This document shows, one piece after another, positions 1 to 64,000 of a stretch of 64,000 bases of DNA (its first letter is position 1; every line of letters starts with the position of its first letter). Location of the stretch: the NCBI GenBank assembly GCA_964396385.1, contig CAYNFH010000004.1:5008-69007 (forward strand), in the 5' to 3' direction. Both the position numbers and the translations under genes were made by a program. The stretch comes from an uncultured Chthonomonadaceae bacterium. GTDB lineage: Bacteria > Armatimonadota > Chthonomonadetes > Chthonomonadales > CAJBBX01. The notes under the pieces are model-generated. The model was not told the origin of the DNA and ran no database searches. It saw nothing but the letters and a program-made list of their open reading frames with translations.

Positions 1-1
1 A

Positions 2-241
2 TTCACCGAGCCGTGTATAGAGCTGCCGACGATGAATATCTTGGAATACTACGACCCGGAGATTGGCCACAAGAAGGTGTTCGAGCATTACCTGACTCGT
101 CTGGTGGAAAGTTGGCTTCGAGACGTAGCATACCACTGGCGTTCGGAGAGACCGCCTTACATGGAAAGCCTGAAACAAATCGGGCTGGCCCAAAGCATCG
201 CCAATGGCTTTACGCGGATCGAGCCATCCACTGGGCCGTGA
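2..241 (+). CDS. 3' end of a hypothetical protein (open at the window edge)
   Basis: Frame is open from nt 2 to TGA at 239-241. The region is AT-richer than its surroundings. No motif recognised. Confidence 0.3.
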   Translation, partial: FTEPCIELPTMNILEYYDPEIGHKKVFEHYLTRLVESWLRDVAYHWRSERPPYMESLKQIGLAQSIANGFTRIEPSTGP

Positions 242-407
242 TCCTCTACGTCGAGACCAGATAGCGAGAATACCAACCATTTCGGCACTCAAGCCACGCG
301 GAAACTCCTTAGACAGCACGGAATCAGGTACTACTCGTCCAGTTCTGCTTTCTTGTCATGGCTCAAGGCGGAGCACAGACGACGAAGTGCCAGCACCCAG
401 AGCAGGC

Positions 408-2717
408 CTAATGGTTAAACAGAAACTCCCGGTCCGTTAGCACGGCCCAGTAGAGATCCTCCAGGGCGGCGCGACGGGTCTGGCGCTGCTGGGCCACGGT
501 GGCAAAGGGGTCCAGCGGACTCTCCGCCAGCACCTTGAGCAGCTTTACCTTCTCCTCCGGAGTGGGATAGCGGGAGAGGGCAGAGAGATAGAGCTCATTC
601 ACCACCTCCTCGTCGCTCGCTTCTCCGCTAAACAGCGAATCGATCACGCCTCCGGGGGCGCGCAGCTTCTGGTTCACCGTGTCGCCGTTCACCAGGTGGA
701 GCGCCTGCGCTACCGTGGGCGTCTCCTGCCGCTCGCAGGCGCAGGTCTGCTCCCGCACCGGCCGCCCGAAGGCGGTCAGGAAGTAGGAGGAGACCTGGGA
801 GTCCCGGAGCTGGAGCGCGCGCGTGCCGGCCGGGTAACCCTCGAAGACGGTGGGCACGCCGGTCACCTGGGCGAGCGCGTCCAGCATCACCTCCGCGGGA
901 AGCCTCCGCACGATGTAGTGAGAGTAGTAGCGGTCGTCTCTGGCGTTGATGCCGACCGGCTCCGCGGAGCGCTGGTACGCCTCGGACAGCAGGATGGTAC
1001 GGATGAGGCGCTTCACGTCATAGCCGCTCCGGATGAACTCCTGGGCCAGGGCGTCCAGCAGATCCTGGTTGGAGGGCGGGTTCGTGAGGCGCAGGTCGTC
1101 CACGGCTTCCACCAGACCGCGGCCCATGAAGTTGCGCCAGACGCGGTTGACCAGCGCCTTGGCGAAGTACGGATTGTCCGGCGCGGTGACCCAGTCGGCC
1201 AGCGTCTGGCGACGGTCTCGCGGGTCATCCAGCGCGATCTCCACACCGTCCAGCGGCCTGGGCGGCAGCGGTACGCCCAGGCGGGGGTGGTTGATGTCTC
1301 CTTCGGAGGAGGCTAGCACCAGCACCTCGCCGGGCCGATCGCCGTTCTTCAGGCGGACGCGGGCCATGAGGTTGGCCATCTGGTAGTAGTCGCGCTGTGT
1401 CCACTTCTCCAGCGGATGGTTGTGGCAGCGAGCGCACTGCACGGACATACCGAGAAAGGCCTGCGTGGTGGTCTCGGTAAGCTCGATGGGCTCCTTGTGC
1501 AGCAGGAAGTAGTTGGCCGCTCCGTTGTCCAGCGTGCTGCCGGTGGCGGTGAGGACCTCCCGGGCAAAGCGGTCCCAGGGTTTGTTCTCCGCGACGCTCC
1601 GGCGGATCCAGTTGTAGAAGCTCGTGAGGGCGGGGCCGGGCAGCTTGCGGCTGCTGACCAGCAGCAGGTCACACCACTTGTAGGTCCAGTAGTCCACGAA
1701 CTCCGGCCGTTGGAGCAGTGAATCGACCAGCTTCTCCCGCTTGTCCGGGCTGGTGTCACCGAGAAATGACTCGACCTCGCGCGCTTTGGGAAGGATGCCC
1801 GCCGTGTCCAGGTAGGCGCGGCGTATGAACTCCGAGTCCGTGCACCTCGGCGAGGCCGGAAGGTGGAGCGCGTCCAGCTTGGCCTGGACGAGGGAGTCGA
1901 TGAAGGATGAGGGATGAGGGATGAGGGATGAATCTGGATGAGGCGATGAGGCGATGAGGCGATGAGGCGTGGGCGGAGTCGTGAGTCGTGAGTCGTGAGT
2001 CGTGAGACCGGAATCATGCCGACTGACGACTGATGACTGACTACTGCCGACCGGCCCGAACGGGGAGATGACGCGGGCAAAGGCGACGCGGCTGCTGAAC
2101 CATACGGTGATGGCGGCCTCACCGCTGCCCGCCCCTTTCACCAGGCCGTTGTCATCGACAGTGGCGACCATGCTGTCGCTGGTCCCGAACTTCACCCATC
2201 GCGTCACGTCTTCCGCATGTCCGTCCGAGTAGTGGGCGCGGACGCGGATCTGCTCGGTGTGTCCCGGCAACACCTCCGCGGAGCGCGGAGTGACTTCCAG
2301 CGATTGGAGGCGTGGGTCCTCCGGCGCGGGCGGAGGCGCTCCTGCCGCGATCCATCCGGCTACCACTCGATAGTCCGTCGACCCCTTCTTGAGCCGCTCG
2401 CCGCCTCCGTGCCCAATAGTCATGGTGGGCTTCAGGATCATGAGGCTGGCGGAGGGGTCGCCCTTCACCACACGCCGGCCGAAGCTCTGGCGGGTGAGCA
2501 CGTCGTAGTCGGAGAGAGGGTCGAAGCCGCGCAGGCTGAGCTTCAGCCCGCCCTTACCGGCCGCCGCGCCGTGGCAGGAGCCGCCGTTGCAGCCCGCCTT
2601 GGTGAGCACGGGCAGCACCTGATTGCGGAAGCTGGGCGCATTGGCGGCTCCTCCTGCCGGTGCCAGTCCAACGACCGCACAGAGGCAAAGACCCATTACC
2701 AAGAAGTATTTCCTCAT
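408..2717 (-). CDS. DUF1549/DUF1553 domain protein with an Ig-like (Big_2-type) middle domain and a signal peptide
   Basis: N-terminal signal peptide. Motifs KAGCNGGSCHG and CARCHNHPLEKWTQRDYY are typical of the DUF1549/DUF1553 (PSD1-type) family. Its ATG overlaps the stop of the upstream small ORF (ATGA at 2714-2717). Contains a 150-nt low-complexity insert at 1899-2048. Confidence 0.85.
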   Translation of the reverse strand: MRKYFLVMGLCLCAVVGLAPAGGAANAPSFRNQVLPVLTKAGCNGGSCHGAAAGKGGLKLSLRGFDPLSDYDVLTRQSFGRRVVKGDPSASLMILKPTMTIGHGGGERLKKGSTDYRVVAGWIAAGAPPPAPEDPRLQSLEVTPRSAEVLPGHTEQIRVRAHYSDGHAEDVTRWVKFGTSDSMVATVDDNGLVKGAGSGEAAITVWFSSRVAFARVISPFGPVGSSQSSVVSRHDSGLTTHDSRLTTPPTPHRLIASSPHPDSSLIPHPSSFIDSLVQAKLDALHLPASPRCTDSEFIRRAYLDTAGILPKAREVESFLGDTSPDKREKLVDSLLQRPEFVDYWTYKWCDLLLVSSRKLPGPALTSFYNWIRRSVAENKPWDRFAREVLTATGSTLDNGAANYFLLHKEPIELTETTTQAFLGMSVQCARCHNHPLEKWTQRDYYQMANLMARVRLKNGDRPGEVLVLASSEGDINHPRLGVPLPPRPLDGVEIALDDPRDRRQTLADWVTAPDNPYFAKALVNRVWRNFMGRGLVEAVDDLRLTNPPSNQDLLDALAQEFIRSGYDVKRLIRTILLSEAYQRSAEPVGINARDDRYYSHYIVRRLPAEVMLDALAQVTGVPTVFEGYPAGTRALQLRDSQVSSYFLTAFGRPVREQTCACERQETPTVAQALHLVNGDTVNQKLRAPGGVIDSLFSGEASDEEVVNELYLSALSRYPTPEEKVKLLKVLAESPLDPFATVAQQRQTRRAALEDLYWAVLTDREFLFNH
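1899..2048. repeat. Composite tandem 7/8-mer low-complexity element inside a CDS
   Basis: Successive blocks: GATGAGG x about 5, GATGAGGC x4, GAGTCGT x4, a core GAGACCGGAATCATGCC, then GACTGAC x about 3. The total of 150 nt keeps the reading frame. Confidence 0.85.
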
Positions 2718-2908
2718 CTCTGGGATTCTGAGCGCGGGAGTGCGGCGACCGCTGCCCTCCAGACTTCGGGGTCGCCGAGTCGCACCGCCTGGTCCGCCCC
2801 TACGTTTTCAAGCAATAGGGCGAGTAGAGTAATCCTTTGTCTGTTGGACCAGAGCAGCCGGCCACGGATCATCTCGAGCTTCTCCGGGCACAGGTAGTAC
2901 CGCTGCAT
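2714..2908 (-). CDS. Small hypothetical protein (64 aa)
   Basis: ATG at 2906-2908. Its stop overlaps the ATG of the DUF1549/1553 gene (ATGA). Sequence begins MQRYYLCPEKLEMIRGRLLW; family not recognised. Confidence 0.3.
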   Translation of the reverse strand: MQRYYLCPEKLEMIRGRLLWSNRQRITLLALLLENVGADQAVRLGDPEVWRAAVAALPRSESQR

Positions 2909-2990
2909 GGCCTCCCCAGACTTCCATGCTCTTCCTCTTCGCCGGATCTTCCAGTCGCTGTTCTTCATCGCGAATAAACGCCCCCACGAT

Positions 2991-3071
2991 TCAAGCAAGC
3001 CAGGCAGACCGCGCGTCCTCAGATTCAAAGTCTCTCTCTGCCTTCGCGATCCACTCCTCACTCAGCGTCAT
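2991..3071 (-). pseudogene. Possible remnant of the HEPN partner of the upstream nucleotidyltransferase
   Basis: Only 26 codons are open (MTLSEEWIAKAERDFESEDARSAWLA, then stop). The start resembles HEPN N-termini, but no continuation was recognised in any frame. Confidence 0.25.
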
Positions 3072-3204
3072 GATCGTAGAGGGTCCGACCTCTCTCCAGT
3101 ATCTCGCGGATGAAATGGTCTCCCATGTCAAGCCGCTTGCGAACCTCGCCCGGTGTTCGCACCAGGATGTCCATTGGTAGGCGGACATCCAGCACCGAGC
3201 GGAC

Positions 3205-3432
3205 CTACCTGGAACGCTCGACAGGTCGCACCTGCGAGTTCATGATGACCATGAGGTCCACGTCGCTATCGGTGTGCGGCTTGCCGTAGGCATAGGACCC
3301 GAACAGGACGACCTTTTCCGGCTGGAATGCCTCTACTATGCACCGGGTGATCTCGGCGAGTAGCTCCTCCGTAACTGTGGGACGCGGCTCCTCCCACGTC
3401 GCGATTCTCGCGTTTGCCTGCGTGCGGCTCAT
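3205..3432 (-). CDS. Minimal nucleotidyltransferase (MNT-type, toxin-antitoxin-associated)
   Basis: Motif LFGSYAYGKPHTDSDVDLMV matches GS-x9-11-D-x-D. Its ATG overlaps the stop of the DUF1501 gene (ATGA at 3429-3432). Confidence 0.75.
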   Translation of the reverse strand: MSRTQANARIATWEEPRPTVTEELLAEITRCIVEAFQPEKVVLFGSYAYGKPHTDSDVDLMVIMNSQVRPVERSR

Positions 3433-4802
3433 AACAACTCCGCGATGGGGCGGGCCGAATACTCCACAACCGGGAGGGGACGGCCGCCGGGACTGGGCAA
3501 CTCGGTAGTCAGGTCGATGCCGAGGGCGGTAAGGAGGGTAGCCGCCACGTCCGCGGGAGGCGTGGGACGGTCCGTGGGGTAGCCGCCGGTCGCGTCCGAA
3601 GCGCCTACCACCCGCCCGCCTTTGATGCCGCCGCCGCCGAGCACAATAGACCAGCACTGCGGCCAGTGGTCGCGCCCGCCGGCAGGGTTGATCTTGGGCG
3701 TGCGGCCGAACTCGCCCATAGCCACCACGATGGTGTTATCGTACAGTCCGCGCTGCTGGAGCTCCTCGATGAGGCTTGCGTAGCCGTTATCGAACCATGG
3801 CCCGCAGAGGGTGCGGTACGCATCGATGGGGGTGAACGGGGCGGAGCCGTGGATGTCCCACGTGATTTCGTTGAACACAGTTTCAAACATGTTGATGGTG
3901 ACGAACCGCACCCCGCGCTCTATCATGCGGCGGGCCAGCAGACAGCTCTGCCCGAACTTGTTCATTCCGTACTTCTTGCGGGTCTCCTCGCTCTCCTTGG
4001 AGATGTCGAACGCCTCCCGGGCTTTGGCGGACGACATGAGGGTGTACGCCTGGTGGAAGTTCTGGTCCAGCAGGCGGGCGTCCGGGCTAGCCTCGAATGT
4101 TTTCACCGCCCCATCCACCGCCTCGCGAAGCTTGCGCCGCCTCTCCTCGCGGACGGCGGAGATGTAGTCCGGTGGCAGCAGGTCCGGAACCTTGAAGTTC
4201 TTGTCCGAGGGGTCAGCGTTCAGCACGAAGGGATCGTACTGCTTACCGAGGTAGCCGGCCGTCTGGCCGTGGGGCAGGTTCCCACCGGTGGGCCCCATGG
4301 GGCGGGGCATGAGGACGTGCGCCGGCACGTCCCCGCGCGGTCCTTTGAGGTAGCCCAGGATACAGCCCACGTGCGGATGCTCAATGCCGCCGGTGAAGAG
4401 CCGGCCGGTCTGCATCATCTGGTGGCCGGTGTCGTGGACGGCGGCGGCCGTGTGGTACACGGACCGGACAATGGAGAACTTGTCCGCGTGCCGGGCCATG
4501 CGGGGGAAGATCTCGGAGATCTGGATTCCGGGAACGTTGGTCTTGATGGGCTTGAAGGGACCGCGGATCTCCTGCGGCGCGTCCGGCTTCATGTCCCACG
4601 TGTCGAGCTGGCTCGGCGCTCCCAGGAGGAACAGCATGATGCAGTTGACATCCTTATCGCCGCGGACCTGCCCCTCCGCCTTGAGCGCGAGGAACTCCGG
4701 CATAGTGAGTCCCAGCATGGAGAGTGCGCCCGCGTGCAGGAAGTCTCGGCGCGTAAGCCCGTCGCACAGGTGTACCGGCTTCTGGGCATCCAGTCGGAAC
4801 AT
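3429..4802 (-). CDS. DUF1501 (sulfatase-like) protein with a twin-arginine signal
   Basis: Start chosen at ATG 4800-4802, behind a GGAGGA RBS. TAT motif TRRDFLHAG, and GRDHWPQCWS is typical of DUF1501. Confidence 0.85.
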   Translation of the reverse strand: MFRLDAQKPVHLCDGLTRRDFLHAGALSMLGLTMPEFLALKAEGQVRGDKDVNCIMLFLLGAPSQLDTWDMKPDAPQEIRGPFKPIKTNVPGIQISEIFPRMARHADKFSIVRSVYHTAAAVHDTGHQMMQTGRLFTGGIEHPHVGCILGYLKGPRGDVPAHVLMPRPMGPTGGNLPHGQTAGYLGKQYDPFVLNADPSDKNFKVPDLLPPDYISAVREERRRKLREAVDGAVKTFEASPDARLLDQNFHQAYTLMSSAKAREAFDISKESEETRKKYGMNKFGQSCLLARRMIERGVRFVTINMFETVFNEITWDIHGSAPFTPIDAYRTLCGPWFDNGYASLIEELQQRGLYDNTIVVAMGEFGRTPKINPAGGRDHWPQCWSIVLGGGGIKGGRVVGASDATGGYPTDRPTPPADVAATLLTALGIDLTTELPSPGGRPLPVVEYSARPIAELL

Positions 4803-5155
4803 GCTCGCTCCTCCGTTCCGCGTCCTACCACACTCCATAGGTCGCAAGACGACGGTTACATTATATCCCTTGACGGAAGACCGAAGACGGACGATCGAAA
4901 TGCGGGCTCCGTCCGTCACCCGTCCTCGGTCATCCGTCTGAGCCGAAGAGCCGCAAACAGCACGGCCGCGGACCCACACTCGTGGATCCGCGGCCGGTTC
5001 GGTGTCGGCGGCAGGAGCGGCCTGTATCCCGGACGGAGACCTGGACCTTCCGGAAGGCCGGCTCACGCCTCGCCGGGGCCTAAGCGGCGAGAGCACTGCG
5101 CGACAACTCTGCGGTTGTTATGCCACGGAGCGGCGGGGTTCTTCACACATTGGCT

Positions 5156-5228
5156 GGAGTGATGGAGTATTAGTGTAATGTCTCGGATCCCCATTCCGGT
5201 GCCCACCACTCCATCACTCCACTACTCC
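5156..5228. repeat. Intergenic hairpin repeat with GGAGTGATGGAGT arms
   Basis: Left arm GGAGTGATGGAGTATTAGTG, right arm CACCACTCCATCACTCCACTACTCC. Same arm family as the elements at 7028-7115 and 42293-42376. Confidence 0.8.
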
Positions 5229-5630
5229 GTTCTGCACCCCTGCCTGCTCCACCACCGGCTCGTCACGGGGGTAGAGGATGATGTAGGCGAGCGTGATGAG
5301 CGCGGCTGCAACGATGCCGAAGGCGGCCTGACCGAAGGTTACGATTGCGCGCGCGACGCAGAGCAGGCCAAAGGCGCACTCCAGCGCACCACGGGCGATG
5401 CCGACCTGGATCCAGGCTACATTGCGAATGGGATTCTCGGCCGCAGCCACGTACCCGATGCCCATGGTCAGCAGCGCGCAGCCCCAGATACCCAGGATAT
5501 AGTGGACGCCGCGCGGCAGGTCTCCAAAGCCGAACGCACGCTCCACACGGCCCGGAAGGAGCAGGAGTAGCGCGCCGAGCAGGAACAGTACGGCGGCATC
5601 CAGGATCAGTACGAACCGAAGCGCGCGCAT
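5214..5630 (-). CDS. Small polytopic membrane protein
   Basis: 138 aa starting from ATG 5628-5630, with about 4 hydrophobic segments. The longer ORF upstream of this start has no support. Confidence 0.55.
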   Translation of the reverse strand: MRALRFVLILDAAVLFLLGALLLLLPGRVERAFGFGDLPRGVHYILGIWGCALLTMGIGYVAAAENPIRNVAWIQVGIARGALECAFGLLCVARAIVTFGQAAFGIVAAALITLAYIILYPRDEPVVEQAGVQNGVVE

Positions 5631-5641
5631 ATTCGTCTCCC

Positions 5642-5965
5642 TTACTTCAGCATCTTGACCGCACCAAGGATACACAGCACGGCGCCGCCAAGACCGATCA
5701 CGAGAAACGGGAGCGAAATTGCGGCGTAAGCGGCTCCCTCCATGTGTCCCAAAAGCACCGGTTGGGTGATCATGCTGGCACACATACCGACGAGTCCCAG
5801 AGGCAATGCCAGCAGGAGCAGCACCACCGCGCCCAATACGTGAGCAATGCCGGGACCCTGCCGCGGTCCACCCAGGCTCGCACCGCACTGCCAGCAGTAG
5901 CTCGCCCCCGGCCGCTGCGCCGCTCCACACCGCGCACATTGCCATTCAGACCCCGCAGTGCTCAT
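5642..5965 (-). CDS. Zinc-ribbon membrane protein
   Basis: N-terminal C-x2-C...C-x2-C (WQCARCG...YCWQCG) followed by TM segments. Confidence 0.55.
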   Translation of the reverse strand: MSTAGSEWQCARCGAAQRPGASYCWQCGASLGGPRQGPGIAHVLGAVVLLLLALPLGLVGMCASMITQPVLLGHMEGAAYAAISLPFLVIGLGGAVLCILGAVKMLK

Positions 5966-5979
5966 AGAGAATCACCCCT

Positions 5980-6306
5980 CTAAGATCGGCGGAGCAGTCC
6001 GATCATCGCCAGCACCCATACTGCAATTAGGACCGCTATGCCGAGGAGAATAGGCGTTGGACTGCCGGCGCTCGATGTACCGGACGCGTTGCACGTTGCC
6101 GCGAGCGCCAACACCCCCGCTGCGAAGAGGCCGGCCGCGGTGGCTACGGTGACCGCCAAGGTCAGCAGTACCGCCGCCAGGATCCGCCAGATAGAGAGGC
6201 CGCTCCTATCGGGGGCCGCACGCTGGCCGCAGTGGGCGCAGTAGACCGCGTATCCGCCGAGCAAAGCGCCGCAGCGGGCACACCTGTGCAGCGTCTGCGG
6301 CGGCAT
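5980..6306 (-). CDS. Zinc-ribbon membrane protein (paralogous architecture)
   Basis: CARCG...YCAHCG followed by TM segments. Lies immediately downstream of lgt. Confidence 0.55.
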   Translation of the reverse strand: MPPQTLHRCARCGALLGGYAVYCAHCGQRAAPDRSGLSIWRILAAVLLTLAVTVATAAGLFAAGVLALAATCNASGTSSAGSPTPILLGIAVLIAVWVLAMIGLLRRS

Positions 6307-6307
6307 G

Positions 6308-7024
6308 TCACGCGCCTGCGGCCTGTGGCGCGGGCCGGCGGTACGAGAGCGCGAGGCCGATGGCGGCTGCCAGCGCCAGCTCCAGGCAGACGGCCTGCGC
6401 GAGCGACAGTCCCACGAAGCTCAGCGACCGCTCCCGCGTAAACTCCACCAGGAACCGGGAGACGCCGTAGAAGAGCAGGTAGACCTTGAAAAGATCGCCC
6501 TCCCGTTGCAGCCGGGTCCGCAGAGCGAGCAGAATGACCAGGATGGCCGCTGCCGCGCCGGAAGCGTAGAGCTGCGAGGGATGCCGCCACGCGCCATGCT
6601 GGTAGACCGCCCAGGGCACACGGCTCACCGTGCCGTAGCAGCAGCCATTGAAGAAGCAACCGATGCGTCCCACCGTCTCGCCGGCGGGCAGCGCGAGGGC
6701 GAAGAGGTCGCCGGTAGAGCGGCGGATGCCCAGGCGTCGCTTGGCCAGCTCCACACAGATCCAGCCGCAGATGACCCCGCCAATCAGCGTGCGGCCGCCG
6801 TTCCGCGGGTCCAGCACTGAGGCGAGATGCGCCGCCAGCGCGGTGAAGTGGGCCACCGCCCACTCCGTCAGCTTCGCGCCCAGTAAGCCACCTGCCAAGC
6901 CGGCCACCGCAACCCGGCCCGTGCCCTCCGTGTCCATGCGCTTCCGGCGCGCCGCCACGTAGAACACTGCGGCGCCTACCACGTAGGCCAGAGAGGTGAA
7001 GAGCGCACCTATAGTCGGGTTCAT
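6308..7024 (-). CDS. lgt: Prolipoprotein diacylglyceryl transferase
   Basis: Lgt signature GRIGCFFNGCCYG in a polytopic protein. Start is at ATG 7022-7024, directly after the hairpin repeat. Confidence 0.85.
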   Translation of the reverse strand: MNPTIGALFTSLAYVVGAAVFYVAARRKRMDTEGTGRVAVAGLAGGLLGAKLTEWAVAHFTALAAHLASVLDPRNGGRTLIGGVICGWICVELAKRRLGIRRSTGDLFALALPAGETVGRIGCFFNGCCYGTVSRVPWAVYQHGAWRHPSQLYASGAAAAILVILLALRTRLQREGDLFKVYLLFYGVSRFLVEFTRERSLSFVGLSLAQAVCLELALAAAIGLALSYRRPAPQAAGA

Positions 7025-7027
7025 TTT

Positions 7028-7115
7028 GGAGTACTGGAGTGATGGAGTGGCGGGATAATGGGCCCGGATTCCGCCTCCCGGACACAACTCCATTACTCCA
7101 ATACTCCATCACTCC
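7028..7115. repeat. Intergenic hairpin repeat (GGAGTGATGGAGT arms, CCGGATTCC core)
   Basis: Left arm GGAGTACTGGAGTGATGGAGTGG. The loop contains CCGGATTCC at 7064-7072. Right arm ACTCCATTACTCCAATACTCCATCACTCC. Confidence 0.85.
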
Positions 7116-7125
7116 GTTGATCCCT

Positions 7126-8463
7126 TCAGGCGCCGGCCTCCGCCAGGGCTACCTCTTCCACACTCACCTCGGGTATCTGGGCGGCTGCCGTCTGGAGGGC
7201 GTGCGCTCGCCGGGTGAGGTATCCGTACTCCACCGCGGCGGCCACCGAGTAGGCGATCGATGCCAGCCACATCCCGGGCATGCGCAGAGCCAGCCCGATG
7301 AGCAGCATAGCGGCGTGGAAGGTGAGGTTGAGGGCCATGCCGTGGTACACCGCCTTGGGGCAGCCCAGAGCCATAAGTCGTCCACGCGACGAGGAGCCGA
7401 GGGAGGTCAGCAGCGGGAGCAGGCAGCCGGCGGCGATGCCCACCTGCGCTAGCGGCCGGAGCGCGGGGGCCAGACGGACCACGCCGGTCAGATACAGTCC
7501 CAGCAACGGCGTCAGCGCGATGAGCGCCGTGATGACGGTGGTGGCGATGCCCACCAGCCAGGCGAACCGGGCGAGCGGCCTCCGGGCCTCGGGCTCGCCG
7601 CCGCGGGCCACCGTGATCTCCTGAAGGGCGAAGCCCCAGCCCCGCATCACCAGGAGCAGCGTGGCCACCACCGGCCAGGCGGCCAGGGTGGCTTCGCGCA
7701 TCGGCAGCCGGGCCAGGGCGGCAGCCGTCATCGGCTGTGCGACCAGCGTGAGCAGCGTGGTGAGGGCGAGTGGCGCGTGAAAGCGTAGTATGGCGCGCTG
7801 AGAGAGGGCGGGCCCGGGCTCTTCGACCGGCAGAACCTCCCGCCGCAGCAGGGGCGCCGCGAAGAAGGTGGTAGCCATCGCCTCCGCAAGCACGGCCGCC
7901 ATAAGCGTGATCCCGCCCACCTGCGCGCCGGGGAGCGGGCCCCAAGCGGCGAGTGAGAGGGCGGTCGCCACGGTCACGGCCAGGCGGATGGCGGTGCCCC
8001 AGGACACCTTGCGCGTCTGGCCACGGCGGATCAGGATGCCTTGATGGAAGCGCCGCCACGCGATAGCCGCGGTCCAGAAGATCATGATCTGGAGGGCAGG
8101 CCTCGCTGCTGTGGCGATGTCTGTCGGCTGACCCATCCAGCCGAGCGCCACTCGTCCATAAAGCGGGGTGAACGCGAGGAGGGCCGCCAGAGCCGTGCAG
8201 AACGCCAGCACGGTGAGTGTGAATCGGCGAAGAGCGCGGTAGGATGGGCCGTCACGTACCAGGGCGATAGCGGTCGCCAGCAGCATGATGACGGGGCTCT
8301 CCACCAGCAGCGAGAGGGACATGGTGAGGCCCCAGGCGGCCAGGTGGAGCGACGCGTGCGGGAGCCGCCCGATGGCGGCCTGCACGGCCGGCCCTTCTAG
8401 CATCATCAGCTCAAAGCTCACCGCCAGGGGGAGCCAGAGCGCGGCAATGGTGCGGATGCGCAT
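7126..8463 (-). CDS. Polytopic membrane protein (10 or more hydrophobic segments), family unresolved; possibly MATE/flippase-like
   Basis: 445-aa ORF that is hydrophobic throughout. Antisense ORFs here look like GC artefacts. Confidence 0.6.
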   Translation of the reverse strand: MRIRTIAALWLPLAVSFELMMLEGPAVQAAIGRLPHASLHLAAWGLTMSLSLLVESPVIMLLATAIALVRDGPSYRALRRFTLTVLAFCTALAALLAFTPLYGRVALGWMGQPTDIATAARPALQIMIFWTAAIAWRRFHQGILIRRGQTRKVSWGTAIRLAVTVATALSLAAWGPLPGAQVGGITLMAAVLAEAMATTFFAAPLLRREVLPVEEPGPALSQRAILRFHAPLALTTLLTLVAQPMTAAALARLPMREATLAAWPVVATLLLVMRGWGFALQEITVARGGEPEARRPLARFAWLVGIATTVITALIALTPLLGLYLTGVVRLAPALRPLAQVGIAAGCLLPLLTSLGSSSRGRLMALGCPKAVYHGMALNLTFHAAMLLIGLALRMPGMWLASIAYSVAAAVEYGYLTRRAHALQTAAAQIPEVSVEEVALAEAGA

Positions 8464-8530
8464 GTGTAGGAGTAGGGGCGGCCCCGTGTGGCCGCGTCTA
8501 CAGAGTACCTACGCGTGGTACGCTGTGTCC

Positions 8531-9541
8531 ATGAACCTCCCTCCAAACCAGCAGCTCGCCGCGCCGGGGAAGTGGCCCGTGGTGGGCGAGAAGGCGCCCC
8601 GCAACTCGGACGCGCCGTGGGCCGTGACCATCACGGGGTTGGTGGAGCATCCCCGCTCGTGGACACTGGAGGAGCTGCAACGGATGACTCCAGTGGAGCG
8701 TGTGATGGACATCCACTGCGTCACGCGCTGGTCGCGCCTGGACGTCCGGTTCGGGGGCGTGCCGCTGGCCGGCCTGCTCGATGAGTGCCGGCCGTTACCT
8801 GAGGCGCGCTTCCTCTCCTTCGTCGCCCGCAGCGTTCGGCGCCACAGCACCTCCCTCCCACTGGAAGATGTAATTGCATTGGACGCCCTCGTGGCCCTGT
8901 CCCACGAAGGAGAGCCGCTGGAGCTTATCCACGGCGGACCGGTGCGGATGGTAGTACCCGGCCGATACTTCTACAAGAGCGTGAAGTGGCTGGAGCGGAT
9001 CGAGGTCCTGGCGGAAGACCATCTGGGTTACTGGGAGGCGGAGGCCGGCTATCACAACAGCGCGGACCCGTGGCAGGAGCAGCGATACGCCGCGCCCAAT
9101 CTGGACCGCCGCCTGGTGCGGCAGGCACTGGAGCGGCGAGACTTTCGCGGCGGGGACTTCCGTGGCCTGGATGCGCGGAGCCGGAACCTGGAGGGTTTGA
9201 ACGCCCGCGGCGCGCTGCTCCGTGACGCCGACTTCCGGCATGCGAAGCTCACGAACGCCGACTTTACCGGCGCCAACCTCTCCAATGCCCACCTGCAGCA
9301 CGCCGATCTCCGCGGCGCCTCATTCGTAACCGCAGACCTGGAGGGCGCGGACCTGGAGGGCGCGGACCTCAGCGGCGCGGACCTGACGGGCGCTTCCCTC
9401 TTTGGCGCTACTTTCTGCGCAGACGCCGAGACTTCGCATGGCGCCGTTCTGAGCCCTTCGACCCGCATCTCTCTGGAGGCGCTGGAGGTCCTCACGCCTT
9501 TCCAGCAGCGATTTGTCCGGGAGTTAATTGAATTCCGCTAA
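8531..9541 (+). CDS. Sulfite-oxidase-like molybdopterin oxidoreductase domain fused to C-terminal pentapeptide repeats
   Basis: DIHCVTRWS motif of the Oxidored_molyb family. The C-terminus carries ADLEGADLEGADLSGADLTGASL-type pentapeptide repeats. Start is at ATG 8531. Confidence 0.75.
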   Translation: MNLPPNQQLAAPGKWPVVGEKAPRNSDAPWAVTITGLVEHPRSWTLEELQRMTPVERVMDIHCVTRWSRLDVRFGGVPLAGLLDECRPLPEARFLSFVARSVRRHSTSLPLEDVIALDALVALSHEGEPLELIHGGPVRMVVPGRYFYKSVKWLERIEVLAEDHLGYWEAEAGYHNSADPWQEQRYAAPNLDRRLVRQALERRDFRGGDFRGLDARSRNLEGLNARGALLRDADFRHAKLTNADFTGANLSNAHLQHADLRGASFVTADLEGADLEGADLSGADLTGASLFGATFCADAETSHGAVLSPSTRISLEALEVLTPFQQRFVRELIEFR

Positions 9542-9549
9542 GAATCTTC

Positions 9550-9578
9550 TTGACAGCCGGGCGGCAGGCCTATATACT
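9550..9578 (+). promoter_or_regulatory. Sigma70-like promoter upstream of the LacI-family gene
   Basis: TTGACA (9550-9555), a 17-nt spacer, then TATACT (9573-9578), about 65 nt upstream of the ATG at 9645. Confidence 0.5.
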
Positions 9579-9644
9579 GCTTGCATCCGGCGCAAAAGTA
9601 CTTTAGCCGGCCTGAATGACCGGTCCTCGCGTCCGGCAGGGAGT

Positions 9645-10718
9645 ATGGGCGTGTCCCAGGATGGCGCACCAAAACAAGGCCGAGTAACGCTCGCGGAAGT
9701 TGCAGAGCGTGCCGGCGTGTCCACCACTACCGTCTCTCTCGTCCTTGGCGGCAAGGCGGACCAGCACCGCATCTCGGAAGAGACGCACCGCCGGGTGAAA
9801 CAGGCGGCGGACGACCTGGACTACGTCCCGAACCTGCTGGTCCGGTCCATGCAGCGCGGACGGACCCACGTGCTCTCGTTCTTCAACGGATACCGTACGC
9901 AGCGGATGGCGACGGACCTGTACATGGACAGGCTCTCCACCGCTATCCAGAACGCGGCGGGGCAGCGGGGCTACGACATCCTGGTCCACTGCAACTTCAG
10001 CCGCACCGCCCGTGATACGTACCGGCAGGTCAACGGCGGACGGGCGGACGGGCTGCTTCTCTTCGCACCTACGCTGGAGGACCCGCTGCTGCCCTACCTT
10101 CGCGCCTCGAGGCTACCGGTAGTGCTCGTCAATGCGGAGGATCCGCACCGGGTGCTACCTTCGGTCCGCGATGACGTGGAATCCGGAATGCGGCAGGTTG
10201 CGGAGGCGCTCGTCCGGGGCGGGCATCAAAGGATCGCCGTCGTTACAGAGGCCCGAGAGCACGTGGACGACGCGCACGCCCGGATCCGGCTTCTCCGCCG
10301 CTATCTGGCGGAGGCGGGCGTCGCCATTCCGGACGAGTGGGTGATCCCCTACGGCGCGGGCGAGGCGCTCCGTGGATTTCTGCAGCGCCCGGAGCGGCCC
10401 ACCGCCCTCTTCTGCTGGCGGGACCGCATCGCCTACTTTGCGCTGGAGATCTGTGAATCGGTGGGCATCTCCGTGCCGGAGGAGCTGTCCATCGTGGGGT
10501 ACGACGGGCTGCCCTGGCCCGCGGCGACCCGCCATACAGCCGCTTCCGTGTATGTCGACCTGGAAGGGCTGGCCGCCTCCGCCGTGGAGCTGCTGGACAA
10601 GTACGTGAACGGTTACCGGGGGGAAGTTACTCAGTGGACGCTGCCCGTCACACTGACGTCCGGGACGACCCTCGGCCCCGCACCCAGTCCCGGACGCGCC
10701 GAAAGGAGACAATTGTGA
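9645..10718 (+). CDS. LacI-family transcriptional regulator
   Basis: N-terminal [26 protein letters not shown] plus a periplasmic-binding-fold C-terminus. Its stop overlaps the next ATG (TGATG). Confidence 0.85.
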
Positions 10719-11584
10719 TGTCAGTCGCACGACACCGAAGCCGATGGCGCGGCTTCACCCTTATTGAGCTGCTTGTAGTTATCGCCATCATCGCCATCCT
10801 CGCCGCCATCCTGTTCCCGGTCTTCGCGCAGGCCCGGGAGAAGGCCCGCGCCATTAGCTGCATCAGCAACCTGAAGCAGATCGGCATCGGGACCATGATG
10901 TACATTCAGGATTACGACGAGGTCTACCCGCTCGGCTATACCTGGCTCTCCACGGATAGCAACGGATGGGGCGGCACTATGTGGACGGTCTCGCTGGGGC
11001 CCTACATCCAGAAGTACGGAAACACGAACGACGAGTTCGTGAATGGCCAGGTGAATGGTGGCGTCTACATCTGCCCGGACATCTCTTTCGCGCTGGACGC
11101 CAACCTAAAGCCCATGCCTCCTCCCGGAATCGGCTACGGTCTGAACGAGTCACAGATGACGACCGGCTGGACGCGGATCGGCAAGCTCTACACGTATCCG
11201 GGCGTGGCACAGGCATCCATCCAGGCGCCCGCGCACCTCGTGGACTATGCGGACGCGGCCACCGTGGACGCGAAATCGGACCCGAACAGTGACCTCACGA
11301 ATAACGAGAACTGCAACGGCGACTACAATAATCCGGGCGACACGAAGTGCGGACCCTTCAACATCCATCCGGAGAAGTGGAAGGGCATCGCCGTAACGGG
11401 ATGGGACTTCGCCATTCCGGGGGTCGGAGACGGTGACTGGTCCAGCCGCCATCGCGTGCCGTACTTCATCCACTCGCAGCGGTGTAACGCGGTCTACGCG
11501 GACGGCCACGCCAAGTCAACGGCAGGAGGGACGCTTCAGGCCCGCATCGGCACGGATGCGGACGTGTGGCATAACCATCCTTAG
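10718..11584 (+). CDS. Type II secretion/type IV pilin-like pseudopilin with a DUF1559 (H-X9-DG) domain
   Basis: Prepilin cleavage/methylation motif [26 protein letters not shown]-terminal [22 protein letters not shown]. Confidence 0.85.
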
Positions 11585-11600
11585 CCGTCGTCAAAAAGCG

Positions 11601-11640
11601 GCGGCAGGAGCCTATGCACGCTCCTGCCGCCGGTCTTTGT
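11601..11640 (+). terminator. Stem-loop after the pseudopilin gene (possible partial terminator or attenuator)
   Basis: GCGGCAGGAGC, an 8-nt loop, GCTCCTGCCGC, followed by CGGTCTTTGTCTC. An A-tract lies upstream. Confidence 0.45.
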
Positions 11641-11653
11641 CTCAGAATTTCTG

Positions 11654-13579
11654 ATGGGAAGCAAAGCAAGAAACATCGTCGCCGTTACGCTTGTTGTTGC
11701 CGCGGTAGGCGCGGCGCTGGCGGTGTCGGTGCCGTACACGGCGGCCTACCGGAACGCGCGCTTCTCCCGAATGAGCCTGGACGAGCAGATCCGCACCCAG
11801 GCGCGGTACGCCGACGACCCGATCTTCCTGTACTACCTGGGCCGCAAGCTCAACCGGCAGCAACGGTTCGCGGAGGCGCGGCCGTTCCTGGAGAGAGCCG
11901 TGGGCATCGATCCGGACTCGGTCGCCTACCGAGACGAGTGGGCTCGCGCCCAGCTCGGCACGGGGCAGGTCTCCACCGCCTTCGGTCAACTCCGCCAGTT
12001 CCTGGGTACGCACCCTCACTCGGCGGAGGCTCACCTGCTGGTGGCAAAGTTCTACGCCACTGAGCAGAATAATGAGCCCGCGCGACGAGCTCTGGAGGAA
12101 GCGGTGAAGCTCGACCCCGGCAATGCGGAAGCCTGGTCGCTCCTGGCCCAGGTCCGTGTCAAGCTGGGCAATACAGGGGGAGCGCAGGAAGCCCTGGAAA
12201 GAGCGCTGGAGCTGCGGCCGAACGACGCGAGCGACCACCTGCAGCTTGCGACGATTCTCGGGACGGACCCCCAACGGGCCGGGGCCGAGTACCGGCGGGC
12301 TCTGGAGCTAAGTCCCAAGGATGCCGTGTGCCACCGGCAGTATGGCCGATTCCTGCTGGACCATGGACAGCCGGCCGAGGCCGAAACCCAGGCGCGCCGG
12401 GCCCTGGAGCTGGGACCCGCCGATCCGCTCGCGGCCGATCTGGTGGGGCGCTGTCTTGTTGCCGAAGGCAGGGAGCGGGACGGTATTCCCTATCTGGAGC
12501 AGGCCGCCAGGCTGGCCCCCAGCGATCCCTTGCCGGTAGACGACCTACGCCGCGCGTGCGAGCGGATAGGCGACCGTGGGGCCGCGGCCAAGTGGCAGGC
12601 GCGTTTTGTCGTCCTGCGCGGAGAGGCTGACGAGCGGCGAGCGCTCAAGGATGCGACCAGCGCGCACCCGGAGGATACAGCCGCGCATTTGCGGTATGCC
12701 GCCGCCCTGGCCCGCATAGGGGACGTGAATGGCTGCGTCCAGCAGCATGCCTTCGCCGCCAGGACCAGGCCGGACAGCGCCCCTGTACTGATTGCCGCCG
12801 CGCGGGACCTGGACCGCTGCGACTACAGCAAGGAAGCGCTTCCACTCGCTCGCCAGGCGGCAGAGGCTGCCAACCAGAATCCCGAGGCATTCGAGACCCT
12901 GGGGGACATTCTCGTGCACCTCGGCCGCCTGGAGGAGGCAGCCGTCAATTACGACCGTATCCGGGACTGGAAGCAGAGCCAGCGGGCGGTCTACGCGCAG
13001 AGGATTGCGCACGAGGCCAAGATCCTGGCCAACAGCGATGCACCCGCGGAGAAACTGCTCCGCCAGGCGAGCCACGAGCAGGATACTGCCAAGGCCGAGC
13101 CGCTTCTTCATCAGGCCCTCGCCGTAGATCCGGACAACACGCGCTGTCTGCGAGCGCTTCTGCTGGCGCAATACCACCGTGGGGAAGCGGTGAATGCTAC
13201 GAACACAGCGGCGCGGCTCCTCACTATCTCCCCGGAGGACGGCATCGCCCACGCGCTCTTTGTAGTCCTGTATCTGCGCAGTCACTCGAAGAATACGCTA
13301 AGTGAGGCCGAGAACCGCGCGCTGGATGCCCACTTGGGGGTGGCCGGACAGGATACATTGGCTGCGCCCGCCGCCCTCTATGCCTCAGGGCTGGTTGAGC
13401 TCAAGCGAGGCCACCCTCAGACCGCAGTGCACGATCTGGAACAGGCAGCGCGCGTGGATCCCACATCGCTGGAGGTGTATCGCAAGCTGGCGGAAGCCAG
13501 GGATAGAGCAGGAGACGTGGCCGGCGCGAAGCGCGCCCTGGCGGAGCTTGAGCAGCGTCGGCATTCGATGGAGGAGTGA
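11654..13579 (+). CDS. TPR-repeat protein with an N-terminal membrane anchor
   Basis: 641 aa of repeated A-x3-Y/F..AL.LDP-type TPR units. Paralogue of the 43754-45283 protein. Confidence 0.8.
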   Translation: MGSKARNIVAVTLVVAAVGAALAVSVPYTAAYRNARFSRMSLDEQIRTQARYADDPIFLYYLGRKLNRQQRFAEARPFLERAVGIDPDSVAYRDEWARAQLGTGQVSTAFGQLRQFLGTHPHSAEAHLLVAKFYATEQNNEPARRALEEAVKLDPGNAEAWSLLAQVRVKLGNTGGAQEALERALELRPNDASDHLQLATILGTDPQRAGAEYRRALELSPKDAVCHRQYGRFLLDHGQPAEAETQARRALELGPADPLAADLVGRCLVAEGRERDGIPYLEQAARLAPSDPLPVDDLRRACERIGDRGAAAKWQARFVVLRGEADERRALKDATSAHPEDTAAHLRYAAALARIGDVNGCVQQHAFAARTRPDSAPVLIAAARDLDRCDYSKEALPLARQAAEAANQNPEAFETLGDILVHLGRLEEAAVNYDRIRDWKQSQRAVYAQRIAHEAKILANSDAPAEKLLRQASHEQDTAKAEPLLHQALAVDPDNTRCLRALLLAQYHRGEAVNATNTAARLLTISPEDGIAHALFVVLYLRSHSKNTLSEAENRALDAHLGVAGQDTLAAPAALYASGLVELKRGHPQTAVHDLEQAARVDPTSLEVYRKLAEARDRAGDVAGAKRALAELEQRRHSMEE

Positions 13580-13585
13580 AGAGAG

Positions 13586-13846
13586 ATGAAGCAGCAGGTT
13601 AGTCCCGCTGTTATCGCGATCATCGTGGTGGTGGTCGTGGCCATCTGCGCGTTTGTGGGCTATCGGATGTTGCGCCCGCCAACCGCTACGGCCAATGTAT
13701 CGCCGCAAGCTCTCCAGGCGCACCAGGTGCCGAAGGAGTTCAACGGGCAAGTGGTGCCTCCAAACGCGCCGGTGGACATCCCTGTCCAGGCAATGCAATC
13801 CGGAGCGGCTAACGGGCAAGCGGCCCCAGGTACCTCCGGCCCATAG
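13586..13846 (+). CDS. Small single-pass membrane protein
   Basis: MKQQVSPAVIAIIVVVVVAICAFVGY TM segment. Occupies the same position as 43382-43690 in the paralogous module. Confidence 0.5.
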   Translation: MKQQVSPAVIAIIVVVVVAICAFVGYRMLRPPTATANVSPQALQAHQVPKEFNGQVVPPNAPVDIPVQAMQSGAANGQAAPGTSGP

Positions 13847-13847
13847 G

Positions 13848-15101
13848 GTGGAATTCCCGCGCGTTATTCGCGTGGAGTGGGGCCGGCTGGAAAGCCGGAG
13901 GCCGCGCTGTGCGGGGAGCAATGCGCGGCTGGGCGAGCACGGGATCGCGGTCCGGCCCTCCATCGCGCGGATCACGCTGGAGGACGGCTCCAGCGGCTTC
14001 GGCTCCTGCTGGGCATCCCGCGAGGCCTCCGAGCGGTTGATCGGCCGGCCGGTTTCCGAGCTGTTTGCCCCCTCTGAAGGCGTCCCGCAACGGTGGCGGG
14101 CCTTCGATTTCCCCCTCTGGGACCTAGCCGCCCGCCGCGCGGACGTGCCGGTGTACGCGCTGGCAGCAGAGGCACGGGTTCGGGGTTCAGGGTTCGGAGT
14201 TCGGTATCAGGAGAACGGTGAACCGAAGCCCGGAGTCGGGAGTCACCCCCTCACCCCTGCGGCCGCGCGAGCCTCGCCCGGCTCGCGAGTCGGAAGGCCG
14301 CAGCACCTTCACCCACTCACGGTCCCCTGCTACGACACCTCGCTTTACTTCGACGACCTGCACCTTGGCTCGACAGAGGAGGCGGCGGAGTGTATAGCCG
14401 GGGAGGCTCGGGAGGGGTTTGAGCGGGGCCATCGGGCGTTCAAGATGAAGGTGGGGCGCGGCGCCAGGCACCTGCCCCTGGAGGAGGGCACGCAGCGGGA
14501 CATCGCCATGGTGAGGGCGGTGCGCGAGGCGGTCGGCCCAGACTCCGCGCTGATGATGGACGCCAACAACGGCTACAACCTGAACCTGGCGAAGCGGGTA
14601 CTTGCGGAGACCGCGGAGTACCGAATCTTCTGGCTAGAGGAGCCGTTCCACGAGGATCCGGTGCTCTACCGCGACCTCAAGGAGTGGATGGAGCGCGAAA
14701 GTATTCCCACGCTCATCGCGGACGGAGAGGGCGACGCTTCGCCCCACCTTTTAGAGTGGGCGCGCGACGGGCTGGTGGACGTGGTGCAGTACGACATCTT
14801 CGGCTACGGGTTCACGCGGTGGATGGAGACCGGCCAACAGCTCGACGCGTGGGGCGTGCGGACCGCGCCGCACCACTACGGCGGCCATCTGGGCAATTAC
14901 GCCGCCTGCCACCTGGCGCCCGCCATCCGGCGCTTCACCTTCGTAGAGTGGGACCACTGTGACTCGGAGTGGCTGGATTGCTCCGGGTACACGCTAGAGG
15001 AAGGCCGCGTCCAAGTTCCTGACACTCCGGGCTTCGGCCTCGCTCTGGATGAATCCGCGTTTCAGCAGGCGGTCCAGAATTCCGGCTACCGCGTCCCCTG
15101 A
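13848..15101 (+). CDS. Enolase-superfamily enzyme (mandelate racemase / muconate lactonizing enzyme-like)
   Basis: FKMKVGRG, MMDANNGY and FWLEEPF motifs. GTG start 1 nt after the preceding stop is tentative. Carries a low-complexity insert at about 14170-14320. Confidence 0.75.
   Translation: MEFPRVIRVEWGRLESRRPRCAGSNARLGEHGIAVRPSIARITLEDGSSGFGSCWASREASERLIGRPVSELFAPSEGVPQRWRAFDFPLWDLAARRADVPVYALAAEARVRGSGFGVRYQENGEPKPGVGSHPLTPAAARASPGSRVGRPQHLHPLTVPCYDTSLYFDDLHLGSTEEAAECIAGEAREGFERGHRAFKMKVGRGARHLPLEEGTQRDIAMVRAVREAVGPDSALMMDANNGYNLNLAKRVLAETAEYRIFWLEEPFHEDPVLYRDLKEWMERESIPTLIADGEGDASPHLLEWARDGLVDVVQYDIFGYGFTRWMETGQQLDAWGVRTAPHHYGGHLGNYAACHLAPAIRRFTFVEWDHCDSEWLDCSGYTLEEGRVQVPDTPGFGLALDESAFQQAVQNSGYRVP
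14176..14257. repeat. Tandem heptamer element inside the enolase-superfamily CDS
   Basis: GGGTTCG GGGTTCA GGGTTCG GAGTTCG ... CCGGAGTCGGGAGTCACCCCCTCACCCC. The GGTTCRG arm type recurs at 18605-18671. Confidence 0.75.
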
Positions 15102-15184
15102 CCGATTATCAGCCGCGCAAAAGTCACGGGCGTGCGCCCAGAGGAACCATCGGCAACACTGCCGAATGCCCACGCGTCTGCTCT

Positions 15185-15205
15185 GACCATCAACCATCAA
15201 CCATC
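15185..15205. repeat. Tandem heptamer (AACCATC x3) upstream of the malic enzyme gene
   Basis: GACCATC AACCATC AACCATC, read directly from the sequence. Confidence 0.7.
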
Positions 15206-15221
15206 AGCCAATAACCTGTTC

Positions 15222-16637
15222 ATGCCCATTCCAACAGCCAGCTACAGCATTACCGTCCGCGCGCGGGTGCCGGACCATCCCGGCGCTTTCGCGCAGGTTG
15301 CGACGGCCATTGGGGAGGCCGGGGGCAGCCTCGGCGCCATCGACCTCGTGGAGGCCCGCAAGGATTACAAGGTCCGGGACATCACCATTGCTGCCTCGAA
15401 CGAGGCGCACGCCCAGGCGATCATCAAGGCGATCCGTGCGGTGCCCGGCATCCATATTGTCAGCGTCTCCGACCGCACCTTCCTCATGCACCTGGGCGGG
15501 AAGATCGAGGTCCGGAGCAAGCGGCCCCTGGCCACCCGCGACGACCTCTCCATGGCCTATACGCCCGGAGTAGCGCGAGTCTGTGAGGAGCTGGCCCGCG
15601 AGCCGCGCAAAGTTTTCCAGCTCACCATCAAGCGCAATACGGTCGCGGTGGTGACGGATGGAACAGCCGTGCTGGGCCTGGGCAACCTGGGGCCGGAGGC
15701 CGCGCTGCCCGTCATGGAAGGGAAGGCGATGCTCTTCAAGGAGTTCGCCGGGGTGGACGCCTTCCCAATCTGCCTGGACACAACCAACGTAGACGAGATA
15801 GTGGCGACGGTAAAACATATCGCGCCCGTCTTCGGCGGCATCAATCTGGAAGACATCTCGGCACCCCGATGCTTTGAGGTAGAGGAGCGGCTGCGGCAGG
15901 AGCTGGACATCCCCGTGTTTCATGACGACCAGCACGGCACCGCGGTGGTGGTCCTGGCGGCCTTGATGAACGCGCTGAAGATAGTGGGCAAGAGCGTATC
16001 GGACGTGAAGGTGGTGGTGAACGGCCCGGGCGCGGCCGGCACGGCCGTCACGCGCATCCTCCTGCACCAGGGTGTGCGACGGCTGGTGGTCTGCGGCCTC
16101 CACGGCGCCATTACGGCCGCTTCCGCGGATTCGCTGCCTCCGGTGCAGCGCTGGCTGGCGGAAAGCACGAACCCGGAGCAGGAGGAGGGACCGCTGAGCC
16201 AGTTAATTCAAGGCGCAGACGTGTTCATCGGCGTTTCCGCCGCAGACATCCTGACCGCTGAGGACATCCAGCGGATGGAGCATGACGCCATCGTCTTCGC
16301 CCTCGCCAACCCCATGCCGGAGATCCCGCCGGAAGAGGCGGCCAGGTATGCCCGCATCGTGGCGACCGGCCGGTCCGACTACCCGAACCAGATCAACAAC
16401 GTGCTCTGCTTCCCGGGGATGTTCCGCGGGGCGCTGGACTGCCGCGCCACCGATATAAACGAGGAGATGAAGGCGGCCGCCGCCGCGGCTATCGCGCAGG
16501 TGGTGACGGACAAGGAGCTGAGCGAGGACTACATTATCCCCAGCGTGTTCAACCGGAAGGTGGTGGATTCCGTGGCCCGCGCCGTAGCCCGCTCCGCCGT
16601 AGCTACGGGCGTTGCCCGCCGCGTGCGGGAACACTAA
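15222..16637 (+). CDS. NAD(P)-dependent malic enzyme with an N-terminal ACT-like domain
   Basis: YTPGVARVC, VVTDGTAVLGLGNLG, AFPICLD and NGPGAAG motifs. Confidence 0.9.
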   Translation: MPIPTASYSITVRARVPDHPGAFAQVATAIGEAGGSLGAIDLVEARKDYKVRDITIAASNEAHAQAIIKAIRAVPGIHIVSVSDRTFLMHLGGKIEVRSKRPLATRDDLSMAYTPGVARVCEELAREPRKVFQLTIKRNTVAVVTDGTAVLGLGNLGPEAALPVMEGKAMLFKEFAGVDAFPICLDTTNVDEIVATVKHIAPVFGGINLEDISAPRCFEVEERLRQELDIPVFHDDQHGTAVVVLAALMNALKIVGKSVSDVKVVVNGPGAAGTAVTRILLHQGVRRLVVCGLHGAITAASADSLPPVQRWLAESTNPEQEEGPLSQLIQGADVFIGVSAADILTAEDIQRMEHDAIVFALANPMPEIPPEEAARYARIVATGRSDYPNQINNVLCFPGMFRGALDCRATDINEEMKAAAAAAIAQVVTDKELSEDYIIPSVFNRKVVDSVARAVARSAVATGVARRVREH

Positions 16638-16682
16638 CGCTCCGCTGTCGCCTGCCAGGCGCCGGAGGAGTCTGCGGAGGAC

Positions 16683-16985
16683 ATGAGCATCGAGAACAGG
16701 CTACCGTCCATCCCCTTTGATGGCACGGATTTCGCCTCCGGACGGGCAAGCGGCACTTCATCCGAGGATCTTGGATCGGATCGGCTTTTGGCCCGCGTCC
16801 GAAGGCCGCCATCCATACTGGAAGGCATCGCGCACATGTTCGATTTCGCGGGCGTTCTCGCGGACGAGCCTGTTCCCATGCCAACCGAACCCAGTAGCCG
16901 TGACGCGCTCGCCCAAGCGTGGAGTACCCTTGGCCGTCAGTTGCGGAGCGTGATGAGTGAGCAGCGAGCGTCCCGACGACGGTGA
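16683..16985 (+). CDS. Hypothetical protein
   Basis: 100-aa ORF in an otherwise unassigned gap. No motif recognised. Confidence 0.3.
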   Translation: MSIENRLPSIPFDGTDFASGRASGTSSEDLGSDRLLARVRRPPSILEGIAHMFDFAGVLADEPVPMPTEPSSRDALAQAWSTLGRQLRSVMSEQRASRRR

Positions 16986-17105
16986 GATACGCGGGTCGTT
17001 TACGGCAGTATTCAAGTCAAGGCTAAGGAACGCGAGCGGGAACGGAAGCGCCAGGCCTGCGCCGGCAGCCGCGAGTGATACAATGGATCCAGTTCAGTTG
17101 GAGGT

Positions 17106-17399
17106 GTGCAAGTGGCGCGGACGATAGAGGTGAGCTTGCCGGAGGAGCTGGTCGAGCGCATTGATCAGCGTGTGCGGGCGAAGGGGAGTGACCGGAGCCA
17201 CGCGGTTCAGGAGCTCGTTGAGAAGGGGCTCCTGAGCGAGGAGCTCCCGCATGCGGGCATGAGCGTTGCCGAGATCCTGTCGCGGGCGTCCGGACCGTCA
17301 CCCGCAGACTCTATGACGGATCAAGAGCTTGCCGAACTTGCTGAGGATGAAGTAAGAGCGTGCCGGGCCGACAAGCGGCAGGCCCGCTCGGATGCATGA
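17106..17399 (+). CDS. Ribbon-helix-helix (CopG-like) antitoxin
   Basis: TIEVSLPEELVERIDQRV beta-strand-helix start. GGAGGTG RBS with a GTG start. Overlaps the following PIN gene. Confidence 0.7.
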   Translation: MQVARTIEVSLPEELVERIDQRVRAKGSDRSHAVQELVEKGLLSEELPHAGMSVAEILSRASGPSPADSMTDQELAELAEDEVRACRADKRQARSDA

Positions 17400-17873
17400 G
17401 ACTCTGCGCGTAGTAATCGACACCGCAGTGGTATTGCAAGCCGCGCTTCGTCCCGCCGGCCCCGCAGGACGCCTCCTGTCGTTGGTCGATAAGGGCGTAT
17501 TCACGCTCTGCCTGAGCGACGCCAGCCTCGAAGAATATGAGATGTCCTTGGGCGTCCCTCTATTCGGGCCAAGAATCCTCATCTCACAGATGAACTCGTT
17601 TCCGCCCTAATTGGCCGTATCCGAGCGTACGGCATACATGTAGCGGAAGTTCCAGACCACATTCGCTACTCCCGCGATCCCGACGACGAACACGTCATTA
17701 ACCTGGCAATTGAAGCAAACGCTGATTACCTTGTGACGCGCGACAATGACCTCTTGGACCTGATGGAAGGTGCCGACTTCTCCGGCCGGTTCCCTTCGGT
17801 TCGTATTCTGAATCCCATTGAGTTCCTTCGCGAACTGGCACAGATGCACGCTGGCGATTCACGCGCCGAGTGA
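17392..17873 (+). pseudogene. PIN-domain toxin disrupted by a 1-nt frameshift
   Basis: Frame 1 reads MHETLRVVIDTAVVLQAA...ASLEEYE. After 17541 the homologous sequence continues in another frame: DVLGRPSIRAKNPHLTDELV...DPDDEHVINLAIEANADYLVTRDNDLL, to TGA 17871-17873. Confidence 0.65.
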
Positions 17874-18587
17874 ATGGCTGCTTCCACGCAGGATCGCCCG
17901 GGCGACGGCCCAGGGGTAGTCCAGGTCCTCCTCCCGGGCGTTGCGGTAGGTGCCGACCCACGCCCAGCGGTCCTCGCCGGTGGCGTTGGGGTAGCTGGCA
18001 TGGAGGGTGAGGTCGTGGAAGAAGACCGCGCCGCCAGCCGGCACTGCTGCCACTACCTCGCGGGATTCATCGACAGCGCCCGGACGGATCCGCTCGCTAA
18101 ATGCCTCACCGGGCGCAGCCTGGCCGTCATGCGCCACGGATGCGGTATGGGAGCCGGGCAGCAGCTTCATGCAGCCGTTGTCGATGGTGGCGTCATCCAG
18201 GGCGAGCCAGACCGAGATCTTGTGCGCGCCGTGCCAGTAGGGCCAGTCCTGGTGCCAGGGGGTGCCGAAGTCCGTTCCTTCCCGCTTTAAGACCACTTTG
18301 TCGCTCAGGAACTCGATGTCCGGGGCGTAGATCTCCTCCAGCACGTCCAGGATGCGCGGATCCCGCGCCAGGTCCCGGCACGTCTCGCTCCGGATGGAGA
18401 GCCCCACGTAGACGCCCCCGTTCATGGCGCGCCGCGGGTCGCGCCTTTCCGCCTCCGCCTCGCGCCGGACCAGTTCCAGCACGTCCCGCACCGCCTCTTT
18501 CACGCTGCGGGCCTCTGCGGGGGCAAGCAGCGAGGGAAGGATCAGGAACCCGTCCCTCCGAAACCGCGCCGCGCGATCTTCTGCCAT
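17859..18587 (-). CDS. Phytanoyl-CoA dioxygenase (PhyH) family Fe(II)/2-oxoglutarate oxygenase
   Basis: WHQDWPYW, LPGSH and FFHDLTLHAS motifs. Confidence 0.8.
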   Translation of the reverse strand: MAEDRAARFRRDGFLILPSLLAPAEARSVKEAVRDVLELVRREAEAERRDPRRAMNGGVYVGLSIRSETCRDLARDPRILDVLEEIYAPDIEFLSDKVVLKREGTDFGTPWHQDWPYWHGAHKISVWLALDDATIDNGCMKLLPGSHTASVAHDGQAAPGEAFSERIRPGAVDESREVVAAVPAGGAVFFHDLTLHASYPNATGEDRWAWVGTYRNAREEDLDYPWAVARAILRGSSHSLGA

Positions 18588-18604
18588 GGGTCACCTCTTC
18601 TGCA

Positions 18605-18671
18605 GGGTTCAGGCTTCGGGGTTCGGGGCACGGAGACCGGATTCCTGGCGGCGGACGGAGCGTCGGCCCCG
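18605..18671. repeat. Intergenic heptamer element with a CCGGATTCC core
   Basis: GGGTTCA GGCTTCG GGGTTCG GGGCACG, then GAGACCGGATTCC (core at 18637-18645), then GCGGACG GAGCGTC. Confidence 0.75.
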
Positions 18672-18777
18672 CTCTTTAGAAGCCTGTGCCTTTCGCAGGC
18701 GTCCTGAGCGGTATTATTAAGGCGCGAGCGAGCGACACCCGGGTCGCCGCCACCATGCGATGGAGGAAACCCCACCC

Positions 18778-19569
18778 ATGCGATCCGCGACAATTACCGG
18801 CATCCTTACGTCCCTGGCTCTCATGGGCCTGGTGTTCGGCTGCGGAAGCAACGGTCCCGGCGGACCGCCCTTCGCCAAGGTCCGCACCTTCAATGCGTAC
18901 ATCCCGGCTTCCGGAGCGGCCCCCACGCTTACCTTCACGTCCGGGACCACAACGCTCGGCAACGCCGTGGGCTTTAGCCAGTTCGGAAATAGCGGGAACT
19001 ACACCACCGTTCCGAGCGGGAGCTTCACGGCTACGGCTACGGGTCCCGGAGCGCCGACCCCGCTCCAGTTCACATCGAGCCAGAGCCTGGAAAGCAACAA
19101 CACTACCTACACCCTGATCGCCGCCGGGGAAGCAGGACGGAGCGGGGCGCTCGCGCCGCAGCTCATGGTGGTACAGGATAACCTGGGCCAGTTCCTGAAC
19201 GCCCCCGCGCAGGACGCCGTCATCCGGGTCCTCAACCTGTCCGCCAATCCCAATCCCATAGGCCTCTACTCCACTTCCAACGGTGTGCCTACCACCCCGG
19301 TCAAATCCGACGTGGTGAATTCGGACTTCGGCAACATAGCATATGGTGTTTCGACCTCGACCGTTATCCTGAGCGTACCGGTGTCCCAGCTCACCAACCT
19401 GGCCATTGTGGACGCGACGCAGGCCAATCCCAAGACTGTTCTCGCCAACGTGCCGGCATTTCCAGGGCAGCCGCTTCGGGCATTCACGCTATATGTCACC
19501 GGCCAGCCCGGCAACCAGGCCGAGCCGATGACCGCCACCTGGGTTCAGGACTACCCGCCCACCTCCTGA
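18778..19569 (+). CDS. Lipoprotein, possibly DUF4397-like
   Basis: Lipobox LVFGC after a signal peptide. GGAGGAAA RBS. The repetitive beta-rich sequence makes the family call tentative. Confidence 0.65.
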   Translation: MRSATITGILTSLALMGLVFGCGSNGPGGPPFAKVRTFNAYIPASGAAPTLTFTSGTTTLGNAVGFSQFGNSGNYTTVPSGSFTATATGPGAPTPLQFTSSQSLESNNTTYTLIAAGEAGRSGALAPQLMVVQDNLGQFLNAPAQDAVIRVLNLSANPNPIGLYSTSNGVPTTPVKSDVVNSDFGNIAYGVSTSTVILSVPVSQLTNLAIVDATQANPKTVLANVPAFPGQPLRAFTLYVTGQPGNQAEPMTATWVQDYPPTS

Positions 19570-19583
19570 TGTACAGTACACGG

Positions 19584-19611
19584 AAGGCCGCCGTTCTCTT
19601 GAGCGGCGGCC
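19584..19611 (+). terminator. Stem-loop after the lipoprotein gene
   Basis: AGGCCGCCG, a 9-nt loop, CGGCGGCCT. There is no clear T-tract. Confidence 0.35.
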
Positions 19612-19655
19612 TCGATTCCGCATAGGAGCCAAACAAGGAGGAATCGCGCGCGCAT

Positions 19656-20714
19656 TTGCCGATAATGCCCTTGATGGTCATGGTCGGCACGCGAGCCGCC
19701 CCGGCGATGCAGCCGGAGGCGCCCGCGGAGGTCCTTGAAGACGGATCCGCGCGGCCCGCCCTCGTATACACCAATCCGGTTTACGCGCACGATTTTCCGG
19801 ACCCGTTCCTGCAGCACTTCGGAGATCGGTTCTTCGCCTTCGCTACCCAGAGCGCCGGCCACGGATTCCAGGTGATGGAGTCCGCGGATCTCGTGCACTG
19901 GACGCACCTGGGCACCGCGTTTATCCCCCCCTGGTCCTCCAAGCATCTCTGGGCGCCGGAAGTAGTCCGACACCGGGACCGCTTCTACATGACCTACTCC
20001 GCGCTGAACCCGCGCACACGCAAGCACGACATCGGGATAGCGACAGCGAACCACCCGGCCGGCCCGTTCACGCATCGCTCTATCCTGGTGCGCGGTGACG
20101 CCAACCGTTACGGAGTCATAGACGGCACGCTCTTCTTTGAGGACGACGGAACGCCGTACTTGGTCTATTCGGAGGAGAACCCGCGCACCATCGTAATCCG
20201 CCGGCTGACGCCGGACCTCCTTTGCGCCGAAGGCGAGGCCACCATACTGATCCGTCCCGACCGCTGTTGGGAGCGGGGCATCACAGAGGCGCCCACGCTC
20301 ATCCTGAGGAACGGCGTCTACCATCTCTTCTTCTCGGTAGGCTGGTACCAGAGCAGCAAGCAGGAGGCCTGCTATGCCGTCTGCCACGCCTCCGCCTCTT
20401 CTCTGCTCGGGCCGTACCGGAAATCGCCTTCGCCTATTCTCGCGACGGAGCCCGGCGCGGTATATGGCCCCGGCCACCAGTGTCTTATCACCCTGGAGAG
20501 CGGGGAGACCTGGATGGCCTACCACGCATGGGACAACCGCCGCCAGCCCCGCTACGGGTCCAATCCCGCCGGCCGCACGCTGCGTATCGACCGGCTGGTC
20601 TGGAAGGGCCGGCGCCCGGTAGTCTCCGGCCCCACCTTCATGCCCCAGCCCGCCCCCGGCGCAATCCGTTGTACAGTAGAGGTACAGCGAAGCGGCGCCT
20701 TTTCCGTCAAATGA
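19656..20714 (+). CDS. Glycoside hydrolase family 43
   Basis: NPVYAHDFPDPF N-terminal catalytic-Asp motif. Strong paralogue of the 29276-30346 gene at both protein and nucleotide level. Confidence 0.85.
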   Translation: MPIMPLMVMVGTRAAPAMQPEAPAEVLEDGSARPALVYTNPVYAHDFPDPFLQHFGDRFFAFATQSAGHGFQVMESADLVHWTHLGTAFIPPWSSKHLWAPEVVRHRDRFYMTYSALNPRTRKHDIGIATANHPAGPFTHRSILVRGDANRYGVIDGTLFFEDDGTPYLVYSEENPRTIVIRRLTPDLLCAEGEATILIRPDRCWERGITEAPTLILRNGVYHLFFSVGWYQSSKQEACYAVCHASASSLLGPYRKSPSPILATEPGAVYGPGHQCLITLESGETWMAYHAWDNRRQPRYGSNPAGRTLRIDRLVWKGRRPVVSGPTFMPQPAPGAIRCTVEVQRSGAFSVK

Positions 20715-20797
20715 CGCAGGACGTGTCGCCGCCCCGTAGAGGAAAGATAGCTCGTTAGTCCAGGAGCGATATTGCCGCACCCGGAAGGTTGACTACC

Positions 20798-22894
20798 ATG
20801 GGATTCGTCCGTACCGCATACGCTTGCCTCCGTCCGGCCGTAGCAATGGCCCTGACCGCGCTTTCCTGTTCGGCCTTCGGAGCGACCACCTACTACGTCT
20901 CCGCGAGCGGCAGCGACAGCAACTCCGGCACGCAGGCCGCACCATTCCGCCAGATCCGTGCAGCCATAGCGGTCATGCAGCCAGGCGACACGGCGCTGGT
21001 GGGGGACGGCTCCTATCTGGGCTTCACCATGAGCGGTATGAACGGCACTGCCTCGGCGCCAATCACGATAAAGGCAACGGGAACCGGGGCGCAGGTGACC
21101 GTCACCACAGACCGGACGGACAATCGCGATACTATCCTCATCAGCCTCTCAAGCTACATTGTGATAGACGGGCTGACCTCCTTCAACGCGAACCGGGCGG
21201 CGGTACGGATCGACCAGAGCCCTCACGTCACCGCGAAGAACGGAAAGTTCGGCAACAACACCACCTGGGGCATCTTCACGGACTTCTCGGACTACCTGGA
21301 CCTGGAGAACAATGAGTGCTACGGCTCGGTGCAGCAGCATGGGATCTACGTTTCCAACACGTGCACCAACCCCATAGTGCGAGGGAACCGCTGCCACGAT
21401 AACTACGGCAGCGGCATCCACATGAACGGGGACGTGAGCCAGGGAGGAGCCGGGATCATCACCGGAGCCCTGGTGGAGAACAACATCATCTACAACAACG
21501 GCGTGGGAGGCGGCTCCGGCATCAACATGGATGGGGTGCAGAGCTCCGTCATCAGAAACAACCTGATCTACAACAACCACGCCAGCGGTATCTCCGCCTA
21601 TCAGATAGACGCGGCTCAGGGACCCAAGAACGATGAGTTCTACCACAACACCGTGGACATGGCCTCCGATGCGCGATGGGCGCTGCATATCGAGCAGACG
21701 GCAGGCCCCATGACGGTCCGGAACAATATCTTGAACAACCTGAACCCGAACCATGGCGGCATCGACTTCAACACGCCCAACGACATAGCCAACACGGATA
21801 GTGGCTACAACATCATGGACCGGGTATCGCCGGACGATAGCTCCGTAGTTTCCCTCGCTGACTGGCAGTCGCAGGGCCATGAGGCAGGCTCGTTTTCCGC
21901 CACCGACTCGAGCTTGTTCGCCGCGAGCGGATCCGGCAACTACCACCTGAAGGCCGGCTCGCCCGCCATCGACAAGGGACAGACCCTCTCCTCCGTGACT
22001 GTCGACATGGAGGGGCACAGCCGCCCGCAGGGCGCCGCCTCGGACATCGGCTGCTACGAGTACCCGCAGGCCACGGTCAATCCGCACGTGCTGTGGAACA
22101 ACTCCGGCAAGATCTCTCTCTGGACGGTGACCGGCCCGAACCAGCCGAATCCCACCGACTACGGTCCGTTCCCCGGCTGGTCCGCTATCGGCATGGCATC
22201 GGGCAGCCCGGACCAGTACGTGCGGGTGCTGTGGCGCAGCGATTCGGGGGCCATCTCGCTTTGGACCGTCACCGCGCCGGGTACGTTCACCTATCTGGAC
22301 TACGGCCCCTACGCGGGCTGGACGGCCGCCGCGCTCGCCGTGGGCGGAGACAACCAGCCGCGCGTGCTCTGGGTGCGCACGGACGGCAGGATCTCCCTCT
22401 GGACCGTCCACGCCGACGGCACCTTCGCCACGGACGACTACGGCCCTTTCGCGGGCTGGCAGCCGGCGACGCTCGCGGTAGGATCGGACAACCACCCGCG
22501 CATCCTGTGGGTCTATCAGCCGGACCAGCGGATAAGCCTCTGGACCATCACCGGCCCGCAGACCTTCTCGTACGATAACTACGGCCCCTTCCCAGGCTGG
22601 TCCCCCACCATGATGGCGGTGGGCGGGGACAACCTCACCCGCATTGGATGGGTGAACGGGAGCCAGCTCTCCCTCTGGGCAATCACCGCGCCGGGCACGT
22701 TCACGCACGACGACTACGGCCCCTACCCCGGCTGGACGGCCCAGCTTCTGGCGGTGGGCGCGGACAACGAGCCGCGCGTCCTCTGGAATAACTCCGGCAA
22801 GATCTCCCTCTGGAGCATCACGGCGCCCGGCCAGGAGCAGAGCCAGGACTACGGGCCGTACGCCGGCTGGTCCCCCGTTGCGCTGACACCGTGA
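20798..22894 (+). CDS. Secreted right-handed parallel beta-helix protein with a C-terminal six-fold repeat domain of about 45 aa per repeat
   Basis: Signal peptide. SGSDSNSGT...PFRQI...QPGDTALVGDGSY and NN-rich beta-helix coils. C-terminal repeats of the form ISLWTV...DYGPFPGW...AVG.DN.PR.LW. Confidence 0.8.
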   Translation: MGFVRTAYACLRPAVAMALTALSCSAFGATTYYVSASGSDSNSGTQAAPFRQIRAAIAVMQPGDTALVGDGSYLGFTMSGMNGTASAPITIKATGTGAQVTVTTDRTDNRDTILISLSSYIVIDGLTSFNANRAAVRIDQSPHVTAKNGKFGNNTTWGIFTDFSDYLDLENNECYGSVQQHGIYVSNTCTNPIVRGNRCHDNYGSGIHMNGDVSQGGAGIITGALVENNIIYNNGVGGGSGINMDGVQSSVIRNNLIYNNHASGISAYQIDAAQGPKNDEFYHNTVDMASDARWALHIEQTAGPMTVRNNILNNLNPNHGGIDFNTPNDIANTDSGYNIMDRVSPDDSSVVSLADWQSQGHEAGSFSATDSSLFAASGSGNYHLKAGSPAIDKGQTLSSVTVDMEGHSRPQGAASDIGCYEYPQATVNPHVLWNNSGKISLWTVTGPNQPNPTDYGPFPGWSAIGMASGSPDQYVRVLWRSDSGAISLWTVTAPGTFTYLDYGPYAGWTAAALAVGGDNQPRVLWVRTDGRISLWTVHADGTFATDDYGPFAGWQPATLAVGSDNHPRILWVYQPDQRISLWTITGPQTFSYDNYGPFPGWSPTMMAVGGDNLTRIGWVNGSQLSLWAITAPGTFTHDDYGPYPGWTAQLLAVGADNEPRVLWNNSGKISLWSITAPGQEQSQDYGPYAGWSPVALTP

Positions 22895-23064
22895 AATCCC
22901 TTATACCTTATCGGCGATGGGCTTGAACTGCCCATCGGGGAGCAGGTGGGCGACCGAAACGCCAATCACAGGAGTCGTCCACACTGACGGCGAAACTCTC
23001 CTTCACGACGGTGCACTTCGAGGACATGTTCTTTAATACAGAATGCCCGAGGAGCGACGTAAGA

Positions 23065-23721
23065 ATGCCGGTAGCTGTACTCCATAGCGGCGGTCTCGAC
23101 TCTACTGTTTGCCTCCTCCTGGCTTTGCGGGACGGGAAACAGCCGGTCAGCATTGGCGTGGAGTACGACCAGTCGCATGTGGTTGAGTTGCACTACGCAG
23201 GCGAGCAGTGCAAGAGGCTAGGCGTCGAGCGAAGAGTTATCTCCGTACGATGGAATAAGCCAACTCGAAACATACCGCTGGATCGCAGCCCTGAGGAAAT
23301 GCGGAGCGGCGTTTCACCTGCATTCCTGCCTGCGAGGAACCTGGTGTTCCTCGCTCTAGCCGCGGCGGAAGCTGCTGCAATGACCGCCAGCGAGATCTGG
23401 ATCGGGGTAAATTCAGTTGACTTCTCAGGATACCCGGACTGCCGAAGTGAGTTCATCGCAGCGTTTGACGCGGTGCTCGATGCTGCGGTACCTGGCGGTC
23501 CCCGGGTCGTTGCGCCACTTCAGAATATGCGAAAGGCAGAAATCGCCCTCATGGCTCAGCAATACGGGCTGAGGCCAGGAGACACATGGAGCTGCTATCG
23601 CCCACAGGGCGATCCTGCGCAACCCTTTCCTTGTGGTCGGTGCGACGCTTGCATCCTGCACGCCGAAGCTTGGCAAGAGGTAGTCGACCAAGCACCAGAC
23701 GCGGCCGAGCGAAGCAAGTGA
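23065..23721 (+). CDS. QueC-like PP-loop ATPase (second, island-borne paralogue of 7-cyano-7-deazaguanine synthase)
   Basis: SGGLDS PP-loop, [23 protein letters not shown] and a C-terminal CGRCDAC. These align motif for motif with the canonical QueC at 57298-57993. GAGGAG RBS 10 nt upstream of the ATG at 23065. Confidence 0.85.
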   Translation: MPVAVLHSGGLDSTVCLLLALRDGKQPVSIGVEYDQSHVVELHYAGEQCKRLGVERRVISVRWNKPTRNIPLDRSPEEMRSGVSPAFLPARNLVFLALAAAEAAAMTASEIWIGVNSVDFSGYPDCRSEFIAAFDAVLDAAVPGGPRVVAPLQNMRKAEIALMAQQYGLRPGDTWSCYRPQGDPAQPFPCGRCDACILHAEAWQEVVDQAPDAAERSK

Positions 23722-23821
23722 TGGTCCTATTGCGGTAGCCTGTGGTGCTCGCCATCGGTACCACTCCCGGCCGGAGTTGGAGCTCAACCGCCTGCTGGAC
23801 CGCTTCGGCTTCTTTATCGCC

Positions 23822-25090
23822 ATGGCAAACGTCTACTTGGTGTCTTGCGCCAAGACCAAACGCGACTATCCAACTCGGGCCGACAGGCTCTACGCGTCTC
23901 CGCTGTTTGACAAGAGCCGCGCACTTGCAGCGGCTCGTGCGGACAAGTGGTTCATCCTGTCGGCGAAGTACGGCCTCCTCGACCCGTGTCAGGTGGTAGA
24001 GCCATACGACGAATCGTTGCGACAAATGACAGCACCTGCGCGTCGACTCTGGGCAGAGCGAGTCATGAATGCTCTCAAGCCGCACTTAGGGCCCGGTGAC
24101 ACCGTGACGGTCCTGGCCGGCAGCGCGTACTCCACGCACATCGCGTCATGCCTTAGCCAATTCGGCGTGTCCGTAATCCAACCGCTCGCAGGCCGTTCCC
24201 TGGGCGATCGACTACGATGGCTCAACCTCCAGCTGCTGGATGAGTCGGCTAGCAGCGACCTTAACCGTCTTTACAACTTGCTCGACCGGCTAGCCGAGGG
24301 CGTGGGGGGCCCGAGGTCAGTTGCCCAGGCTCGCGTTGGGGACAAGTGGCCCCGGCGCGGCCTCTACCTGTTCTTCGAACCTGGAGAATACCGCGCGCAC
24401 ACGGACTCGCAATTGAGAATCGTGCGAGTAGGAACTCACGCCGTGAGTACAGGCTCAGTTTCCACCCTCTGGGGCCGGCTCCGTGCCCATAAGGGAACCG
24501 GCGATGGAAACGGAAACCATCGCGGATCCATTTTCCGCTTGCACGTCGGGTCCGCGCTGTTGGCTCGCGGCGACATAGCTCCCTCAGTCCCAACGTGGGG
24601 TGCCGGTCACACCGCGCCCAGATCTGTACGAGAAGCTGAGTCCCATATCGAAAGAAGCGTAACAGAGTATATTGGCGCCATGTCTATTCTGTGGCTTAAC
24701 GTTGACGATGTGCCTGGCCCGGCGAGCGACCGGGCCTACCTTGAGCGGAACATCATCGCACTGGTCAGTAATCGGCAGCAACCGGCCGACCCCCCTAGCG
24801 GGAGCTGGCTAGGCCGATGGAGTCCGTATCATGCCATCAGAGAGAGCGGTTTGTGGAACCTACGCCACACGTTGGATACCTACGACCCCCTCTTTCTCGG
24901 CGTGCTCGAGCTCTACGTACAAGTCACACTGGGCGAGCTCCCTCTGCCGGCCGGCTCCATGGCACCTAGACAGCGTTCCGGCCGTGGCTCCAAGCCGTCT
25001 GACCGCACGTCCGAACCATCACTATTCGACAAGGAGATCCACCCCGATGTCGCTGACAACGAGGGCTACGGTACTCAAGAAGTATCCTAG
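23822..25090 (+). CDS. Two-domain protein: DUF6884/YaaA-like N-terminal module plus a GIY-YIG-like C-terminal module (tentative)
   Basis: N-terminus: VYLVSCAKTK...ILSAKYGLLDPCQVVEPYDESL. C-terminus: RRGLYLFFE...RIVRVGTH...LWGRLRAH...HRGSIFRLHVGSAL. Start could instead be TTG 23777. Confidence 0.6.
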   Translation: MANVYLVSCAKTKRDYPTRADRLYASPLFDKSRALAAARADKWFILSAKYGLLDPCQVVEPYDESLRQMTAPARRLWAERVMNALKPHLGPGDTVTVLAGSAYSTHIASCLSQFGVSVIQPLAGRSLGDRLRWLNLQLLDESASSDLNRLYNLLDRLAEGVGGPRSVAQARVGDKWPRRGLYLFFEPGEYRAHTDSQLRIVRVGTHAVSTGSVSTLWGRLRAHKGTGDGNGNHRGSIFRLHVGSALLARGDIAPSVPTWGAGHTAPRSVREAESHIERSVTEYIGAMSILWLNVDDVPGPASDRAYLERNIIALVSNRQQPADPPSGSWLGRWSPYHAIRESGLWNLRHTLDTYDPLFLGVLELYVQVTLGELPLPAGSMAPRQRSGRGSKPSDRTSEPSLFDKEIHPDVADNEGYGTQEVS

Positions 25091-26657
25091 ACCAGTTCTC
25101 GCAATGCGAGCGGCGAAGCGGAACAACATGCTGGGCCTAATACTTGGTGCCGGTACGAGTAAGGGCTTCAAACTGCCGATGTGGGAGGACCTCCTCGCAA
25201 ACCTCGCAGCCGACCCGAGGGTAAGTGGCAAAGCTGTCTACGATCCGAAGCAAAACGTTACTGCTAGAGCGGAGATGCTATATCGCCACTTCGCGGCTGC
25301 CAAGAGCGCCAGCTATGGAACCTCGGCTATGGATCCGAGAGCGCTCGATCGTCGCATTCGGGGGGAGTGGTTCGAGGTTATCCGGGAGCTCCTGTATGCG
25401 AACCTACCCCCGCCGGACGGCAAGTTCCATCGTGCGCATCCCTATCTGTCGGAATTCCTCGAGATCATCATCCAGTCGCCGCTCACCGTGACATACAACT
25501 TCGACAGCTGCATCGAAATGATGCTCGATGACTACCAGAAGGCGATGGCTCGAACTGAACGCCTCTACGAAGTCATATTTGACACCTACACTCCTTACCA
25601 GCGTCACAACGGCGTTATCTACCACCCGAACGGATTCCTGCCGGCAAATAAGCTTGAGGCGTTCAGCGACTCCATTGTATTCTCAGAAGAGCAGTTCGGC
25701 GACCAACTGCTCGACAGCGTAGCGGGCAGGTATTCGTCGCTGGCACACCACCTATCAAAGCATACGTGCCTGCTCTTGGGCGTCTCATTGAACGACGAGA
25801 CACTCCGCCACCTGCTCCACGCAAATGCTCGGATGAGCCCGGGTCATTACCACTACTGTGTAGAGTACCTGTCGGCGCCCGATGCTATGACGAACGAGGC
25901 GAAGGCAAGCCTATCCGAGTACAGGTTCGACATCTACAACCTCATAACCCTGTTTCTGACTGAGCCCGAAATAAAGGCCCTGGGCCAGTTGTTAACGTGC
26001 GACCTGGAGGCTCTTCGCAATGATGCGGGCCGTGCCAGAATCCCGCTAGTCTGGGTCTACTACATCACGGGCATCCCTGGCACTGGTAAGACCACTGTTT
26101 GCCGCCATTTAGGCGACCTCATCACACTTGGCGAGTGGCTTGAAGCACCGCTCGACCTCCTATCCACCGACTATACTTCTCTGACGAGTCCGGAGCGTGA
26201 GAAGGTAGATGCGTGGGTCGCCAACCAATTTGTGGAGAAGAACATGGCACTCCTAAGTGTACCAGAGGGCGTTATCGTCGTTGATCGCTGCCCACTGGAT
26301 CCACTCGCGTTCGTAGACACTCCCGACAGGCCCGCGAAGGCCTCGGCATACGGGCCACAGTTCCAACGTGGCCAGTCGGACAGGCATCCGGTTGCTGGAA
26401 GTGTCCTTATTCTTACGGCGGATCCGGTGGAGGTTTCGGCCCGGCTGGAACGACGGCAAGGGGAGCGCAAGGACCCTAAGTACCTTGAGAAACTCCAGGT
26501 CAATCACCTTGATATCTATAAGGCTCCCAGGGTCGTGCTCATGGATACGAGGGCACTAACGCTGGACCAACAGATTCGTTCTATCGCGCGTTACATACAT
26601 CGTGAAAAGTACGCGGAGGTCGATATCAGTGCGCGTCTGACGGAGCTGACGCATTGA
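25047..26657 (+). CDS. SIR2-like (SIR2_2-type) domain fused to a deoxynucleoside/NMP-kinase-like P-loop domain
   Basis: SIR2_2 motifs: LILGAGTSKGFKLPMWEDLL, VTYNFDSCIE, VIYHPNGFL, LLLGVSLND. Kinase-like motifs: Walker A GIPGTGKT, VIVVDRCPLD, and lid ARLERRQGERKD. AAGGAG RBS 11 nt before the ATG at 25047. Overlaps the upstream gene by 44 nt. Confidence 0.8.
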   Translation: MSLTTRATVLKKYPRPVLAMRAAKRNNMLGLILGAGTSKGFKLPMWEDLLANLAADPRVSGKAVYDPKQNVTARAEMLYRHFAAAKSASYGTSAMDPRALDRRIRGEWFEVIRELLYANLPPPDGKFHRAHPYLSEFLEIIIQSPLTVTYNFDSCIEMMLDDYQKAMARTERLYEVIFDTYTPYQRHNGVIYHPNGFLPANKLEAFSDSIVFSEEQFGDQLLDSVAGRYSSLAHHLSKHTCLLLGVSLNDETLRHLLHANARMSPGHYHYCVEYLSAPDAMTNEAKASLSEYRFDIYNLITLFLTEPEIKALGQLLTCDLEALRNDAGRARIPLVWVYYITGIPGTGKTTVCRHLGDLITLGEWLEAPLDLLSTDYTSLTSPEREKVDAWVANQFVEKNMALLSVPEGVIVVDRCPLDPLAFVDTPDRPAKASAYGPQFQRGQSDRHPVAGSVLILTADPVEVSARLERRQGERKDPKYLEKLQVNHLDIYKAPRVVLMDTRALTLDQQIRSIARYIHREKYAEVDISARLTELTH

Positions 26658-27154
26658 GCGACCAGCCAGACAAAGCCTCCAGGCACGGCTCCCGCCATCG
26701 AGTGTACCTAGCGGGCCCGCTTTTTAGCCGGGCCGAGCGTGAGTTCAACGGATTTCTGAAGCGGGAGCTTTCAGTTTACTTCGATGTATTCCTACCCCAG
26801 GAGGACGGTTGCCTCTTGGCTGAGATGACACGCAACGGCATTCCTCCCGAACAGGCATCTAGGCGTGTTTTCGAATGCGACATTGCGGAGCTCGACCGAT
26901 GTACGATACTCGTCGTCGTACTAGACGGGCGAGCGGTTGACGAGGGAGCTGCATTCGAACTCGGTTACGCCTTTGCAAAGGGGAAGACGTGCGTTGGCCT
27001 CCAGACTGATGAGCGACGACTCTTACGATGCGGCAACAACCCGATGATAGATGGTCCATGCAGCCGGCTGTTTCATAACGTTGACGCACTGCTGGCATGG
27101 GCGGATCAAGTCAGCACTGTGGGTCTTCAGGCGTATGTCGCCTCGGAGGGATAG
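26654..27154 (+). CDS. Nucleoside 2-deoxyribosyltransferase-like protein
   Basis: RVYLAGPLFS and VVVLDGRAVDEGAAFELGYAFAKGK motifs of the Nuc_deoxyrib_tr fold. The TTG start overlaps the upstream TGA (TTGA). GTG at 26702 is an alternative start. Confidence 0.8.
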   Translation: MSDQPDKASRHGSRHRVYLAGPLFSRAEREFNGFLKRELSVYFDVFLPQEDGCLLAEMTRNGIPPEQASRRVFECDIAELDRCTILVVVLDGRAVDEGAAFELGYAFAKGKTCVGLQTDERRLLRCGNNPMIDGPCSRLFHNVDALLAWADQVSTVGLQAYVASEG

Positions 27155-27167
27155 TAGAGTTCGACAG

Positions 27168-28241
27168 ATGTCCATTGTAGATTCCACAGCTCTCTTTTGG
27201 GAGCACCATTCCGACCTTCTGAATGAGTTCCGAACTTCGCAGCGCAGTTCAGCCGACCCAATTGGCAAGTTGCTCCGCGAGACGTGTAGCTCACCAACCG
27301 CGACGGTCGAGAGAGCCTTTGCCTTGGCGAAAGACATGATCCCCGCGGCTCAAGAGGGGGATTTTCGGGTACTCGAGTCTCTTGGACGCGATACAGTGTG
27401 GACAGCGCTGGTATATATGGAAACTTGGGGGCGTGATGATAAGGTCACTTCAGGAGAATTGGATGGTTCAGAGGAAGTGGATCCACGTCGGAGTCAGTTA
27501 GAGCGGCTCGAAGCGCTAGTCAAAGAGAAAGGCCATGACTACAACTCGGGCGGCGTGCCTATCCTCTCTTACTTCGTTTGGCAGGAGCGGAGCATCGTAC
27601 ACGAGATCCACAAGAGGGCGCAACGTCTTTACTCGATAGATAGAGCAGGTAGCGCGAAATTCGAAGGGGCTGCTTCAACGGCATTCGACCTGTGCTCCTT
27701 CGCACTGTTTCTGCTGGCCTACCTACGGACGTTCGGTCAGGACCCGCTTAACCGCTATACCATCTGCTCCTATGGGTACATCGATGCGATTGTGGGTACT
27801 CTTTGCTACCTCAGGCGCGATGGACTGACGCTTGTGCTGCGCTCCGATGATCGCAGGACCGGAGCCTGTAACGGTCTGGGCGGCAAAGTTGAAGGGGCGG
27901 AGACACCTCGTAGCTGCGCAATGCGCGAGATTGCGGAGGAGTGCGGCCTTCAGGTGACGGACTTGGCACTCAGAGGAATTGTCACAGTTGTTGGTGAGAG
28001 GACATGTCCGTGGCACCTGTTCATATACACAGGGTCGGATTGGGTAGGTGAACCTCGTGAATTGACCAGTCATGGCACTTTGGAATGGGTCCCTGATCAC
28101 GACCTCCCGCAGTTGTCGCTAGGGCAGGGTGACCGCTACTTCCTAGAGCGGTTGGATATGCTTGGTTGGTTCGAGGGAGTATTGGAGTACAGGGATGGGG
28201 CATTGGTCCGGCACGACTTCGTCCAGCACGGCGACGGATAA
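27168..28241 (+). CDS. All-alpha MazG/DUF1599-like domain (tentative) fused to a NUDIX hydrolase
   Basis: Nudix box GKVEGAETPRSCAMREIAEECGL fits G-x5-E-x7-REUxEExGU. N-terminal KGHDYNSG...HEIHKRAQRLYSI...AFDLCSFALFLLAY resembles DUF1599. ATG 27135 is an alternative start. Confidence 0.75.
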   Translation: MSIVDSTALFWEHHSDLLNEFRTSQRSSADPIGKLLRETCSSPTATVERAFALAKDMIPAAQEGDFRVLESLGRDTVWTALVYMETWGRDDKVTSGELDGSEEVDPRRSQLERLEALVKEKGHDYNSGGVPILSYFVWQERSIVHEIHKRAQRLYSIDRAGSAKFEGAASTAFDLCSFALFLLAYLRTFGQDPLNRYTICSYGYIDAIVGTLCYLRRDGLTLVLRSDDRRTGACNGLGGKVEGAETPRSCAMREIAEECGLQVTDLALRGIVTVVGERTCPWHLFIYTGSDWVGEPRELTSHGTLEWVPDHDLPQLSLGQGDRYFLERLDMLGWFEGVLEYRDGALVRHDFVQHGDG

Positions 28242-28386
28242 TTAGGCTCGCAGGCAGCCGGCCGGCGGAAGAGGGACCGTTTCCTGTACGTTTTTTGTCC
28301 CGATGGTTCGCGAGGGTTGTGCCACCAAGTTTGCCGGCGGCGAAACATCCCTTTCTTCTTGGATTCTAGGCTGAGGAGGCCGCGCT

Positions 28387-29244
28387 TTGCTCGCGCTGCA
28401 CATCACTCAGGATGAAATAGACGCCCGGACAATTCGGCCGGACCACCTGCAAGCCGCTGTCAAGGCGGTCCGGCAGGATGGGCTGGTGGTGCTCAACAAT
28501 GTGGTTGCAGAGGAGCACCTGGATCTGCTGCACGCACGGATGGTGGAGGACCTGGAGCTCCTCCAAAGCCGGCCGGACGCGCCGTTCAACTGGAACACCG
28601 GCAACATTCAGCAGGACCCGCCCCCCTTCCCGCCCTTCCTGTTCCGTGACGTGCTCGTGAACGATGTGGTGGTGGCTGTCACCCAGGCCATCCTGGGTAA
28701 GGGTGTGAAGAACGCGTACTACAGCGGCAACACCGCGCTTAACAGCACGGAGCGGCAGCCCGTCCACGTGGATACGGGCCAGCTATGGGCCAACCTGGCG
28801 GTGGCGCACCCCGCCTTCGGCCTGGTGGTTAACGTGCCGACCGTGGACATGACCGCGGAGAACGGCAGCACCGAGATATGGCCCGGGACGCACCTGGACA
28901 CAACCATCTCCGTCCATGACGAGCTGGAGCTACCTGCAGGGAAAGTGGAGCGCAGGCGCGCGGAGGCCCCGCCCATCCAGCCCACCGTCCGCCGCGGTGC
29001 CGCCCTCATCCGGGACCTCCGGCTCTGGCACGCAGGCATGCCCAACCGTACCACCACGCCGCGGCCCATGATCGCCATGATCCACTACGCCCGCTGGATG
29101 GACACGGGCACGCCGCTGCGGTTCCCGGCCGGCACGGAGCCGATCTTTGCGGACAGCCCGCTAAGGACCTGCGCCCGCTTCGTAGACGAGCCTATCGACT
29201 ACATCCGCGCGCCGCAGGCGTACAAGTACGGGGTTGAAGGTTGA
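28387..29244 (+). CDS. Phytanoyl-CoA dioxygenase (PhyH) family oxygenase
   Basis: HVDTG...TEIWPGTH...LWHAGMPN pattern. TTG start behind a TGAGGAGG RBS. Confidence 0.8.
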   Translation: MLALHITQDEIDARTIRPDHLQAAVKAVRQDGLVVLNNVVAEEHLDLLHARMVEDLELLQSRPDAPFNWNTGNIQQDPPPFPPFLFRDVLVNDVVVAVTQAILGKGVKNAYYSGNTALNSTERQPVHVDTGQLWANLAVAHPAFGLVVNVPTVDMTAENGSTEIWPGTHLDTTISVHDELELPAGKVERRRAEAPPIQPTVRRGAALIRDLRLWHAGMPNRTTTPRPMIAMIHYARWMDTGTPLRFPAGTEPIFADSPLRTCARFVDEPIDYIRAPQAYKYGVEG

Positions 29245-29275
29245 AGGACTTAGGGATAGATCAGAAGTAGGACGT

Positions 29276-30346
29276 ATGAGATACGCAACTCGGATAGGTC
29301 TAGTCATCCTATTGGGCTTAGGCGGGACTGTTGTCCCGTGGGTCCGTGTTCCGGCGCACGCGGGGCGTGCGGGGGCGGCCCGCACCTACACGAACCCGGT
29401 GTGGAACCACGATTTCCCGGATCCGTTTCTCCTGGAGTACGGGGGCCGGTTCTATGCGTACGCTACCCAGACCAACGGCTATGGCTACCAGGTGATGGAG
29501 TCGCCGGACATGGTCCGCTGGACCCATCGGGGCACGGCCTACATCCCGCCATGGTCCAGGGAGCACCTGTGGGCGCCGGAGGTGGTGCACTACCGCGGCC
29601 GGTTCTACCTGATCCACTCGGCGCGCAACCCGCAGAGCGGCCGGCACGACATCGGCATCGCTACCTCGGAGAGCCCGCTCGGCCCGTTCATGTACGGCGC
29701 CATCCTGGTGCGCGCGGACGAGAAGGTGGGCGGCTGCATCGACGCGGACATCTTCTTCGATAGGGACGGCACGCCCTATCTCACGTACTCGGAGGAGCAC
29801 CCGCGGCGCATCGTAGTGCGCAGGATGGCCCCGGACCTGATGTCGGTGGATTCGGAGGTGACGGAGCTGGTCCGCCCAGACCGGCCGTGGGAGCGCGGCG
29901 TCACAGAGGCGCCCACACTCATCCTGCGGAACGGCGTCTACCATCTCTTCTTCTCCGTGGGGTGGTACCAGAGCAACAAGAAGGACGCCTGCTACGCCGT
30001 CTGTCACGCCAGCAGCCGCTCCGTGCGGGGACCATTCGTGAAGGACCCGGACCCCATCCTCGCGACCGTGCCGGAGAAGGTGTACGGCCCCGGCCACCAG
30101 TGCGTAATCCGGCTTCCGAGCGGAGAGTGGTGGATGGGCTACCACGGCTGGGACAACCAGAACGAGCCGATGTACGGCTCCAACCCCATCGGCCGCTCCC
30201 TGCGCATCGACCGGATGGAGTGGCATCGCGACTCCCCCCGCGTTCTGGGCCCCACCACCACGCCACAGCCCGCCCCCAACCTCCGCGGCCTCCGCATGAA
30301 TCCCATACGGACCGAGCAAAGGAGCCACGCCCATGCCGGACGGTAG
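29276..30346 (+). CDS. Glycoside hydrolase family 43 (secreted paralogue)
   Basis: Signal peptide plus NPVWNHDFPDPF. High nucleotide identity to the 19656-20714 gene over the TEAPTLILRNGVYHLFFSVGWYQS region. Confidence 0.85.
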   Translation: MRYATRIGLVILLGLGGTVVPWVRVPAHAGRAGAARTYTNPVWNHDFPDPFLLEYGGRFYAYATQTNGYGYQVMESPDMVRWTHRGTAYIPPWSREHLWAPEVVHYRGRFYLIHSARNPQSGRHDIGIATSESPLGPFMYGAILVRADEKVGGCIDADIFFDRDGTPYLTYSEEHPRRIVVRRMAPDLMSVDSEVTELVRPDRPWERGVTEAPTLILRNGVYHLFFSVGWYQSNKKDACYAVCHASSRSVRGPFVKDPDPILATVPEKVYGPGHQCVIRLPSGEWWMGYHGWDNQNEPMYGSNPIGRSLRIDRMEWHRDSPRVLGPTTTPQPAPNLRGLRMNPIRTEQRSHAHAGR

Positions 30347-32831
30347 CGGAATCACGCGCCGCAGGTTCCTTGCCACATCGCTGGCAGGGCTCGCCGCAGT
30401 GGAGTGGCCCAGTGCGGAGGGAATGCCGCGCGACCACGCCGCCGTCCAGGATGCGCTGGCGCTGACGGACCCGGCCGGCGTGCGCCTGCAAGGGTACGTG
30501 GGCGAGAAGATAGACCTGGACCTCCGCAACCGCGTCATGGCGCAGGACATCCACAAGCTGGTGAAGCCCTTCTTCGACCAGACGGAGGTGGGTGACGGCG
30601 ACTGGCGCAACGAGTACTGGGGCAAGTGGATCACCTCCGCGGTAGAAGCGTACGACTACGAGCCCTCCCCGGAGCGCCGAGCCGTTGTGGAGCGCGGCGT
30701 AAGCGAGCTGCTGCCCGCCCAGAATCCGGACGGCTACATCGGCACGCGCAGCAAGGCCAGCCGCCTGCACGGGTGGGACGTTTGGGGCCGCAAGTACGTG
30801 CTGCTGGGGCTCCTCGCCTGCTACGATATGACCGGCAGCCGCACCATCCTGAACGCCGCCCGGCGCCACGAGGACAGCCTGCTCGCGGAGGTCGGCCCGG
30901 AGCCGGGCAAGGCCAACATCGCGGAGGTGAGCTACCAGGACCACCAGAGCCTGCCTTCCTGTTCCGTGCTGGAGCCCACGGTGCTGCTCTACCGCCGCAC
31001 CGGCGACCCGCGCTACCTGCGGTTTGCCGAGTACATTGTGGGCCAGTGGTCCAGGCCCAACCGCTTCAATCCCACCGGCATCCGGCTGGTAGAGAAGGCT
31101 ACTGTGGGCGCGCCGCCTTCCAGCATAGCTAATGGCAAGGCTTACGAGATGACCTCCTGCTTCGAGGGGCTGGCGGAGCTGTACCGCGCCACCGGGAAAC
31201 CGGAGTACCTGGAGGCGTGCCGGCGTTACGCGGACGGAATCGTGCGGGACGAGCTGTTCGTAGTCGGCTCCGGCTCCAGCCGGGAGGTGTGGTTCGGCGG
31301 CCGATCCAAACAGACGCAGGATAACCCGGATCCGATGGAGACCTGCGTCACGGCCACATGGATGAAGTACTGCCTGCAACTCCTCCGGCTCACCGGCGAC
31401 TCCCGGTACGCGGACCAGATGGAGATCAGCCTGTACAACGCGCTGCTGGGCGCGCTTAAGCCGGACGGAAGCTGGTGGGGCTACTACACGCCCATGCAGG
31501 GAATCAAGCGGCCGAGCGGCATCCAGCACGCGGACGTGGGGCTGAGCTGCTGCGTGGCCAACGGTCCCCGCGCCCTGATGCTCACGCCGCAGTGGGCCGT
31601 TATGGCCAGTGGCCGCCGACAGGAATCCGGTCTCACGACTCACGACTCACGACTCACGACTTTCGATGGCGTCGTGGTGAACGTGTACTGTCCGGGCACG
31701 GCGACAGCGAGGATGGCGTCCGGGCGGCGCGTCCGAATCGAGCAGGAGACGGAATATCCCGTGACGGACCAGGTGCGGCTCACAGTGCGGCCGGAGCGTC
31801 CGGCCACCTTTACGCTCAGCCTGCGCATCCCGGAGTGGAGCGAGCGGAACGCGCTGGAGGTGAACGGCCGGCCGGCGGACGTGGAGCTCCGGCCGGGCTC
31901 GTACGCGGCGGTCCGTCGCCCGTGGAAGCCGGGCGACACGGTTACGCTCACGCTGGACCTGCGCGGCAGGGTGCTGGAGGACCCCGGCAAGTCCGGAGCA
32001 GTCGCCGTCCTGCGCGGGCCGATTGTGCTGGCGATGGATCGGCGGCTGGTGAAAGATGACGGAGGACGGAGGACGGAGGACAGATCCGGAATCCGACTCA
32101 TCAACCCTCAACCTTCAACCTTCAACCAGATGCCGGATGGGCGGATCGAGCTGAAGCAACTGGCGGCGCCGGCAGGAATCTGGATGGCCTTTGAGGCGCC
32201 GTGCTCGACGGAGGGCGGCGGAGAGGCCCGGCTGCCGCTGTGCGACTACGCCTCGGCGGGCAACACGTGGGGTCGGGATTCGGAGTTCCGCGTGTGGCTG
32301 CCCCAGCCGCTGGAGGGGTTCGGGTCCGAGGCCGTCTCCCTCCAGGGCGCTTCCTGGATCTGGTTCGCAGGGGATCGCGGCGCCCGGTCGCAGCGTTACG
32401 CGCCTGCGGAGGACCTGCCGGCGGGGACGCGATACTTCCGGCGCGTCCTGGAGGTTCCATCCGGGATCCGGCGGGCGCGCATCACGCTCACCGCCGACGA
32501 CGGCTTCGTGCTCTACGTGAACGGCGAGGAAGTAGGGCAGGCGGCGGACTGGGGGCACCTGCACACGTTCGACATCACGCGCCGCCTCCGCGCCGGACGA
32601 AACGTGATCGCGGTGGCAGCCACCAACGCGAGCGTGTCTCCAGCCGGGCTTATCGCCGGCATCGAGCTGCTGCCAGCCGGCGGCCGGCCGGTTGTGCTGC
32701 TCACGGGCGCGGACTGGAAGAGCGCTGAGAATTCCGGAGCGAACTGGCAGGCGGTGGAATTCGACGACAGCGTCTGGTCCGCCGCCCGAGTCCTCGGCCC
32801 GTTCGGCATGGCTCCCTGGGGCGACTTGTAG
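30333..32831 (+). CDS. GH127-like (DUF1680, beta-L-arabinofuranosidase family) protein with a TAT signal and a C-terminal galactose-binding/rhamnosidase-N-like domain
   Basis: TAT motif RRRFLATSLAG. GLSCCVANGPR matches the Cys-Cys zinc/nucleophile motif of GH127. C-terminal WIWF...TRYFRR...LTADDGFVLYVNGEEVG. Two low-complexity inserts. Confidence 0.8.
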   Translation: MPDGSGITRRRFLATSLAGLAAVEWPSAEGMPRDHAAVQDALALTDPAGVRLQGYVGEKIDLDLRNRVMAQDIHKLVKPFFDQTEVGDGDWRNEYWGKWITSAVEAYDYEPSPERRAVVERGVSELLPAQNPDGYIGTRSKASRLHGWDVWGRKYVLLGLLACYDMTGSRTILNAARRHEDSLLAEVGPEPGKANIAEVSYQDHQSLPSCSVLEPTVLLYRRTGDPRYLRFAEYIVGQWSRPNRFNPTGIRLVEKATVGAPPSSIANGKAYEMTSCFEGLAELYRATGKPEYLEACRRYADGIVRDELFVVGSGSSREVWFGGRSKQTQDNPDPMETCVTATWMKYCLQLLRLTGDSRYADQMEISLYNALLGALKPDGSWWGYYTPMQGIKRPSGIQHADVGLSCCVANGPRALMLTPQWAVMASGRRQESGLTTHDSRLTTFDGVVVNVYCPGTATARMASGRRVRIEQETEYPVTDQVRLTVRPERPATFTLSLRIPEWSERNALEVNGRPADVELRPGSYAAVRRPWKPGDTVTLTLDLRGRVLEDPGKSGAVAVLRGPIVLAMDRRLVKDDGGRRTEDRSGIRLINPQPSTFNQMPDGRIELKQLAAPAGIWMAFEAPCSTEGGGEARLPLCDYASAGNTWGRDSEFRVWLPQPLEGFGSEAVSLQGASWIWFAGDRGARSQRYAPAEDLPAGTRYFRRVLEVPSGIRRARITLTADDGFVLYVNGEEVGQAADWGHLHTFDITRRLRAGRNVIAVAATNASVSPAGLIAGIELLPAGGRPVVLLTGADWKSAENSGANWQAVEFDDSVWSAARVLGPFGMAPWGDL
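31623..31661. repeat. Heptamer element inside the GH127 CDS (GGAATCCGG core plus CACGACT x4)
   Basis: Reverse complement of the GAGTCGT x4 / GAGACCGGAATC segment at 1977-2012. Encodes SGLTTHDSRLTT in both host genes. Confidence 0.85.
32061..32128. repeat. Heptamer element inside the GH127 CDS (GGAGGAC x3, CCGGAATCC core, TCAACCT x4)
   Basis: Read directly from the sequence. The GGAGGAC arm recurs in queE (57011-57045) and at 52174-52224. The TCAACCT arm recurs, reverse-complemented, at 29232-29245. Confidence 0.85.
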
Positions 32832-33105
32832 GGCCGGTCCCGCGTAGCCGCCCGCCTCGCCTGCAACCTCGGCGTGCCGGGCTGGGTTCTAGAGGCAGGA
32901 GGAAGTCGTGCCTGAGCCATCTGAGAGACCGGAGCCGTCGATTGGGGCGCTGATTGCGCGCGGGATCGCGATGATCGTGTGCGCGATTGTCGCGGCGAAC
33001 GTGATCCTCGCGCTGCATGCGCCGGTGGGGCACTGAGGTCCCCTGGCATGGGCCGGCGATTCCGGTACTGTCTGGACCCGGTGTTCCTGGGGGCCGCCGC
33101 GCTCT
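32826..33105 (+). repeat. Left copy of an approximately 280-bp direct repeat
   Basis: Near-identical to 40588-40866 with only scattered mismatches. Covers a small ORF plus the first 19 or so codons of the membrane protein gene. Confidence 0.9.
32908..33036 (+). CDS. Small membrane protein (42 aa), duplicated at 40670-40798
   Basis: GTG start behind a GGAGGAAG RBS. Sequence VPEPSERPEPSIGALIARGIAMIVCAIVAANVILALHAPVGH. Confidence 0.4.
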   Translation: MPEPSERPEPSIGALIARGIAMIVCAIVAANVILALHAPVGH

Positions 33106-33464
33106 ACCTGCTCAACCGCTTCGCGCTGAAGCCGCTGGAGGGGCCACATGGCGGCTTCTTCCACAGCTACGGCAACGACCTGCTCTGCATCCCCTTCTGC
33201 CTTCCTCCCTGCCTCTGGGCGTACCGCCGTCTCGGCGTGCGGGACCATGACCGGATGCCGACGCGCTTTGAGCTGGCGGCGCACGTGGTGGTCTGGTCCG
33301 TCTACTTCGAGGCCGTCGCGCCGCACCTGCGGGCGTTCTCCTGGACGGTAGGAGATCCGTGGGATGCGGTGAGCTACGCGGTGGGGGCGGCGGTGGCGGG
33401 CGTGTTCTGGGGAGTGTTCCGCCCGGCGACCGCGGCGCGCCCTGTTGCGGAGGCGGCGCCGTGA
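33048..33464 (+). CDS. Small polytopic membrane protein
   Basis: 138 aa with 3-4 hydrophobic segments. Its first 19 or so codons are duplicated as a truncated remnant at 40810-40881. Confidence 0.55.
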   Translation: MGRRFRYCLDPVFLGAAALYLLNRFALKPLEGPHGGFFHSYGNDLLCIPFCLPPCLWAYRRLGVRDHDRMPTRFELAAHVVVWSVYFEAVAPHLRAFSWTVGDPWDAVSYAVGAAVAGVFWGVFRPATAARPVAEAAP

Positions 33465-34252
33465 AGCGGCTCGCTTTCGCGGCGTACTCGCTGGCGTGCC
33501 TGAGTGCGCTGGCGGTGCCGGTACGGGCGCTTGGCTATGTGGCATCCTTGCCTCAGCGGCACCTCATACCCCTCTGGACAGTCCTCTGGTGGCTGGCGGC
33601 CATCGCCGCGCCGCTTGGAGCCGTGTTGGGCGGCTTGTGCGCACTGCTGCGCTCGGAGAGCGGGCGACGGATTCCGCACCCGCGGGCTACGGCGGCTATC
33701 GTGGTGGGCGGATTCAGCGCGCTCATCATGCCGTACATGATTCGGTATGTGGACGAAGCGCGGGGCATCCTCTACGACAATTCCGGACGGAAGGCAGCCT
33801 GTTTCAGCAATTTGAGGCAGGTGGGTCTCGCCGTGTCGATGTACGCTCAGGACTACGACCGACAGCTTCCCTTCGCAGCGAGTTGGCACGACGCCGTCTA
33901 TCCATACCTCAAGAACGAGTATGTCTTTCAATGTCCATCTGCAGAGGACCAAACGCAGTCGTCGTATGGACTCAATCGGCGCATCACCGGCCTGCACCTG
34001 CCCGACTTGAGCAATCCAGTTGAGGCCGTGATGGATTTCGACTCCATTCCGGGCAGGAACCAAGCTGGCGGAGTGGAGCTGCTGCCCGAACCGCCGCGCC
34101 ACGTGGATGGGGAGAATATCGGGTTCATCGACGGTCACGTGAAGTTCACGGCTGAGGGTCGAATCCCTAGTCTGGAGTGGCGACCAACACTTCTGACTAC
34201 CGGCGCACCGGAGCATGGAGATCGAAGAGGTCGAAGAGTTCGGTCTCGGTGA
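33461..34252 (+). CDS. Membrane protein with a DUF1559-like (H-X9-DG) C-terminal domain
   Basis: GTG start overlaps the upstream TGA. Three TM segments, then NLRQVGLAVSMYAQDYD and HVDGENIGFIDGHV. Confidence 0.6.
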   Translation: MKRLAFAAYSLACLSALAVPVRALGYVASLPQRHLIPLWTVLWWLAAIAAPLGAVLGGLCALLRSESGRRIPHPRATAAIVVGGFSALIMPYMIRYVDEARGILYDNSGRKAACFSNLRQVGLAVSMYAQDYDRQLPFAASWHDAVYPYLKNEYVFQCPSAEDQTQSSYGLNRRITGLHLPDLSNPVEAVMDFDSIPGRNQAGGVELLPEPPRHVDGENIGFIDGHVKFTAEGRIPSLEWRPTLLTTGAPEHGDRRGRRVRSR

Positions 34253-35846
34253 GGGCGGTGGAGAGATCGAGGGTGGCATCGTCCACCACCTCCTGGAAGA
34301 TGCGGCGCTTCTCGCGCAGCTTGGCGTCGATACGCTCCTCGATGGTATTCGCGCAGACGTATCGATAGACGGTAACCGGGCGCTCCTGACCCAACCGGTG
34401 CGCCCGGCCCTCCGCTTGGTCCTCCACCGCGGGATTCCACCAGCGGTCCAGGTGGAAGACGTAGGACGCGGCCTGCAGGTTGAGGCCGTACCCTCCTGCC
34501 CTCAACGAGAGCAGAAGCGCCCTGTGCTCCGGATGGGAGAGAAAGAGATCCACTACCCGGGTACGCTCCCGGAGGCTCATCTTGCCGGTAAACAGGAGCG
34601 GCTTGAACTCTGCCAGGCAGGCCGCTGCCCGCTCCAGCCCGAACGTGGCGTCCACGAACTGAGAGAAGACAAGCGCCTTCTGGCCCTCCTGCTCCAGCAG
34701 CCGCAGCCTTTCGGAGATATCGGCCAGCTTCCCGGATTCGCCGGTGGCCGGATCGAAGTTGCAGAGCTGCTTGAGTCGCGCGATGAGCTCGAGCACATGG
34801 ACGATGTTGACGGCGCCCTCCGCCCTGCGGAGCCGAACGATCCCCTCCTGCTCGGCCAGTTCGTACGCCGCCCTCTGCCCGGCCGGAAGCTCAATAACCA
34901 CCTCGTTGATCCGCTTGCGCGGCAGTTCCGGCAGCACGTCCTCCATCCGCCGTCGGAGCTGGACGGAATGCAGACGGGCGCGAACCTGTGCCGGCTCGGA
35001 GGAAGTCGAGGGCTCCTGCCAGTCTGGCAGCAGAAAGGCGAGCAGCGAAGCCACGTCCTCCAGACTGTTCTCCAGTGGAGTACCCGTGAGCGCCCACCGG
35101 CGCGAGGCCGGGACTCGCCGGCAGGCTACGGAGACCGCCGCGTGTCGGTTCTTGATGCGCGAAGCCTCATCCAGAATCAGAACGCTCCATGGCGCACGCA
35201 TGGCCGGGCTGTCCCGCACCTCCATCACGTCTGACCGGACCGTCTCATAACCGGCCAGCCGCACGTGTGCCGGCACGCGCCAGAGGTGGCCGCGCTCAGC
35301 CGGATCACCGGATACCATCGCCACCCGCAGGTCCGGCGCCCACCGCGCTAACTCTCGCCGCCACTGGGGCAGGAGCGACGCCGGACATACGATCAGAGCC
35401 GATTCCGCCTCCTGCCGGTGGAACAGGATGCGCAGCGCGGCGATGGTCTGGACGGTCTTGCCGAGACCCATCGAGTCCGCAAGGAGCAGGGCGGACCGGG
35501 TGAGAAGCGCCAGGACCCCTTCTCGCTGGTATGGCAGCAGCGGTGCGGGCCATTCCAGCACGCCATTGGGCGTTGCGAGCGAGGTGACGGGACACTGCAG
35601 CGCTGCAGCCAGCCTCCGCAGGAGGTCGGCGGCCTCCGAAAGCGGCGGCTTGTCCCCTAAGCCTTCCTCGCCCTCTCCGTTAGCGGAGTCCAAGGCGTCG
35701 CTCAGCGCATCGAAATCAAACCAGCCGATGGTGTGCCGCAGGGCGCGGCCCATGCTCCAGGTGGGCGGTTCGACGCGGCCTGCTTCTGCCAGGCGGAAGG
35801 CACCAACCGGCTCCCGCCGTGCGATGCCAACGCTAAAGGGTGTCAT
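34197..35846 (-). CDS. SNF2-family helicase (compact, 549 aa)
   Basis: LLPYQREGV, DSMGLGKTVQ (motif I), LILDEASRIKN (motif II), LVFSQF, and RAHRLGQERPVTVYRYV (motif VI). Confidence 0.9.
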   Translation of the reverse strand: MTPFSVGIARREPVGAFRLAEAGRVEPPTWSMGRALRHTIGWFDFDALSDALDSANGEGEEGLGDKPPLSEAADLLRRLAAALQCPVTSLATPNGVLEWPAPLLPYQREGVLALLTRSALLLADSMGLGKTVQTIAALRILFHRQEAESALIVCPASLLPQWRRELARWAPDLRVAMVSGDPAERGHLWRVPAHVRLAGYETVRSDVMEVRDSPAMRAPWSVLILDEASRIKNRHAAVSVACRRVPASRRWALTGTPLENSLEDVASLLAFLLPDWQEPSTSSEPAQVRARLHSVQLRRRMEDVLPELPRKRINEVVIELPAGQRAAYELAEQEGIVRLRRAEGAVNIVHVLELIARLKQLCNFDPATGESGKLADISERLRLLEQEGQKALVFSQFVDATFGLERAAACLAEFKPLLFTGKMSLRERTRVVDLFLSHPEHRALLLSLRAGGYGLNLQAASYVFHLDRWWNPAVEDQAEGRAHRLGQERPVTVYRYVCANTIEERIDAKLREKRRIFQEVVDDATLDLSTALTETELFDLFDLHAPVRR

Positions 35847-35852
35847 TGAGTC

Positions 35853-35878
35853 TCAGGTGTTCAGGTGTTCAGGTGTTG
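35853..35878. repeat. Tandem octamer TCAGGTGT x3
   Basis: Lies between the SNF2 start and the upstream gene's stop. Same GGTGTTCAGG word as the hairpin at 36498-36549. Confidence 0.8.
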
Positions 35879-35938
35879 GGGACCAGTCACCTACGGAGTC
35901 CGTGCCTACATCGCCATAGATATGCCGCCATGCAGCAT

Positions 35939-36484
35939 TCACGTCCATTCGCGTTCATTCGCGGCCAACGACTCCCAGCTTGTTTGTGGATAGACCAGCC
36001 TCAGAGCCTGTAGCAGTCGCTCGAACGGCTCTGTGATGAAACCGCGGCGAGCGAGCTCATGCGCGAGGATGGCGGCCTTCATGCCCGAGGAAGGCGGATC
36101 GTTCACCCAGGCCCATTCGGCCGGTATCCCCTCCCGCGGCGGGACCACCTGTACGCACGGGATAGAAGGGGCGATCTCCGTCCGGCAGTACTCCGCCGAG
36201 CCCAGAGACGGTAAGCAGACCAGGAGGTCCGGCTCGCGGCGGCAGGCATCGAACAGGGAGTGAGTGAGGAGGGTAGTCCCCATGGGACGGACCTTCTCCT
36301 CCGGCCAGAGCAGTCCGGCCGGAGCGGCCAGGGTGTTGTGAACGAATTCCTGGGGCTGCCCCTTACCGTCGATGATCAGCAGACCGCCATAGAAGGAGCG
36401 GTCCGGCGGCAGCCATCGTACGTTCAGGTATGCCGCCAGGCCGTATTCCGCCGCCCGCGGCGTCTTGCGGTAGGGGACAGGCAT
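35939..36484 (-). CDS. Hypothetical protein (181 aa) within the SNF2/ATPase cassette
   Basis: Co-directional ORF with ordinary composition. No motif recognised. Bracketed by GGTGTTCAGG-type repeats. Confidence 0.6.
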   Translation of the reverse strand: MPVPYRKTPRAAEYGLAAYLNVRWLPPDRSFYGGLLIIDGKGQPQEFVHNTLAAPAGLLWPEEKVRPMGTTLLTHSLFDACRREPDLLVCLPSLGSAEYCRTEIAPSIPCVQVVPPREGIPAEWAWVNDPPSSGMKAAILAHELARRGFITEPFERLLQALRLVYPQTSWESLAANEREWT

Positions 36485-36497
36485 GGGTGAAAACCTG

Positions 36498-36549
36498 GGT
36501 GTTCAGGCGCTCGGACCCGAATACAGGAATACCTGAATACCTGAACACC
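36498..36549. repeat. Intergenic hairpin repeat (GGTGTTCAGG / CCTGAACACC arms)
   Basis: GGTGTTCAGG ... ATACCTGA ATACCTGA ACACC. The complementary arms flank an approximately 30-nt centre. Confidence 0.8.
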
Positions 36550-36552
36550 GTC

Positions 36553-37776
36553 CTATTCCTTGGCGTCCTCTTCCTCCGCGATGATGTCTGCGTCTGTAAT
36601 CTTGGTGGGGTCGAAGTGAACGTCTTCGACCTCTACGTCCGGGCGGTACTCCGGGTAGTAACGGTGTAGGTCCCATCGCGTGATCCATCCCCGAATCTCG
36701 GAGCGTATCGAGGTGCGGACATCGGCATGGCTCTCCGGGAGGGTGGGGACGGCGATGCCGTAAGCCTGCTCGTAGATCGCCTTGATCCGGTACTTTACCT
36801 CCTCCTCCTGCTCTCTGGTGGGCGATTCCAGCCGGTATGGGCTCTTCAGCATCTCGATACCGTAGAGCGCGCGACGGTCCCGCTCGTCCGCCGCAAAGCC
36901 GGAAGTGGCAAGCCGCTCCTCGTCGCGTGTGCCGCCGGTCACCGATTCCGCCACGAATCCGCTGGCGGTAGTGAACACCGGCAGCAGCGCGCTGCCGGTC
37001 TGCTCCGCCGCCTCACGCCACCAGCCAAGCTCGGAATAGGCCGCGAGGCGCTGGTTGAGCGAGAACTTGGCCACGCGCTCCATCTCATCGAACAAGATCA
37101 CCCAGCCCTTGCAGCCCGCCGCGCGGAAGATCTGGGCCAGGAGCCGGATGCGGTCATGGGCGAGAAGCCGGCTCGGAGGTCCCGCCAGGTCGTATGCCGC
37201 AGCCTGGCTGATCTGTTTGAGCCGGTTCTTGATGATGTTGCGGATTATTCCCCGGCCTTCGAAGTCGTTCAGGATCTGGAGGCGCAGCTCCTCATCGGCG
37301 CGGAATGCTTCGTAGATGTGCAGGAGAGCTCGGAAGCGGTCGTCTATACTCGCCGTGCGCGTCCACTCCTGCAGCGCGCGGTACTCCTCGGAATCGGTGC
37401 GCAGTGTGGACGCCAGCGCCCGAAGTGCCTTGCCGGCCTGCCCCGGGGCATGCGCCGCATCGGCTAAGGCCTTGACCACAAGCTGACCGTTGCCCAGCGG
37501 CATTTCCGGACTTATCACCACATAGCTGGTAACGAATCCCTCTCGCTCCGCAAGGATCTGGAGGTAGTTCAACAGGTGCGTCTTGCCCGCCCCGAAAGTG
37601 GCAGAGATAACGATGGGATTTGCGCCTCGGCCCTCCGCCAGGTTGTCCAGCTCGTCCTCGAATCGCTCCCGCACGTCATGCTGGGTGGTGCCAAGCTGCG
37701 CCGCCGCGTCGCGGCTGGGCACACCGGACCGTAGCGATTCCACCGCGCTACGCGCCATGACCGCATCCGGGCTCAT
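36553..37776 (-). CDS. BrxD/DUF2791-like P-loop ATPase
   Basis: N-terminal AVESLRSGVPSRD, Walker A ISATFGAGKTHLLNYL, and Walker B GWVILFDEMERV. The layout is as I remember for PF10923 (BrxC_BrxD). Its ATG overlaps the upstream stop by 4 nt. Confidence 0.75.
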   Translation of the reverse strand: MSPDAVMARSAVESLRSGVPSRDAAAQLGTTQHDVRERFEDELDNLAEGRGANPIVISATFGAGKTHLLNYLQILAEREGFVTSYVVISPEMPLGNGQLVVKALADAAHAPGQAGKALRALASTLRTDSEEYRALQEWTRTASIDDRFRALLHIYEAFRADEELRLQILNDFEGRGIIRNIIKNRLKQISQAAAYDLAGPPSRLLAHDRIRLLAQIFRAAGCKGWVILFDEMERVAKFSLNQRLAAYSELGWWREAAEQTGSALLPVFTTASGFVAESVTGGTRDEERLATSGFAADERDRRALYGIEMLKSPYRLESPTREQEEEVKYRIKAIYEQAYGIAVPTLPESHADVRTSIRSEIRGWITRWDLHRYYPEYRPDVEVEDVHFDPTKITDADIIAEEEDAKE

Positions 37777-38885
37777 GCCGAGTCCTCCAGGAAGACCAGC
37801 GACGCCGCCCGATTGGCGAACTGCACGTCATGCACCTCCTGCCCGATGCGCGTCTGTAAGGCGTCGTAGTCGAAATAGCAGCGCTTCACGCTCGGATCGA
37901 GAGTCTTGTCGCGGTAGAAGTCGGGAGTGGTGAGGATCACCAGCTGGAACCGCTCGAACCGGTCGATCTCGTCGATGAAGCGGCGGACCATGGTAAGCAT
38001 CTGCATGTAGGCCGCGTCGCTATATGTGACGTCGGGCTCGCTGGACGCATCTTCCGCCGCCAGCCGCGCCAGCTCATCCGCGCTCGCTCCGCGGGCCAGC
38101 GCCTCCCTGACAAGCTGAAGCTGCTCCGCCTGTCGCTTGCCTCGGCCCACCCTCTTATACTCGTACGGCCGGAAGTCGAACGTGACTACCAGGCCCGCGT
38201 GACCGGAGTGCGGCAACCATCGGCAGAAGGAAGCCAGCATGGATCGGGCGTTGCCGAGATTGATCCTCTCATAGATCAGGACCTTCTTGAGAGCGGATGC
38301 CGCTCCGGGCATGGTCCGGCCGTGGAACCAGCCCAACAGCACCTCTTCCGTGGTCGGCGTTACGGCATCCGGAATGAGCTGCGCGCGTCCGAGCGCCGTG
38401 ATGGCGGTACGGAACTCGATGGAGAGGCGCGGATCCCGGAGCTGCGGGGTGGCGAGCTGCTGCTGATACTGGTTAAGGAGGTCCTGCGGCTCACGTCCAT
38501 TGTCGCGCGCGATGCGGTCCAGATCATTCAGAGCACGCCCCTCCGCCAGGTGAATGCCCTGAGATTGCAGGTAATGACGCGCCTGCACTCCCGCCCACGC
38601 GCGCCAGTCAACGTCCCGCGTGACCGCGAAGTAAAAGCGGTCGATGCGGTGGTAGTCCGGCCGTTTGCCCTCCGGTGTTCGCTGTGCCGGGTCCAGGTGC
38701 GCGTGGTAGTAGCCGCCGTTCCGGGCCATCTGGGCGACCGTCTCGGCCGCCCGCTCCGGAAGGTCTCCCTCACCGGTGATTACCTTGACGGCGGAGCCTC
38801 CGGAGCGCACGTAGTCGGCGAGGTACTCGCAGTCCAGCACCTCTGTCCAGGCACCCAGCGGAACGCGCGGCACGATATCACCCAT
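37773..38885 (-). CDS. Hypothetical protein, apparently a P-loop-less paralogue of the adjacent ATPase
   Basis: SGGSAVKVITGEGDLPE sits where the neighbour has GRGANPIVISATFGAGKT. AGLVVTFDFRPYEY sits where the neighbour has GWVILFDEMERV. Translationally coupled to the ATPase gene. Confidence 0.6.
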   Translation of the reverse strand: MGDIVPRVPLGAWTEVLDCEYLADYVRSGGSAVKVITGEGDLPERAAETVAQMARNGGYYHAHLDPAQRTPEGKRPDYHRIDRFYFAVTRDVDWRAWAGVQARHYLQSQGIHLAEGRALNDLDRIARDNGREPQDLLNQYQQQLATPQLRDPRLSIEFRTAITALGRAQLIPDAVTPTTEEVLLGWFHGRTMPGAASALKKVLIYERINLGNARSMLASFCRWLPHSGHAGLVVTFDFRPYEYKRVGRGKRQAEQLQLVREALARGASADELARLAAEDASSEPDVTYSDAAYMQMLTMVRRFIDEIDRFERFQLVILTTPDFYRDKTLDPSVKRCYFDYDALQTRIGQEVHDVQFANRAASLVFLEDSA

Positions 38886-38902
38886 GCGCCTTGTTACCCC
38901 TT

Positions 38903-39661
38903 CTATTTGAACCAGATGGCGTAGTAGCGGATGGGCCGGCCGTCTTCGGAGCTGACCTGGAATACGTCCCGCTCCTTGGCGTTGCCGGACGGGTACTCTA
39001 TCTCAAACGTGCGGCCGCCGCGCGTTGCCCGCAGGCCTGAGCGGTGCAGGGCATATATCTGCTGGGCGAATGCCATCGGAGGGTTCTCCCGCTTGTATCC
39101 CGGAGAGAGGCAGAACAGATCGTAGATGTCGCGGAATTTGGCGAACGGCCGCTCCTTGCCGCCCAGGTACTGGCAGGCGCCCAAGAGGCTCTCCAGGAAT
39201 TCCTGTGAGTTGGCGGCGGCGGTGCGGTTCCGCAGCCGCTTGAGTTCCTCGGCGGCTACGCTGGGCCGGATGAAGGGCCAGGAGAGCTTTCCCAGCAGAA
39301 GCACGCCTCGGGCGGGCTGCGCGCGAACCGTAACCGGCGAGGAGATGAGGGTGTCGTCTTCCGCGACCGTCCGGAGGCCGAACCGCTCGGAGGCGGTCTG
39401 CTGGAGCTCCTGCCGCCAGGCGTCGCCTTCCAGGTAGGTGCGAGAGTCAAACTCCCAGGCTTGCCGGGCGTCTCTCGTGGTTTGCGGCAGAGCGCCGCCT
39501 AGCTCCTCCGCTTGCGCCGCGGCCTTCTGCATGTTACCGAGGTGGCCGTGGTGGCAGGCTTTCTTCCAGGCTTTGAGCGCGCTGACGTACTTCCCGGCCG
39601 CCTTGACCAGCCCGTCCACACGCTCCTCCTGCTCCTGCAGCGCCTCCTCCAAGCTCAACAT
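38903..39661 (-). CDS. Hypothetical protein (252 aa), first gene of the cassette
   Basis: ATG 39659-39661 behind an AGGAGG RBS. The longer 385-aa ORF would run through the opposite-strand gene at 39758-40066. Confidence 0.6.
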   Translation of the reverse strand: MLSLEEALQEQEERVDGLVKAAGKYVSALKAWKKACHHGHLGNMQKAAAQAEELGGALPQTTRDARQAWEFDSRTYLEGDAWRQELQQTASERFGLRTVAEDDTLISSPVTVRAQPARGVLLLGKLSWPFIRPSVAAEELKRLRNRTAAANSQEFLESLLGACQYLGGKERPFAKFRDIYDLFCLSPGYKRENPPMAFAQQIYALHRSGLRATRGGRTFEIEYPSGNAKERDVFQVSSEDGRPIRYYAIWFK

Positions 39662-39753
39662 AGCACCTCCTGGTACTTTGCCCCATTCTACCCGCTTAGT
39701 GCGTGCCCTTCCCAGGAACCTCGCGCTCTCAGTGCCAACCTGTCGGCCAACGG

Positions 39754-39759
39754 TATAAT
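39754..39759 (+). promoter_or_regulatory. Possible -10 box (TATAAT) for the HEPN-module operon
   Basis: Perfect TATAAT with no good -35. If it is used, the transcript would start near ATG 39767, giving a leaderless mRNA. Confidence 0.25.
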
Positions 39760-40066
39760 GATGAGCATGAAAACGCTGGCCGATTCTCTGATTGGTGGAT
39801 TGACTGAGTCCAAGGAACTCGAACGTGTCTTGCGGGAGCGTGTTGGAGCGTCCATCCAAGTTGCAGATTGGGTGGTCGGCGAAGGTACCGATGCGGGGGG
39901 CGACAGGGCCATCTGGGTTTACGGCCTGCTGAGTGACCCCGACACTTCCTTCGAGATCACGGCCAATGTTCGCAAGGAAGTACGGGCTGTTATCCAAGAC
40001 GCTTTGGGCAGCGATGCCCCCTGGGTCTACGTGCGCTTCACCGATGCCGCTGAAGTTCACGGTTAA
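39758..40066 (+). CDS. Small hypothetical protein (about 100 aa), upstream partner of the HEPN-like protein
   Basis: TAATG stop/start overlap with the next gene. The start may be ATG 39758, 39761 or 39767. Confidence 0.5.
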   Translation: MMSMKTLADSLIGGLTESKELERVLRERVGASIQVADWVVGEGTDAGGDRAIWVYGLLSDPDTSFEITANVRKEVRAVIQDALGSDAPWVYVRFTDAAEVHG

Positions 40067-40572
40067 TGGCTCTCCATCACGACCTTCTTGCTCAAGCTCG
40101 CCTTCTTGCCACTCATGAACCCCGAAAGCCCAAGCAGGCGAGTTTGCGCCGGGCCATTTCTACAGCGTACTATGCTCTATTTCACCTACTGACATCCGAA
40201 GCCGCAGGTAGTTGGTTGACAGGAGCCGGACGTGACGCATTGCGAGCTTCCCTCAGGCGTGCATTTGACCATTCTACGATGAGGCGAGCATGCCAGGAGA
40301 TTGTGAAGCCCAACGAAGGCAAACTGCATTCCGCATTGTGCGGAGTGCCGTGCCCGCCTCGACTGAAGGACGTGGCGGCCGCGTTTGTGGAGCTTCAGCA
40401 AGCCCGACACGAGGCAGACTACGACGTTACCCACCGCTACACGCGTCGAGAGGCACTGGAAATGGTAATGCTCGCCGAAGGCGCCTTCGACGATTGGCGG
40501 GCCGCGCGCAATAGCATTCCGGCAGAGGCCTTCCTGGCCGCCCTTATCGCCGAGAGAGGCATGGGGCGCTAG
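40066..40572 (+). CDS. HEPN-like protein
   Basis: LRRAISTAYYALFHLL helix and the RHEADYD motif (R-x-x-x-D-Y, classical HEPN type), in a 168-aa all-helical-looking protein. Confidence 0.55.
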   Translation: MALHHDLLAQARLLATHEPRKPKQASLRRAISTAYYALFHLLTSEAAGSWLTGAGRDALRASLRRAFDHSTMRRACQEIVKPNEGKLHSALCGVPCPPRLKDVAAAFVELQQARHEADYDVTHRYTRREALEMVMLAEGAFDDWRAARNSIPAEAFLAALIAERGMGR

Positions 40573-40587
40573 CGTCTTCGAAGTGAG

Positions 40588-40866
40588 TTGTAGGGGCAGC
40601 CCTGCGTAGCCGGCCGCGTCGCCTGCAACCTCGGCGTGCCGGGCTGAGTTCTAGAGGCAGGAGGAAGTCGTGCCTGAGCCGCCTGAGAGACCGGAGCCGT
40701 CGATTGGGGCGCTGATTGCGCGCGGGATCGCGATGATCGTGTGCGCGATTGTCGCGGCGAACTTGATCCTCGCGCTGCATGCGCCGGTGGGGCACTGAGG
40801 CCGAAGCGGATGGCCGCGCGATTCCGCTACTGCCCGGACCCGATATTCCTGGCGGCCGCCGCGCCC
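40588..40866 (+). repeat. Right copy of the approximately 280-bp direct repeat
   Basis: Matches 32826-33105. Carries the duplicated small ORF (40670-40798) and a truncated start of the membrane protein gene. Confidence 0.9.
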
Positions 40867-40881
40867 TCCCTCAGGCAATAG
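40810..40881 (+). pseudogene. Truncated duplicate of the 5' end of the 33048-33464 membrane protein gene
   Basis: MAARFRYCPDPIFLAAAAPSLRQ-stop compared with MGRRFRYCLDPVFLGAAALYLL... in the intact copy. Confidence 0.7.
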
Positions 40882-41057
40882 CTTCGGCTTCCTGGACGGA
40901 CACGCGAGGTCTGTGACTCAGGACAAGGTCCCCACTCTGCAATGGCGGCCAGGCGTTAACCAGAGTCACCCCCGTTGACGACCACTGCTTTCGCTTCGCA
41001 GGAGCCAAGCCTCCGCGAAGAGAACAGGGCTTCACCAAGTCAGCCGGAGCAACAAGA

Positions 41058-42299
41058 ATGCCCTGGATTCCGTCTCCTTCCCTCTGCTGCGCTGTGGCTA
41101 TCGTGGCGGCCGGATGCCTGATGGCTGTGGCCACCGGGCAGACGCGGGAGTGGCCCAGCGTGGAGATGCTGCCGGCCAACCCGGAACTGCCGGACCCGCT
41201 GATGATGTTCGACGGCACGCGCGTTACCACCAGGCGGCAGTGGAGAATGGAGCGGCGGCCGGAGCTCAAGCGGCTCTTTGAACACTATATGTACGGTACG
41301 GCGCCTCCTCCTCCCCGCAACCTCAAAGCCACCCTGGAGCGCGAGGACCCGCGGTTCTTTGGCGGCAAGGCTACCGAGCGGCAGGTGACGCTGCGGTTCG
41401 GCCCGAAGGACACGCCTCCCATTCACCTGCTCCTGCTCATCCCCAACCGGCGAAGCAGCCCCGCGCCGGCCTTCGCGGGCCTCGCCTTCTGCCGCAACTA
41501 CGCCGTGGTGGACGATCCCACGCTCCCCAGGCCGGCCGGCGCGAAGGACCCGCGCGGCTCTCAGAGGGACACCTGGAATGTGGAGCAGTCCATCGACCGG
41601 GGCTACGCCGTGGCCACCTTCTTCAACGGGGACGTGGAGCCGGACGACCCGAACGCCACCACCGGCGTGCGGGCAAGCTACCGCCCGGTGGGACGCTGGG
41701 ACTGGGGCACCATCGCCGCCTGGGCATGGGGCATCCAGCGCGTGGTGGACTACCTCCGGACCGTGCCGGATATCGACCGCCGCCGCATCGCCGCGGTGGG
41801 CCACTCACGCAACGGCAAGGCAGCCCTGCTCGCCGCCGCTTTCGACGAACGCATCGCCCTCGCCATCCCGCTCCAGGCCGGCTGCGGGGGTACGGCCCCC
41901 AGCCGCGGGACGGTCGGGGAGTCTGTACAGGCGATTAACGACCGCTTTCCGCACTGGTTCAACGCACGGTTCAAGCGGTTCAACAACCGGCCGGAGCGGC
42001 TGCCCTTCGACCAGAATGGCCTGTTAGCCCTCGTGGCCCCGCGGCCGGTGCTCTTCTCCAACGCGACGGAGGACACCTGGGCCAATCCGGCCGGCCAGTT
42101 CGAGGTGCTGCGCGGCGCCGACCCGGTTTACCGCTTCCTTGGGGTGGATGGGCTGGGAGCCCAGCAGATGCCGCCCACCGGCGAGCTCCTCAACAGCCGG
42201 CTCGGCTACTTCGTCCGCCCCGGCCAGCACTCGATGACACGCGTGGACTGGAACGCGTTCCTGGATTATGCCGACCAGTGGCTGAAGGCACCGGAGTAG
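41058..42299 (+). CDS. Carbohydrate esterase family 15 (glucuronoyl esterase)-like
   Basis: Signal peptide. GHSRNGKAAL serine motif (G-x-S-R-x-GK), and the N-terminal LPDPLMMFDGTRV region typical of CE15. Confidence 0.8.
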   Translation: MPWIPSPSLCCAVAIVAAGCLMAVATGQTREWPSVEMLPANPELPDPLMMFDGTRVTTRRQWRMERRPELKRLFEHYMYGTAPPPPRNLKATLEREDPRFFGGKATERQVTLRFGPKDTPPIHLLLLIPNRRSSPAPAFAGLAFCRNYAVVDDPTLPRPAGAKDPRGSQRDTWNVEQSIDRGYAVATFFNGDVEPDDPNATTGVRASYRPVGRWDWGTIAAWAWGIQRVVDYLRTVPDIDRRRIAAVGHSRNGKAALLAAAFDERIALAIPLQAGCGGTAPSRGTVGESVQAINDRFPHWFNARFKRFNNRPERLPFDQNGLLALVAPRPVLFSNATEDTWANPAGQFEVLRGADPVYRFLGVDGLGAQQMPPTGELLNSRLGYFVRPGQHSMTRVDWNAFLDYADQWLKAPE

Positions 42300-42376
42300 A
42301 GGAGTGTTGGAGTGATGGAGTAGTGACTCCGGATTCCGCTTCACAGCACTCCATCACTCCAGTACTCCAGCACTCC
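42293..42376. repeat. Hairpin repeat (GGAGTGATGGAGT arms, CCGGATTCC core) overlapping the sulfotransferase 5' end
   Basis: Left arm GGAGTAGAGGAGTGTTGGAGTGATGGAGTAGTG, core at 42329-42337, right arm CAGCACTCCATCACTCCAGTACTCCAGCACTCC. Confidence 0.85.
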
Positions 42377-43378
42377 CCCGTCATCATCGGATGTGCGCCA
42401 AGCACGGGGAGCACGCTGCTCCGGATGCTGCTGGGGCGGCATCCCGCGATTGTCTCCGGCGGAGAGCTGGCCGTCTTTGACAAGCCGGAGCTGCTGCGGG
42501 CTTCGGATAAGGAGTACCGGGCACGCATCGGGAAGTGGCTTGCGGAGGGGCTGCCGGTCCCGTTCGTGGGCGGCTCGCGGCAGATATTCCGGGACCTGGA
42601 AGAGTATCCGTGGACGCGAGACGAGGTCGAGGAGCTGGCCTGCTCCGTCTCCACCGTGCGGGAGCTGCTGGACGCGCTCTACGCCCGAAGTTTGAAGGCC
42701 AAAGGGGCGGTGAGGTGGCTGGAGAAGACGCCCTCCAACATCTACTGCTTCGACGCCATCAGGCGGCTCTACCCCGAGGCAAAGCTCATCCACATCGTAC
42801 GGGATGGCCGGGACGCGGTGGTCTCCTACAACCGGCGCGAGCCTAGCGCATTCCGGGCCGTAGCCCGCTGGTACTGTGCTACGGTAGCCGGGATACAGTG
42901 GCGCGGGCATCCGGACTACCTGGAGGTGCGGTACGAGGAGCTGGTCACACAGCCGGTGCGGGTGCTGCGCATGATCTGCGGGTTTCTGGAGGAGCCCTAC
43001 GCAGAGGAGATGCTGCGGCCCGGCGCACCATACTTGCGTGGGCCGGGCGGCTGGCGGCTGGATCCGGCAGCCGCGATCCAGCGCACCAGCGTCGGGCAGT
43101 ATCGAGAGGAGTTGACGGAGTCGCAGCGGCGCCTCTTCAGCGCTGTCGGTCTCTCGGAGGCGGGCCGCACCCCGTTCGCACCCCGCGGCGGGGCAGCGCC
43201 GGAGTCACCGCTCGCGCTACAGGAGCATCTCGGCTATCCCACTGACGGTCTGGAAAACGCCGCTCCGCTTACGCGCGGAGAGGCGCTAGCCCACTGGCAG
43301 GGCTACCTCCGGCACCGGCGCGCCACGTTGAAGAGGTTCGGCATTTTGCACCGGAGCTTCGTCCGCCTCAGGACATGA
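42323..43378 (+). CDS. Sulfotransferase-family protein
   Basis: IIGCAPSTGSTLLRMLL (PAPS 5'-phosphosulfate-binding-loop type). There is no ATG before this motif. The candidate starts, GTG 42323 and GTG 42278, both lie inside or next to the hairpin repeat. Confidence 0.7.
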   Translation: MTPDSASQHSITPVLQHSPVIIGCAPSTGSTLLRMLLGRHPAIVSGGELAVFDKPELLRASDKEYRARIGKWLAEGLPVPFVGGSRQIFRDLEEYPWTRDEVEELACSVSTVRELLDALYARSLKAKGAVRWLEKTPSNIYCFDAIRRLYPEAKLIHIVRDGRDAVVSYNRREPSAFRAVARWYCATVAGIQWRGHPDYLEVRYEELVTQPVRVLRMICGFLEEPYAEEMLRPGAPYLRGPGGWRLDPAAAIQRTSVGQYREELTESQRRLFSAVGLSEAGRTPFAPRGGAAPESPLALQEHLGYPTDGLENAAPLTRGEALAHWQGYLRHRRATLKRFGILHRSFVRLRT

Positions 43379-43381
43379 TCC

Positions 43382-43690
43382 CTATCGGCCGCCCGACGTC
43401 ATGCCGTTGCCGCCCGAGGTCATGCCTGTTCCGCCGGACATCATCCCGCTGCCACCAGGCGTCATTCCACCGGAGGACATGGATCCCTGCATAGAGGCGG
43501 GACCGCCCTCCATGCCCATTGGAGGGCCGTTAGGCGGCGCCGGCCTCTGGAACGTGGTCGTCTTGTCCTCTACGCGATTACCAGATGAACCCATAAAGAG
43601 CTTATATCCTATTGCGACGATGATCAGCGCGATAACTACGACGATGCCGATGGCCGCCGGAGTGCCGATGCCGCTCTTGCCCTGGCCCAT
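43382..43690 (-). CDS. Small membrane-anchored Gly/Met-rich protein
   Basis: TM segment AAIGIVVVIALIIVAIGY, then a GGMTPGGSGMMSGGTGMTSGGNGMTSGG tail. Positional counterpart of 13586-13846. Confidence 0.55.
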   Translation of the reverse strand: MGQGKSGIGTPAAIGIVVVIALIIVAIGYKLFMGSSGNRVEDKTTTFQRPAPPNGPPMGMEGGPASMQGSMSSGGMTPGGSGMMSGGTGMTSGGNGMTSGGR

Positions 43691-43753
43691 TTTCTGTTCC
43701 TTTCCACTAGCGATGCCGTTCGGCGCAGTGCGCCGGCCGGTGTGAGATACCCC

Positions 43754-45283
43754 TTACTGGTCCAATGGATTTGCGCCGTGGACTTCCACGCTGGCGCCCT
43801 GGAGGCCGGGCTCGTCCTTGTGGGAGGCTACGTACTGCTTGAGCTTGCCAATGAGGCGGTCTGCGCGGGTCGGGTCCAGGCGGATGGCGGTGTTGTACTC
43901 TTCCGCCGCCGCCTTAGGCTGCCTATCGTAGAGGAGCGCCTCGCCGAGCGCCTCGTGCGCGTCCGGACTATGGGCGGCGCCCAGAACCGCCCTCCTGGCC
44001 AGGGGAACAGCCAGGTCCCCATGCCCGCCCGTCACCAGATCGTGCGCGGCGGCAGTGAGGACCGGCGCGGCGTCCAGCGGCTTGTGCATGGCCATGGAGT
44101 AGTGGTGAACGCAGCCATCCGCGTCGCCGTGATGCCCGAGCCAACGCGCCAACCGCAGCTTGGGCGCCGGGTCGTCCGGGGCCACGGTCACCGCCTGCAG
44201 CAGGCGGCTCTTCTCCGACATGGTGTTCTGCCGCTGCAGATATCGGCTTTGCCACAGGCCCGCCTCCAGCGGCTGCCGCAGCGCGCGAAAGAGCTGTGAG
44301 AGCGCCAGAGCCGGAGCGGGATCTTCGGGCGCCATTTCGGCCGCCTGCAGGAAGGGCTGAACGGCTGCTCCGGGCTGGTCGTTGTACATGCGCGCCCGGC
44401 CCAGGGTTTGGAAGGCAGCCGGATCCTTGCTGCCAAGCGCGATGGCCCGCTCGGCCTCCTGCGCGGCGCGGTCCCGGTCCTGGGGAGCGCGGGCCGTTTC
44501 CAGCAGCCAGGCGGCATACTCCTGATGCGCCACCGCGTTCCGGGGATCCAGGCGCAACGCTTCCCGGTACGCGGTGCCGACCTGATCCACCGGCTTCCTG
44601 GTGCGCGCGGAGATCGAGGCGTAGATGAGCTGGGCCTCTTTGCTGCCCGGCTCCAGCGCCACCGCCCGTGAGGCGGCCTGCCAGGCGCGGTCCATCTGGT
44701 TCAGACTTTGTGCCGCCCCTGCCAGGTAGAGATACGCCCTCGCGTTGCGAGGGTCCAGCGAGACCGTCTGGTCGAACTCTTCGCCGGCGCGCTTCATGGA
44801 TTGCTGGGTGAAGTAGAACTTGCCCAGAATGAAGTGCGCCGCGGCCAGATTTGGATGCGTGCCGGCGAACTCGCTCAGCTCGCCGAACGCAGCGGTGGTC
44901 TGACCGCTGCCGAGGAGCGCCTGCGCCCATTCGTCCCGCAGCCGTGCAGAGTCAGGGTCCAGTCCCACCGCCTGACGCAGGTATCCGTCCGCCTCCGCGA
45001 ACCGACGCTGCTGGTTGAGGCGCAGCCCGATGTAGTAGAGCGGAAGCGGGTCGTTCATACGAGGCTTGAGCCCGCGCTGGAGAGCGGCCAGATCCATGCG
45101 GGAGAGCCGCCACTCCTCGTAGACGGGGCTGTTCAGGACCCAGGAAGCGGATGCCGCCAGAAGCGCGAGGGCGCAGAGTGCCGTTGCCGCGCGAGGAGAA
45201 AGCCGCCCGCGGTCTACCTTCCGGACAACGGACGCGTTAAGAGGAGAGGCAGCCGGAGCTGCCTCTCGCGAGTGGAATGCCAT
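43754..45283 (-). CDS. TPR-repeat protein with an N-terminal membrane anchor (paralogue of 11654-13579)
   Basis: The N-terminal region aligns with the paralogue: LYYIGLRLNQQRRFAEADGYLRQAVGLDPDS against LYYLGRKLNRQQRFAEARPFLERAVGIDPDS. Confidence 0.8.
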   Translation of the reverse strand: MAFHSREAAPAASPLNASVVRKVDRGRLSPRAATALCALALLAASASWVLNSPVYEEWRLSRMDLAALQRGLKPRMNDPLPLYYIGLRLNQQRRFAEADGYLRQAVGLDPDSARLRDEWAQALLGSGQTTAAFGELSEFAGTHPNLAAAHFILGKFYFTQQSMKRAGEEFDQTVSLDPRNARAYLYLAGAAQSLNQMDRAWQAASRAVALEPGSKEAQLIYASISARTRKPVDQVGTAYREALRLDPRNAVAHQEYAAWLLETARAPQDRDRAAQEAERAIALGSKDPAAFQTLGRARMYNDQPGAAVQPFLQAAEMAPEDPAPALALSQLFRALRQPLEAGLWQSRYLQRQNTMSEKSRLLQAVTVAPDDPAPKLRLARWLGHHGDADGCVHHYSMAMHKPLDAAPVLTAAAHDLVTGGHGDLAVPLARRAVLGAAHSPDAHEALGEALLYDRQPKAAAEEYNTAIRLDPTRADRLIGKLKQYVASHKDEPGLQGASVEVHGANPLDQ

Positions 45284-45292
45284 AACGGATTT

Positions 45293-45370
45293 GGTAAATG
45301 GGTGAATGAGTAAATGGCTGTACCTTCCGGCATCCGGCGTACACCGATATACTCATTTACCCATTTACTC
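45293..45370. repeat. Intergenic hairpin repeat with AT-richer heptamer arms
   Basis: GGTAAATGGGTGAATGAGTAAATGG ... CCGGCATCCGG ... ACTCATTTACCCATTTACTC. Confidence 0.8.
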
Positions 45371-45372
45371 TC

Positions 45373-46260
45373 CTAATCGTGGCTGGTAATGATGTCCTGG
45401 GGCGTCCCCTGCTTGGCATTCATAAAGTTCGGGTCTAGGCTCTTGACGTGTCCGTCGAAGAAGCAAACGTTGGTTTTGCCGTGATGCCGACCGACCGGGC
45501 GCCGGGCCTCCGGGCGCGATTTGTCGTCCCAGAAGCAGTTCTTATCGTAGGGGGAGCCGAAGCACCAGTCCACGCTGAACCCCTCCTTCCAGACGCTGGG
45601 CTTGAACTGCCAGGGGCCGTTGCCCTTCCCATCGTGGAAGTGGGGATCCGCCTTGCCGTTGTAGGTGTACGCCGACCCGCCCATGCTGCTGGCATCCGCG
45701 TAGGCGGCCATGTTCGCGACCGCGCGGATGCTGGCCTGCTTCACGCCCTCGTTGCAGCCGGCGGTACCGTTCCAGCCGGGGCACATGTTGATGTTCTGGC
45801 CGTAGCTGGTGGGGCCGAAGGTGGCGTTGGTGGGCTGATCCGGACAGGAGAGCACATTCATATTGCCGTATCCGGCGGGGTTGTACCACGGCTCGCCTAC
45901 GTAGGTGCCGAAGAAGTTGCCGTTGCCGGAGGTCTCCCCGTTGCTGCCCGTGGCGGCGCCCAGCTTCTGGATGTAGGGCTGCAGGCAGACGCGCCACATG
46001 GTGGTGGAAGAGCGGGAGTGATCATTGGCGTCCCATCCCCAGCCGCAGGGATAGGTCTCATCGAAGTCCTGGAGGTACATATTGGTCGCCAGGCCTATCT
46101 GCTTGAGGTTGGATGTACAGGATGCGGCGCGGGCGGCCTCGCGAGCCTGCGCGAATACGGGGAACAGAATTGCCGCGAGGATAGCGATAATGGCGATTAC
46201 TACGAGCAGCTCGATCAGGGTAAAGCCTCGCCCTGAAGTGCGACGTTGCGGTCTCAACAT
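45373..46260 (-). CDS. Pseudopilin with a DUF1559 (H-X9-DG) domain
   Basis: [33 protein letters not shown] and C-terminal [21 protein letters not shown] before the ATG at 46258-46260. Confidence 0.85.
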
Positions 46261-46492
46261 CTGGTTCTCCTCCCTGAAAGAAACAGCGAGACACTGTCCG
46301 GGGCTGTGACACTGGACTGCCGGCACGTTTCGGCTCCTGCCGGAAGCCGTTCATTGCCGGGCCTACAACTCAGGATAGTAGCAACTCCCACCCCCTTTGT
46401 CAAGAAGAATCTTAAACCACTTTAATTGCAGGTTCGCGATCCGCACCCGGTTTCTCCTGCCGTTTTGATTATGTTTCCAGATTGAATCCGAG

Positions 46493-46915
46493 CTATGAAG
46501 GGGAGTCGGGTAGCGGGCCGAGGGGAGGGATATCAGCGAAGGGCGGGAATAGGTCCGGGCGGGCGCGGCCGCCGCGATGGTAGGTGATGATCCGGTTGAC
46601 CTCCCCGGTTTCCTTGTCGTAGGCGAGCCAGACGCCTTCCTTGGTGCCGTCCGCTGAGTTGCCACGAATCGGGTTGTAGTAGCCCTCCCACTGCTTGTTG
46701 CCGTTCTCGTACCAGCAGGTGTAGAGGCCGGTATATTTGCCATCTACGAAGGTAGCCTTGCTCTTCTTGTTGCCGTTGGGCCAGTACTGGATCCAGCGTC
46801 CCTCCTTCTTGCCGGCGTGGTAGACGCCTTCGCTCATCTTGTTGCCGTTGGCGTAGTAGGAGACCCACGGCCCGTGCTTCTCCCCGTTCACGTACTCCCC
46901 GTCACGCATGTGCAT
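46493..46915 (-). CDS. MORN-variant repeat protein (YwqK-like)
   Basis: Repeated G.K.G.W..YY.NGNK units. Confidence 0.7.
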   Translation of the reverse strand: MHMRDGEYVNGEKHGPWVSYYANGNKMSEGVYHAGKKEGRWIQYWPNGNKKSKATFVDGKYTGLYTCWYENGNKQWEGYYNPIRGNSADGTKEGVWLAYDKETGEVNRIITYHRGGRARPDLFPPFADIPPLGPLPDSPS

Positions 46916-46933
46916 CCCTGTCAGCCAGTCCCA

Positions 46934-48529
46934 TTAGCGCTGAAGCCTTCTTCGGATCGAAGCGATCTCCTGGTCTAGCCGCTCGACGGGCTGATTCAGC
47001 TCAAACTTGAGTCCGGGCCGTGAGGAGGAGATTGCCTGCGCCGCCGCGTCGCAGACGCGAACATGGACCGTCCGTTCTCCACCGTTCTGTGTGAGCCGGT
47101 GATAGTCGCCCGGTATATCGCGCTTGTCTACAAGGAGGGGAGCGAGGATGCTTTCGCCCCATCGGGCGTTTGCCGCTTCCAGGGCGGAGCAGACGGTCCG
47201 GATTCTGCTGGGATTGCTCTGATTTATGTAGCTCACGAAGATCGGTCTCGCGTCTGCGCGCCAGTAGCTCGCCAGAGCGGTCAGAATAGTGTAAGCATCA
47301 TAGTACTCAGCGCCCGTTGACGGCTTGTTCGACTCGAGTACCGTTTCGATGCACGGAGCGAGCGCGGACCGGAAGGATGGCCCCACGCCACGTAAAGCCG
47401 CCGCCATGATTTCGGGATCGCTGGTGCGCCGGACTATGCACCGCATCTCCGACTGGATGCGGGGGTCGGGACACCAGGAGACGGCTTTGATGAAATTGTC
47501 CGTCCGGACCCCGCTCGCCAGTTCAGGATTTTCCCACACCGTCATCTGTCCATTTCTTACCAGGACTCCTCCGGCGGGACCAGTGCCGTCGGGGCGCAGG
47601 GAATGGAGTCTTGTGGCAATGAAGGCAGCAGTCTCTTTCGGGAAGTAGTACAAGAGGCGCAGTGCCGCCTCGCACTGCAGCCGGCTGCCAATATCCCAGG
47701 CATCCAACGAGTAGCCGCTATACACGCCCCGGCAGGAGTAGTCGGTCAGGAGCGAGCGCAAGACGAGGGCAGTGGGTGTGCTGCTCGTCCAAGTCTCCGT
47801 CACCATCCGGGCCAAGCTCGGATCCGCTACCGGGCTGTTGATGACGATGATTGCCGTGGGCTGGTAGCGGACGGCAAGGTACCGGCGTCCCACGATCTGC
47901 CCGATCGCGTTGAAGCAGACATCGCCGACTTTCACCTGGTAGGAGGTTAGCGGGTGCTTAAACAGATCCGACTCGTAGTCGCGTCCCCTCGAACGTAGTC
48001 TCTGCTCCAACGGATTCGCCTCGTTGAAGTCCAGCTCGTCGGCAAGGCCCATACCCCCGATACCGAACTCGTGCTTGATCGTAAGCTTGGTCGGCGTTGG
48101 GTCATCAAGGTGTTTCAGGAGGAGCGGCAAGGCGCGCGGTCCGATCTTCACAAGCTTTACCAGCGCGCTGGACTGCTTCAGATTGTGTGCAGTGAGCAGC
48201 ATCGCGTCGATGTGGTCGGAGTTTGGCACCGGGGCAAAACTGAACCCGGTCATCGTGGGCGAAAGGCCGTAGTCCGGGTTCGCAATGTCCGCTAGCCGGG
48301 CGATCAGAGCCTCAACGTAGCGCTCTTCATCTTGGGTGAGCGGATGCTCGGGGGGAGCCGGTATACGCAGCAGAGGCTGCAACCGAACCCTCGGCCGGAT
48401 TCCTTCTGTGCACCCCGTTTCAAGCCCGCCCGTGCTTTGCAGAGGTGGATACAGCCTATCCGGGCGCGCAATGGCCGCGGTCGGTATGCACAACGCCAGA
48501 AGGAGGCAGAAAAGCGGCTTTGCCTTCAT
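46934..48529 (-). CDS. Secreted hypothetical protein (531 aa)
   Basis: Signal peptide MKAKPLFCLLLALCIPTAAIA. Lower GC than the backbone. No motif recognised. Confidence 0.6.
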   Translation of the reverse strand: MKAKPLFCLLLALCIPTAAIARPDRLYPPLQSTGGLETGCTEGIRPRVRLQPLLRIPAPPEHPLTQDEERYVEALIARLADIANPDYGLSPTMTGFSFAPVPNSDHIDAMLLTAHNLKQSSALVKLVKIGPRALPLLLKHLDDPTPTKLTIKHEFGIGGMGLADELDFNEANPLEQRLRSRGRDYESDLFKHPLTSYQVKVGDVCFNAIGQIVGRRYLAVRYQPTAIIVINSPVADPSLARMVTETWTSSTPTALVLRSLLTDYSCRGVYSGYSLDAWDIGSRLQCEAALRLLYYFPKETAAFIATRLHSLRPDGTGPAGGVLVRNGQMTVWENPELASGVRTDNFIKAVSWCPDPRIQSEMRCIVRRTSDPEIMAAALRGVGPSFRSALAPCIETVLESNKPSTGAEYYDAYTILTALASYWRADARPIFVSYINQSNPSRIRTVCSALEAANARWGESILAPLLVDKRDIPGDYHRLTQNGGERTVHVRVCDAAAQAISSSRPGLKFELNQPVERLDQEIASIRRRLQR

Positions 48530-48589
48530 GTGGACATTCCCGGGCAGGACCTTGCCGTTAGACGGCGGCAGATTCAGATGCTTTACGCA

Positions 48590-49429
48590 TTACACATGCT
48601 CGTGGGGGCGGAGTAAGGCGAAGCTGTTATCCGAGCCGGCATTCAGCGCCGGCTGGAGCAGGGAATCGCGATCGTGGAGCGCCGAAGCGGCGCGCAGAAG
48701 GATCTCCCGGTGACGGTCCTGCTCCGCTCGGGCCTGCAAGATGGATAGGCAGTTCTGGGCCGCCAGCCGCACCTCCCGGCTATCGCGGGCGATGCCACTG
48801 CCCTCGGCCAGAACCCGGACCGCGGCCACGGCGCGGCCATCGCCGACCCGCTTCAGAGCCGTGAGCGCCGCCAGCACCACGGCCAGCTTCCTGGCTCTGG
48901 TCATGGCCGCCAGGCAGTCCCGGTCGCTTTCCGTGAGGAGATGAGCGTCGGCCTCCTGGAGCTGAGGTAGCAGACGTAAGAGCGGCTCCTCGACAATGGC
49001 GCGGACATCTCTCAGGCTCCAGCATTGGAGCAGGGGACCGACCGCGCGCTTATCGGCTACCGTGGCGAGGAGGCGTGCGGCCGGGTTGTGGAGCGTCGCG
49101 AACCACAAAACCATACTGGGAAGTATGAAGAAGCTTGTCCAGATCCAGTAGATCTCGTATTTTCTGTACGTGGAGTACCAAAAGGTCATCACGATGAGCT
49201 TGGCACCGATACCTAACAGAATGAGTGCAAGCAGGGACCAGTAGATGTGGCAGGCGCGCCGACGCTTCCTGGCCGCCATCCGCAGCAGGTCCATCAGCTC
49301 TGCGATGGCTTCCGGGCCCATGCCGCGGAGCTCCTGCTCGGATTCCTCCTGCCTCCCTCCAGCCGTACTCTCGGCCCGCTTGAGAAGCCGGACAATCTCG
49401 TTTCGCAAACTCGCAGTGCCTGACTTCAT
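48590..49429 (-). CDS. Membrane protein with a HEAT-like C-terminal repeat region
   Basis: Two central TM segments. DKRAVGPLL and GDGRAVAAVRVLAEG are HEAT/PBS-lyase-type repeats. Confidence 0.55.
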   Translation of the reverse strand: MKSGTASLRNEIVRLLKRAESTAGGRQEESEQELRGMGPEAIAELMDLLRMAARKRRRACHIYWSLLALILLGIGAKLIVMTFWYSTYRKYEIYWIWTSFFILPSMVLWFATLHNPAARLLATVADKRAVGPLLQCWSLRDVRAIVEEPLLRLLPQLQEADAHLLTESDRDCLAAMTRARKLAVVLAALTALKRVGDGRAVAAVRVLAEGSGIARDSREVRLAAQNCLSILQARAEQDRHREILLRAASALHDRDSLLQPALNAGSDNSFALLRPHEHV

Positions 49430-49538
49430 GTAGGCTAACTCGCTCGATCCGCGCGCAGAATCCTTCTGCGCCGGCAGTGTGGTATTACTGGAAGAGGTGA
49501 ATGTGGCAGCTAGAGTCTGAGGCGCCGAAGACCCCTCG

Positions 49539-49637
49539 CCGGGCTGAAACCCCGGCGCTATTGAAAGAGAACCCGGCTGAAGCCGGCTCCGCAGCCCGCC
49601 AGGGGTTTCCCTTCAATAGCACCGGGGTTTAGCCCGG
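49539..49637. repeat. Approximately 100-bp palindromic (REP/MITE-like) element
   Basis: CCGGGCTGAAACCCCGGCGCTATTGAAAG pairs with CTTCAATAGCACCGGGGTTTAGCCCGG as a near-perfect inverted repeat around an approximately 43-nt GC-rich centre. Confidence 0.75.
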
Positions 49638-49675
49638 TGCGCCGCAGGAACGCAAATGCCACTCCGCCCTGGCAC

Positions 49676-52231
49676 TTAAGGCGCTACACTGAACTTGAGG
49701 CCGGTGGCGGGGGTGCCGTCGGGATTCGCGAAGCGCGCTACGGCCCCCCAGCCCTGGTTGTTCTGCGTCACCTTCAGCAGCAGCCGGTTCCAGCCGGCGT
49801 TGGCATGGACCTTCACCTTCTCCTGGCCGGGCGCAACAGCCCGGGCCGTGTTGTCCGCCGCCACCACCTCGCCGTTCCACCACGCCTTCACGCCATCGTC
49901 GCTGCCCAGCTCCAGCGTGAGGTCCCGCGCCGTCTCCGACCACACGTTGGTGCGCAGGTAGGCCACGCGCTGCTCTCCGCCCAGCGCCGCCAGCAGGTCC
50001 AGCAGCCACGGCTGGTCCGGCGAGCCGCCGACGGGAAGCAGCTTCCAGGGAACCTCCTTCTCATGCTCCGGCTGCTCCGGCGGGAAGGAGATGTCGAACA
50101 GCTTGCGGTAGTCCGCCCCTTGCTGCTGGTAGGCCGGCGAGTACTCCCACGCCATCACGTAATCGCCGAACTTCGGCAGCACGGCGAGCAGCGCCCCGGC
50201 CTTCTTGCGGGCGTCATCGGTGGTGCCGTTGGCGGCAATGGGTTCCAGCGCGGCCCGCGACTTCTCCGGCCAGGCGCCCAGCGTGGACTGCGCGATCTCC
50301 ACCACTGCCGCCTCCGCCTCCGGGCGTACCTCGTTATCGGCCAGGAAGCCGGAGGCTGCCTGAAGCGCCCCCAGCGAATGGACCTTCTCCAGACCGGAAA
50401 GGATGAGCCGCCGCTCCTCCGGCAGCTTCGCCAGGGAGCCTGCGGACTGGTAGAGCGCCAGGGCCTGGTCCGCCGGCCGCTGCTCATTGAGGCCGATCAT
50501 CCGGATGTAGCCGCGCAGCGCGATGGTCCGCTCTTTGGCGTCCTGCGAGGAGCGCACGATACGGAGCAGGTCGTCCATGGGAGCGTCGGACTGCCACTCG
50601 GCTAATAGCCGGAGCGACGCGGCCTTCACCTCCGGGTGCAGGTCCGCCAGGCCCTGGCGCAGCGCCTCCAGGGCGTTCGGGCCGCCCACCTGCGCGAGCA
50701 CAGCCAGTAGGTCGACTCGGTCGGCCGGATCCTTGGCGGCGCTCTCTTTCTGCAGCAGCGCGCCGGTCCGCTGCGACTCGTCGGCGCCCCGCCGCGCGAC
50801 CTCGGCGGCAGTTTCGATGGCCTCGTCCCGCTCCCCGGCGGGCCGTGAAAGCAGCAGGTCCAGGATGGCCGGCAGGTCGCCCGGCGAGGCGGTGTCCCGC
50901 AGGACCTGGAGCGCCGCCGCGCTTACCTCCGGCTGGGTGCTCCCCGCCTCCTTCAGGAGCGTCGGTACCGCGCCGGGCGCGCCGCGGTCACCCAGCGCCT
51001 GAATGGCGGCTACCTGAGCTGGCGGTTGCTGCGATTCCAACGCTGCCAAGAGCTTTGCGTCTACTCCTCGTCCCCTCAGCTCCGCCAAGCTCGCGCGCGC
51101 GGCGGCCTTCTCCTCCAGCGATCCCGCAGCGGCCGCGTTCAGCAGGGCCGGCACATCCTCCGCGCCCCCAACTGAACCTAACGCCCGGTAGGCGGCCAGG
51201 CGCACTGCGCTTAGCTTGCTCCCAGCGGCTGCGAGCGCGGCCGGCTCAGCGCGCGGGTCGCCGCGGTCCGCAAGTGCCGTGAGCAGGAGCGCCGTCCCCC
51301 GCTCGGAGAGCTTTGGCAAGACGTACGCGGCGCCCGCCATGATCTGCTGAATCGGCAGTTCGTAGAGGAGCGCGGCTGCCGCCTTCTGGCGAGGAGTGCC
51401 GTCCTCGCCGAGCGCCGCAAATAGGGGACCCATGCCCTGATCTCCCTGCGCCAGTACCAGCCCCCGCAGCGCGGCGGCCCGCAATACAGGCGGCGCACTG
51501 TCGGCGCTCAGGAGCGTGTAGATAGCTACGGCACGAGCGGAATCTCCGGCGGCCTGCCGGCGCGCCGCCCAGGCGGCCAGCGCATGGCCCAGCATCAATC
51601 GCCGCTCCCCGCTCGCGGCCGTGTAAGCCTGCTTCAGCGGGGTGACCGTTGCCGGGGCAGCCAGCCTGGCCAGCCCTGCCGCCGCATCCTGCGCCTCGTT
51701 CGTGTCACTCGAATTCAGGGCTGCCGTCAGCGAGGGAATCACCCTCGCGTCTCCTCGGTCCGCCAGGGTGTCCGCTATCTCCACGCGGGAAAGTCCGGTG
51801 GCGTGCGGTAGTGCCGCAAGGAGCGCCTCGTTCACCGTGTTGCCTGGAATCCGAGCCAGGACCATGAGGGCACAGTGGGAGAGCTGCGCCTCGCCGAGCA
51901 GACCGGCCAAGACGGGAATCTGCTCGTCCGACGCGATGTAAACGAGCTCCCTGCAAACGAACTGTTTGGCGTCGAACGGCGCATCGGACTTCAGCACCTC
52001 CGCCAGCGCGCGCGCCACTTCCGGGCGCTTCGTTGGGTCCAGCCGAGCCTCCGCCACCCATTTGGCCGCGGCATCGAGCGCGCTCGCATCACCCCCGAAG
52101 CGATATGCTTCCACCCGCTGCACCAGGTCAACCGGCCTATCCTGGGCGGCGGGAATCGCGCAGCAGAAAGCAAGGAGGACCACGGACAGGACGACGGAGG
52201 ACGGGAGACGGAAGACGGACGGAGTTTTCAT
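49676..52231 (-). CDS. Secreted HEAT-repeat protein with a C-terminal lectin/jelly-roll-like domain
   Basis: Signal peptide and many HEAT-like A-rich repeats. C-terminal LELGSDDGVKAWWNGEVV...GWNRLLLKV. Its ATG overlaps the stop of the upstream oxidoreductase gene. Confidence 0.75.
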   Translation of the reverse strand: MKTPSVFRLPSSVVLSVVLLAFCCAIPAAQDRPVDLVQRVEAYRFGGDASALDAAAKWVAEARLDPTKRPEVARALAEVLKSDAPFDAKQFVCRELVYIASDEQIPVLAGLLGEAQLSHCALMVLARIPGNTVNEALLAALPHATGLSRVEIADTLADRGDARVIPSLTAALNSSDTNEAQDAAAGLARLAAPATVTPLKQAYTAASGERRLMLGHALAAWAARRQAAGDSARAVAIYTLLSADSAPPVLRAAALRGLVLAQGDQGMGPLFAALGEDGTPRQKAAAALLYELPIQQIMAGAAYVLPKLSERGTALLLTALADRGDPRAEPAALAAAGSKLSAVRLAAYRALGSVGGAEDVPALLNAAAAGSLEEKAAARASLAELRGRGVDAKLLAALESQQPPAQVAAIQALGDRGAPGAVPTLLKEAGSTQPEVSAAALQVLRDTASPGDLPAILDLLLSRPAGERDEAIETAAEVARRGADESQRTGALLQKESAAKDPADRVDLLAVLAQVGGPNALEALRQGLADLHPEVKAASLRLLAEWQSDAPMDDLLRIVRSSQDAKERTIALRGYIRMIGLNEQRPADQALALYQSAGSLAKLPEERRLILSGLEKVHSLGALQAASGFLADNEVRPEAEAAVVEIAQSTLGAWPEKSRAALEPIAANGTTDDARKKAGALLAVLPKFGDYVMAWEYSPAYQQQGADYRKLFDISFPPEQPEHEKEVPWKLLPVGGSPDQPWLLDLLAALGGEQRVAYLRTNVWSETARDLTLELGSDDGVKAWWNGEVVAADNTARAVAPGQEKVKVHANAGWNRLLLKVTQNNQGWGAVARFANPDGTPATGLKFSVAP
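52174..52224. repeat. Heptamer element (GGAGGAC/CGGAAGA type) encoding the signal-peptide region of the HEAT protein
   Basis: GGAGGAC CACGGAC AGGACGA CGGAGGA CGGGAGA CGGAAGA CGGACGG. Confidence 0.7.
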
Positions 52232-53532
52232 GACACACCCCACGGCGCGCGGAGGCGGCGGGCGAAGAGACGGTCGGCGTCAGGGTCGTCCACGAACCGC
52301 TCGTGCTCCGGGTCCCACTTCACGGGCCGGCCCAGCTCATAGGCGATGTTGCCCAGGTGGCACACGGTGATGGAGCGCGTCCCCACCCCGATGGGAGCGC
52401 TCACCGCGCCGCGGGTCTTGACCGCATTGATAAAGTCTGTGTGGTGGTTGTCCGCCGCGTGCAGGTGGATCTCGTCCGGCCGGATCTTCTGGTGTTTGAG
52501 GCTCTCCGGCCAGGTCTGCAGGTCGTACCGCCAGACGGCGACTTTCCCCTTCGTGCCGATGAACATTACGCCGTTGTCCTGACCGGATTCGCGCGCCAGC
52601 CGCTCCGGGTCCCGCATCACCAGCGCGCCGCTGGCGTAGCGGTAGGTGAGCACGGGCACGTCCTTGCCGTTGGGCGGGGCTATCTCCACGGGGCCGCTGT
52701 TGTCCATGCCGAGGCCCCACTGCGCGATGTCGAAGTGGTGCGCGCCCCAGTTGGTCATCTCCCCGCCGGAGAAGTCCCGGTAGGCCATCCAGCCGCCCAC
52801 CATATCCGCGTTGTAGGGCCGCCACGGTGGAGGTCCCAGCCACATGTCGTAGTCGAGCCAGTCCGGCACGGGCTGCGCCGGCAGCCGGCAGTCCCTGTAG
52901 GCCACCGGTCCGCCTACGCCCACCAGCACCTCCTTCACGTCCCCGATGTAGCCGTTGCGGACCAGCTCGCAGGCGAACCGGAAGGCGTAGCTGGAGCGCT
53001 GCTGAGTGCCCATCTCGAAGACGATGCCGTACCGGCGCACTACGTCGCGCACGGCCAGGGCCTCCTGGATGGTGACGGAGAGGGGCTTCTCCGAATAGAC
53101 GTCCTTGCCCGCGCGGGCGGCGGCCATAGTGATGTGCGGGTGCCAGCGCTCGCCCGTGGCGATGAGCACGGCATCCACGTCCGGCCGGGCCAGTACCTCC
53201 CGGAAGTCCCGATAGAGCGCGCAGCCGTTACTGCCGTACCGCTGGTTCACCAGGTTGCGGGCGTTCCCAGCGCGCTTCGCGTTCACGTCACAGACGGCCA
53301 CCACCTGCACGTCGTCCCGCCCGGTCATGCCGCCGGCCTGCGTCCAGATGCCGCCCACCACGTGCTGCGTTCCCTGGCCTCCCACGCCGATGTGCGCCAG
53401 GACCACGCGGTTGCTGGGCGCGACCTTGCCGCCGCGGCCGAGCGCGCTGGCCGGAACCACATACGGAAACGCGACGGCGGCTGCGGCGGCGCCTTTGAGG
53501 AATGCGCGGCGGGAGATGGTTGGAGAATTCAT
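52228..53532 (-). CDS. Gfo/Idh/MocA-family oxidoreductase with a TAT signal
   Basis: SRRAFLKGAAAAAV TAT motif. HIGVGGQG Rossmann start and the EKPLS motif. Confidence 0.9.
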   Translation of the reverse strand: MNSPTISRRAFLKGAAAAAVAFPYVVPASALGRGGKVAPSNRVVLAHIGVGGQGTQHVVGGIWTQAGGMTGRDDVQVVAVCDVNAKRAGNARNLVNQRYGSNGCALYRDFREVLARPDVDAVLIATGERWHPHITMAAARAGKDVYSEKPLSVTIQEALAVRDVVRRYGIVFEMGTQQRSSYAFRFACELVRNGYIGDVKEVLVGVGGPVAYRDCRLPAQPVPDWLDYDMWLGPPPWRPYNADMVGGWMAYRDFSGGEMTNWGAHHFDIAQWGLGMDNSGPVEIAPPNGKDVPVLTYRYASGALVMRDPERLARESGQDNGVMFIGTKGKVAVWRYDLQTWPESLKHQKIRPDEIHLHAADNHHTDFINAVKTRGAVSAPIGVGTRSITVCHLGNIAYELGRPVKWDPEHERFVDDPDADRLFARRLRAPWGVS

Positions 53533-53682
53533 GCGGGTCTCCTCAAACTTGAGGCTGGATATGCAGGAAGATTCGTGATGCGATGCTCTGTTGCCTCCCT
53601 GGCGGTAGGGTTATGATCCGGCGTGCCGAAGGAGGTAAGGAGGCCGGCGAAGGCCACAGACTGGACGAGAGGAGTCACTGTC

Positions 53683-54450
53683 ATGGCAAAGATCCCGATC
53701 GGGCTGCAGCTCTACTCCGTGCGCGGAGAGTGCGAAAAGGACCTCGCGAACGCGATCAAGCAGACGGCAGCCATCGGCTACGTGGGCGCGGAGCCGTGGG
53801 GCTACGGCGGCGATGCCCTGGAGTGGATGGGCCACAAAGCGCGGGACATCCGCAGGATGTATGACGACAACGGTTTGAAGTGCTGCGGCTTCCATCTGCA
53901 GAGCAGGGCGCTCCAGGGCGACAACCTCCAGCGTACCGTGGAGATGAACCAGATCCTGGGCAACCGGTTCCTCATTATCGCCATGGACAAGAACCGGATG
54001 AGCAGCCGGGAGGGCATCCAGGAGCTGGTGGGGATCCTGGAGAGCGCGGCGGACCAAGTGAAGCCGCACGGGATGTTCACCGGCTACCATGCCCACGGGT
54101 TCGACTTTGCGGAAGTAGATGGCCGGCAGGCCTGGGACATCCTCTTCACCAGTCTGCGGCCGGACATCATCATGCAGATGGACATCGGCAACTGCGTGAG
54201 CGGAGGCGGCGACCCCATTGCGATGCTGCGAAAGTTCCCGGGGCGGGCGCGATCCGTGCATCTGAAGGACTTCGGCGGACCTCCCGGATGCGTCATCGGC
54301 GAGGGCCAGGCGGACTGGCCCACCATCTTCGACCTCTGCGAGCGCACCCAGAACACGGAATGGTACGTGGTGGAGGAGGGCGAGGAGAATGGCCTCGGCT
54401 TCGATACCTCCCGCCGGAGTCTGGAAGCGCTGCGGAGAATGGGCAAGTAG
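53683..54450 (+). CDS. Sugar phosphate isomerase/epimerase (xylose-isomerase-like TIM barrel)
   Basis: IGLQLYSVR start and YHAHGFDF. GAGAGGAG RBS. Confidence 0.85.
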   Translation: MAKIPIGLQLYSVRGECEKDLANAIKQTAAIGYVGAEPWGYGGDALEWMGHKARDIRRMYDDNGLKCCGFHLQSRALQGDNLQRTVEMNQILGNRFLIIAMDKNRMSSREGIQELVGILESAADQVKPHGMFTGYHAHGFDFAEVDGRQAWDILFTSLRPDIIMQMDIGNCVSGGGDPIAMLRKFPGRARSVHLKDFGGPPGCVIGEGQADWPTIFDLCERTQNTEWYVVEEGEENGLGFDTSRRSLEALRRMGK

Positions 54451-54465
54451 TACGGAGGACGCGGC

Positions 54466-54489
54466 GACGCGGCGACGCGTCGCCGCGTC
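54466..54489. terminator. Perfect 24-nt GC palindrome between convergent genes (likely bidirectional terminator)
   Basis: GACGCGGCGACG|CGTCGCCGCGTC. Preceded by a GGAGGAC/GCGGCGAC heptamer-like run. Confidence 0.5.
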
Positions 54490-54496
54490 AGTCGGG

Positions 54497-55609
54497 CTAC
54501 TGTATCAGCCCCAACGCTTCCACGGGGACGGGGTCTATGACCGGCTTGCCGTCCTGGAAGCGGCGGCCAAAGCCGAAGCCGTCGTCCCAGCCCCACACGG
54601 CCCAGCCTACGCCGCTCTCCTTCAGGACGCTCGCGAAGTCATGGAACCAGCGGCGGCGAGAATTCGGTGGGGCGTTCTTGGGATAGACGCCGAACTCGCC
54701 ACGGTAGAGCGGCACGTGGTGCTCCCGGCCCCAGTCCAGCGCCAGCGCCAGCCGCGACTTCAGCTTGTCCCGGTCCCAGTGCTGCCGGCCGTAGTCCTCC
54801 ACCCATCGCCGCGCTTCCGGGTCCGTGATGCCGGCCAGCGCCGGCGCCACCGCTTCCGGGCTGGAGGGATACGGGATGTCGCGCAGCAGCGGGGGAACGC
54901 GACCGGCCCACGTGGCGCCCTGGTGCGTGAACGTGAACGGGTCGTAGAAGTGGAAGGAGTAGACGATATCGCCGTCCGCCAGCGGGGTAAGCTTCCGCAA
55001 TCCGTCTATCCCGCCCCAGTCCGGCCCGGTGGCGATGATGGTGTGGCGCGGCGCGTTCTGCCGGATAGCGTGGACGATTCTCTCCTGGAGCGCGAACCAG
55101 TCCTGCTCGTGCCCGGTGAAGACAGGCTCATTCACCACCTCAAAGAAGAGCGTGTTCGGGTCGAAGTGGCGGAGCCTGGCCGCCAGCGCGCCCCAGAAGG
55201 TGGGGTAGCCGCCGGACCACGATTCGTTATGCTCAATGCGCTCCTGGTTGGTGTTGTGCGGGTCCACGATCACGGCCAGGTCGTGGGCGTGGAAGCGGGT
55301 GATGGCCGCCTCCAGGTCCGCCAGGTGGTCCGCGATGGGATGGGTGGGATCCGCCGGGTCGTACAGGTACTGCGGTGAGACGCAGAGCCGCACGTGGCGC
55401 AGCCCCAGGTGGCGGATCATCGCCATCTCATCATCACTCATGTAGTCGCGGTAGTGAGATTCCGGCTGCGGGCTGTAAGCCTGGAACCACTGGGTGACGT
55501 TGACCCCGCTGCTCAGCCGGTCCAGCCGGGCCTGCGGCACCGCGGCGATGGAGCCGGCGGCGACGGTCAGGAGCAGCGCGCCTGCCGTCAGGGCAGTTAC
55601 AATGCTCAT
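54497..55609 (-). CDS. Glycoside hydrolase family 5
   Basis: Signal peptide, and FEVVNEP (catalytic acid/base NEP). Confidence 0.8.
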   Translation of the reverse strand: MSIVTALTAGALLLTVAAGSIAAVPQARLDRLSSGVNVTQWFQAYSPQPESHYRDYMSDDEMAMIRHLGLRHVRLCVSPQYLYDPADPTHPIADHLADLEAAITRFHAHDLAVIVDPHNTNQERIEHNESWSGGYPTFWGALAARLRHFDPNTLFFEVVNEPVFTGHEQDWFALQERIVHAIRQNAPRHTIIATGPDWGGIDGLRKLTPLADGDIVYSFHFYDPFTFTHQGATWAGRVPPLLRDIPYPSSPEAVAPALAGITDPEARRWVEDYGRQHWDRDKLKSRLALALDWGREHHVPLYRGEFGVYPKNAPPNSRRRWFHDFASVLKESGVGWAVWGWDDGFGFGRRFQDGKPVIDPVPVEALGLIQ

Positions 55610-55699
55610 GTCGGTCTTCCCTTCAGGACCTCCGCCGCAACGTTGCGGTAGCCGGATCGGTCCCCAGCCTGTTATACCGGACGCCAGGAGCCGGATTCT

Positions 55700-56239
55700 A
55701 TGCCCAGATACCTCGCTTTGCTCCGCGCCATCAATGTAGGCGGTCATACGGTCAAGATGGAGCGGCTGCGGCAGCTCTTCGAGTCGCTCGGCTTCGAGCG
55801 CGTCTCTACCTTCATCGCCAGCGGGAACGTGCTGTTCGAGGCCGGTGAGGAGGATGCGCTGGCGTTGGAGGAGCGGATTGAGGGCTGCCTCCGGGACGCG
55901 CTCGGCTACGAAGTGACTACCTTCCTACGGACTCCGCTAGAGCTAGGATCCATTTGCCTCCTGGAGCCCTTCACCGCGGAAGAGCTGGAAGCCGAGCGCG
56001 CCGCCCTCTACATCGGCTGCCTCAAGACGGCTCCCACTCACGAGGCGGCGCAGCGGATCGTCGCACTCTCCACCGCTTCAGACGACCTGCGCATCCATGG
56101 GCGCGAGCTCTACTGGCTCTGCCGCACGCGGTTCAGCGAATCGCCCATCACCGGCGCGCGGCTGGAGCGGGCCCTGGGCATGCAGACCACCCTCCGCAAC
56201 GTGAACACCATCCTGCGCCTCGCGGACGCGTCGCTGTGA
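55700..56239 (+). CDS. DUF1697 protein
   Basis: LLRAINVGGHTVKM N-terminal signature. Confidence 0.8.
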   Translation: MPRYLALLRAINVGGHTVKMERLRQLFESLGFERVSTFIASGNVLFEAGEEDALALEERIEGCLRDALGYEVTTFLRTPLELGSICLLEPFTAEELEAERAALYIGCLKTAPTHEAAQRIVALSTASDDLRIHGRELYWLCRTRFSESPITGARLERALGMQTTLRNVNTILRLADASL

Positions 56240-56255
56240 CCGGCACGCGCACGGG

Positions 56256-56615
56256 CTACTTCTCTCCCCTGTAGACGCAGCCGGAGGTGCACGTCTCCTG
56301 GACCACCACCTTCGCCAGCCCCGGCAGCCGCGGCTGAAGGCGGACCCAGATCCAGCGGGCCAGGTGCTCGCTGGTGGGGTTCTCCAGTCCCTCGATGTCG
56401 TTGAGGCAGTTGTGGTCTAGCACGTCGAAGAGCGGCTGGAAGGCGGTCTTCAGGTCCGCGAAGTCCATCACCCAGCCGGAATGCTCGCCCACCTCGCCGC
56501 GGACGTGCACCTCCACGCGGAAGGAGTGGCCGTGCATCCTCCCGCACTTGTGTCCGGCCGGCACGTTGGGCAGCCGGTGGGCGGCCTCGATCTGGAAGAC
56601 CTTGTAGATGTCCAC
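56256..56615 (-). CDS. queD: 6-carboxy-5,6,7,8-tetrahydropterin synthase
   Basis: FQIEAAHRL and [13 protein letters not shown] motifs. GTG start at 56613-56615. Last gene of the queC-queE-queD operon. Confidence 0.85.
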
Positions 56616-56626
56616 GGGTAGGGGCC

Positions 56627-57301
56627 TCAGGGGATCCCGATGAGCTTGTGCGTCTGCACGCTCAGGCGCCAGCGCGGATGCGCCAGACAGTACCGGATGG
56701 CGAGCCGCGTGTTCTCCGCCAGGTGGGGACCGTCCATAGGCTGCAGGTACCAACGCTGGAAGTCCAGGTGCTCAAAACGCTCCGGCGCCGCGCCCTCTTG
56801 CGGGTAGACGAGCTTCAGCTCGCTGCCGCGCTCCACCACCAGGGGCGCCCCCGCCTTGGGGCTCACCGTAAGCCAGTCGATTCCGACCGGCGCGGGGCGC
56901 GTGCCGTTGGTCTCGACCGCCACCTCTAAGCCATGGGCGTGGAAGGCCGCTATCAGCTCTTCGTCCAACTGGAGCAGCGGCTCACCGCCGGTGCAGACCA
57001 CGAAGGGCACGGAGGACGGAGAACGGAGGACGGAGGACGGAGTGCCGGTTCTGTGGTCGCTGGCCGGCCATTTCTGAGCAACGGCGGCCGCCAGCGAATC
57101 CGCGCTCCGGAACCTGCCGCCGCCGGGGCCGTTGGCGCCCACAAAATCCGTGTCGCAGAACTGGCAGATGGCGCGCCCGCGGTCCTCCTCGCGCCCTGTC
57201 CACAGGTTGCAGCCCGCAAACCGGCAGAACACCGCCGGGCGGCCCGCGTGGGCGCCCTCTCCCTGCAGCGTATAGTAGATCTCCTTTACGCTGTAGGTCA
57301 T
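56627..57301 (-). CDS. queE: 7-carboxy-7-deazaguanine synthase (Burkholderia-type radical SAM)
   Basis: [34 protein letters not shown]...CQFCDTDF and [15 protein letters not shown] overlap with queC. Contains an in-frame heptamer insert. Confidence 0.9.
57011..57045. repeat. GGAGGAC-type heptamer run inside queE
   Basis: GGAGGAC GGAGAAC GGAGGAC GGAGGAC GGAGTGC on the plus strand. Encodes ...[14 protein letters not shown]... on the minus strand. Confidence 0.85.
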
Positions 57302-57993
57302 CTGTGCGCGCGGTATCGCGTGGGGTCGGCTACGCCTGCTTCCTGAAAGCCTTTCCGGCGCAGGAGGCAGGAGTCGCACTCTCCGCACGCCTTCCCGGTG
57401 GGTGAGGGATCATAGCAGCTCAGCGTGGCGGCGTAGTCCACGCCGAGCTCGGTGCCCTTGCCGATGATCTGTGCCTTGGTGAGGTGGATGAGCGGCGTGT
57501 GGATCTTGATCCGCTGCGTTCCCTCTACGGCCGCCTTCGTCGCACGGTTGGCCATCTTCTCGTAGGCTTCGATGTACTCCGGCCGGCAGTCCGGGTAGCC
57601 TGAGAAGTCGAGGCTGTTTACGCCGATGTAGATGTCGCTGGCGCCCAGCACCTCCGCCCAGGCGAGCGCGAAGGAGAGGAAGATCGTGTTGCGGGCGGGC
57701 ACATAGGTGACGGGGATCCCCTCGCCCATCTCCTGCGCGCTTCGACCCTTCGGAACCGCGATATCCGCCGTAAGCGCCGACCCGCCGAACTGCCGGAGGT
57801 CCATATCCAGTACCACGTGCTCTGCAGCCCCGAGCTGGCGCGCGATACGCCGCGCCGCCTCCAGCTCCACCTGGTGCCGCTGCCCGTATTGGAAGCTCAG
57901 CGCGTAGGCGGCGTAGCCCTCGCTCCGGGCAATCGCCAGCACGGTGGCGGAATCCAGCCCACCGCTTAGAAGAACCACCGCCCTTCCGTTCAT
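57298..57993 (-). CDS. queC: 7-cyano-7-deazaguanine synthase
   Basis: [28 protein letters not shown] and CGECDSC motifs. First gene of the que operon. Confidence 0.9.
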
Positions 57994-58026
57994 GTGTGTT
58001 GTGGCCTCAGGACTTGCGGTCCGCCT

Positions 58027-58371
58027 CTACCAGACGTCTTCCCCAGGAGGGCCGGTCCGCACCGGACAGTTCACCGCGAGCGCCGGTCTATCCTCTCCAC
58101 GCTTGCTGCCCGCGAGCGCGGCAGTGGCGGTGCGCCGACTCGCGCCACTTACCGGAAGCACGCCCGGCCTCCAAACGTCGGTATTTGCGACGAGCTCCTG
58201 GGCGAGCTGATCCTTCACCAGTTGCGGAGCCTGGGCCAGCATGAGCTTGATGAGCTTTAGGCGCTCGTCCTGTGAGTAGTTGGAGCGAATCCAGGCGGCG
58301 AGCTCAGGGAGGGAGGGAGCGGGCGAGTGGGCGAGCGGGTGAGCGGGCGAAGGAGTGAGACATTGTCTCAA
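58027..58371 (-). CDS. Hypothetical protein (start uncertain)
   Basis: The C-terminal two thirds look protein-like (LAAWIRSNYSQDERLKLIKLMLAQAPQLV). The N-terminus is encoded by the octamer repeat at 58307-58357. Confidence 0.3.
   Translation of the reverse strand: MRQCLTPSPAHPLAHSPAPSLPELAAWIRSNYSQDERLKLIKLMLAQAPQLVKDQLAQELVANTDVWRPGVLPVSGASRRTATAALAGSKRGEDRPALAVNCPVRTGPPGEDVW
58307..58357. repeat. Tandem octamer run (GGGCGAGN x4, preceded by GGGA repeats)
   Basis: GGGAGGGAGGGAGC GGGCGAGT GGGCGAGC GGGTGAGC GGGCGAAG GAGTGAGA. Confidence 0.7.
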
Positions 58372-58446
58372 ATTGGCGGGCAGATCATGCGGGTTCGGCG
58401 CCTGGGCGGGTGCGCCGTAGGAGTGGCCTCACGGATGGTCCGAGGG

Positions 58447-58938
58447 TCATTGTGCGTGCCTCTTCCTGATCTCCGTTGCCCACTCCGTTGCGTTCGCCTT
58501 CATCTCTTCAATCAGCACGTTCTGTTCTCTTGCGGCCTCGCGCACCTGATTGGCCGCTTGCTCTACTTCCGCAAGAGAGCGGCGGGCGCGTTCTTCCTCC
58601 TGGCGAAGCCGCTCGGCTGTCTGCCGCGCCTCCTCATTGAGAAGACGGATCTCTTCGCCGGCTAACCTGGCCTGCTCCCGAAGCTCCCGAAGCTCCTCCG
58701 CTACGACCCTCGCTATCTCCTGGGTCTGCCGCGTTTCCTCCGCCTGTACTCTACCAGTCTCAGCGGACTCCCGCACTTCCTCCTTGACCTGCCGTCGCTC
58801 CTCAGCAGTTTCCCGAGCGTCGGCGTGTTCCTCCCTCTGGCGCTCCGCTTGTTCACGCGCGTGTTCAGCTTCAGCCCTTTCAGTCTCTGCCTGCGGCTCC
58901 TGCTCCCTTCCCATTCTTGCACTCCTGTCGGCCCGCAC
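58447..58938 (-). CDS. Glu/Arg/Ala-rich coiled-coil protein
   Basis: 163-aa ORF with a heptad-like charged composition. Weak evidence of real coding. Confidence 0.45.
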   Translation of the reverse strand: MRADRSARMGREQEPQAETERAEAEHAREQAERQREEHADARETAEERRQVKEEVRESAETGRVQAEETRQTQEIARVVAEELRELREQARLAGEEIRLLNEEARQTAERLRQEEERARRSLAEVEQAANQVREAAREQNVLIEEMKANATEWATEIRKRHAQ

Positions 58939-59179
58939 ACCTCCAAATCTGCGGATGCCACCAGTTTCTCTACAGTACCGGCCCCGTGGCTAATGCCAAA
59001 AAGCGCGTTCGGGCCGAACTCGACCATTCCCTCTTAACGGCTCAGTGGGGCTGTTTTGTCTTAGGCGTGTCCGAGTAGGCTAAGAGGGCTTGACCGGTCC
59101 TGCGTTGACTACAGGCCGGCTTCTGGGGATCGCAGTAGCGAGACTGTCTGAACAAGCGTGGCCGGAGCTACCGGGTGAG

Positions 59180-59710
59180 CTATTGTGCGCTCTCCAGGTG
59201 GCCGGTCAGCGTGACCTCGAACGCGGCATCGGTGCTGCTGCTCGCCAGGTGCTCGGCGAAGAGCGTGATAGGTGTGCCAGGGTCGGCGTACATCAGCGCC
59301 GGCTCATTGGCAATGAAAATGTTGTGTCCCATGTTGTCAATGGGGTTGCTCGGGCTTGGAGCTGCCAAGTAGTTGTAAAGGAACTCCTTATGGTCGGTGC
59401 GAGAGGACACCCGAAAGAAGACTGGTTTGTCGGTCCCGCTGGTAAGGATGTATGCGTTTACGTGCTGGATCACAAAGCGCTGGCCGGCAGGCACCGTCAC
59501 CGTTGCGTTGTCCACGATTGGTAGCGGGCCGCCTGCGGAGACGCCGGCGCGGGCGTGGTCCGTTAACCGGGCGACGTACGGCACGGCCTTCGTGACGGCG
59601 ACCCCACCCTGTCCCACGCCGCCATGGCTGGTTCGGGTGGTGAGCAGCATCAGGTTCAGCAGAAGGAGAAGCAGGCAGATAGCAGATACGGCAGTGGCGC
59701 GCGACTTCAT
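59180..59710 (-). CDS. Secreted hypothetical protein
   Basis: Signal peptide MKSRATAVSAICLLLLLLNLMLL. Lower-GC coding region. Confidence 0.6.
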   Translation of the reverse strand: MKSRATAVSAICLLLLLLNLMLLTTRTSHGGVGQGGVAVTKAVPYVARLTDHARAGVSAGGPLPIVDNATVTVPAGQRFVIQHVNAYILTSGTDKPVFFRVSSRTDHKEFLYNYLAAPSPSNPIDNMGHNIFIANEPALMYADPGTPITLFAEHLASSSTDAAFEVTLTGHLESAQ

Positions 59711-59840
59711 GGTGTGGTCATCCTCCCCAAGGCTTTCTCCTTAGGTTCGGGCACGGTGTGCCCCCTCCTGCACGTCCCAGCCGTCCTACGCGTTTGAGAG
59801 GAGTAGGGCCGGATTCGCGGCTCCGGCCGGGCCGCCTTGC

Positions 59841-60041
59841 TCAGTAGTCGGTGGGGAGCATGAGCGTCCAGGCGCCGGCTTCGTTCTCTCCCAGCCAGAT
59901 GCCGGCCGCCAGGATCCATAGCCTGTCGCTGCCTGTGGCGTGCTGGAGCTTGGTGCGCAGCGCGTCGGCCAGGGCCGGGAGGTCCATGCCGACTCCCTCC
60001 GGATAGAACGGCTGGAGCTCGCTCCATAGGGCCGAAGACAT
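59841..60041 (-). CDS. Small hypothetical protein (start moved to clear the CRISPR-like repeats)
   Basis: Internal ATG at 60039-60041. The longer ORF would be translated from the repeat/spacer sequence. Confidence 0.3.
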   Translation of the reverse strand: MSSALWSELQPFYPEGVGMDLPALADALRTKLQHATGSDRLWILAAGIWLGENEAGAWTLMLPTDY

Positions 60042-60219
60042 GCGGGTGATGGGCTTCCCACCGGAGCGGTGCGCCTGGGCCGCCGCGGCCTCCAGCTCGC
60101 CGGCTTTTTGTTTCAATCCTCACCGCTCCCATGGGAGCGGTGCGCCGGGCCTGCCGGTGGAGCCCTTCCGGCTCCAGCGCGTGTTTCAATCCTCACCGCT
60201 CCGGTGAGAGCGGTGCGCC
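60039..60219 (-). CRISPR. Orphan mini-CRISPR-like array: two intact 37-nt repeats, one degenerate repeat, and two spacers
   Basis: Repeats lie at 60110-60146 and 60183-60219 (GTTTCAATCCTCACCGCTCC-N6-AGCGGTGCGCC), with internal stems CACCGCT/AGCGGTG. A 36-nt spacer lies at 60147-60182. A degenerate copy ending GGAGCGGTGCGCC at 60075 keeps the 71-73-nt period. Read on the minus strand, the repeat ends ATTGAAAC. Confidence 0.55.
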
Positions 60220-60246
60220 CTGAGGCTGCCATGAGCCACGCCTATC

Positions 60247-60420
60247 ATGCGCCGCGAGCATATCAGCGAGGACGAGGTGATGGCCGCCCTCCGAATCCAC
60301 GGCCTGGGCGATCCGAAGGACGCCCAGCTCGCCGTCCTGGAGGTGGACGGCACCCTCAGCGTCGTCCCCCGCGACACCCCCTACAAGCATAAGCCCAGCC
60401 CTCGGCGTCGTGCCGGGTGA
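60247..60420 (+). pseudogene. Fragment resembling the C-terminal part of a DUF421 (YetF-like) membrane protein
   Basis: 57 codons: MRREHISEDEVMAALRIHGLGDPKDAQLAVLEVDGTLSVVPRD. The N-terminal membrane part is missing, and a stop lies just upstream in frame. Confidence 0.4.
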
Positions 60421-60426
60421 TATAAT
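60418..60426 (+). promoter_or_regulatory. Extended -10 promoter element (TGaTATAAT) upstream of the antitoxin gene
   Basis: TG at 60418-60419 and TATAAT at 60421-60426, 37 nt upstream of the ATG at 60463. Confidence 0.4.
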
Positions 60427-60462
60427 GCATTTGGGCGCTCGTGCGACAATCCAATCAGGCCA

Positions 60463-60699
60463 ATGACCGTCATACTCGACCTAACTCCGGAACAAGAAGA
60501 CAGGCTGCAGCGCGAGGCGCAAGCCCGCGGCGTTGAACCAACGGATCTTCTCCGCCAGATTGTCCAAAGCGGGATCGACCAGATCGCTCCTGCCCCGCCG
60601 CCCGGAGCACGGATACCTGGTCTACATGCCGGAAAGATCTGGATAGCGGACGACTTTGATGAGCCGCTGCCGGACAGCTTTTGGCTGGGCGAGGAGTGA
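60463..60699 (+). CDS. Type II antitoxin (VapB-like, DUF2281-type C-terminus)
   Basis: The C-terminal GKIWIADDFDEPLPDSFW motif is typical of antitoxins paired with PIN toxins. Overlaps the toxin's start (GTGA). Confidence 0.7.
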   Translation: MTVILDLTPEQEDRLQREAQARGVEPTDLLRQIVQSGIDQIAPAPPPGARIPGLHAGKIWIADDFDEPLPDSFWLGEE

Positions 60700-61079
60700 A
60701 GCTTCTCCTGGATTCCCATACGTTTCTATGGTGGGCGAGCGAGCCGGCCAAGCTTTCGTCCACTGCCCTGACCCTCTGCAGCGATCCGGCGAACTCCCTC
60801 CTGTTGAGTTCGGCGAGTGCCTGGGAAGTGCAGATCAAACATAGCCTGGGGAAGCTGGGCCTCACCCTGCCCCTCAGCACGCTCCTCGCTCAGCAGCGGG
60901 CCAACGGACTGGGTATCCTGCCCGTCACAGTTGACCACGTGCTCCTCCTGGACACGCTGCCTTATCACCACAAAGACCCCTTTGACCGGCTTATCATCGC
61001 GCAGGCCATTGTGGAAGGGGCTTCCGTAGTCACCGCCGACCAGGCATTCTCGCATTACTCTGTCTCCACAATCTGGTAA
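60696..61079 (+). CDS. vapC: PIN-domain toxin
   Basis: LLLDSHTFLW, SAASAWEVQIK, HKDPFDRLIIAQA and VVTAD motifs. GTG start behind a GAGGAG RBS. Confidence 0.85.
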   Translation: MKLLLDSHTFLWWASEPAKLSSTALTLCSDPANSLLLSSASAWEVQIKHSLGKLGLTLPLSTLLAQQRANGLGILPVTVDHVLLLDTLPYHHKDPFDRLIIAQAIVEGASVVTADQAFSHYSVSTIW

Positions 61080-61442
61080 GCCGTCTCGGCCTGCGCCTAC
61101 ATCCCGCTACTCTCCACCACCGTAAAGATTCGGAAAGCCGATTTTCCGCCATCTTACACGCCCGCAGTGCAGCAGAGCTTCACTCCAAATGGTGCGTCCG
61201 GCAAATCCTCTCCCTTTTCTGGAGTCCCCGCAGGGGGACTTAGCGCCCTTCGTAGCCCGCGACTTATGGTCCTTGCGGAAATGGTGGGCCGGCGACGCCC
61301 CGCGCATGTGCTCGTGCTCCGCCGAAGGCAGCGGCGCCCACTCGCCCAACCGATGAAGGAGAAGGTCCAGAGGTTCCGAATCTTGAGGGCCGAGGTACTC
61401 GTGCGCCGCCAGCAGCGACCGTCGTAGCGCCGCCGCCTCCGG

Positions 61443-61592
61443 CTACGCCAGCGCCTGCCGGCTGGCGTACCAGCCACAGTAGGCGAGGAGGGCCGGAAGA
61501 CCACCGGCAGCCAGGAGCCAAGGAAGGCTCTGAAACCGGCCGCGTCGGGCTGGAACCGCTATCGGCTCATTGGCGACTTCAGCGGTGTTCAT
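61443..61592 (-). CDS. Small membrane protein (49 aa), divergent from the sigma factor gene
   Basis: ATG at 61590-61592. Sequence MNTAEVANEPIAVPARRGRFQSLPWLLAAGGLPALLAYCGWYASRQALA, then TAG. The same frame stays open beyond the TAG (see noticed_but_rejected). Confidence 0.25.
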   Translation of the reverse strand: MNTAEVANEPIAVPARRGRFQSLPWLLAAGGLPALLAYCGWYASRQALA

Positions 61593-61691
61593 GCGGCAGG
61601 CTTCGGTTCCCCGTCTGTTGTTTCCTCTGCGTTGCGGGTTGGCAGTGGAGCCTACTGATCCTTATTGCTTCATTGCCGCGCCTACCAATTG

Positions 61692-63188
61692 ATGACTCAC
61701 CAAACAGACAAACAGCTCATTACGCAGGCACGGGCCGGCGACCGGCTGGCCGCGGGGCAGCTCCTGGAGCGGCACCGGCGGCCGGTGGCAGCCCTCGCGC
61801 ACCGTGCGCTGGGAAACGCGGATGACGCTCACGACGTGGCGCAGGAGACCCTCGTGTACGCCCTCCAGCGGCTTCCGGAGCTCCGTGAGCCCAGCAAGCT
61901 GTCCGCCTGGCTGCGCCAGCTCACGCTCTCTCACTGTGCTGATTACCGCCGTCGCCGGGCCACCCGCAGGCTTGGAGAGCCCATCACACTCCTGAACGAG
62001 ACCGCCGAGGAAGCGGACTATGCGGAGCGACTGGCGGTACGCCAGTCACTGAACGGGCTGTCCGATGCACATCGCACCACGCTCTTGCTCCACTACCTGG
62101 GAGGCTGGTCGCTTCAAGAGGTAGCGGAGCTGCTTGCAATTCCTGTAAACACCGTGCGCAGCCGGTTACTAGCCGCAAAGCGCGTGCTTCGGTCCGACCT
62201 GCGCCCGCTCTTTGTACAAAGGAAACCTATGCCTACCAGACTGCCCAGCCTTACCCGATCGCAAACATCGCTCATCAATGAGGCGCTGCCTGGCGCCCGA
62301 ATCGTATCTGTTCAGACCGACCCTGAGCCCTGGATGCCGTTTCACGCCCGAATCCGCGTGGAGCTGCCGGAGGGAGGCGAGAAGGTAGTGGACTTCCGCC
62401 ATGACATAGACCCGGAGCGGGCGGAGCTGATCTCCGCGCTGACGCGGCTCGGTCTGCCCGGACCGCGCGTGGTGGAGGGACCTACCGCTGACGGCGACGG
62501 CGGATTCATCGCTCTCTGTGAAGTGCCACGTGGAGAGAACCTCAATGTGTGGGCGCTGGGCGGAACACCGCACCGCATCCGGCTGGCGACGGAGCGGACA
62601 TTCCAGGCGGTCGACTTGCTGCAATCCTTGACAGACCGCCTCCTCGCAGATCCAGCCGGCGCCAAACTGGAGCGCAGGACGCTCCCCGATGAAGTAGCAG
62701 CGATTGAGGCCGCGGACGGGGATTGGTTCGCGGATACGTGGTTCCGCAGCGCTTTGGACAAGGTCCGGACCGCGGTAAGAGACATTCAGACGCTACTGGT
62801 CTTCACACACTTCCTCCACTTCTTTCCCGGCTTTCTGCGCATAGAGCCGGGGACAGACCCATTCAAGGAGCCCATGGGATGGCCGGGGGACGCGCGGCTC
62901 CAGGCGAATCCGGTAGTGGAGTTTGTGGCGCCATTCGGGCACTTCGGCGATCCGCTGCTGGGGCTCAGCATGATCTGGATTTATGACTGCTACCCGTTTG
63001 TACACGCCGGCTTCGTGGAGCAGTACCTGATTAGGCACGATCTGACGCGCCGGGACCTGGCGCCGCGGCTCGCCATCAGGGCATTGCAGGTCATCCAGCG
63101 GGAGCTGCCGGTGCAGCGGCCGGACGATGGCGCGCGCTACTGGGACGCCCTGCATGGCTATTTGGAACTGGCCCTGTCCTGGTTGTGA
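61692..63188 (+). CDS. ECF-type sigma-70 factor fused to a C-terminal domain of about 320 aa (kinase/APH-fold-like, tentative)
   Basis: Region 2: DAHDVAQETLVYALQRL. Region 4 HTH: SLQEVAELLAIPVNTVRSRLLAAKRVL. This is followed by a long non-sigma domain. Confidence 0.8.
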   Translation: MTHQTDKQLITQARAGDRLAAGQLLERHRRPVAALAHRALGNADDAHDVAQETLVYALQRLPELREPSKLSAWLRQLTLSHCADYRRRRATRRLGEPITLLNETAEEADYAERLAVRQSLNGLSDAHRTTLLLHYLGGWSLQEVAELLAIPVNTVRSRLLAAKRVLRSDLRPLFVQRKPMPTRLPSLTRSQTSLINEALPGARIVSVQTDPEPWMPFHARIRVELPEGGEKVVDFRHDIDPERAELISALTRLGLPGPRVVEGPTADGDGGFIALCEVPRGENLNVWALGGTPHRIRLATERTFQAVDLLQSLTDRLLADPAGAKLERRTLPDEVAAIEAADGDWFADTWFRSALDKVRTAVRDIQTLLVFTHFLHFFPGFLRIEPGTDPFKEPMGWPGDARLQANPVVEFVAPFGHFGDPLLGLSMIWIYDCYPFVHAGFVEQYLIRHDLTRRDLAPRLAIRALQVIQRELPVQRPDDGARYWDALHGYLELALSWL

Positions 63189-63365
63189 ATCTCCCGGGCT
63201 ACGTACGCAGCCCGGGAGGAGTCGGGTACGAGCAGGAGTAGGGTGTTCCATTTCGCGGTTAATGGACTGAGGTAGCACTACGCTTGAAGTTGCGACGGCG
63301 GTCACTTCCGCCGGCCCACGCGTTGTCACTTTGGCGAGAGACGCCTCACCACTTCCTCGGCCCCT

Positions 63366-63739
63366 TTACGGTAGAGGCAGACACAGACTAGGGCGCCGGC
63401 CGCGCTTCCTGGCGGATCCTGTCTTACCGGTAAACACGTCGACAGCATGGTTCCGGGCCGTGTGCTCGCGCAACTCCTCGACCACGGGAAGGAGCGCGTC
63501 CGCGAACGGCTGGAGGGCGGTCGCCGGAATGGCAGCGAGTAGGTCGTGTCGGAGTACGCCCACCCGCCGCGCCGGCGGTCGTAGCTCAGGGGAGCGTGCA
63601 GCCGCTCCCGCAGGTAATCGCGGTCCGCGTAAGCCGTCCGGAGCGACACCTCGAACCGCTCCGCCATGAACCGGGCATTAGGGTAACGCCCCGCACGTAT
63701 CTCCGCGTCAATCCAATAAAGCCGCTCCGTCTGTGCCAT
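63366..63739 (-). pseudogene. Frameshifted, truncated HTH (YafY/WYL-regulator-type) gene remnant
   Basis: MAQTERLYWIDAEIRAGRYPNARFMAERFEVSLRTAYADRDYLRERL...GGWAYSDTTYSLP in one frame. It continues as ATALQPFADALLPVVEEL in another frame from about 63530. No WYL domain follows. Confidence 0.5.
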
Positions 63740-64000
63740 AAGCAGCGATTCGCAGATGCACACACGATTCCTGCACAGGAACCATTCTCGTTACGCGTAC
63801 CGCCCCGCTGTGTACCGCCTCCGATCTTCCAGAACACTCTCTCCCTTCACCCCCTCACCCCCTTCCACTTGCACCTGAAACTCCTCCACTGCCATTGTAA
63901 GAGTGGAAATATGAGCTTGCCAGGCTGCATTCCGGCAGCAATGCCGCACGCGAGGCAGCACCCGTCCCGCGGGAACCGTCCCGAAGGGACGGTCGCGGTT

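Follow-up and report, generated by a model that had tools for sequence, protein, structure and literature searches.

Dispersed heptamer repeats have been known in cyanobacteria since 1990; that large bacterial genomes generally hold an excess of them has been known since 2007. In the strict sense, an STRR is defined by a heterocystous cyanobacterial host and by the units STRR1 to STRR3. Palindromic elements have also been described, including the Rickettsia palindromic elements (RPE), which are unique-sequence palindromes of 100 to 150 nt confined to Rickettsia, and integron attC sites, in which the core sites R''/L''-L'/R' (RYYYAAC ... GTTRRRY) bound an imperfect palindrome between cassettes. 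LSSR5-11 (Mrazek et al. 2007), according to the summaries in PMC4679880 and PMC4692102, are long simple repeats of 5- to 11-nt units. The (GGGANTN)n or GGGAATC repeats of Xanthomonas are 89 to 93% intergenic and include 70 to 75 convergent pairs; about 40% of the sites are such convergent (inverted) pairs able to form stem-loops, and the heptamers lie mostly between co-directional ORFs, near the upstream ORF, with few between divergent ORFs (Rehm et al. 2015, PMC4692102). Finally, TAACTGA direct repeats are common to Beggiatoaceae, Cyanobacteria, and Bacteroidetes (MacGregor 2015, PMC4679880).

The stretch of DNA analysed here, hereafter the window, is 64,000 nt long with a GC content of 65%; its source samples are SRR12266073 and SRR12266077. 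A sequence-only reading had described tandem 7- to 8-mer loci dispersed along it, likened them to STRR and small dispersed repeats, and judged the gene content non-cyanobacterial. Tandem Repeats Finder (TRF) placed a period-7 or period-8 array at every one of these loci, each where it had been located; the analogues found in the literature belong to the long simple-sequence-repeat/STRR class (PMC4692102, PMC4679880), and the flanking genes are of the PSCyt/DUF1501/DUF1559 kind, with best named homologues in Chthonomonadales (Armatimonadota). The elements are a non-cyanobacterial case of the known long simple-sequence repeats, with a REP-like intercistronic hairpin subfamily.

As a chance model, we scored 30 dinucleotide-preserving shuffles for periods 4 to 15 under a strict self-match criterion. 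Seven period-7 and two period-8 arrays were detected in the window versus none in any of the 30 shuffles, and among the periods scored the enrichment was limited to 7 and 8. ORFs leave 11% of the window uncovered, and 10 of 19 loci fall there (P = 8e-6); at least six lie in-frame within ORFs. Units are shared between distant loci, as had been claimed for GGAGGAC (32058, 52174, and 57009), GAGTCGT (1976 and, reverse-complemented, 31632), and GGTTGAA (29232 and, reverse-complemented, 32101). Further sharing was found for GGGTTCG (14176 and 18605), CCCCTCA (14245 and 63843), and TCAGGTGT (35853), a rotation of GGTGTTCA (36498). The approximately 18 heptamer arrays form about 7 pairs with a common unit; about 0.13 pairs would be expected, by an arithmetic estimate that assumes uniform use of some 1170 rotation/strand classes. 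In addition, GGAGTNNTGGAGT occurs 15 times with at most one mismatch, versus 0.9 expected. Three loci were added to the list, at 28176 (GGAGTATTGGAGT), 54458 (an GACGCGGC hairpin), and 63843.

A core, often central in the elements, had also been proposed. The core is real: CCGGATTCC is present in six exact copies versus about 0.8 by a composition estimate (an approximately 7-fold excess), four of them inside elements (7064, 18637, 31622 on the minus strand, and 42329), and with at most one mismatch there are 49 matches versus 23.4 +/- 4.7. As for its being often central, only about half of the listed loci carry it. The core also matters outside the window: many other phyla have it in the middle of the same GGAGT-armed palindrome.

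Six loci are hairpins (no strand assigned), as follows.

5156 to 5228: GGAGT-type hairpin, fold -31.5 kcal/mol, z = -3.2; the upstream minus-strand gene has its stop codon (5214-5216) within the right arm.
7028 to 7115: GGAGT-type hairpin, (GGAGTRNT)3, GGGCCCGGATTCCGCC centre, (ANYACTCC)4; fold -46.5 kcal/mol, z = -4.2; it occupies the 101-nt spacer that separates two minus-strand features, a stop (7126) and the start of the Lgt-like gene (7024).
36498 to 36549: hairpin with arms GGTGTTCA / TGAACACC; fold -26.2 kcal/mol, z = -3.3; it occupies a 68-nt spacer between two minus-strand genes.
42293 to 42376: GGAGT-type hairpin with centre GACTCCGGATTCCGC; fold -51.6 kcal/mol, z = -7.05; its first unit holds the TAG stop of gene 41058-42299, and a sulfotransferase gene is next.
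45293 to 45370: hairpin with arms GGTAAATG / CATTTACC and centre CCGGCATCCGG; fold -40.6 kcal/mol, z = -7.1; it occupies an 89-nt spacer between two minus-strand genes.
54458 to 54489: small octamer hairpin GACGCGGC / GCCGCGTC between convergent genes (TRF; new to the list).

The sequence-only reading had divided the loci into hairpins with complementary arms and non-complementary versions, and folding copies as RNA, as it had suggested for the intergenic ones, upheld the division. The hairpins at 5156, 7028, 36498, 42293, and 45293 all beat shuffles (z = -3.2 to -7.1), and the folds of the non-complementary loci 32061, 18605, and 14176 were no better than those of shuffles. These five hairpins almost fill short spacers between co-directional genes. 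Since the 7028 hairpin was recovered exactly in two independent Logan assemblies (contigs L001 and L002), it is no assembly accident. Against Rfam, the window gave no match at the gathering score, and at E <= 10 the segment 6990-7150 gave sub-threshold generic miRNA-hairpin matches only; a tRNA/tmRNA scan returned none.

Single or non-complementary arrays lie directly upstream of start codons or across stop codons. The intergenic and gene-edge loci without a hairpin are the following.

15185 to 15205, plus strand: single array (ACCATCA)3, 16 nt upstream of the malic-enzyme start codon (TRF).
18605 to 18671, no strand assigned: (GGGTTCG)3.4, GAGACCGGATTCC core, GC-rich tail; it lies between divergent genes, upstream of a PhyH gene (TRF; no significant fold).
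28176 to 28188, plus strand: isolated two-unit GGAGTATTGGAGT, a possible relic (new to the list).
29232 to 29247, plus strand: (GGTTGAA)2.3, giving the last codons and TGA stop of gene 28387-29244 (TRF).
35853 to 35878, minus strand: single array (TCAGGTGT)3, 6 nt upstream of the SNF2-helicase start (35846, minus; TRF).
58307 to 58357, minus strand: G-rich array (GGGAGGGA)(GAGCGGGC)4, which either precedes the small minus-strand gene 58027-58300 or overlaps its 5' end (TRF).
63843 to 63863, no strand assigned: (CCCCTCAC)2.6, its unit common to the right side of the 14176 element (TRF).

The remaining loci are within genes.

1899 to 2051, minus strand: composite element in the linker of a PSCyt1/Big_2/DUF1549/DUF1553 gene (408-2717, minus), in-frame with the ORF reading through (TRF); on the plus strand it reads (GATGAGG/GATGAGGC) about 9 times, then (GAGTCGT)4, GAGACCGGAATCATGC, (CGACTGA)4.
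14176 to 14257, plus strand: (GGGTTCG)4 ... (CGGGAGT)(CACCCCCT) arrays in the enolase-superfamily gene 13653-15101 (TRF).
31622 to 31661, plus strand: 39-nt half element, core GGAATCCGGTCTC and (ACGACTC)4, in-frame in a GH127 gene (peptide ESGLTTHDSRLTT).
32058 to 32128, plus strand: (GGAGGAC)3, AGATCCGGAATCCGA core, (TCAACCT)4, in-frame through the GH127 ORF linker (TRF; no significant fold).
52174 to 52224, minus strand: degenerate (GGAGGAC)n array (TRF).
57009 to 57045, minus strand: (GGAGGAC)5 array in QueE, underlying a 14-aa (42-nt) in-frame insertion.

The sense strand of the coding copies, as read from the sequence, is always the stop-free one. In QueE, alignment with PDB 4njg left a clean gap of 14 residues at the 57009 array, and the same loop also varies in length among other QueE proteins. 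In the enolase-superfamily enzyme, the 14176 arrays make up most of an in-frame insertion of about 40 aa, and query residues 77-121 stand opposite 5 chain residues of PDB 3n4f. For both QueE and the PSCyt protein, identity to the nearest homologues is about 70%. In orthologues of the PSCyt gene the linker is much shorter or holds another insert at the same position, two such inserts being hairpins (CACAGAGNN/CTCTGTGNN in L004 and CACGGGGNN/CCCCGTGNN in L003); the 1976-2051 part of the window's own element folds weakly (z = -2.4). ORF 49676-52231, with its predicted start codon, begins in an ATGA overlap with the upstream gene, and the 52174 array appears, from that predicted start, to encode an N-terminal signal-peptide-like segment. 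The 32061 array was not recognisable as a net insertion, since GH127 homologues align over that linker without a large gap. The clean insertions in QueE and the enolase-superfamily enzyme, both with solved homologues, mean that the repeats also remodel protein loops or linkers. In-frame copies in conserved proteins had not figured in the sequence-only reading, nor had a multi-phylum hairpin subfamily.

Other genomes also carry the GGAGT hairpin, whose plan is (GGAGTRNT)n, TCCGGA(A/T)TCC centre, (ANYACTCC)n. Its arm-centre-arm design was found in Verrucomicrobiota, Desulfobacterota, Planctomycetota, Bacteroidota, other phyla, and viral contigs. A genome scan yielded at least 120 stretches, with hairpins at 33 of the 120 loci listed, and several genomes carried at least 3 to 6 loci each among the matches listed; in one (L082), three or four hairpins lie within 8 kb. 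Syntrophobacter sp. SbD2, the Opitutales OZ2198xx assembly, and Chthoniobacter are examples of hairpin-rich genomes. A metagenome scan gave 42 loci with the full architecture among the 120 matches listed. The 15-mer centre GACTCCGGATTCCGC of the 42293 hairpin recurs in a metagenome locus (L223), and the GGATTCCGGATCC centre is carried by L129, among unrelated metagenome and viral contigs sharing a centre of 9 to 15 nt. GGAGT is the commonest unit tested in viral contigs (14 stretches versus 0, 6, 6, and 0 for composition-matched control 5-mers), yet it is not unique. A literature search with the arm sequence returned no bacterial paper, and no description of a GGAGT hairpin family was found.

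In the octamer profile GGAGTRNT, positions 1-5 and 8 are at least 96% conserved, and across phyla the conserved parts of the arms are the TGGAGT/ACTCCA blocks only. The variable positions 6-7 paired in 85 cases versus 89 +/- 3 in permuted spacers, giving no covariation between arms; the stem is thus a series of 6-bp TGGAGT/ACTCCA blocks parted by two non-covarying positions. The context of the hairpins was examined in a set of 68 to 73, with genes taken from our own ORF heuristics. The first count gave 39 co-directional, 21 convergent, and 1 divergent setting; a stricter ORF heuristic, which missed several hand-curated window genes, also gave a divergent count of 1. Almost all hairpins follow the stop codon of a gene, and most have co-directional neighbours; stop codons often fall within the arm, at +7, +15, or +23, and starts lie 9 to 23 nt past it. 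The G-rich arm holds TGA, TAA, or TAG in all three frames and would thus also terminate any ORF running into it. Array copy number shifts, and new arrays arise beside old ones, within about 10% divergence, as shown by L130 and L133 (about 90% identical), which carry (GGAGTGAT)8 plus (AATTAGG)5 and (GGAGTGAT)3, respectively, at the same site.

Compared with the LSSR5-11/STRR class, the elements share head-to-tail arrays of three or more copies, the predominance of tandem 7-nt units, a limited unit set dispersed over many, mostly intergenic loci, and occurrence in free-living bacteria with large genomes. Different arrays also stand side by side, as in Calothrix (L010 and L016), where GGAGTGAT arrays are next to CCGTCAA arrays. 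They differ in that the host is non-cyanobacterial, the GC content is 65%, and the units are not STRR1-3, which sets them apart from STRRs in the strict sense; in that many are octamers with a conserved 5- to 6-nt block and a variable spacer around a conserved palindromic centre; and in that one third of the loci are in-frame in ORFs though 7 and 8 are not multiples of 3. The likeness to the Xanthomonas heptamers includes fixed and free positions in the unit (GGAGTRNT), close convergent arrays, intergenic placement between co-directional genes, and copy numbers that differ between related species. Moreover, the most symmetric centres (GGGAATCC|GGATTCCC) are an inverted pair of the GGGAATC heptamer. 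This single-copy centre is the only part resembling GGGAATC; the arms, being GGAGTRNT or other units, lack GGG runs, and no G-quadruplex is therefore expected. Whereas the Xanthomonas repeat occurs in one genus, the hairpin described here occurs in many phyla.

With the TAACTGA repeats, the elements share one heptamer in distant phyla without an evident transfer mechanism, arrays a few nucleotides upstream of starts, stops in all frames of one strand, and occasional intragenic copies; the CGACTGA unit of the window is a near relative. In contrast, TAACTGA repeats are direct only (with one indirect case) and have no palindromic centre. REP, BIME, and REPIN elements are likewise dispersed imperfect palindromes between co-directional or convergent genes that avoid promoters and give stable RNA stem-loops in operons. 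However, REPs measure 20 to 40 nt, are not built of tandem sub-repeats, and have a GTAG/CGTC terminal tag and a link to RAYT (Y1) transposases. On inspection the tag is absent here: the arms begin with GGAGT, GGTAAATG, or GGTGTTCA, and the elements are 52 to 88 nt long and made of sub-repeats. As for a RAYT, no transposase domain was found in the 30 window ORFs scanned. Like RPE, the elements are palindromic repeats tolerated as in-frame inserts in conserved coding genes; unlike RPE, the inserts are tandem 7- to 9-mers, many of them not palindromic. An integron attC identity was also rejected, as the flanks, on inspection, depart from the core-site consensus and the neighbours are housekeeping genes such as the Lgt-like gene and QueE.

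The explanation we favour, with a probability of roughly 0.5, is that the elements are STRR-kind long simple-sequence repeats without a gene of their own, in which slippage, a tolerance filter, and a REP-like intercistronic role would act together. The plan is an array of a 7- to 9-nt unit, often array, palindromic centre TCCGGA(A/T)TCC, array; where the arrays are inverted, the transcript or single-stranded DNA can fold into a very stable stem. Arrays would grow and shrink by slipped-strand replication. In-frame, stop-free copies, which fall in loops or linkers, would persist in ORFs, and divergent promoter regions would be kept clear. By analogy with REP/BIME elements, the operon hairpins may, as RNA stem-loops, buffer the upstream cistron against 3'-to-5' decay, and they might also uncouple translation of the neighbours. 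Slippage alone cannot explain why one 7- to 8-mer recurs at several loci, or why different phyla have an arm and centre in common, and the account needs an added copying or selecting process. Variation confined to two octamer positions is unlike the random decay of a slipped array and looks like constraint on TGGAGT. Conservation of the motif without arm covariation argues that something reads the TGGAGT block, not merely the stem.

A rival explanation is mobility: the elements could be miniature palindromes of the MITE or REPIN type, with copying in trans by an enzyme that is encoded elsewhere and recognises the TCCGGA(A/T)TCC centre and/or the arm blocks, and with horizontal spread between phyla, possibly on phages. 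The 9- to 15-nt centre common to the window and unrelated contigs, the several copies per carrier genome, the presence in viral contigs, the half element (core plus one arm) inside a gene at 31622-31661, and the different elements at the same permissive linker in orthologues all point this way. We nevertheless consider mobility doubtful. Inverted arms are present, but the flanks of the five window hairpins, on inspection, displayed no target-site duplication; copies are not near-identical, differing in unit number, spacers, and loops; a transposase or recombinase domain was found in none of the 30 window ORFs scanned; and the heptamer arm with core (GAGTCGTGAGTCGTGAGACCGGA) had no other copy in JGI metagenomes. 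In L036, inverted arms 2.6 kb apart enclose a sodium:solute symporter gene and no transposase, and we rejected it as an autonomous element. A rather unlikely further reading is that the GGAGT/TCCGGA palindrome might be one previously undescribed family, kept in at least six phyla and their phages by a specific molecular partner, either an enzyme copying or extending arrays from the palindromic centre or an RNA-binding factor or anti-Shine-Dalgarno tail reading UGGAGU. If so, the cyanobacterial, Xanthomonas, Beggiatoaceae, and Armatimonadota-like heptamer/octamer repeats would reflect one mechanism. The GGAGT-octamer/TCCGGA subfamily is sharply defined and traceable across phyla and viral contigs, and its phyletic pattern can be compared with those of candidate enzymes.

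A second rival is binding: the ribosome, or else a conserved factor that binds RNA or single strands, would recognise sites in the arrays. The hairpin would mask or present these sites and so tune translation or coupling of neighbouring cistrons. The (U)GGAGU block resembles a Shine-Dalgarno sequence (GGAGUGAU versus GGAGGUGAU, the complement of the 16S rRNA 3' tail), ACUCC resembles an anti-Shine-Dalgarno, the motif is conserved with free, non-covarying spacers and recurs across phyla, it is placed 9 to 23 nt upstream of start codons, and GGAGGAC arrays are also in the window. The only control 5-mers with viral-contig matches were the extended-Shine-Dalgarno substrings GAGGT and GGTGA, although these counts are small and limited to viral contigs. 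TRAP/HutP-type periodic sites offer a further analogy, and MacGregor proposed something similar for TAACTGA repeats (PMC4679880). Against this, many units (GGGTTCG, GAGTCGT, GGTAAATG, TCAACCT, and, in relatives, CACAGAG) have no Shine-Dalgarno likeness and a factor per unit is implausible, the arm abutting the start codon is ACUCC and not GGAGU, and the same arrays occur in both orientations and within ORFs. Such a role is, in our judgement, unlikely. That the elements are merely unrelated low-complexity runs or ordinary intrinsic terminators without kinship is highly improbable. The loci 15185, 29232, and 35853 are indeed short (2 to 3 units), and the three non-complementary loci fold like shuffles; however, such arrays never arose in shuffles, and unit and core sharing within the window is well above chance, as the sequence-only reading had claimed. 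Intrinsic (Rho-independent) termination was not supported: the hairpins are followed by A-rich or mixed sequence (AAAATG, GTTGAT) with no U-tract, and none of the elements in 1-20000 was called as a stem plus T-tract terminator. GGGTTCG and GGAATCC resemble the tRNA T-arm (GGTTCGAATCC), and some units look like type IIS restriction sites; both ideas were dropped as over-fitting.

At the 7028 locus itself, an exact-protein look-up of the Lgt-like protein (start 7024) returned no record, and the protein neighbouring this gene was found only on two short Logan contigs, which are exact subsequences of the window. On Logan contig L001, the called gene that follows the hairpin starts 33 nt past the preceding stop, and the Lgt-like gene would on this account have been started inside the hairpin. 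As gene callers extend ORFs into the elements, the annotation of such genomes is distorted at these sites.

The loci listed by a sequence-only reading, which had proposed a dispersed family of 7- to 8-mer arrays, often around a shared core, were all found where it had placed them, and Tandem Repeats Finder (TRF) called a period-7 or period-8 array at each. In a self-match scan over periods 4 to 15 at a strict threshold, only periods 7 (seven arrays) and 8 (two arrays) passed in the window, versus no array of any period in 30 dinucleotide-preserving shuffles. The sequence GGAGTNNTGGAGT was counted 15 times versus 0.9 expected. The proposed core, CCGGATTCC, is also above chance, with six exact copies, four of them inside elements, versus about 0.8 estimated from base composition, and with 49 versus 23 ± 5 matches when one mismatch was allowed. 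The sharing of arm words between distant loci was borne out: GGAGGAC is present at three window loci, and GAGTCGT, GGTTGAA, GGGTTCG, CCCCTCA, and TCAGGTGT/GGTGTTCA at two each, yielding about 7 unit-sharing pairs versus about 0.13 under uniform heptamer use. The element at 7028-7115 has an exact copy in two independent Logan assemblies. The dispersed array feature is thus real.

On a hand-curated ORF map covering 89% of the window, 10 of 19 array loci fall in the 11% outside mapped ORFs (P = 8e-6). All five window hairpins (named by start coordinate: 5156, 7028, 36498, 42293, and 45293) lie between co-directional genes, and those at 7028, 36498, and 45293 take up 52 to 88 nt of a 68- to 101-nt spacer. 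The upstream gene's stop codon falls within hairpins 5156 and 42293 and within the 29232 array, while a start codon follows the single arrays 15185 and 35853 by 6 to 16 nt. No array element was called in a stem-plus-U-tract terminator scan of window positions 1 to 20000. In L001, a Logan contig carrying the 7028 hairpin, the called gene that follows this hairpin (1644 to 2405) starts 33 nt past the preceding stop. We infer that this is an Lgt-like gene begun at the ATG within the hairpin (window position 7093) and not at 7024; if so, array elements give N-terminal overextension in automatic annotation.

Six window array loci are read through in frame, a point that the sequence-only reading had missed. 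QueE aligned end to end with its solved Burkholderia counterpart, 4njg, leaving one clean 14-residue gap that faces the (GGAGGAC)n array; this surface loop varies in length in other lineages, too. For the enolase-superfamily protein, the barrel domain aligned strongly with 3n4f (323 bits), and precisely at the 14176 element the protein has about 45 residues versus 5 in the structure. Its insertion runs about 40 nt past the tandem arrays (14258 to 14300), the extra part being a GC-rich imperfect palindrome (gcgcgagcctcgcccggctcgcgagtcg). For the 32061 array, a net insertion could not be shown by homologue comparison. In the PSCyt/Big_2/DUF1549/DUF1553 protein, a 150-nt composite element forms the interdomain linker, and orthologues of this gene carry differing hairpins at one and the same linker:

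L004 (database contig): (CACAGAGNN)5 ... (CTCTGTGNN)4
L003 (database contig): (CACGGGGNN) ... (CCCCGTGNN)
P0134 (orthologous protein): AACAAG/CTTGTT type, read from the protein sequence

In other orthologues, the linker is short and empty. The linker repeats of these relatives have a period of 9, so the reading frame is kept; intergenic and intragenic arrays are also present in them, in smaller number. Copy-number turnover, with a new array gained beside an old one, was seen at two viral-contig loci of about 90% identity, where one orthologous spacer holds (AATTAGG)5(GGAGTGAT)8 in one locus and (GGAGTGAT)3 in the other. AATTAGG and GGAGTGAT units also lie side by side in L100, an unrelated Opitutia contig.

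One subfamily, the GGAGT hairpin, consists of a (GGAGTRNT)n arm, a TCCGGA(A/T)TCC centre, and an (ANYACTCC)n arm. An exact scan for GGAGTNNTGGAGTGATGGAGT over one genome per GTDB species returned at least 120 stretches. The matches listed come chiefly from Verrucomicrobiota and Desulfobacterota, with others in Planctomycetota, Lentisphaerae, Gemmatimonadota (Longimicrobium), Bacteroidota, Cyanobacteria, Nitrospirota, and one CPR genome, at a GC content of 39% to 73%. The window architecture, GGAGT-unit arms followed by ACTCC units at most 70 nt on, was found in 33 of the 120 loci listed, often with the loop NNTGGG...(T)CCGGA(A/T)...CCCANN. When a metagenome scan required an arm plus CCGGAWTCC, at least 120 matches were obtained; among those listed, 42 of 120 have the full arm-centre-arm structure and the remainder seem to be chance or other matches. 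A 15-mer, GACTCCGGATTCCGC, is common to the database locus L223 and window element 42293. These copies elsewhere identify the proposed core as the centre of a quasi-palindrome in an 8-nt register, which in the most symmetric copies is the inverted pair GGAATCC|GGATTCC. The hairpin also occurs in viral contigs, e.g., TGGGATTCCGGATCCCA in L129. Over viral contigs, GGAGT, with 14 stretches versus 0, 6, 6, and 0 for permuted 5-mer controls, is the commonest unit tested and not a unique one; GGTGAG arrays likewise form hairpins. No description of the GGAGT hairpin was found in the searchable literature or in Rfam.

Among 68 to 73 hairpins, with heuristic ORF calls, the first count gave 39 co-directional, 21 convergent, and 1 divergent context, and a stricter coding filter gave 22, 5, and 1. 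The upstream stop usually lies 0 to 20 nt ahead of the arm, or within it at +7, +15, or +23, and the next start 9 to 23 nt past it.

Units from 42 nonredundant hairpins follow the profile G G A G T R N T, with conservation of at least 96% at positions 1 to 5 and 8, A or G at position 6, and any base at position 7. No arm-to-arm complementarity beyond permutation was detected at positions 6 and 7 in this set (85 paired versus 89 ± 3 when shuffled within arms and 101 ± 5 when shuffled globally), so the stem alternates, ladder-like, between 6-bp TGGAGT/ACTCCA blocks and 2-nt internal mismatches. Along the G-rich strand, T-R-N reads TGA, TAA, or TAG, so that each of the three frames is stopped within three units; its C-rich complement, as read from the sequence, is open in every frame.

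We favor, at a probability of about 0.5, the reading that the arrays are gene-less repeat DNA. Slippage would grow and shrink them, a tolerance filter would set where they persist, and inverted arrays would behave like REP/BIME stem-loops between cistrons. Such a filter predicts what the coding copies show, for their sense strand is in every case the stop-free one. This account does not cover the seeding of new copies or the sameness of arm and centre from phylum to phylum. The TGGAGT/ACTCCA block itself is under some constraint. That the arrays are trans-mobilized elements seems unlikely to us, and that they act as binding sites or ribosome mimics somewhat less likely still.

The repeat class itself is known, and heterocystous cyanobacteria carry STRR repeats. 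Large free-living genomes hold long simple-sequence repeats dominated by heptamers, according to a summary of earlier work (Mrazek 2007, summarized in PMC4679880). The (GGGANTN)n repeats of Xanthomonas combine fixed and free positions, include 70 to 75 convergent pairs, and are 89 to 93% intergenic, with few between divergent genes (PMC4692102), and TAACTGA repeats are common to Beggiatoaceae, Cyanobacteria, and Bacteroidetes without a clear transfer route (PMC4679880). What this case adds is a new host lineage, a subfamily of octamer hairpins that has a conserved centre and is spread over many phyla and viral contigs, evidence that conservation lies in the motif rather than in arm complementarity, and insertions that sit cleanly and in frame within conserved enzymes. 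Being traceable and sharply defined, the family could give access to the long-standing question of heptamer repeats in bacteria.

The window, with a GC content of 65%, encodes PSCyt/DUF1549/DUF1553, DUF1501, and DUF1559 (H-X9-DG) proteins, glycoside hydrolases, and a QueC-QueE-QueD cluster; searches of it for tRNA genes and against Rfam gave no match. The best named homologues of one window protein are from Chthonomonadales (Armatimonadota) and share at most about 70% identity with it; placement from that protein's homologues points to a distinct uncultured lineage. Coding heptamer arrays also include (CTCAACA)4 at 18029 to 18058 of L152, a contig from a Chthonomonadales-like relative, within the 5′ part of a DUF1501 gene. 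A 478-aa ORF (4581 to 6017) of L137, a phage-like IMG/VR contig, runs in frame through a GGAGT-type array (…TPSLHHSTTP…), and from the sequence this array appears to join two enzyme-like halves. An ATGA start/stop overlap at 52228 to 52231 links a GFO/IDH/MocA oxidoreductase gene and a HEAT-repeat gene, the latter with its first 17 or so codons array-encoded and signal-peptide-like in look.

A 15-nt period repeat (9331 to 9393) was rejected as a family member, being an ordinary coding repeat, the pentapeptide-repeat domain of a molybdopterin-oxidoreductase fusion protein (8285 to 9541). Two GC-rich, near-perfect 34-nt palindromes (11599 to 11632 and 4963 to 4996; stems of 13 and 15 bp) bear no sequence relation to the arrays; the terminator scan called the former on both strands and the latter on the minus strand only. 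A 21-nt period repeat (43388 to 43465; 3.7 copies) would in one frame give a proline-rich 7-residue repeat (PPDVMPL-like). The lower-GC region 23000 to 28250 (57 to 59% versus 65%), nearly without arrays, encodes a second QueC-like protein, DUF6884, a SIR2_2 plus AAA protein, a nucleoside 2-deoxyribosyltransferase, and a NUDIX protein, and resembles a 7-deazaguanine-related modification or defence island. On the minus strand, in 34197 to 40060, an SNF2-family helicase precedes two BrxC/BrxD-like ATPase ORFs and other, unassigned ORFs, possibly a defence cluster, with arrays 35853 and 36498 in two of its intergenic spacers.

Follow-up and report, generated by a model that had tools for sequence, protein, structure and literature searches.

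The five-gene locus

The window, a stretch of 64,000 nucleotides of a contig from an uncultured Chthonomonadaceae bacterium, contains a block of five co-directional genes (Table 1). The open reading frames and junctions given in an earlier sequence-only reading were verified, with a 44-nt overlap between genes 2 and 3, a 4-nt TTGA overlap between genes 3 and 4, and a 13-nt gap before gene 5. The block has a GC content of 57.8% as compared to 65.4% in the rest of the window, it is the lowest-GC 5.2-kb segment within the 64 kb, and its GC3 is 61-68% as compared to 84-86% in the flanking genes. The compositional contrast noted before is thus real but had been overstated: 60-nt lines inside it have 43-73% GC, and those of the upstream gene, for which a line of about 80% had been claimed, span 55-75%, with none at 80%. 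GH43/GH127 genes surround the block in the window, and its lower GC and GC3 mark it as a foreign insert among them, acquired horizontally. The earlier domain assignments hold for all five genes, except that the DUF1599/MazG-like module of gene 5 is supported only transitively.

Table 1. Genes and domains of the five-gene block
Feature	Position	Strand	Basis
Gene 1, cassette-specific QueC paralogue (7-cyano-7-deazaguanine synthase-like)	23011..23721	+	Pfam QueC 1.7e-50
Gene 2, DUF6884 (DpdC/YaaA-like) + GIY_YIG_3 nuclease-like fusion	23777..25090	+	Pfam DUF6884 1.6e-42; PADLOC candidate PDC-M57 A+B
DUF6884 domain of gene 2	23831..24226	+	Pfam, residues 19-150 of 437-aa ORF; PADLOC PDC-M57A 1.3e-34
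GIY_YIG_3 / PDC-M57B module of gene 2	24254..24928	+	PADLOC PDC-M57B 1.3e-82, residues 160-384
Gene 3, SIR2_2 + P-loop small-molecule/nucleoside-kinase-like fusion (signature gene of the cassette)	25047..26657	+	Pfam SIR2_2 1.3e-14
SIR2 domain of gene 3	25047..25997	+	approx. residues 1-317
P-loop kinase-like domain of gene 3	25998..26657	+	approx. residues 318-536; AAA_18 36.3 bits, AAA_28 28.4 bits, both above cutoff
Gene 4, nucleoside 2-deoxyribosyltransferase (NDT)	26654..27154	+	Pfam Nuc_deoxyrib_tr 7.6e-20
Gene 5, accessory, clade-specific: all-alpha DUF1599-like N-terminal half + MTH1/MutT-like NUDIX	27168..28241	+	AF2 model pLDDT 81.5
DUF1599-like core of gene 5	27495..27737	+	residues ~110-190, transitive matches
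NUDIX domain of gene 5	27789..28238	+	Pfam 5.9e-13; perfect Nudix box

The QueC paralogue and the DpdC-family protein

According to the QueC alignment, gene 1 probably starts at the ATG at 23065. Its product has the PP-loop, the Zn cysteines and the length of a canonical QueC, and its best PDB match is the QueC structure 3BL5 (3e-27). Against TIGR00364 it scores 147.8 bits, at a cutoff of 150.3. The window also contains a housekeeping queC-queE-queD operon at 56256-57993 on the minus strand, as previously recognised, and gene 1 is only 39% identical to this housekeeping QueC but 48-60% identical to cassette QueCs of other phyla; with TIGR00364 scores that straddle the cutoff, it belongs to a clade separate from the housekeeping QueC. 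The specialised QueC relatives of known defence systems are much more distant, as Cap9 of type IV CBASS is matched only at 3e-7 and the QatC model of Qat at 18.9 bits, far below its cutoff of 280. The cassette also lacks a DpdA/TGT-like inserting enzyme. The earlier view that it is distinct from Qat, type IV CBASS and Dpd is supported.

The gene 2 product probably starts at the ATG at 23822 that is used in the database gene call, since the window's own protein (P0121) has 422 residues. In precomputed Pfam annotations, P0121 and over 100 of its homologues carry PF26468 (GIY_YIG_3), and the motifs CxxxK and LSAxxG, which have been described for DUF6884 (PMC11701544), are invariant. DUF6884, recognised before as a DUF6884/YaaA-like module, was confirmed; what had been overlooked is that DpdC, which converts preQ0-DNA to ADG-DNA, belongs to this same family, and no other finding argues as strongly for a genuine link to 7-deazaguanines. 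The two modules are fused or split and vary in gene order among loci: they are separate neighbouring genes in four of them (L026, L032, L062, L079), and in four loci DUF6884 occurs without any GIY-YIG. Gene 2, with A and B fused, corresponds to an uncharacterised candidate system that PADLOC already includes as PDC-M57, and to this extent the locus is not new; neither the SIR2-kinase nor the NDT is covered by a PADLOC model.

The SIR2-kinase fusion and its partners

The gene 3 product belongs to a family with 166 full-length homologues, in which G34, G36, N151, D153, H193, the Walker A residues G342/G347/K348, R414, D418 and R466 are invariant; in the SIR2 domain these comprise the glycines that bind NAD as well as the catalytic Asn and Asp. 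The predicted structure (AF2, pLDDT 89.7) has ThsA, DSR2 and KomC as top Foldseek matches, and the SIR2 fold is nearest to these antiphage NADases. NADase activity is nevertheless not assured for this family: where ThsA and KomC have their catalytic His (H152 and H146, respectively), its YHPNG motif has a near-invariant Asn, and its own invariant His is found two residues before that position. In profile searches against the PDB, the kinase domain gave weak matches to shikimate kinase, adenylate kinase, YorR and deoxynucleoside kinases. No SIR2-kinase was found in 50,697 phage genomes, and among 2.9 million viral contigs only 2 carried one, which argues against a phage pathway.

Gene 4 encodes an NDT that is ~55% identical to DpNDT (PDB 7O62; E 7e-37) and keeps all six of its active-site residues (Y18, D76, D96, E102, N129, M131), which are near-invariant in the 74 cassette NDTs. 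DpNDT itself groups inside the cassette NDT clade, and this biochemically validated true transferase has been reported to be poor with canonical bases (PMC12372993), which is compatible with a non-canonical natural substrate. The cassette NDT has no sensor domain, which counts against the defence reading proposed below. At one locus, where no NDT is detectable, the protein P0032 is a SIR2-kinase-PRT triple fusion whose PRT part matches 6-oxopurine PRTs at 2e-21; in this lineage a 6-oxopurine phosphoribosyltransferase takes the usual place of the NDT.

The NUDIX domain of gene 5 resembles MTH1 (TM about 0.85). A direct HMM test of the DUF1599/MazG-like module was negative even at E<=10, but residues ~110-190 match short proteins, two of which pass the Pfam threshold for DUF1599 (in Pfam 'nucleotide modification associated domain 1') and two others of which bear a MazG-type PRA-PH domain. 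About 13 homologues of gene 5 were found, all apparently on cassette contigs and confined to the clade of the window; outside that clade, some loci have a FEN exonuclease or a PD-(D/E)xK protein instead, and others have no such gene.

Conservation and mobility of the cassette

The cassette was compared at 80 loci across 80 genomes of more than 15 phyla of bacteria and archaea. Dozens of unrelated genomes share the gene order, which is far beyond chance. The five genes are not a conserved unit, though, as had been assumed: the conserved core consists of the SIR2-kinase with the NDT directly downstream (74/80 loci), and the other genes are variable. DUF6884 is present in 45 loci, usually as a GIY-YIG fusion, and a dedicated QueC in 22, strictly nested with DUF6884 (22/22) and always directly upstream of its gene. 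About 35 loci (about 44%) have the two-gene core without QueC or DUF6884. An ORF clustering without prior assumptions detected no further conserved neighbours among the cassette loci, and the similarity tree of the SIR2-kinase agrees with the architectures. A queuosine salvage gene and tgt lie downstream of the cassette in L015, and tgt is near it in L013, L016 and L046. From these comparisons, the block in the window appears to be the fullest, five-gene version of a widespread modular cassette, and the idea of a conserved, nucleotide-centred, defence-like cassette is supported.

The flanks are not conserved between loci, the distribution is patchy, and at other loci the cassette is often accompanied by integrases, transposons, IS66, ICE genes (TraG, DUF4400) or a serine recombinase; one cassette is located on a plasmid and one copy is interrupted by a transposase. 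All this points to horizontal mobility. Individual loci have defence-type neighbours, namely Hachiman HamB, a PglX/type IIG enzyme, a CBASS cyclase with a 4TM effector, CapP-like peptidases, Eco29kI, Mrr and TA modules, which are recorded as occurrences and not as an enrichment. Many neighbours are ordinary housekeeping or metabolic genes.

Possible functions

The cassette could simply deplete metabolites, as had been considered before: the SIR2 domain would destroy NAD+, the NDT would act mainly as N-glycosidase, and the kinase would trap deoxynucleosides, which drains phage precursors without any signalling nucleotide, with the GIY-YIG as an extra DNA-degrading effector. The nearest SIR2 folds are indeed NAD+-depleting effectors, an NDT-like effector of this kind has been described for retron-Eco1 (reviewed in PMC13276650), and the core often occurs without QueC or DUF6884, but this is rather unlikely, as the phosphoribosyltransferase in place of the NDT builds nucleotides, the nearest characterised relative of the NDT is a true transferase, and depletion alone would hardly explain why the cassette has its own QueC and an MTH1-like NUDIX. 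Alternatively, and still a little less likely, QueC, NDT, the kinase and host kinases might generate a 7-deazaguanine dNTP for incorporation into DNA during replication, whereupon the DpdC-like/GIY-YIG protein either cuts marked DNA (suicide or poison) or spares marked self DNA (restriction-modification), and the NUDIX tunes the modified dNTP pool. The fusion of a family that acts on preQ0 in DNA to a nuclease module, the strict nesting of QueC with it, the MTH1-like NUDIX and the DNA nucleases that serve as alternative fifth genes would fit, but the universally conserved SIR2 would have no role, a pool-level route marks phage and host DNA alike and thus permits no self/non-self discrimination, the inserting enzyme is lacking, and DUF6884 can occur without GIY-YIG and the core without either.

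A nucleoside-salvage, nucleotide-sanitation or DNA-repair operon that happens to be mobile, or a small cluster for the biosynthesis of 7-deazapurine nucleosides, would be a function outside defence. Every part has housekeeping or biosynthetic kin (salvage NDTs, MutT/MTH1, QueC, and YaaA/YfjM, which are linked to DNA damage; PMC11701544), and many neighbours are metabolic, yet such a role is improbable in view of a SIR2_2 domain nearest to antiphage NADases, the patchy distribution with unconserved flanks, the accompanying mobile and defence genes, and the lack of a conserved transporter or regulator typical of biosynthetic clusters; the transposon-inactivated copy also suggests that the cassette is costly or toxic. 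The least probable of these functions is that QueC, like Cap9 and QatC, links a 7-deazaguanine carboxylate to another protein, for which the adjacent DUF6884-GIY-YIG protein would be the likeliest candidate, and thereby arms or restrains that protein. QatB has been proposed as QatC substrate (PMC13376578), the solved Cap9 structure is matched, and the position of QueC next to the DUF6884 gene and its separate clade could be so explained, but the protein is far closer to bona fide QueC and has no extra domains.

A proposed modular SIR2-effector defence cassette

The anatomy and mobility of the cassette, its conservation, its family relationships and its intact catalytic motifs were observed, and they are best explained by a mobile modular defence cassette with a SIR2 effector. 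It would produce a non-canonical purine (deoxy)nucleotide, which may be a signal, a DNA mark or a poison and which in the version of the window is probably based on 7-deazaguanine; we consider the chances of this being correct to be about even. Its role in defence, the substrates, the sequence of steps and the way in which SIR2 is activated would then be as follows. The core would combine an NAD+-consuming SIR2, fused to a nucleoside/nucleotide-kinase-like domain, with a partner that joins a free base to a sugar. The NDT would move deoxyribose onto a non-canonical purine-like base, which in QueC-bearing versions may be preQ0 or a related 7-deazaguanine whose supply is secured by the cassette's own QueC. 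The resulting deoxynucleoside would be bound or phosphorylated by the kinase domain, and as this domain is physically fused to SIR2, it is proposed that this event licenses SIR2 to consume NAD+, which aborts the infection. A similar logic is known from Kongming, where a base-modified dNTP activates a SIR2, and from Thoeris with its N-glycosidase-fold signal maker and a SIR2 fused to a ligand-binding domain. The DpdC-like DUF6884-GIY-YIG protein may be an accessory that detects 7-deazaguanine in nucleic acid, which it then cuts, and the DUF1599-like/MTH1-like NUDIX protein may hydrolyse the modified dNTP, either to keep the pathway off as long as there is no infection or to protect host DNA. 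Of the salvage-style route outlined in the sequence-only reading, the steps from base to deoxynucleoside to nucleotide are thus retained, in line with the intact NDT active site and the PRT variant, whereas no support was found for a GIY-YIG that acts on unmodified DNA or a NUDIX that removes competing dGTP.

The many loci with the two-gene core only are a point against a preQ0-based reading; if preQ0 is the base, these would need the host pathway, and otherwise they would use a different base. No paper naming the SIR2-kinase/NDT cassette was found in the literature searched; the cassette is widespread and yet unnamed, and its gene 2 module has already been listed as PDC-M57.

Genomic setting of the cassette

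The five co-directional genes of the cassette are packed as the sequence-only reading had described them, with a 44-nt overlap between genes 2 and 3, a TTGA common to genes 3 and 4, and 13 nt between genes 4 and 5. The domains that had been assigned to their products by eye are also found by Pfam, namely QueC (gene 1), DUF6884 (gene 2), SIR2_2 with AAA_18/AAA_28 (gene 3), Nuc_deoxyrib_tr (gene 4, a nucleoside 2-deoxyribosyltransferase or NDT family) and NUDIX (gene 5). No other 5.2-kb stretch of the 64-kb window has so low a GC content as the cassette (57.8% versus 65.4% in the rest); the direction of the contrast seen at first was right, but the spot values of 48-52% versus about 80% had been too extreme. 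The five cassette genes have a GC3 of 61-68%, whereas the housekeeping queC and the neighbouring beta-helix, PhyH and GH43 genes reach 84-86%, and this gap is strong evidence that the cassette has been acquired horizontally. Flanking direct repeats, a tRNA and an adjoining integrase were looked for as insertion scars at the copy in the window, and none was found.

The gene order around the cassette is GH43, beta-helix, cassette, PhyH, GH43, GH127. The two GH43 paralogues, which are 66% identical over 299 amino acids, bracket the beta-helix gene, the cassette and PhyH, and are followed by GH127; the foreign cassette lies within an apparently duplicated CAZyme cluster. The beta-helix gene contains four tandem units of about 119 nt (spacing 135-141 nt, 66-78% identity) that encode repeated modules of about 46 amino acids, 'ISLWTV...DYGP(F/Y)(A/P)GW', in the C-terminal half of the protein, and it has an additional 102-nt repeat pair.

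Coordinates of the features discussed, in the window and in related loci of other genomes
Location	Feature	Coordinates	Strand
Window	GH43 paralogue before the cassette	19656-20714	
Window	beta-helix gene	20789-22894	
Window	102-nt repeat pair in the beta-helix gene	22082/22772	
Window	four tandem ~119-nt units in the beta-helix gene	22254-22786	
Window	five-gene cassette	23011-28241	plus
Window	GH43 paralogue after the cassette	29234-30346	
Window	housekeeping queD-queE-queC operon	56256-57993	minus
L013	tgt	7044-8390	
L015	queuosine salvage gene (PF10343) and tgt directly 3' of the cassette	6999-9630	
L086/L087	SIR2-kinase gene split by a DDE transposase (~414-443 aa)	8280-11265	minus (transposase)
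L088	KAP-family NTPase gene (1,212 aa) overlapping the SIR2-kinase start	4342-7980	
L091	P0032, triple fusion of SIR2, P-loop kinase and phosphoribosyltransferase	3445-5616	

The conserved unit and its distribution

The fusion of a SIR2 domain and a P-loop kinase in gene 3 has 166 full-length homologues with 33-50% identity. When one genome of each GTDB species was scanned, 80 loci were obtained (the prefix L is used for these and for other loci of the cassette), which are distributed over Proteobacteria, Bacteroidota, Planctomycetota, Nitrospirota, Desulfobacterota, Firmicutes, Actinomycetota, Chloroflexota, Acidobacteriota, Armatimonadota, Elusimicrobiota and Verrucomicrobiota-related groups, and over two archaeal lineages, Promethearchaeota and Bathyarchaeota. 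When these loci were searched by tblastn with the domains of the window, an NDT was found in 74 of the 80, nearly always immediately 3' of the SIR2-kinase gene, a DUF6884 domain in 45, a GIY-YIG module in 40, QueC in 22 and there every time with DUF6884, and gene 5 in none. When all ORFs up to about 6 kb away were clustered without prior assumptions, the same four families resulted and no others, as the remaining recurrent clusters were antisense shadow ORFs only, and the flanking genes differ between loci. The architecture tracks the similarity tree of the SIR2-kinase proteins, with core-only, DUF6884 plus core, and QueC plus DUF6884 plus core clades. The full five-gene order occurs in L081/L082 and L083; elsewhere the fifth slot is taken by a FEN-type 5'-3' exonuclease (L084) or a PD-(D/E)xK-like protein, or is empty (L085). 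Core-only cassettes are natively present also in Pseudomonas, for example in Pseudomonas sp. GM48 and P. guariconensis. An extra conserved partner was sought upstream of the core-only loci without any additional universal component being found, the upstream genes there being a mixture that includes 5'-nucleotidase, UvrA-like, MutS-like, fumarase, tannase, integrase and KAP NTPase genes. The cassette is a mobile unit with an invariant core of SIR2-kinase and base-to-sugar transferase, on which a DpdC-like module with or without a nuclease is optional, with an again optional QueC nested inside that module, and the fifth gene is variable and encodes either a nuclease or a predicted modified-dNTP pyrophosphatase.

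Genes of mobile elements accompany several cassette loci. L081 contains a serine recombinase, RuvC, a DNA methyltransferase and a TrwB-like gene, L036 a phage integrase, and L050 the ICE genes TraG/TraD together with DUF4400. Y1 and DDE transposases are found in L085 and L086, and one of them interrupts the SIR2-kinase gene. The cassette copy of L086/L087 with its DDE transposase is a naturally inactivated one. The locus L088 on the 356-kb plasmid pCC1099_2 of Rhizobium sp. CC1099 is a core-only cassette with an FRG-domain protein and IS66 elements close by, and the KAP-family P-loop NTPase encoded there may be an alternative upstream partner in place of the DUF6884-GIY-YIG protein. Among the 104 nearest large ORFs of 56 loci, surveyed with PADLOC and Pfam as a raw tally that is no more than suggestive, there are Hachiman HamB, a PglX/type IIG enzyme, a CBASS cyclase with a 4TM effector, CapP-like M78 peptidases, Eco29kI, IS66 transposases and integrases, and ordinary metabolic genes too. 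In L016, an Mrr-type nuclease adjoins the NDT. The SIR2-kinase protein was found in none of 50,697 phage genomes and in only 2 of 2.9 million viral contigs, and this near-absence indicates that the cassette is cellular or plasmid/ICE-borne and not a phage DNA-modification pathway.

The core: SIR2-kinase and deoxyribosyltransferase

The SIR2 domain of gene 3 (Pfam SIR2_2, 1.3e-14) has the SIR2_2 fold with the GAGxS NAD-binding loop and the catalytic Asn/Asp. The best PDB matches of the AlphaFold model (pLDDT 89.7) in Foldseek are the antiphage NADases ThsA, DSR2 and KomC, and ThsA is the top match of the SIR2 domain by sequence as well as by structure. Invariant in the family are the NAD-binding residues G34 and G36 and the Asn/Asp of the TYNFD motif, N151 and D153, of which N151 aligns with N112 in ThsA chain numbering. 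In profile alignments, H152 of ThsA (in YKMHG) and H146 of KomC align with the near-invariant Asn of YHPNG, and an invariant His (H193) is found two residues before this Asn in the motif VIYHPNG (residues 190-196). The offset of this His may mean that the catalytic residue has shifted or that the SIR2 chemistry is altered, and the predicted NADase activity of gene 3 is likely but not assured. In the kinase domain, G342, G347 and K348 of the Walker A motif are invariant, and so are R414, D418 and R466. The P-loop kinase fold class is clear, and this putative kinase shows no more than a weak resemblance to shikimate kinase, adenylate kinase, YorR and deoxynucleoside kinases.

Gene 4 (Pfam Nuc_deoxyrib_tr, 7.6e-20) has about 55% identity with DpNDT from Desulfotalea psychrophila (PDB 7O62; E 7e-37), which branches within the cassette NDT clade. 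Residues Y18, D76, D96, E102, N129 and M131 of gene 4 correspond to Y16, D74, D94, E100, N127 and M129 of DpNDT, and with Tyr, the two Asp, the Glu nucleophile and the Asn and Met of the partner subunit, the EC 2.4.2.6 active site is complete; all six residues are near-invariant in the 74 cassette NDTs. By fold and active-site residues, gene 4 is therefore predicted to be a nucleoside 2'-deoxyribosyltransferase. For DpNDT itself, type II deoxyribosyltransferase activity, with transfer of deoxyribosyl from base to base in vitro, has been proven biochemically, and it has been termed a poor catalyst that is almost inactive at the growth temperature of its organism (PMC12372993). It has been studied solely as an isolated biocatalyst.

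The second member of the core can be exchanged. In the database protein P0032, SIR2 and P-loop kinase are fused to a third domain, a 6-oxopurine phosphoribosyltransferase (PRT), which matches 6-oxopurine PRTs (GpT-2 at 2e-21), and no NDT was detectable in the P0032 locus. The fusion gene lies amid ParE/Phd and MNT-type nucleotidyltransferase TA genes. NDT and PRT alike join a free base to a sugar.

The accessory genes

Gene 2 matches DUF6884 in Pfam (1.6e-42), and with PADLOC it matches in one polypeptide both PDC-M57A (1.3e-34, residues 16-152) and PDC-M57B (1.3e-82, residues 160-384), the DUF6884 and GIY-YIG parts of the candidate system PDC-M57. The C-terminal module of the database protein P0121, which is identical to the gene 2 product, is annotated as PF26468 (GIY_YIG_3) in precomputed data; a GIY-YIG match was not found with the Pfam set that was searched directly, and the profile of gene 2 gave only marginal YaaA and spurious matches in the PDB. 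The GIY-YIG assignment is thus based on the PF26468 annotation, the PADLOC match to M57B and conserved motifs. DUF6884 has been described by the Pfam curators as a YaaA-like DNA-binding fold with predicted base-flipping and with conserved CxxxK and LSAxxG motifs (PMC11701544), both of which are invariant in the cassette DUF6884 proteins. DpdC, from the Dpd system, belongs to DUF6884 as well (PMC12235509; named DUF328 in PMC5699537), and according to PMC10164549 it turns preQ0-DNA into ADG-DNA. The PADLOC model of DpdC reaches gene 2 only at an E-value of 0.032, the Pfam family being the same. In one arrangement, that of the window, both modules are fused and precede SIR2-kinase; in another they form two adjacent genes 3' of NDT, in archaea and Firmicutes. 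The split form is found in L026, L032, L062 and L079, and in L057, L059, L061 and L077 a short DUF6884 protein without GIY-YIG is encoded just 5' of SIR2-kinase. Stand-alone DUF6884 (DpdC/YaaA-like) proteins of about 135 amino acids occur also in 16 phage records, for example of Halorubrum tailed virus 29, Halobacterium phage ChaoS9, and Caulobacter, Myxococcus Mx4 and Microbacterium phages, with haloarchaeal viruses among them; in these 16 records, the domain is never fused to GIY-YIG.

The cassette QueC, gene 1 (Pfam QueC, 1.7e-50), keeps the PP-loop SGGxDS and four Zn cysteines in the arrangement C-x13-C-x2-C-x2-C. It is only 39% identical to the housekeeping QueC of the window versus 48-60% to cassette QueCs from other phyla. 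With TIGR00364, it scores 147.8 bits, below the cutoff of 150.3, within a range of 133-170 for cassette QueCs versus 212 for the housekeeping copy. Its PDB match to genuine QueC is at 3e-27 versus 3e-7 to Cap9, and the QatC models reach only 18.9 bits in NCBIfam (cutoff 280) and 3.7e-4 in PADLOC. The housekeeping queD-queE-queC operon, which had been noticed already from the sequence, is indeed intact, and with its QueC at 212 bits the host should be able to supply CDG and preQ0 without the cassette QueC. In L015, a queuosine salvage gene and tgt, encoding tRNA-guanine transglycosylase, directly follow the cassette. In 4 of the 80 loci (L013, L015, L016, L046), the distance from tgt to the beginning of the SIR2-kinase gene is no more than about 7 kb, which exceeds chance expectation, although L013 and L015 come from related genomes.

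Gene 5 carries the Nudix box GX5EX7REUXEEXGU as GKVEGAETPRSCAMREIAEECGL (Pfam NUDIX, 5.9e-13), and its NUDIX domain is MTH1/MutT-like with Foldseek TM values of 0.84-0.88 (target-normalised, about 0.85). The family has 13 proteins, which are encoded on the same contigs as the closest cassette relatives. The N-terminal half is all-alpha in the AlphaFold prediction, and for none of the 13 members does it match Pfam at E<=10, with DUF1599 (PF07659, the nucleotide modification associated domain 1) included in the search; in Foldseek searches of PDB and viral sets with the gene 5 model, NUDIX matches dominated and the N-terminal half was not placed. An exhaustive phmmer search with this half led to short stand-alone relatives of residues ~110-190, of which the proteins P0262 and P0268 pass the Pfam cutoff of DUF1599, and P0267 and P0273 match MazG-type PRA-PH together with a weak DUF1599 match. 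The DUF1599/MazG-like module proposed for gene 5 therefore has transitive support only, by way of these relatives, which match where gene 5 does not.

Relation to known defence systems

The view that the cassette is not a Qat, type IV CBASS or Dpd system was borne out by domain, PADLOC and neighbour searches, and as the defining components are absent, a membership in Thoeris, Kongming and the retrons with NDT-like effector can be rejected as well. In PADLOC, gene 2 does find an uncharacterised candidate in PDC-M57, but there is no PADLOC model for the SIR2-kinase/NDT core, and while PDC-M57 comprises just the two modules in PADLOC-DB 2.0, these modules are here accessory to the core. Common to Dpd and the cassette are the Pfam family of the DUF6884 module, often QueC, and horizontal mobility, but the cassette DUF6884 is fused to GIY-YIG, the restriction genes DpdD-K are missing, and DpdA (the TGT-family DNA transglycosylase) and DpdB are absent from the cassette and its conserved neighbours. 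QatABCD and type IV CBASS likewise have a QueC-family PP-loop enzyme in a defence setting; equivalents of the QatA ATPase, QatB and the TatD nuclease QatD are not conserved around the cassette, and a CD-NTase and the TGT-like Cap10 are absent from it. An RT domain as in the NDT-like-effector retron (retron-Eco1/Ec86) occurs in none of the five proteins nor in conserved neighbours.

The closest parallels in logic are Kongming and Thoeris. Kongming (KomABC) also has a SIR2 NADase effector, with KomC among the top structural matches of the cassette SIR2, and it controls this effector by the base-modified deoxynucleotide dITP with the help of a base-modifying enzyme and a partner of non-canonical-NTP pyrophosphatase fold. 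By analogy, the cassette NDT, with or without QueC, could take the base-modifying part and the MTH1-like NUDIX protein the pyrophosphatase part. The cassette, however, has neither the KomA adenosine deaminase nor the HAM1-like KomB, and deaminase and HAM1 domains are found in none of the five proteins nor in conserved neighbours; only the SIR2 fold is common to both. Moreover, Kongming depends on a phage kinase, whereas the cassette SIR2 carries its own fused P-loop kinase, and where Kongming deaminates, the cassette would use base exchange or 7-deazaguanine chemistry, with a NUDIX partner in one clade only. Thoeris has a similar two-gene logic, in which a small enzyme of N-glycosidase fold is combined with a SIR2 that is fused to a nucleotide-binding domain, and a distant sequence similarity of TIR and NDT domains has been reported (bioRxiv 10.64898/2026.05.01.722283). 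TIR, SLOG and Macro matches are absent in all five proteins, and the PADLOC ThsA model matches at E = 0.001 in the SIR2 part only. Unlike in Thoeris, the substrate of the cassette NDT is probably a deoxynucleoside and not NAD+, as its deoxyribosyltransferase active site is fully retained. In the freely accessible literature, no description or name of a SIR2-kinase/NDT system was found. The cassette is classified as a probable SIR2-effector defence system with novel control and accessory modules.

Proposed function and alternatives

It is quite probable that the cassette serves in conflict or defence. For its working, a signalling scheme can be put forward tentatively and with considerable doubt. 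NDT would put a non-canonical purine-like base on deoxyribose, and with QueC present this base would be preQ0 or a related one; binding or phosphorylation of the product by the kinase domain fused to SIR2 would license NAD+ consumption; the DpdC-like/GIY-YIG protein would read and cut nucleic acid that contains 7-deazaguanine, and the NUDIX protein would keep the modified dNTP in check. Such a scheme would be akin to Kongming, where a base-modified dNTP activates SIR2, and to Thoeris. A regulatory coupling is preferred because kinase and SIR2 are invariably fused, and in all antiphage sirtuins characterised so far, the domain or partner attached to SIR2 is the sensor. For the composite statement of a defence cassette that works by this signalling scheme, the chances are about even. 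It is rather unlikely that the cassette constitutes a salvage-style, TGT-independent route in which QueC makes the base, NDT transfers it to deoxyribose and the SIR2-fused kinase phosphorylates it, so that a 7-deazaguanine (preQ0-type) deoxynucleotide is formed for immunity. This deoxynucleotide would be a second messenger that activates SIR2 or a DNA mark read by the DpdC-like GIY-YIG nuclease, and the MTH1-like NUDIX would be the off-switch; if true, it would be the first case in which 7-deazaguanine reaches the deoxynucleotide pool without TGT/DpdA.

Several rivals have to be weighed against the signalling scheme. One rival is pure depletion, but the swap of NDT for PRT argues for a logic of 'free purine-like base to nucleoside/nucleotide' and not for nucleotide destruction. 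As a speculation, nicotinamide released by SIR2 could be the acceptor base of NDT and then be phosphorylated by the AAA_28 (NadR RNK-like) kinase. Another rival is a route by which DNA is marked and cut. QueC could also act as a protein-deazaguanylating enzyme, but the sequence of the cassette QueC is far nearer to genuine QueC than to Cap9 or QatC. The last rival is a salvage or repair operon without a defence role, against which the mobile-element and defence genes of the neighbourhoods speak, as a suggestion only.

Implications

The cassette is directly testable, as it is compact (2-5 genes, up to about 5.2 kb) and has native core-only versions in Pseudomonas. If its proposed role is confirmed, it would be a widespread addition to the immune family that acts by SIR2 and NAD+ depletion, spread over more than 15 bacterial and archaeal phyla and carried also by plasmids and ICEs, and its control module would derive from nucleoside-salvage enzymes (NDT or a purine PRT together with a kinase) and not from cyclases, TIR domains or protein sensors. 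Three orphans would receive a biological context: DUF6884/PDC-M57, the DUF1599-NUDIX fusions and the sluggish 'psychrophilic' biocatalyst DpNDT. Base-modified nucleotides as immune messengers, hitherto represented by the dITP of Kongming, would be extended, and 7-deazaguanine chemistry, with QueC and the DpdC-like DUF6884, would gain a third defence role beyond the DNA modification of Dpd and QueC-like protein conjugation.

What the first reader, a model, noticed from the sequence alone, without database searches (positions are those of the whole stretch)
25047..26657. SIR2 domain fused to a nucleoside/nucleotide-kinase-like P-loop domain
The N-terminal 330 aa or so carry the SIR2_2 landmarks, including the N (TYNFD) and H (YHPNGF) positions. 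The C-terminal 200 aa or so have a Walker A (GIPGTGKT), a hydrophobic strand ending DR (VIVVDRCPLD) and an Arg-rich lid (ARLERRQGERKD), as in deoxynucleoside and NMP kinases. The defence SIR2 architectures I know pair SIR2 with SLOG (ThsA), HerA, APAZ/pAgo or large DSR scaffolds. I do not recall one with a small-molecule kinase. The kinase-like module could sense or produce a phosphorylated nucleoside ligand.
Basis: partly seen in the sequence, partly recalled or inferred. Interest (0 to 1): 0.6.

Follow-up and report, generated by a model that had tools for sequence, protein, structure and literature searches.

The report
SIR2–deoxynucleoside-kinase fusion in a defence-like cassette
The gene encodes an NAD-cleaving SIR2 domain fused to a deoxynucleoside-kinase-like domain, and it is the constant core of a widespread, horizontally moving, uncharacterised gene cassette that appears to link a modified-nucleotide (7-deazaguanine) route to NAD destruction, most likely as an anti-phage system.

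Summary
ORF 25047-26657 (536 aa) has a SIR2_2 domain with an intact N/D/H catalytic set. Its C-terminal about 200 aa form a small-molecule P-loop kinase of the deoxynucleoside/dTMP-kinase fold, not an AAA+/STAND ATPase.

The fusion is a conserved family found in 247 species across many bacterial phyla and two archaeal lineages. It was not found in 40 relatives of this genome and lies in a low-GC island.

In 73 of 80 loci a type II nucleoside 2'-deoxyribosyltransferase (NDT) gene follows directly. In 46 of 80 a DUF6884/PDC-M57 protein precedes it, and in 27 of 80 a catalytically intact QueC paralogue precedes that. Variants swap QueC for a YhhQ-family (preQ0 transporter) gene, swap NDT for a fused phosphoribosyltransferase, or fuse DUF6884 to the SIR2-kinase.

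Best reading (inferred, untested): NDT plus the kinase domain turn a free base, probably preQ0, into a deoxynucleotide that controls the SIR2 NADase. This would be Kongming/Thoeris-like abortive infection. No function has been tested, and no paper or PADLOC model describing the SIR2-kinase/NDT pair was found.

The scan noted the same cassette earlier in another genome.

The parts
25047..26657 (+). SIR2-kinase fusion gene (536 aa), the invariant core of the cassette
   Evidence: ORF and translation; Pfam; AF2 pLDDT 90; at least 166 full-length homologues; 247 species
25047..26036 (+). SIR2_2 domain (aa 1 to about 330) with GAGxS NAD loop and N151/D153/H193
   Evidence: Pfam 54.9 bits; invariant residues; Foldseek PDB top hits ThsA 8bto 4.7e-10, DSR2 8k9a 1e-9, KomC 9v0g 2.6e-9
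26049..26654 (+). Deoxynucleoside/dTMP-kinase-like P-loop domain (aa about 335-536): P-loop G342-T349, E363-W364, D413-R414, lid R466
   Evidence: Pfam AAA_18/AAA_28; PDB profile hits are all small-molecule kinases; Foldseek BFVD top hits dNK/dCK/dGK/dTMP kinase; profile finds 484 clusters, and nearly all of the 150 listed are SIR2 fusions
26654..27154 (+). Type II nucleoside 2'-deoxyribosyltransferase partner (166 aa), start overlapping the SIR2-kinase stop by 4 nt
   Evidence: Pfam Nuc_deoxyrib_tr 7.6e-20; directly downstream in 73/80 loci; profile hits DpNDT 7O62 at 9e-59; catalytic Y18 D76 D96 E102 N129 M131 conserved
23777..25090 (+). DUF6884 (YaaA/DpdC-like) N-domain plus PDC-M57B C-domain (437 aa), overlapping the SIR2-kinase start by 44 nt
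   Evidence: Pfam DUF6884 1.6e-42; PADLOC PDC-M57B 1.3e-82 and PDC-M57A 1.3e-34; upstream neighbour in 46/80 loci; AF2 pLDDT 86.6; C-domain fold not matched
23011..23721 (+). System-specific QueC paralogue (236 aa) with the canonical catalytic signature
   Evidence: Pfam QueC 171.9 bits; housekeeping QueC elsewhere in the window at 265 bits; present in 27/80 loci; motifs retained (against PMC13082051)
27051..28241 (+). MutT/MTH1-like NUDIX protein with an unassigned N-terminal half; in the same low-GC island but specific to this locus (start codon uncertain)
   Evidence: Pfam NUDIX 7.3e-13, PADLOC PDC-S07 3.6e-10; PDB matches MutT/MTH1-type; 0/80 related loci; GC dip covers it

Best explanation
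The gene encodes a bifunctional protein: an N-terminal SIR2 NAD+ glycohydrolase and a C-terminal deoxynucleoside-kinase-like domain. With the translationally coupled type II deoxyribosyltransferase (NDT) it forms the two-gene core of a mobile cassette. The proposed mechanism is as follows. NDT transfers 2'-deoxyribose from a cellular deoxynucleoside onto a free base. In the extended cassettes that base is 7-cyano-7-deazaguanine (preQ0), supplied by the dedicated QueC paralogue or by an imported-preQ0 transporter. The fused kinase domain phosphorylates, or at least binds, the resulting non-canonical deoxynucleoside or deoxynucleotide. This event switches on the SIR2 domain, which depletes NAD+ and aborts phage infection. 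The DUF6884/PDC-M57 protein has a DpdC/YaaA-like base-binding fold and a possibly nuclease-like domain. It would act as a second, nucleic-acid-directed sensor or effector. Shown: the domain identities, the intact catalytic residues, the gene linkage, the module swaps, the horizontal spread, and the deoxyribosyl-transfer activity of a 47%-identical NDT homologue. Inferred: NADase and kinase activity, preQ0 as the base, the activation logic and the anti-phage role.
For: SIR2 domain: it passes the Pfam threshold, its N/D/H residues are invariant, and its fold is closest to the defence NADases ThsA, DSR2 and KomC. Kinase domain: it has the dNK/dTMP-kinase fold with conserved P-loop Lys, a Glu after strand 2, a DR motif and a lid Arg. 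NDT partner: it sits directly downstream in 73/80 loci, within 26 nt or overlapping in 65/66 pairs. It belongs to the subfamily of DpNDT (7O62, E 9e-59), an experimentally proven deoxy-specific transferase that is a poor catalyst on canonical bases (PMC12372993). Link to preQ0: a QueC paralogue with an intact signature occurs in 27/80 loci, while the genome keeps a better-scoring QueC elsewhere. One locus carries a YhhQ-family (Vut_1) gene, the preQ0-transporter family, in the operon instead (PMC5699537). Module swaps: a PRTase is fused in place of NDT in P0032, and DUF6884 is fused directly to the SIR2-kinase in P0355. DUF6884 is related to YaaA/DUF328, the family of DpdC, which acts on preQ0 in DNA (PMC11701544; bioRxiv 10.1101/2025.10.09.681413). 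Accessory, mobile character: the gene was found in 247 of about 185,000 species genomes across many phyla. It was not found in 40 relatives, lies under a GC dip at 23.0-28.5 kb, and is flanked elsewhere by integrases, IS elements, TA genes and defence genes such as LmuB, AriA, HamB, CapP and MADS. The upstream gene matches the PADLOC candidate system PDC-M57. Precedent: Kongming uses a base-modified deoxynucleotide (dITP) to activate a SIR2 effector (PMC13454610; bioRxiv 10.1101/2024.12.20.629578).
Against: No experiment exists for any member of the SIR2-kinase family. About 30 of the 80 loci carry only the SIR2-kinase/NDT pair with neither QueC nor DUF6884, so preQ0 is not demonstrably the universal base. 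The retained kinase catalytic residues suggest real turnover rather than pure sensing, and a constitutive synthetic route would need an unexplained gate. Defence-gene enrichment in the flanks is qualitative only, and many flanks are housekeeping genes. No phage trigger is known. The PRTase variant makes a ribonucleoside monophosphate that needs no nucleoside kinase, which fits 'binding' better than 'phosphorylating'. DpNDT itself is a solo gene in Desulfotalea, so the NDT subfamily is not exclusive to this system.
Confidence: 0.45

Rival explanations
1. Dpd-like DNA modification and restriction. NDT plus kinase feed 2'-deoxy-preQ0 nucleotides into the dNTP pool so that the host DNA carries 7-deazaguanine. 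The DUF6884/nuclease-like protein then discriminates or processes modified against unmodified DNA. SIR2 would be a regulator or a back-up effector.
For: DUF6884 is related to DpdC/YaaA (PMC11701544; bioRxiv 10.1101/2025.10.09.681413). Duplicated preQ0 genes and yhhQ also occur in dpd clusters (PMC5699537). Nucleic-acid enzymes join the cassette: a 5'-3' exonuclease fused to DUF6884 in L030 and a PD-(D/E)XK gene after NDT in 7 loci.
Against: No TGT/DpdA or any other conserved partner was found. Pool-based modification would also mark replicating phage DNA. 34/80 loci lack DUF6884. The nuclease assignment of the M57B domain is unsupported by HMM, hhalign (7.5%) or Foldseek. An intact NADase-type SIR2 has no obvious role.
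Confidence: 0.15
2. Thoeris-like logic without deazapurines. The NDT-fold protein is the infection sensor and signal generator, the counterpart of TIR ThsB. The kinase-like domain is a ligand sensor only, the counterpart of SLOG. QueC and DUF6884 are optional add-ons.
For: The two-gene core exists alone in about 30 loci. The SIR2 fold is closest to ThsA. NDT-like proteins act as NAD+-consuming effectors in retron systems (PMC13276650).
Against: The NDT partner keeps the full transferase catalytic set and clusters with a proven deoxyribosyltransferase. A PRTase can replace it, which fits base-to-nucleotide synthesis better than NAD chemistry. The kinase domain keeps its catalytic residues and, among the 150 best profile matches, is almost never joined to other effectors.
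Confidence: 0.2
3. Non-defensive metabolism: salvage or biosynthesis of a 7-deazapurine (or other) deoxynucleoside or deoxynucleotide. SIR2 would act as a protein deacylase or regulator.
For: QueC, NDT and kinase form a coherent base-to-nucleotide route. A different QueC-like cluster is linked to PfkB-NDT fusions and was read as purine salvage (PMC13082051). A queuosine-salvage gene flanks one locus.
Against: The distribution is sporadic and driven by horizontal transfer. The gene was not found in relatives and sits in a low-GC island. The contexts are mobile or defence-like. The SIR2_2 subtype is the defence NADase type rather than the CobB deacetylase type. The upstream gene is a PADLOC defence candidate.
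Confidence: 0.12

Closest known systems
Kongming (KomA deaminase, KomB HAM1-like NTP pyrophosphatase, KomC SIR2)
   Same: A SIR2 NADase of the same structural class: KomC 9v0g and 9v12 are among the top Foldseek hits. It is coupled to nucleotide-metabolism enzymes that create a base-modified deoxynucleotide signal, and a nucleotide kinase step lies in the pathway (PMC13454610; bioRxiv 10.1101/2024.12.20.629578).
   Different: There is no deaminase and no HAM1-like subunit. The kinase is built into the SIR2 protein instead of being supplied by the phage. The base-modifying step is a deoxyribosyltransferase (or PRTase), and the implied base is a 7-deazaguanine, not hypoxanthine.
Thoeris (ThsA SIR2-SLOG plus ThsB TIR)
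   Same: A two-gene core: a SIR2 effector fused to a nucleotide-binding domain, plus a small flavodoxin-like-fold enzyme. ThsA is the top structural match (8bto, 4.7e-10).
   Different: There is no SLOG or TIR domain. The PADLOC ThsA model gives only 15.8 bits. The partner is a bona fide deoxyribosyltransferase family member.
Dpd 7-deazaguanine DNA modification/restriction island
   Same: A dedicated QueC paralogue or a yhhQ gene inside the cluster, and a YaaA/DUF328-superfamily domain (DpdC-like) (PMC5699537).
   Different: DpdA (TGT), DpdB and the DpdD-K helicase/nuclease set are all missing from the cassette. SIR2, kinase and NDT are not Dpd components.
PADLOC candidate PDC-M57 (A = DUF6884, B)
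   Same: The upstream gene matches both PDC-M57A and PDC-M57B models strongly, here as one fused protein.
   Different: PDC-M57 models cover only that protein. The SIR2-kinase has only weak PADLOC matches and the NDT none.
DpNDT, type II nucleoside 2'-deoxyribosyltransferase of Desulfotalea psychrophila (PDB 7O62)
   Same: Same NDT subfamily as the partner gene (profile E 9e-59; 47% identity to the window protein; identical catalytic residues).
   Different: DpNDT is a solo gene with no SIR2-kinase next to it. It was studied only as a biocatalyst.

Membership tests
SIR2_2 (PF13289) defence-type sirtuin | HMM score above the Pfam gathering threshold | tested here: met
   54.9 bits against 24.5
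SIR2_2 (PF13289) defence-type sirtuin | NAD-binding GAGxS loop and catalytic Asn/Asp and His | tested here: met
   G34, G36, N151, D153 and H193 are invariant in 30 homologues
SIR2_2 (PF13289) defence-type sirtuin | Fold like ThsA/DSR2/KomC | tested here: met
   Foldseek PDB E 4.7e-10 to 1e-8
SIR2_2 (PF13289) defence-type sirtuin | NAD+ glycohydrolase activity | not testable with these tools
   Needs an enzyme assay
Deoxynucleoside / dTMP kinase-type P-loop kinase | Five-stranded P-loop kinase fold of about 200 aa that matches dNK/TMPK structures | tested here: met
   Foldseek BFVD top hits are dNK, dCK, dGK and dTMP kinase, with TM(target) 0.54-0.73. PDB profile hits are AK6-like, YorR, shikimate kinase and dNK
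Deoxynucleoside / dTMP kinase-type P-loop kinase | P-loop GxxGxGK[ST], acidic residue after strand 2, DR motif after strand 3, Arg-rich lid | tested here: met
   G342, G347, K348, E363, R414 and R466 are invariant; D413 is 90% conserved. Their assignment to catalytic roles rests on recalled dNK enzymology
Deoxynucleoside / dTMP kinase-type P-loop kinase | Pfam dNK (PF01712) HMM above threshold | tested here: not met
   Only 3/20 members hit, with best E 3e-4; one further homologue scored 19.4 bits, below the 27-bit cut-off. AAA_28 (17/20) and AAA_18 (14/20) are the families that match most members. This is therefore a separate family of the same fold
Deoxynucleoside / dTMP kinase-type P-loop kinase | Phosphotransfer to a (deoxy)nucleoside or NMP | not testable with these tools
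   Needs an assay
   AAA_22 and AAA_16 are below cut-off and nSTAND3 hits 1/20 members at E 0.009. The domain is only about 200 aa. The top structural matches are small-molecule kinases
Thoeris | TIR-domain ThsB and a SLOG (or macro/TM) sensor on ThsA | tested here: not met
   No TIR or SLOG in the cassette; the ThsA model gives 15.8 bits
Kongming | KomA adenosine deaminase and KomB HAM1-like subunit next to the SIR2 | tested here: not met
   The conserved neighbours are only NDT, DUF6884/M57B and QueC
Dpd system | DpdA (TGT-family transglycosylase) | tested here: not met
   No further conserved neighbour cluster in 80 loci. No TGT among the genes of this window that were scanned
Type II nucleoside 2'-deoxyribosyltransferase (partner gene) | PF05014 HMM and the catalytic Tyr/Asp/Asp/Glu/Asn/Met set of DpNDT | tested here: met
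   71.6 bits. Y18, D76, D96, E102, N129 and M131 are conserved, matching Y16/D74/D94/E100/N127/M129 of DpNDT (PMC12372993)
GIY-YIG nuclease (C-domain of the upstream gene) | HMM, profile-profile or fold match to GIY-YIG | tested here: inconclusive
   No Pfam hit at E<=1. hhalign probability is 7.5%. Foldseek PDB gives nothing at E<=1e-3. Only the beta-beta-alpha-alpha-alpha-beta-alpha order (a three-stranded sheet flanked by helices) and a GxY...RVG...R...H...E...N pattern fit

The most novel reading that the evidence does not exclude
A 7-deazaguanine deoxynucleotide (dPreQ0 mono- or triphosphate) is made on demand from the queuosine precursor preQ0 by a deoxyribosyltransferase and a SIR2-fused kinase. 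It would be a new bacterial immune second messenger that switches on both an NADase and a DUF6884-linked nucleic-acid effector. This would be a second example, after dITP in Kongming, of base-modified nucleotide signalling, and the first signalling role for a deazapurine.
Probability: 0.2. Interest if true: 0.9.

Novelty: new variant of a known kind. Interest (0 to 1): 0.68.

Why it matters
SIR2 NADases are a main effector class of bacterial immunity, and how each is switched on is the central question. Here the SIR2 is permanently fused to a deoxynucleoside-kinase-type domain and married to a deoxyribosyltransferase. This points to control by a nucleotide that the system builds itself from a free base. 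The recurrent link to preQ0 supply would connect the queuosine/7-deazaguanine pathway to immune signalling or to a TGT-independent route to deazapurine nucleotides. That pathway is known so far from tRNA and DNA modification and from QatC/Cap9. The family is large enough (247 species, many phyla, some archaea) to be a general mechanism, and every step is directly testable with standard assays. It also gives a biological context to DpNDT, an enzyme so far studied only as a biocatalyst.

Tried and rejected
1. Generic AAA+/STAND ATPase for the C-domain: rejected.
2. The longer ORF from ATG 24831: rejected in favour of 25047, on the RBS and the homologue N-termini.
3. GIY-YIG assignment of the PDC-M57B domain: tested by Pfam at E<=1, a PDB profile search, Foldseek and hhalign against GIY-YIG domains taken from related genomes. 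None supports it. It stays a motif-level suggestion only.
4. NUDIX as a system component: it has no counterpart in 80 loci, so it is treated as a locus-specific addition.
5. The kinase domain as a promiscuous sensor shared among many effector types: the profile search of 1.84 billion representatives lists almost only SIR2 fusions among its 150 best matches.
6. DpNDT as a member of a SIR2-kinase operon: it is a solo gene.
7. A phage origin: no match in 50,697 phage records.
8. 'Nearly identical' GH43 genes bracketing the island: they share only 73% nucleotide identity.
9. Literature searches for DUF6884, PDC-M57, SIR2 with deoxyribosyltransferase and QueC with SIR2 found no description of this cassette. 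The Burroughs et al. 2015 NAR paper could not be read.
Full report
**The observation.** Window 25047-26657 (+) is an open frame of 536 codons. Pfam places SIR2_2 on aa 147-291 (E 1.3e-14, 54.9 bits, cut-off 24.5). It places AAA_18 and AAA_28 on aa 338-478, both above their cut-offs. The ATG at 25047 has an AAGGAG box 10 nt upstream and gives an N-terminus that lines up with homologues. The longer frame from 24831 is therefore not the gene. An AlphaFold2 model built on 30 homologues is confident (mean pLDDT 90.1, pTM 0.90).

**The two domains.** Against the PDB the model's best matches are the defence sirtuins ThsA (8bto, 4.7e-10), DSR2 (8k9a, 1e-9) and KomC of Kongming (9v0g, 2.6e-9). In 30 homologues at 32-48% identity the NAD loop glycines G34/G36 and the catalytic N151, D153 and H193 are invariant.

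The C-terminal 200 residues are a small-molecule kinase. A profile of that domain hits only kinases at the top of the PDB: an AK6/Fap7-like adenylate kinase 4cvn (1e-4), prophage YorR 2axp (2e-4), shikimate kinase and deoxynucleoside kinases. Across 20 members Pfam gives AAA_28 in 17, AAA_18 in 14 and dNK in 3, while AAA_22, AAA_16 and nSTAND3 stay sub-threshold.

In the viral structure library the kinase domain, not the SIR2 domain, gives the top matches. They are deoxynucleoside kinase, deoxycytidine and deoxyguanosine kinases and dTMP kinases, with about 190-230 aligned columns and TM on the target of 0.54-0.73. Invariant residues are G342, G347, K348 (P-loop), E363-W364 just after strand 2, R414 (preceded by D413) at the end of strand 3, D418 and the lid R466. 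From recalled dNK enzymology, a conserved acidic residue after strand 2 is the base that activates a sugar 5'-OH. This suggests a nucleoside rather than an NMP acceptor, but that is inference.

**It is a family, and it moves.** A word-seeded search returned at least 166 full-length homologues. Where they are named at all, the names include 'SIR2 family protein', 'hypothetical protein', 'dephospho-CoA kinase' and 'broad-specificity NMP kinase'. A scan of one genome per species found relatives in 247 species. They include Alpha-, Beta-, Gamma- and Zetaproteobacteria, Desulfobacterota, Actinomycetota, Bacteroidota, Planctomycetota, Verrucomicrobiota, Acidobacteriota, Nitrospirota, Chloroflexota, Bacillota, Elusimicrobiota and Armatimonadota, plus Asgard and Bathyarchaeota MAGs.

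The protein was not found in 40 genomes of the same family or order (35 of the 41 genomes searched, this one included, are at least 90% complete). GC falls from 0.64-0.70 to 0.54-0.62 across 23.0-28.5 kb, the span of the five co-directional genes. It was not found in 50,697 phage records and occurs in only 2 of 72,556 plasmids. A profile of the kinase domain alone, run over 1.84 billion representatives, finds 484 clusters, 213 of them at E<=1e-30. Nearly all of the 150 listed are SIR2 fusions of about 540 aa or fragments of them. This kinase subfamily therefore lives essentially only on SIR2.

**The cassette.** I compared 80 loci using tblastn with the window's neighbours and de novo clustering of all ORFs.
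- An NDT-family gene lies directly downstream of the SIR2-kinase in 73 of 80.
- A DUF6884/PDC-M57 protein lies directly upstream in 46 of 80.
- A QueC lies upstream of that in 27 of 80.
- The NUDIX gene of this window has no counterpart (0 of 80), and nothing else is conserved.

The NDT frame starts within 26 nt of, or overlaps, the SIR2-kinase stop in 65 of 66 pairs. RefSeq annotates 4-nt overlaps in Rhizobium and Eleftheria plasmids. The minimal unit is therefore SIR2-kinase plus NDT (about 30 loci), with DUF6884/M57 and then QueC as add-ons.

**The partner enzyme.** The NDT profile hits PDB 7O62 at E 9e-59 over its full length. 7O62 is DpNDT of Desulfotalea psychrophila. It is a tetrameric type II nucleoside 2'-deoxyribosyltransferase that acts on deoxy- but not ribonucleosides, and its authors call it a poor catalyst on canonical bases (PMC12372993). 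Its catalytic Tyr16, Asp74, Asp94, Glu100, Asn127 and Met129 correspond to Y18, D76, D96, E102, N129 and M131 of the window protein. All are invariant or nearly so in 32 partners. DpNDT itself is a solo gene, so the subfamily is not exclusive to this cassette.

**The link to 7-deazaguanine.** The genome has a better QueC (265 bits) at window 57298-57993, and the cassette copy scores 172 bits. Cassette QueCs are 51-58% identical to one another and 35% identical to the housekeeping copy. They keep the SGGxDS loop, YxQxHxxE, xPxRN, YPDC and the Cys cluster that define canonical preQ0 synthase (PMC13082051).

One Clostridia locus carries a Vut_1/YhhQ gene inside the operon instead. YhhQ is the preQ0 transporter family, and yhhQ and duplicated preQ0 genes are also embedded in dpd islands (PMC5699537). 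DUF6884 is distantly related to YaaA (PMC11701544). Here 25 of 35 members hit the YaaA Pfam family and the profile hits YaaA 5caj at E 0.004. DUF328/YaaA is the family of DpdC, which converts preQ0 in DNA to ADG (bioRxiv 10.1101/2025.10.09.681413).

**Module swaps.** These reinforce the logic.
- P0032 is SIR2-kinase with a C-terminal type I phosphoribosyltransferase and no NDT nearby. It is a lone gene among toxin-antitoxin genes.
- P0355 is DUF6884 fused directly to the SIR2-kinase.
- L030 has a 5'-3' exonuclease fused to DUF6884/M57B, and seven loci add a PD-(D/E)XK gene after NDT.

Replacing NDT with a PRTase argues that the partner's job is to put a free base on a (deoxy)ribose, not to hydrolyse NAD+.

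**The upstream protein's C-domain.** It matches PADLOC PDC-M57B at 1.3e-82. Its fold stays unassigned: no Pfam hit at E<=1, no Foldseek PDB hit at E<=1e-3 and an hhalign probability of 7.5% against GIY-YIG domains. The strand and helix order and a GxY...RVG...R..H...E..N pattern are compatible with GIY-YIG, but I do not file it there.

**Context.** Immediate flanks of the 80 loci include four integrases, IS66, IrrE/HTH pairs, AbiEii-like ATPases and FRG domains. PADLOC hits there include LmuB, RmrA, PDC-S15, MADS proteins, CapP, AriA and HamB. Many flanks are housekeeping genes. In this window a SNF2 (ZorD/DpdE-like, 2e-66) plus BrxD-like cassette lies 6 kb downstream. I could not quantify the enrichment.

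**Mechanism.** The best-supported reading has five steps.
- NDT puts deoxyribose on a free base, preQ0 where QueC or YhhQ is present.
- The fused dNK-like domain phosphorylates or binds the product.
- This gates the SIR2 NADase.
- NAD+ loss aborts infection.
- The DUF6884 protein is a second nucleic-acid-directed sensor or effector.

The precedent is Kongming, where dITP, a base-modified deoxynucleotide, activates the KomBC SIR2 filament (PMC13454610; bioRxiv 10.1101/2024.12.20.629578). The domain identities, conservation, linkage and mobility are shown. The activities, the ligand, the gate and the anti-phage role are inferred. I give this reading 0.45. The rivals are a Thoeris-like reading without deazapurines (0.20), a Dpd-like DNA modification system (0.15) and plain metabolism (0.12).

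**Novelty.** I found no paper and no strong PADLOC v2 match for the SIR2-kinase/NDT pair. RefSeq calls the two genes 'SIR2 family protein' and 'nucleoside 2-deoxyribosyltransferase'. It is a new variant of the known kind 'nucleotide-controlled SIR2 abortive infection'. Earlier notes of this scan described the same cassette in another genome and reached similar readings. I treated them as leads, not as evidence.

Noticed in passing
window 57298-57993 (-): Housekeeping QueC (265 bits to PF06508). The cassette copy at 23011-23721 is therefore a second, system-specific paralogue, 35% identical to it.
   Followed up: yes
window 34197-40060 (-): SNF2 helicase (PADLOC ZorD 2e-66, DpdE 9e-65) next to two BrxD-like ATPases. 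This is a second defence-like cassette 6 kb from the SIR2 island.
   Followed up: partly
window 27051-28241 (+): NUDIX protein whose C-half resembles MutT/MTH1-type non-canonical NTP pyrophosphatases and hits PADLOC PDC-S07. The N-terminal about 240 aa have no family. It has no counterpart in 80 related loci but lies inside the same low-GC island.
   Followed up: partly
window 19656-20714 and 29234-30346 (+): Two GH43 paralogues lie either side of the island's region. They share only 73% nucleotide identity over 885 nt, so they are not a recent duplication or an obvious recombination scar.
   Followed up: yes
L030:2508-4682: In a Nitrospira MAG a Pol I-type 5'-3' exonuclease (FEN) is fused to the N-terminus of the DUF6884/M57B protein of the cassette.
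   Followed up: partly
L057:699-1427: In a Clostridia MAG a Vut_1/YhhQ (preQ0 transporter family) gene sits between NDT and DUF6884/M57B, in a cassette that has no QueC.
   Followed up: partly
P0300 (metagenome protein, 401 aa): A glycosyltransferase family 2 domain is fused to the same kinase subfamily. Among the proteins checked it is the only one whose N-terminal partner is another domain (GT2) instead of SIR2. It may be a true variant or an assembly chimera.
   Followed up: no
L107:1516-7595 (Desulfotalea psychrophila LSv54): The crystallised DpNDT gene lies after about 6 kb with no ORF of 100 aa or more on its own strand and no called genes. This is probably an rRNA operon; there is no SIR2-kinase nearby.
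   Followed up: partly
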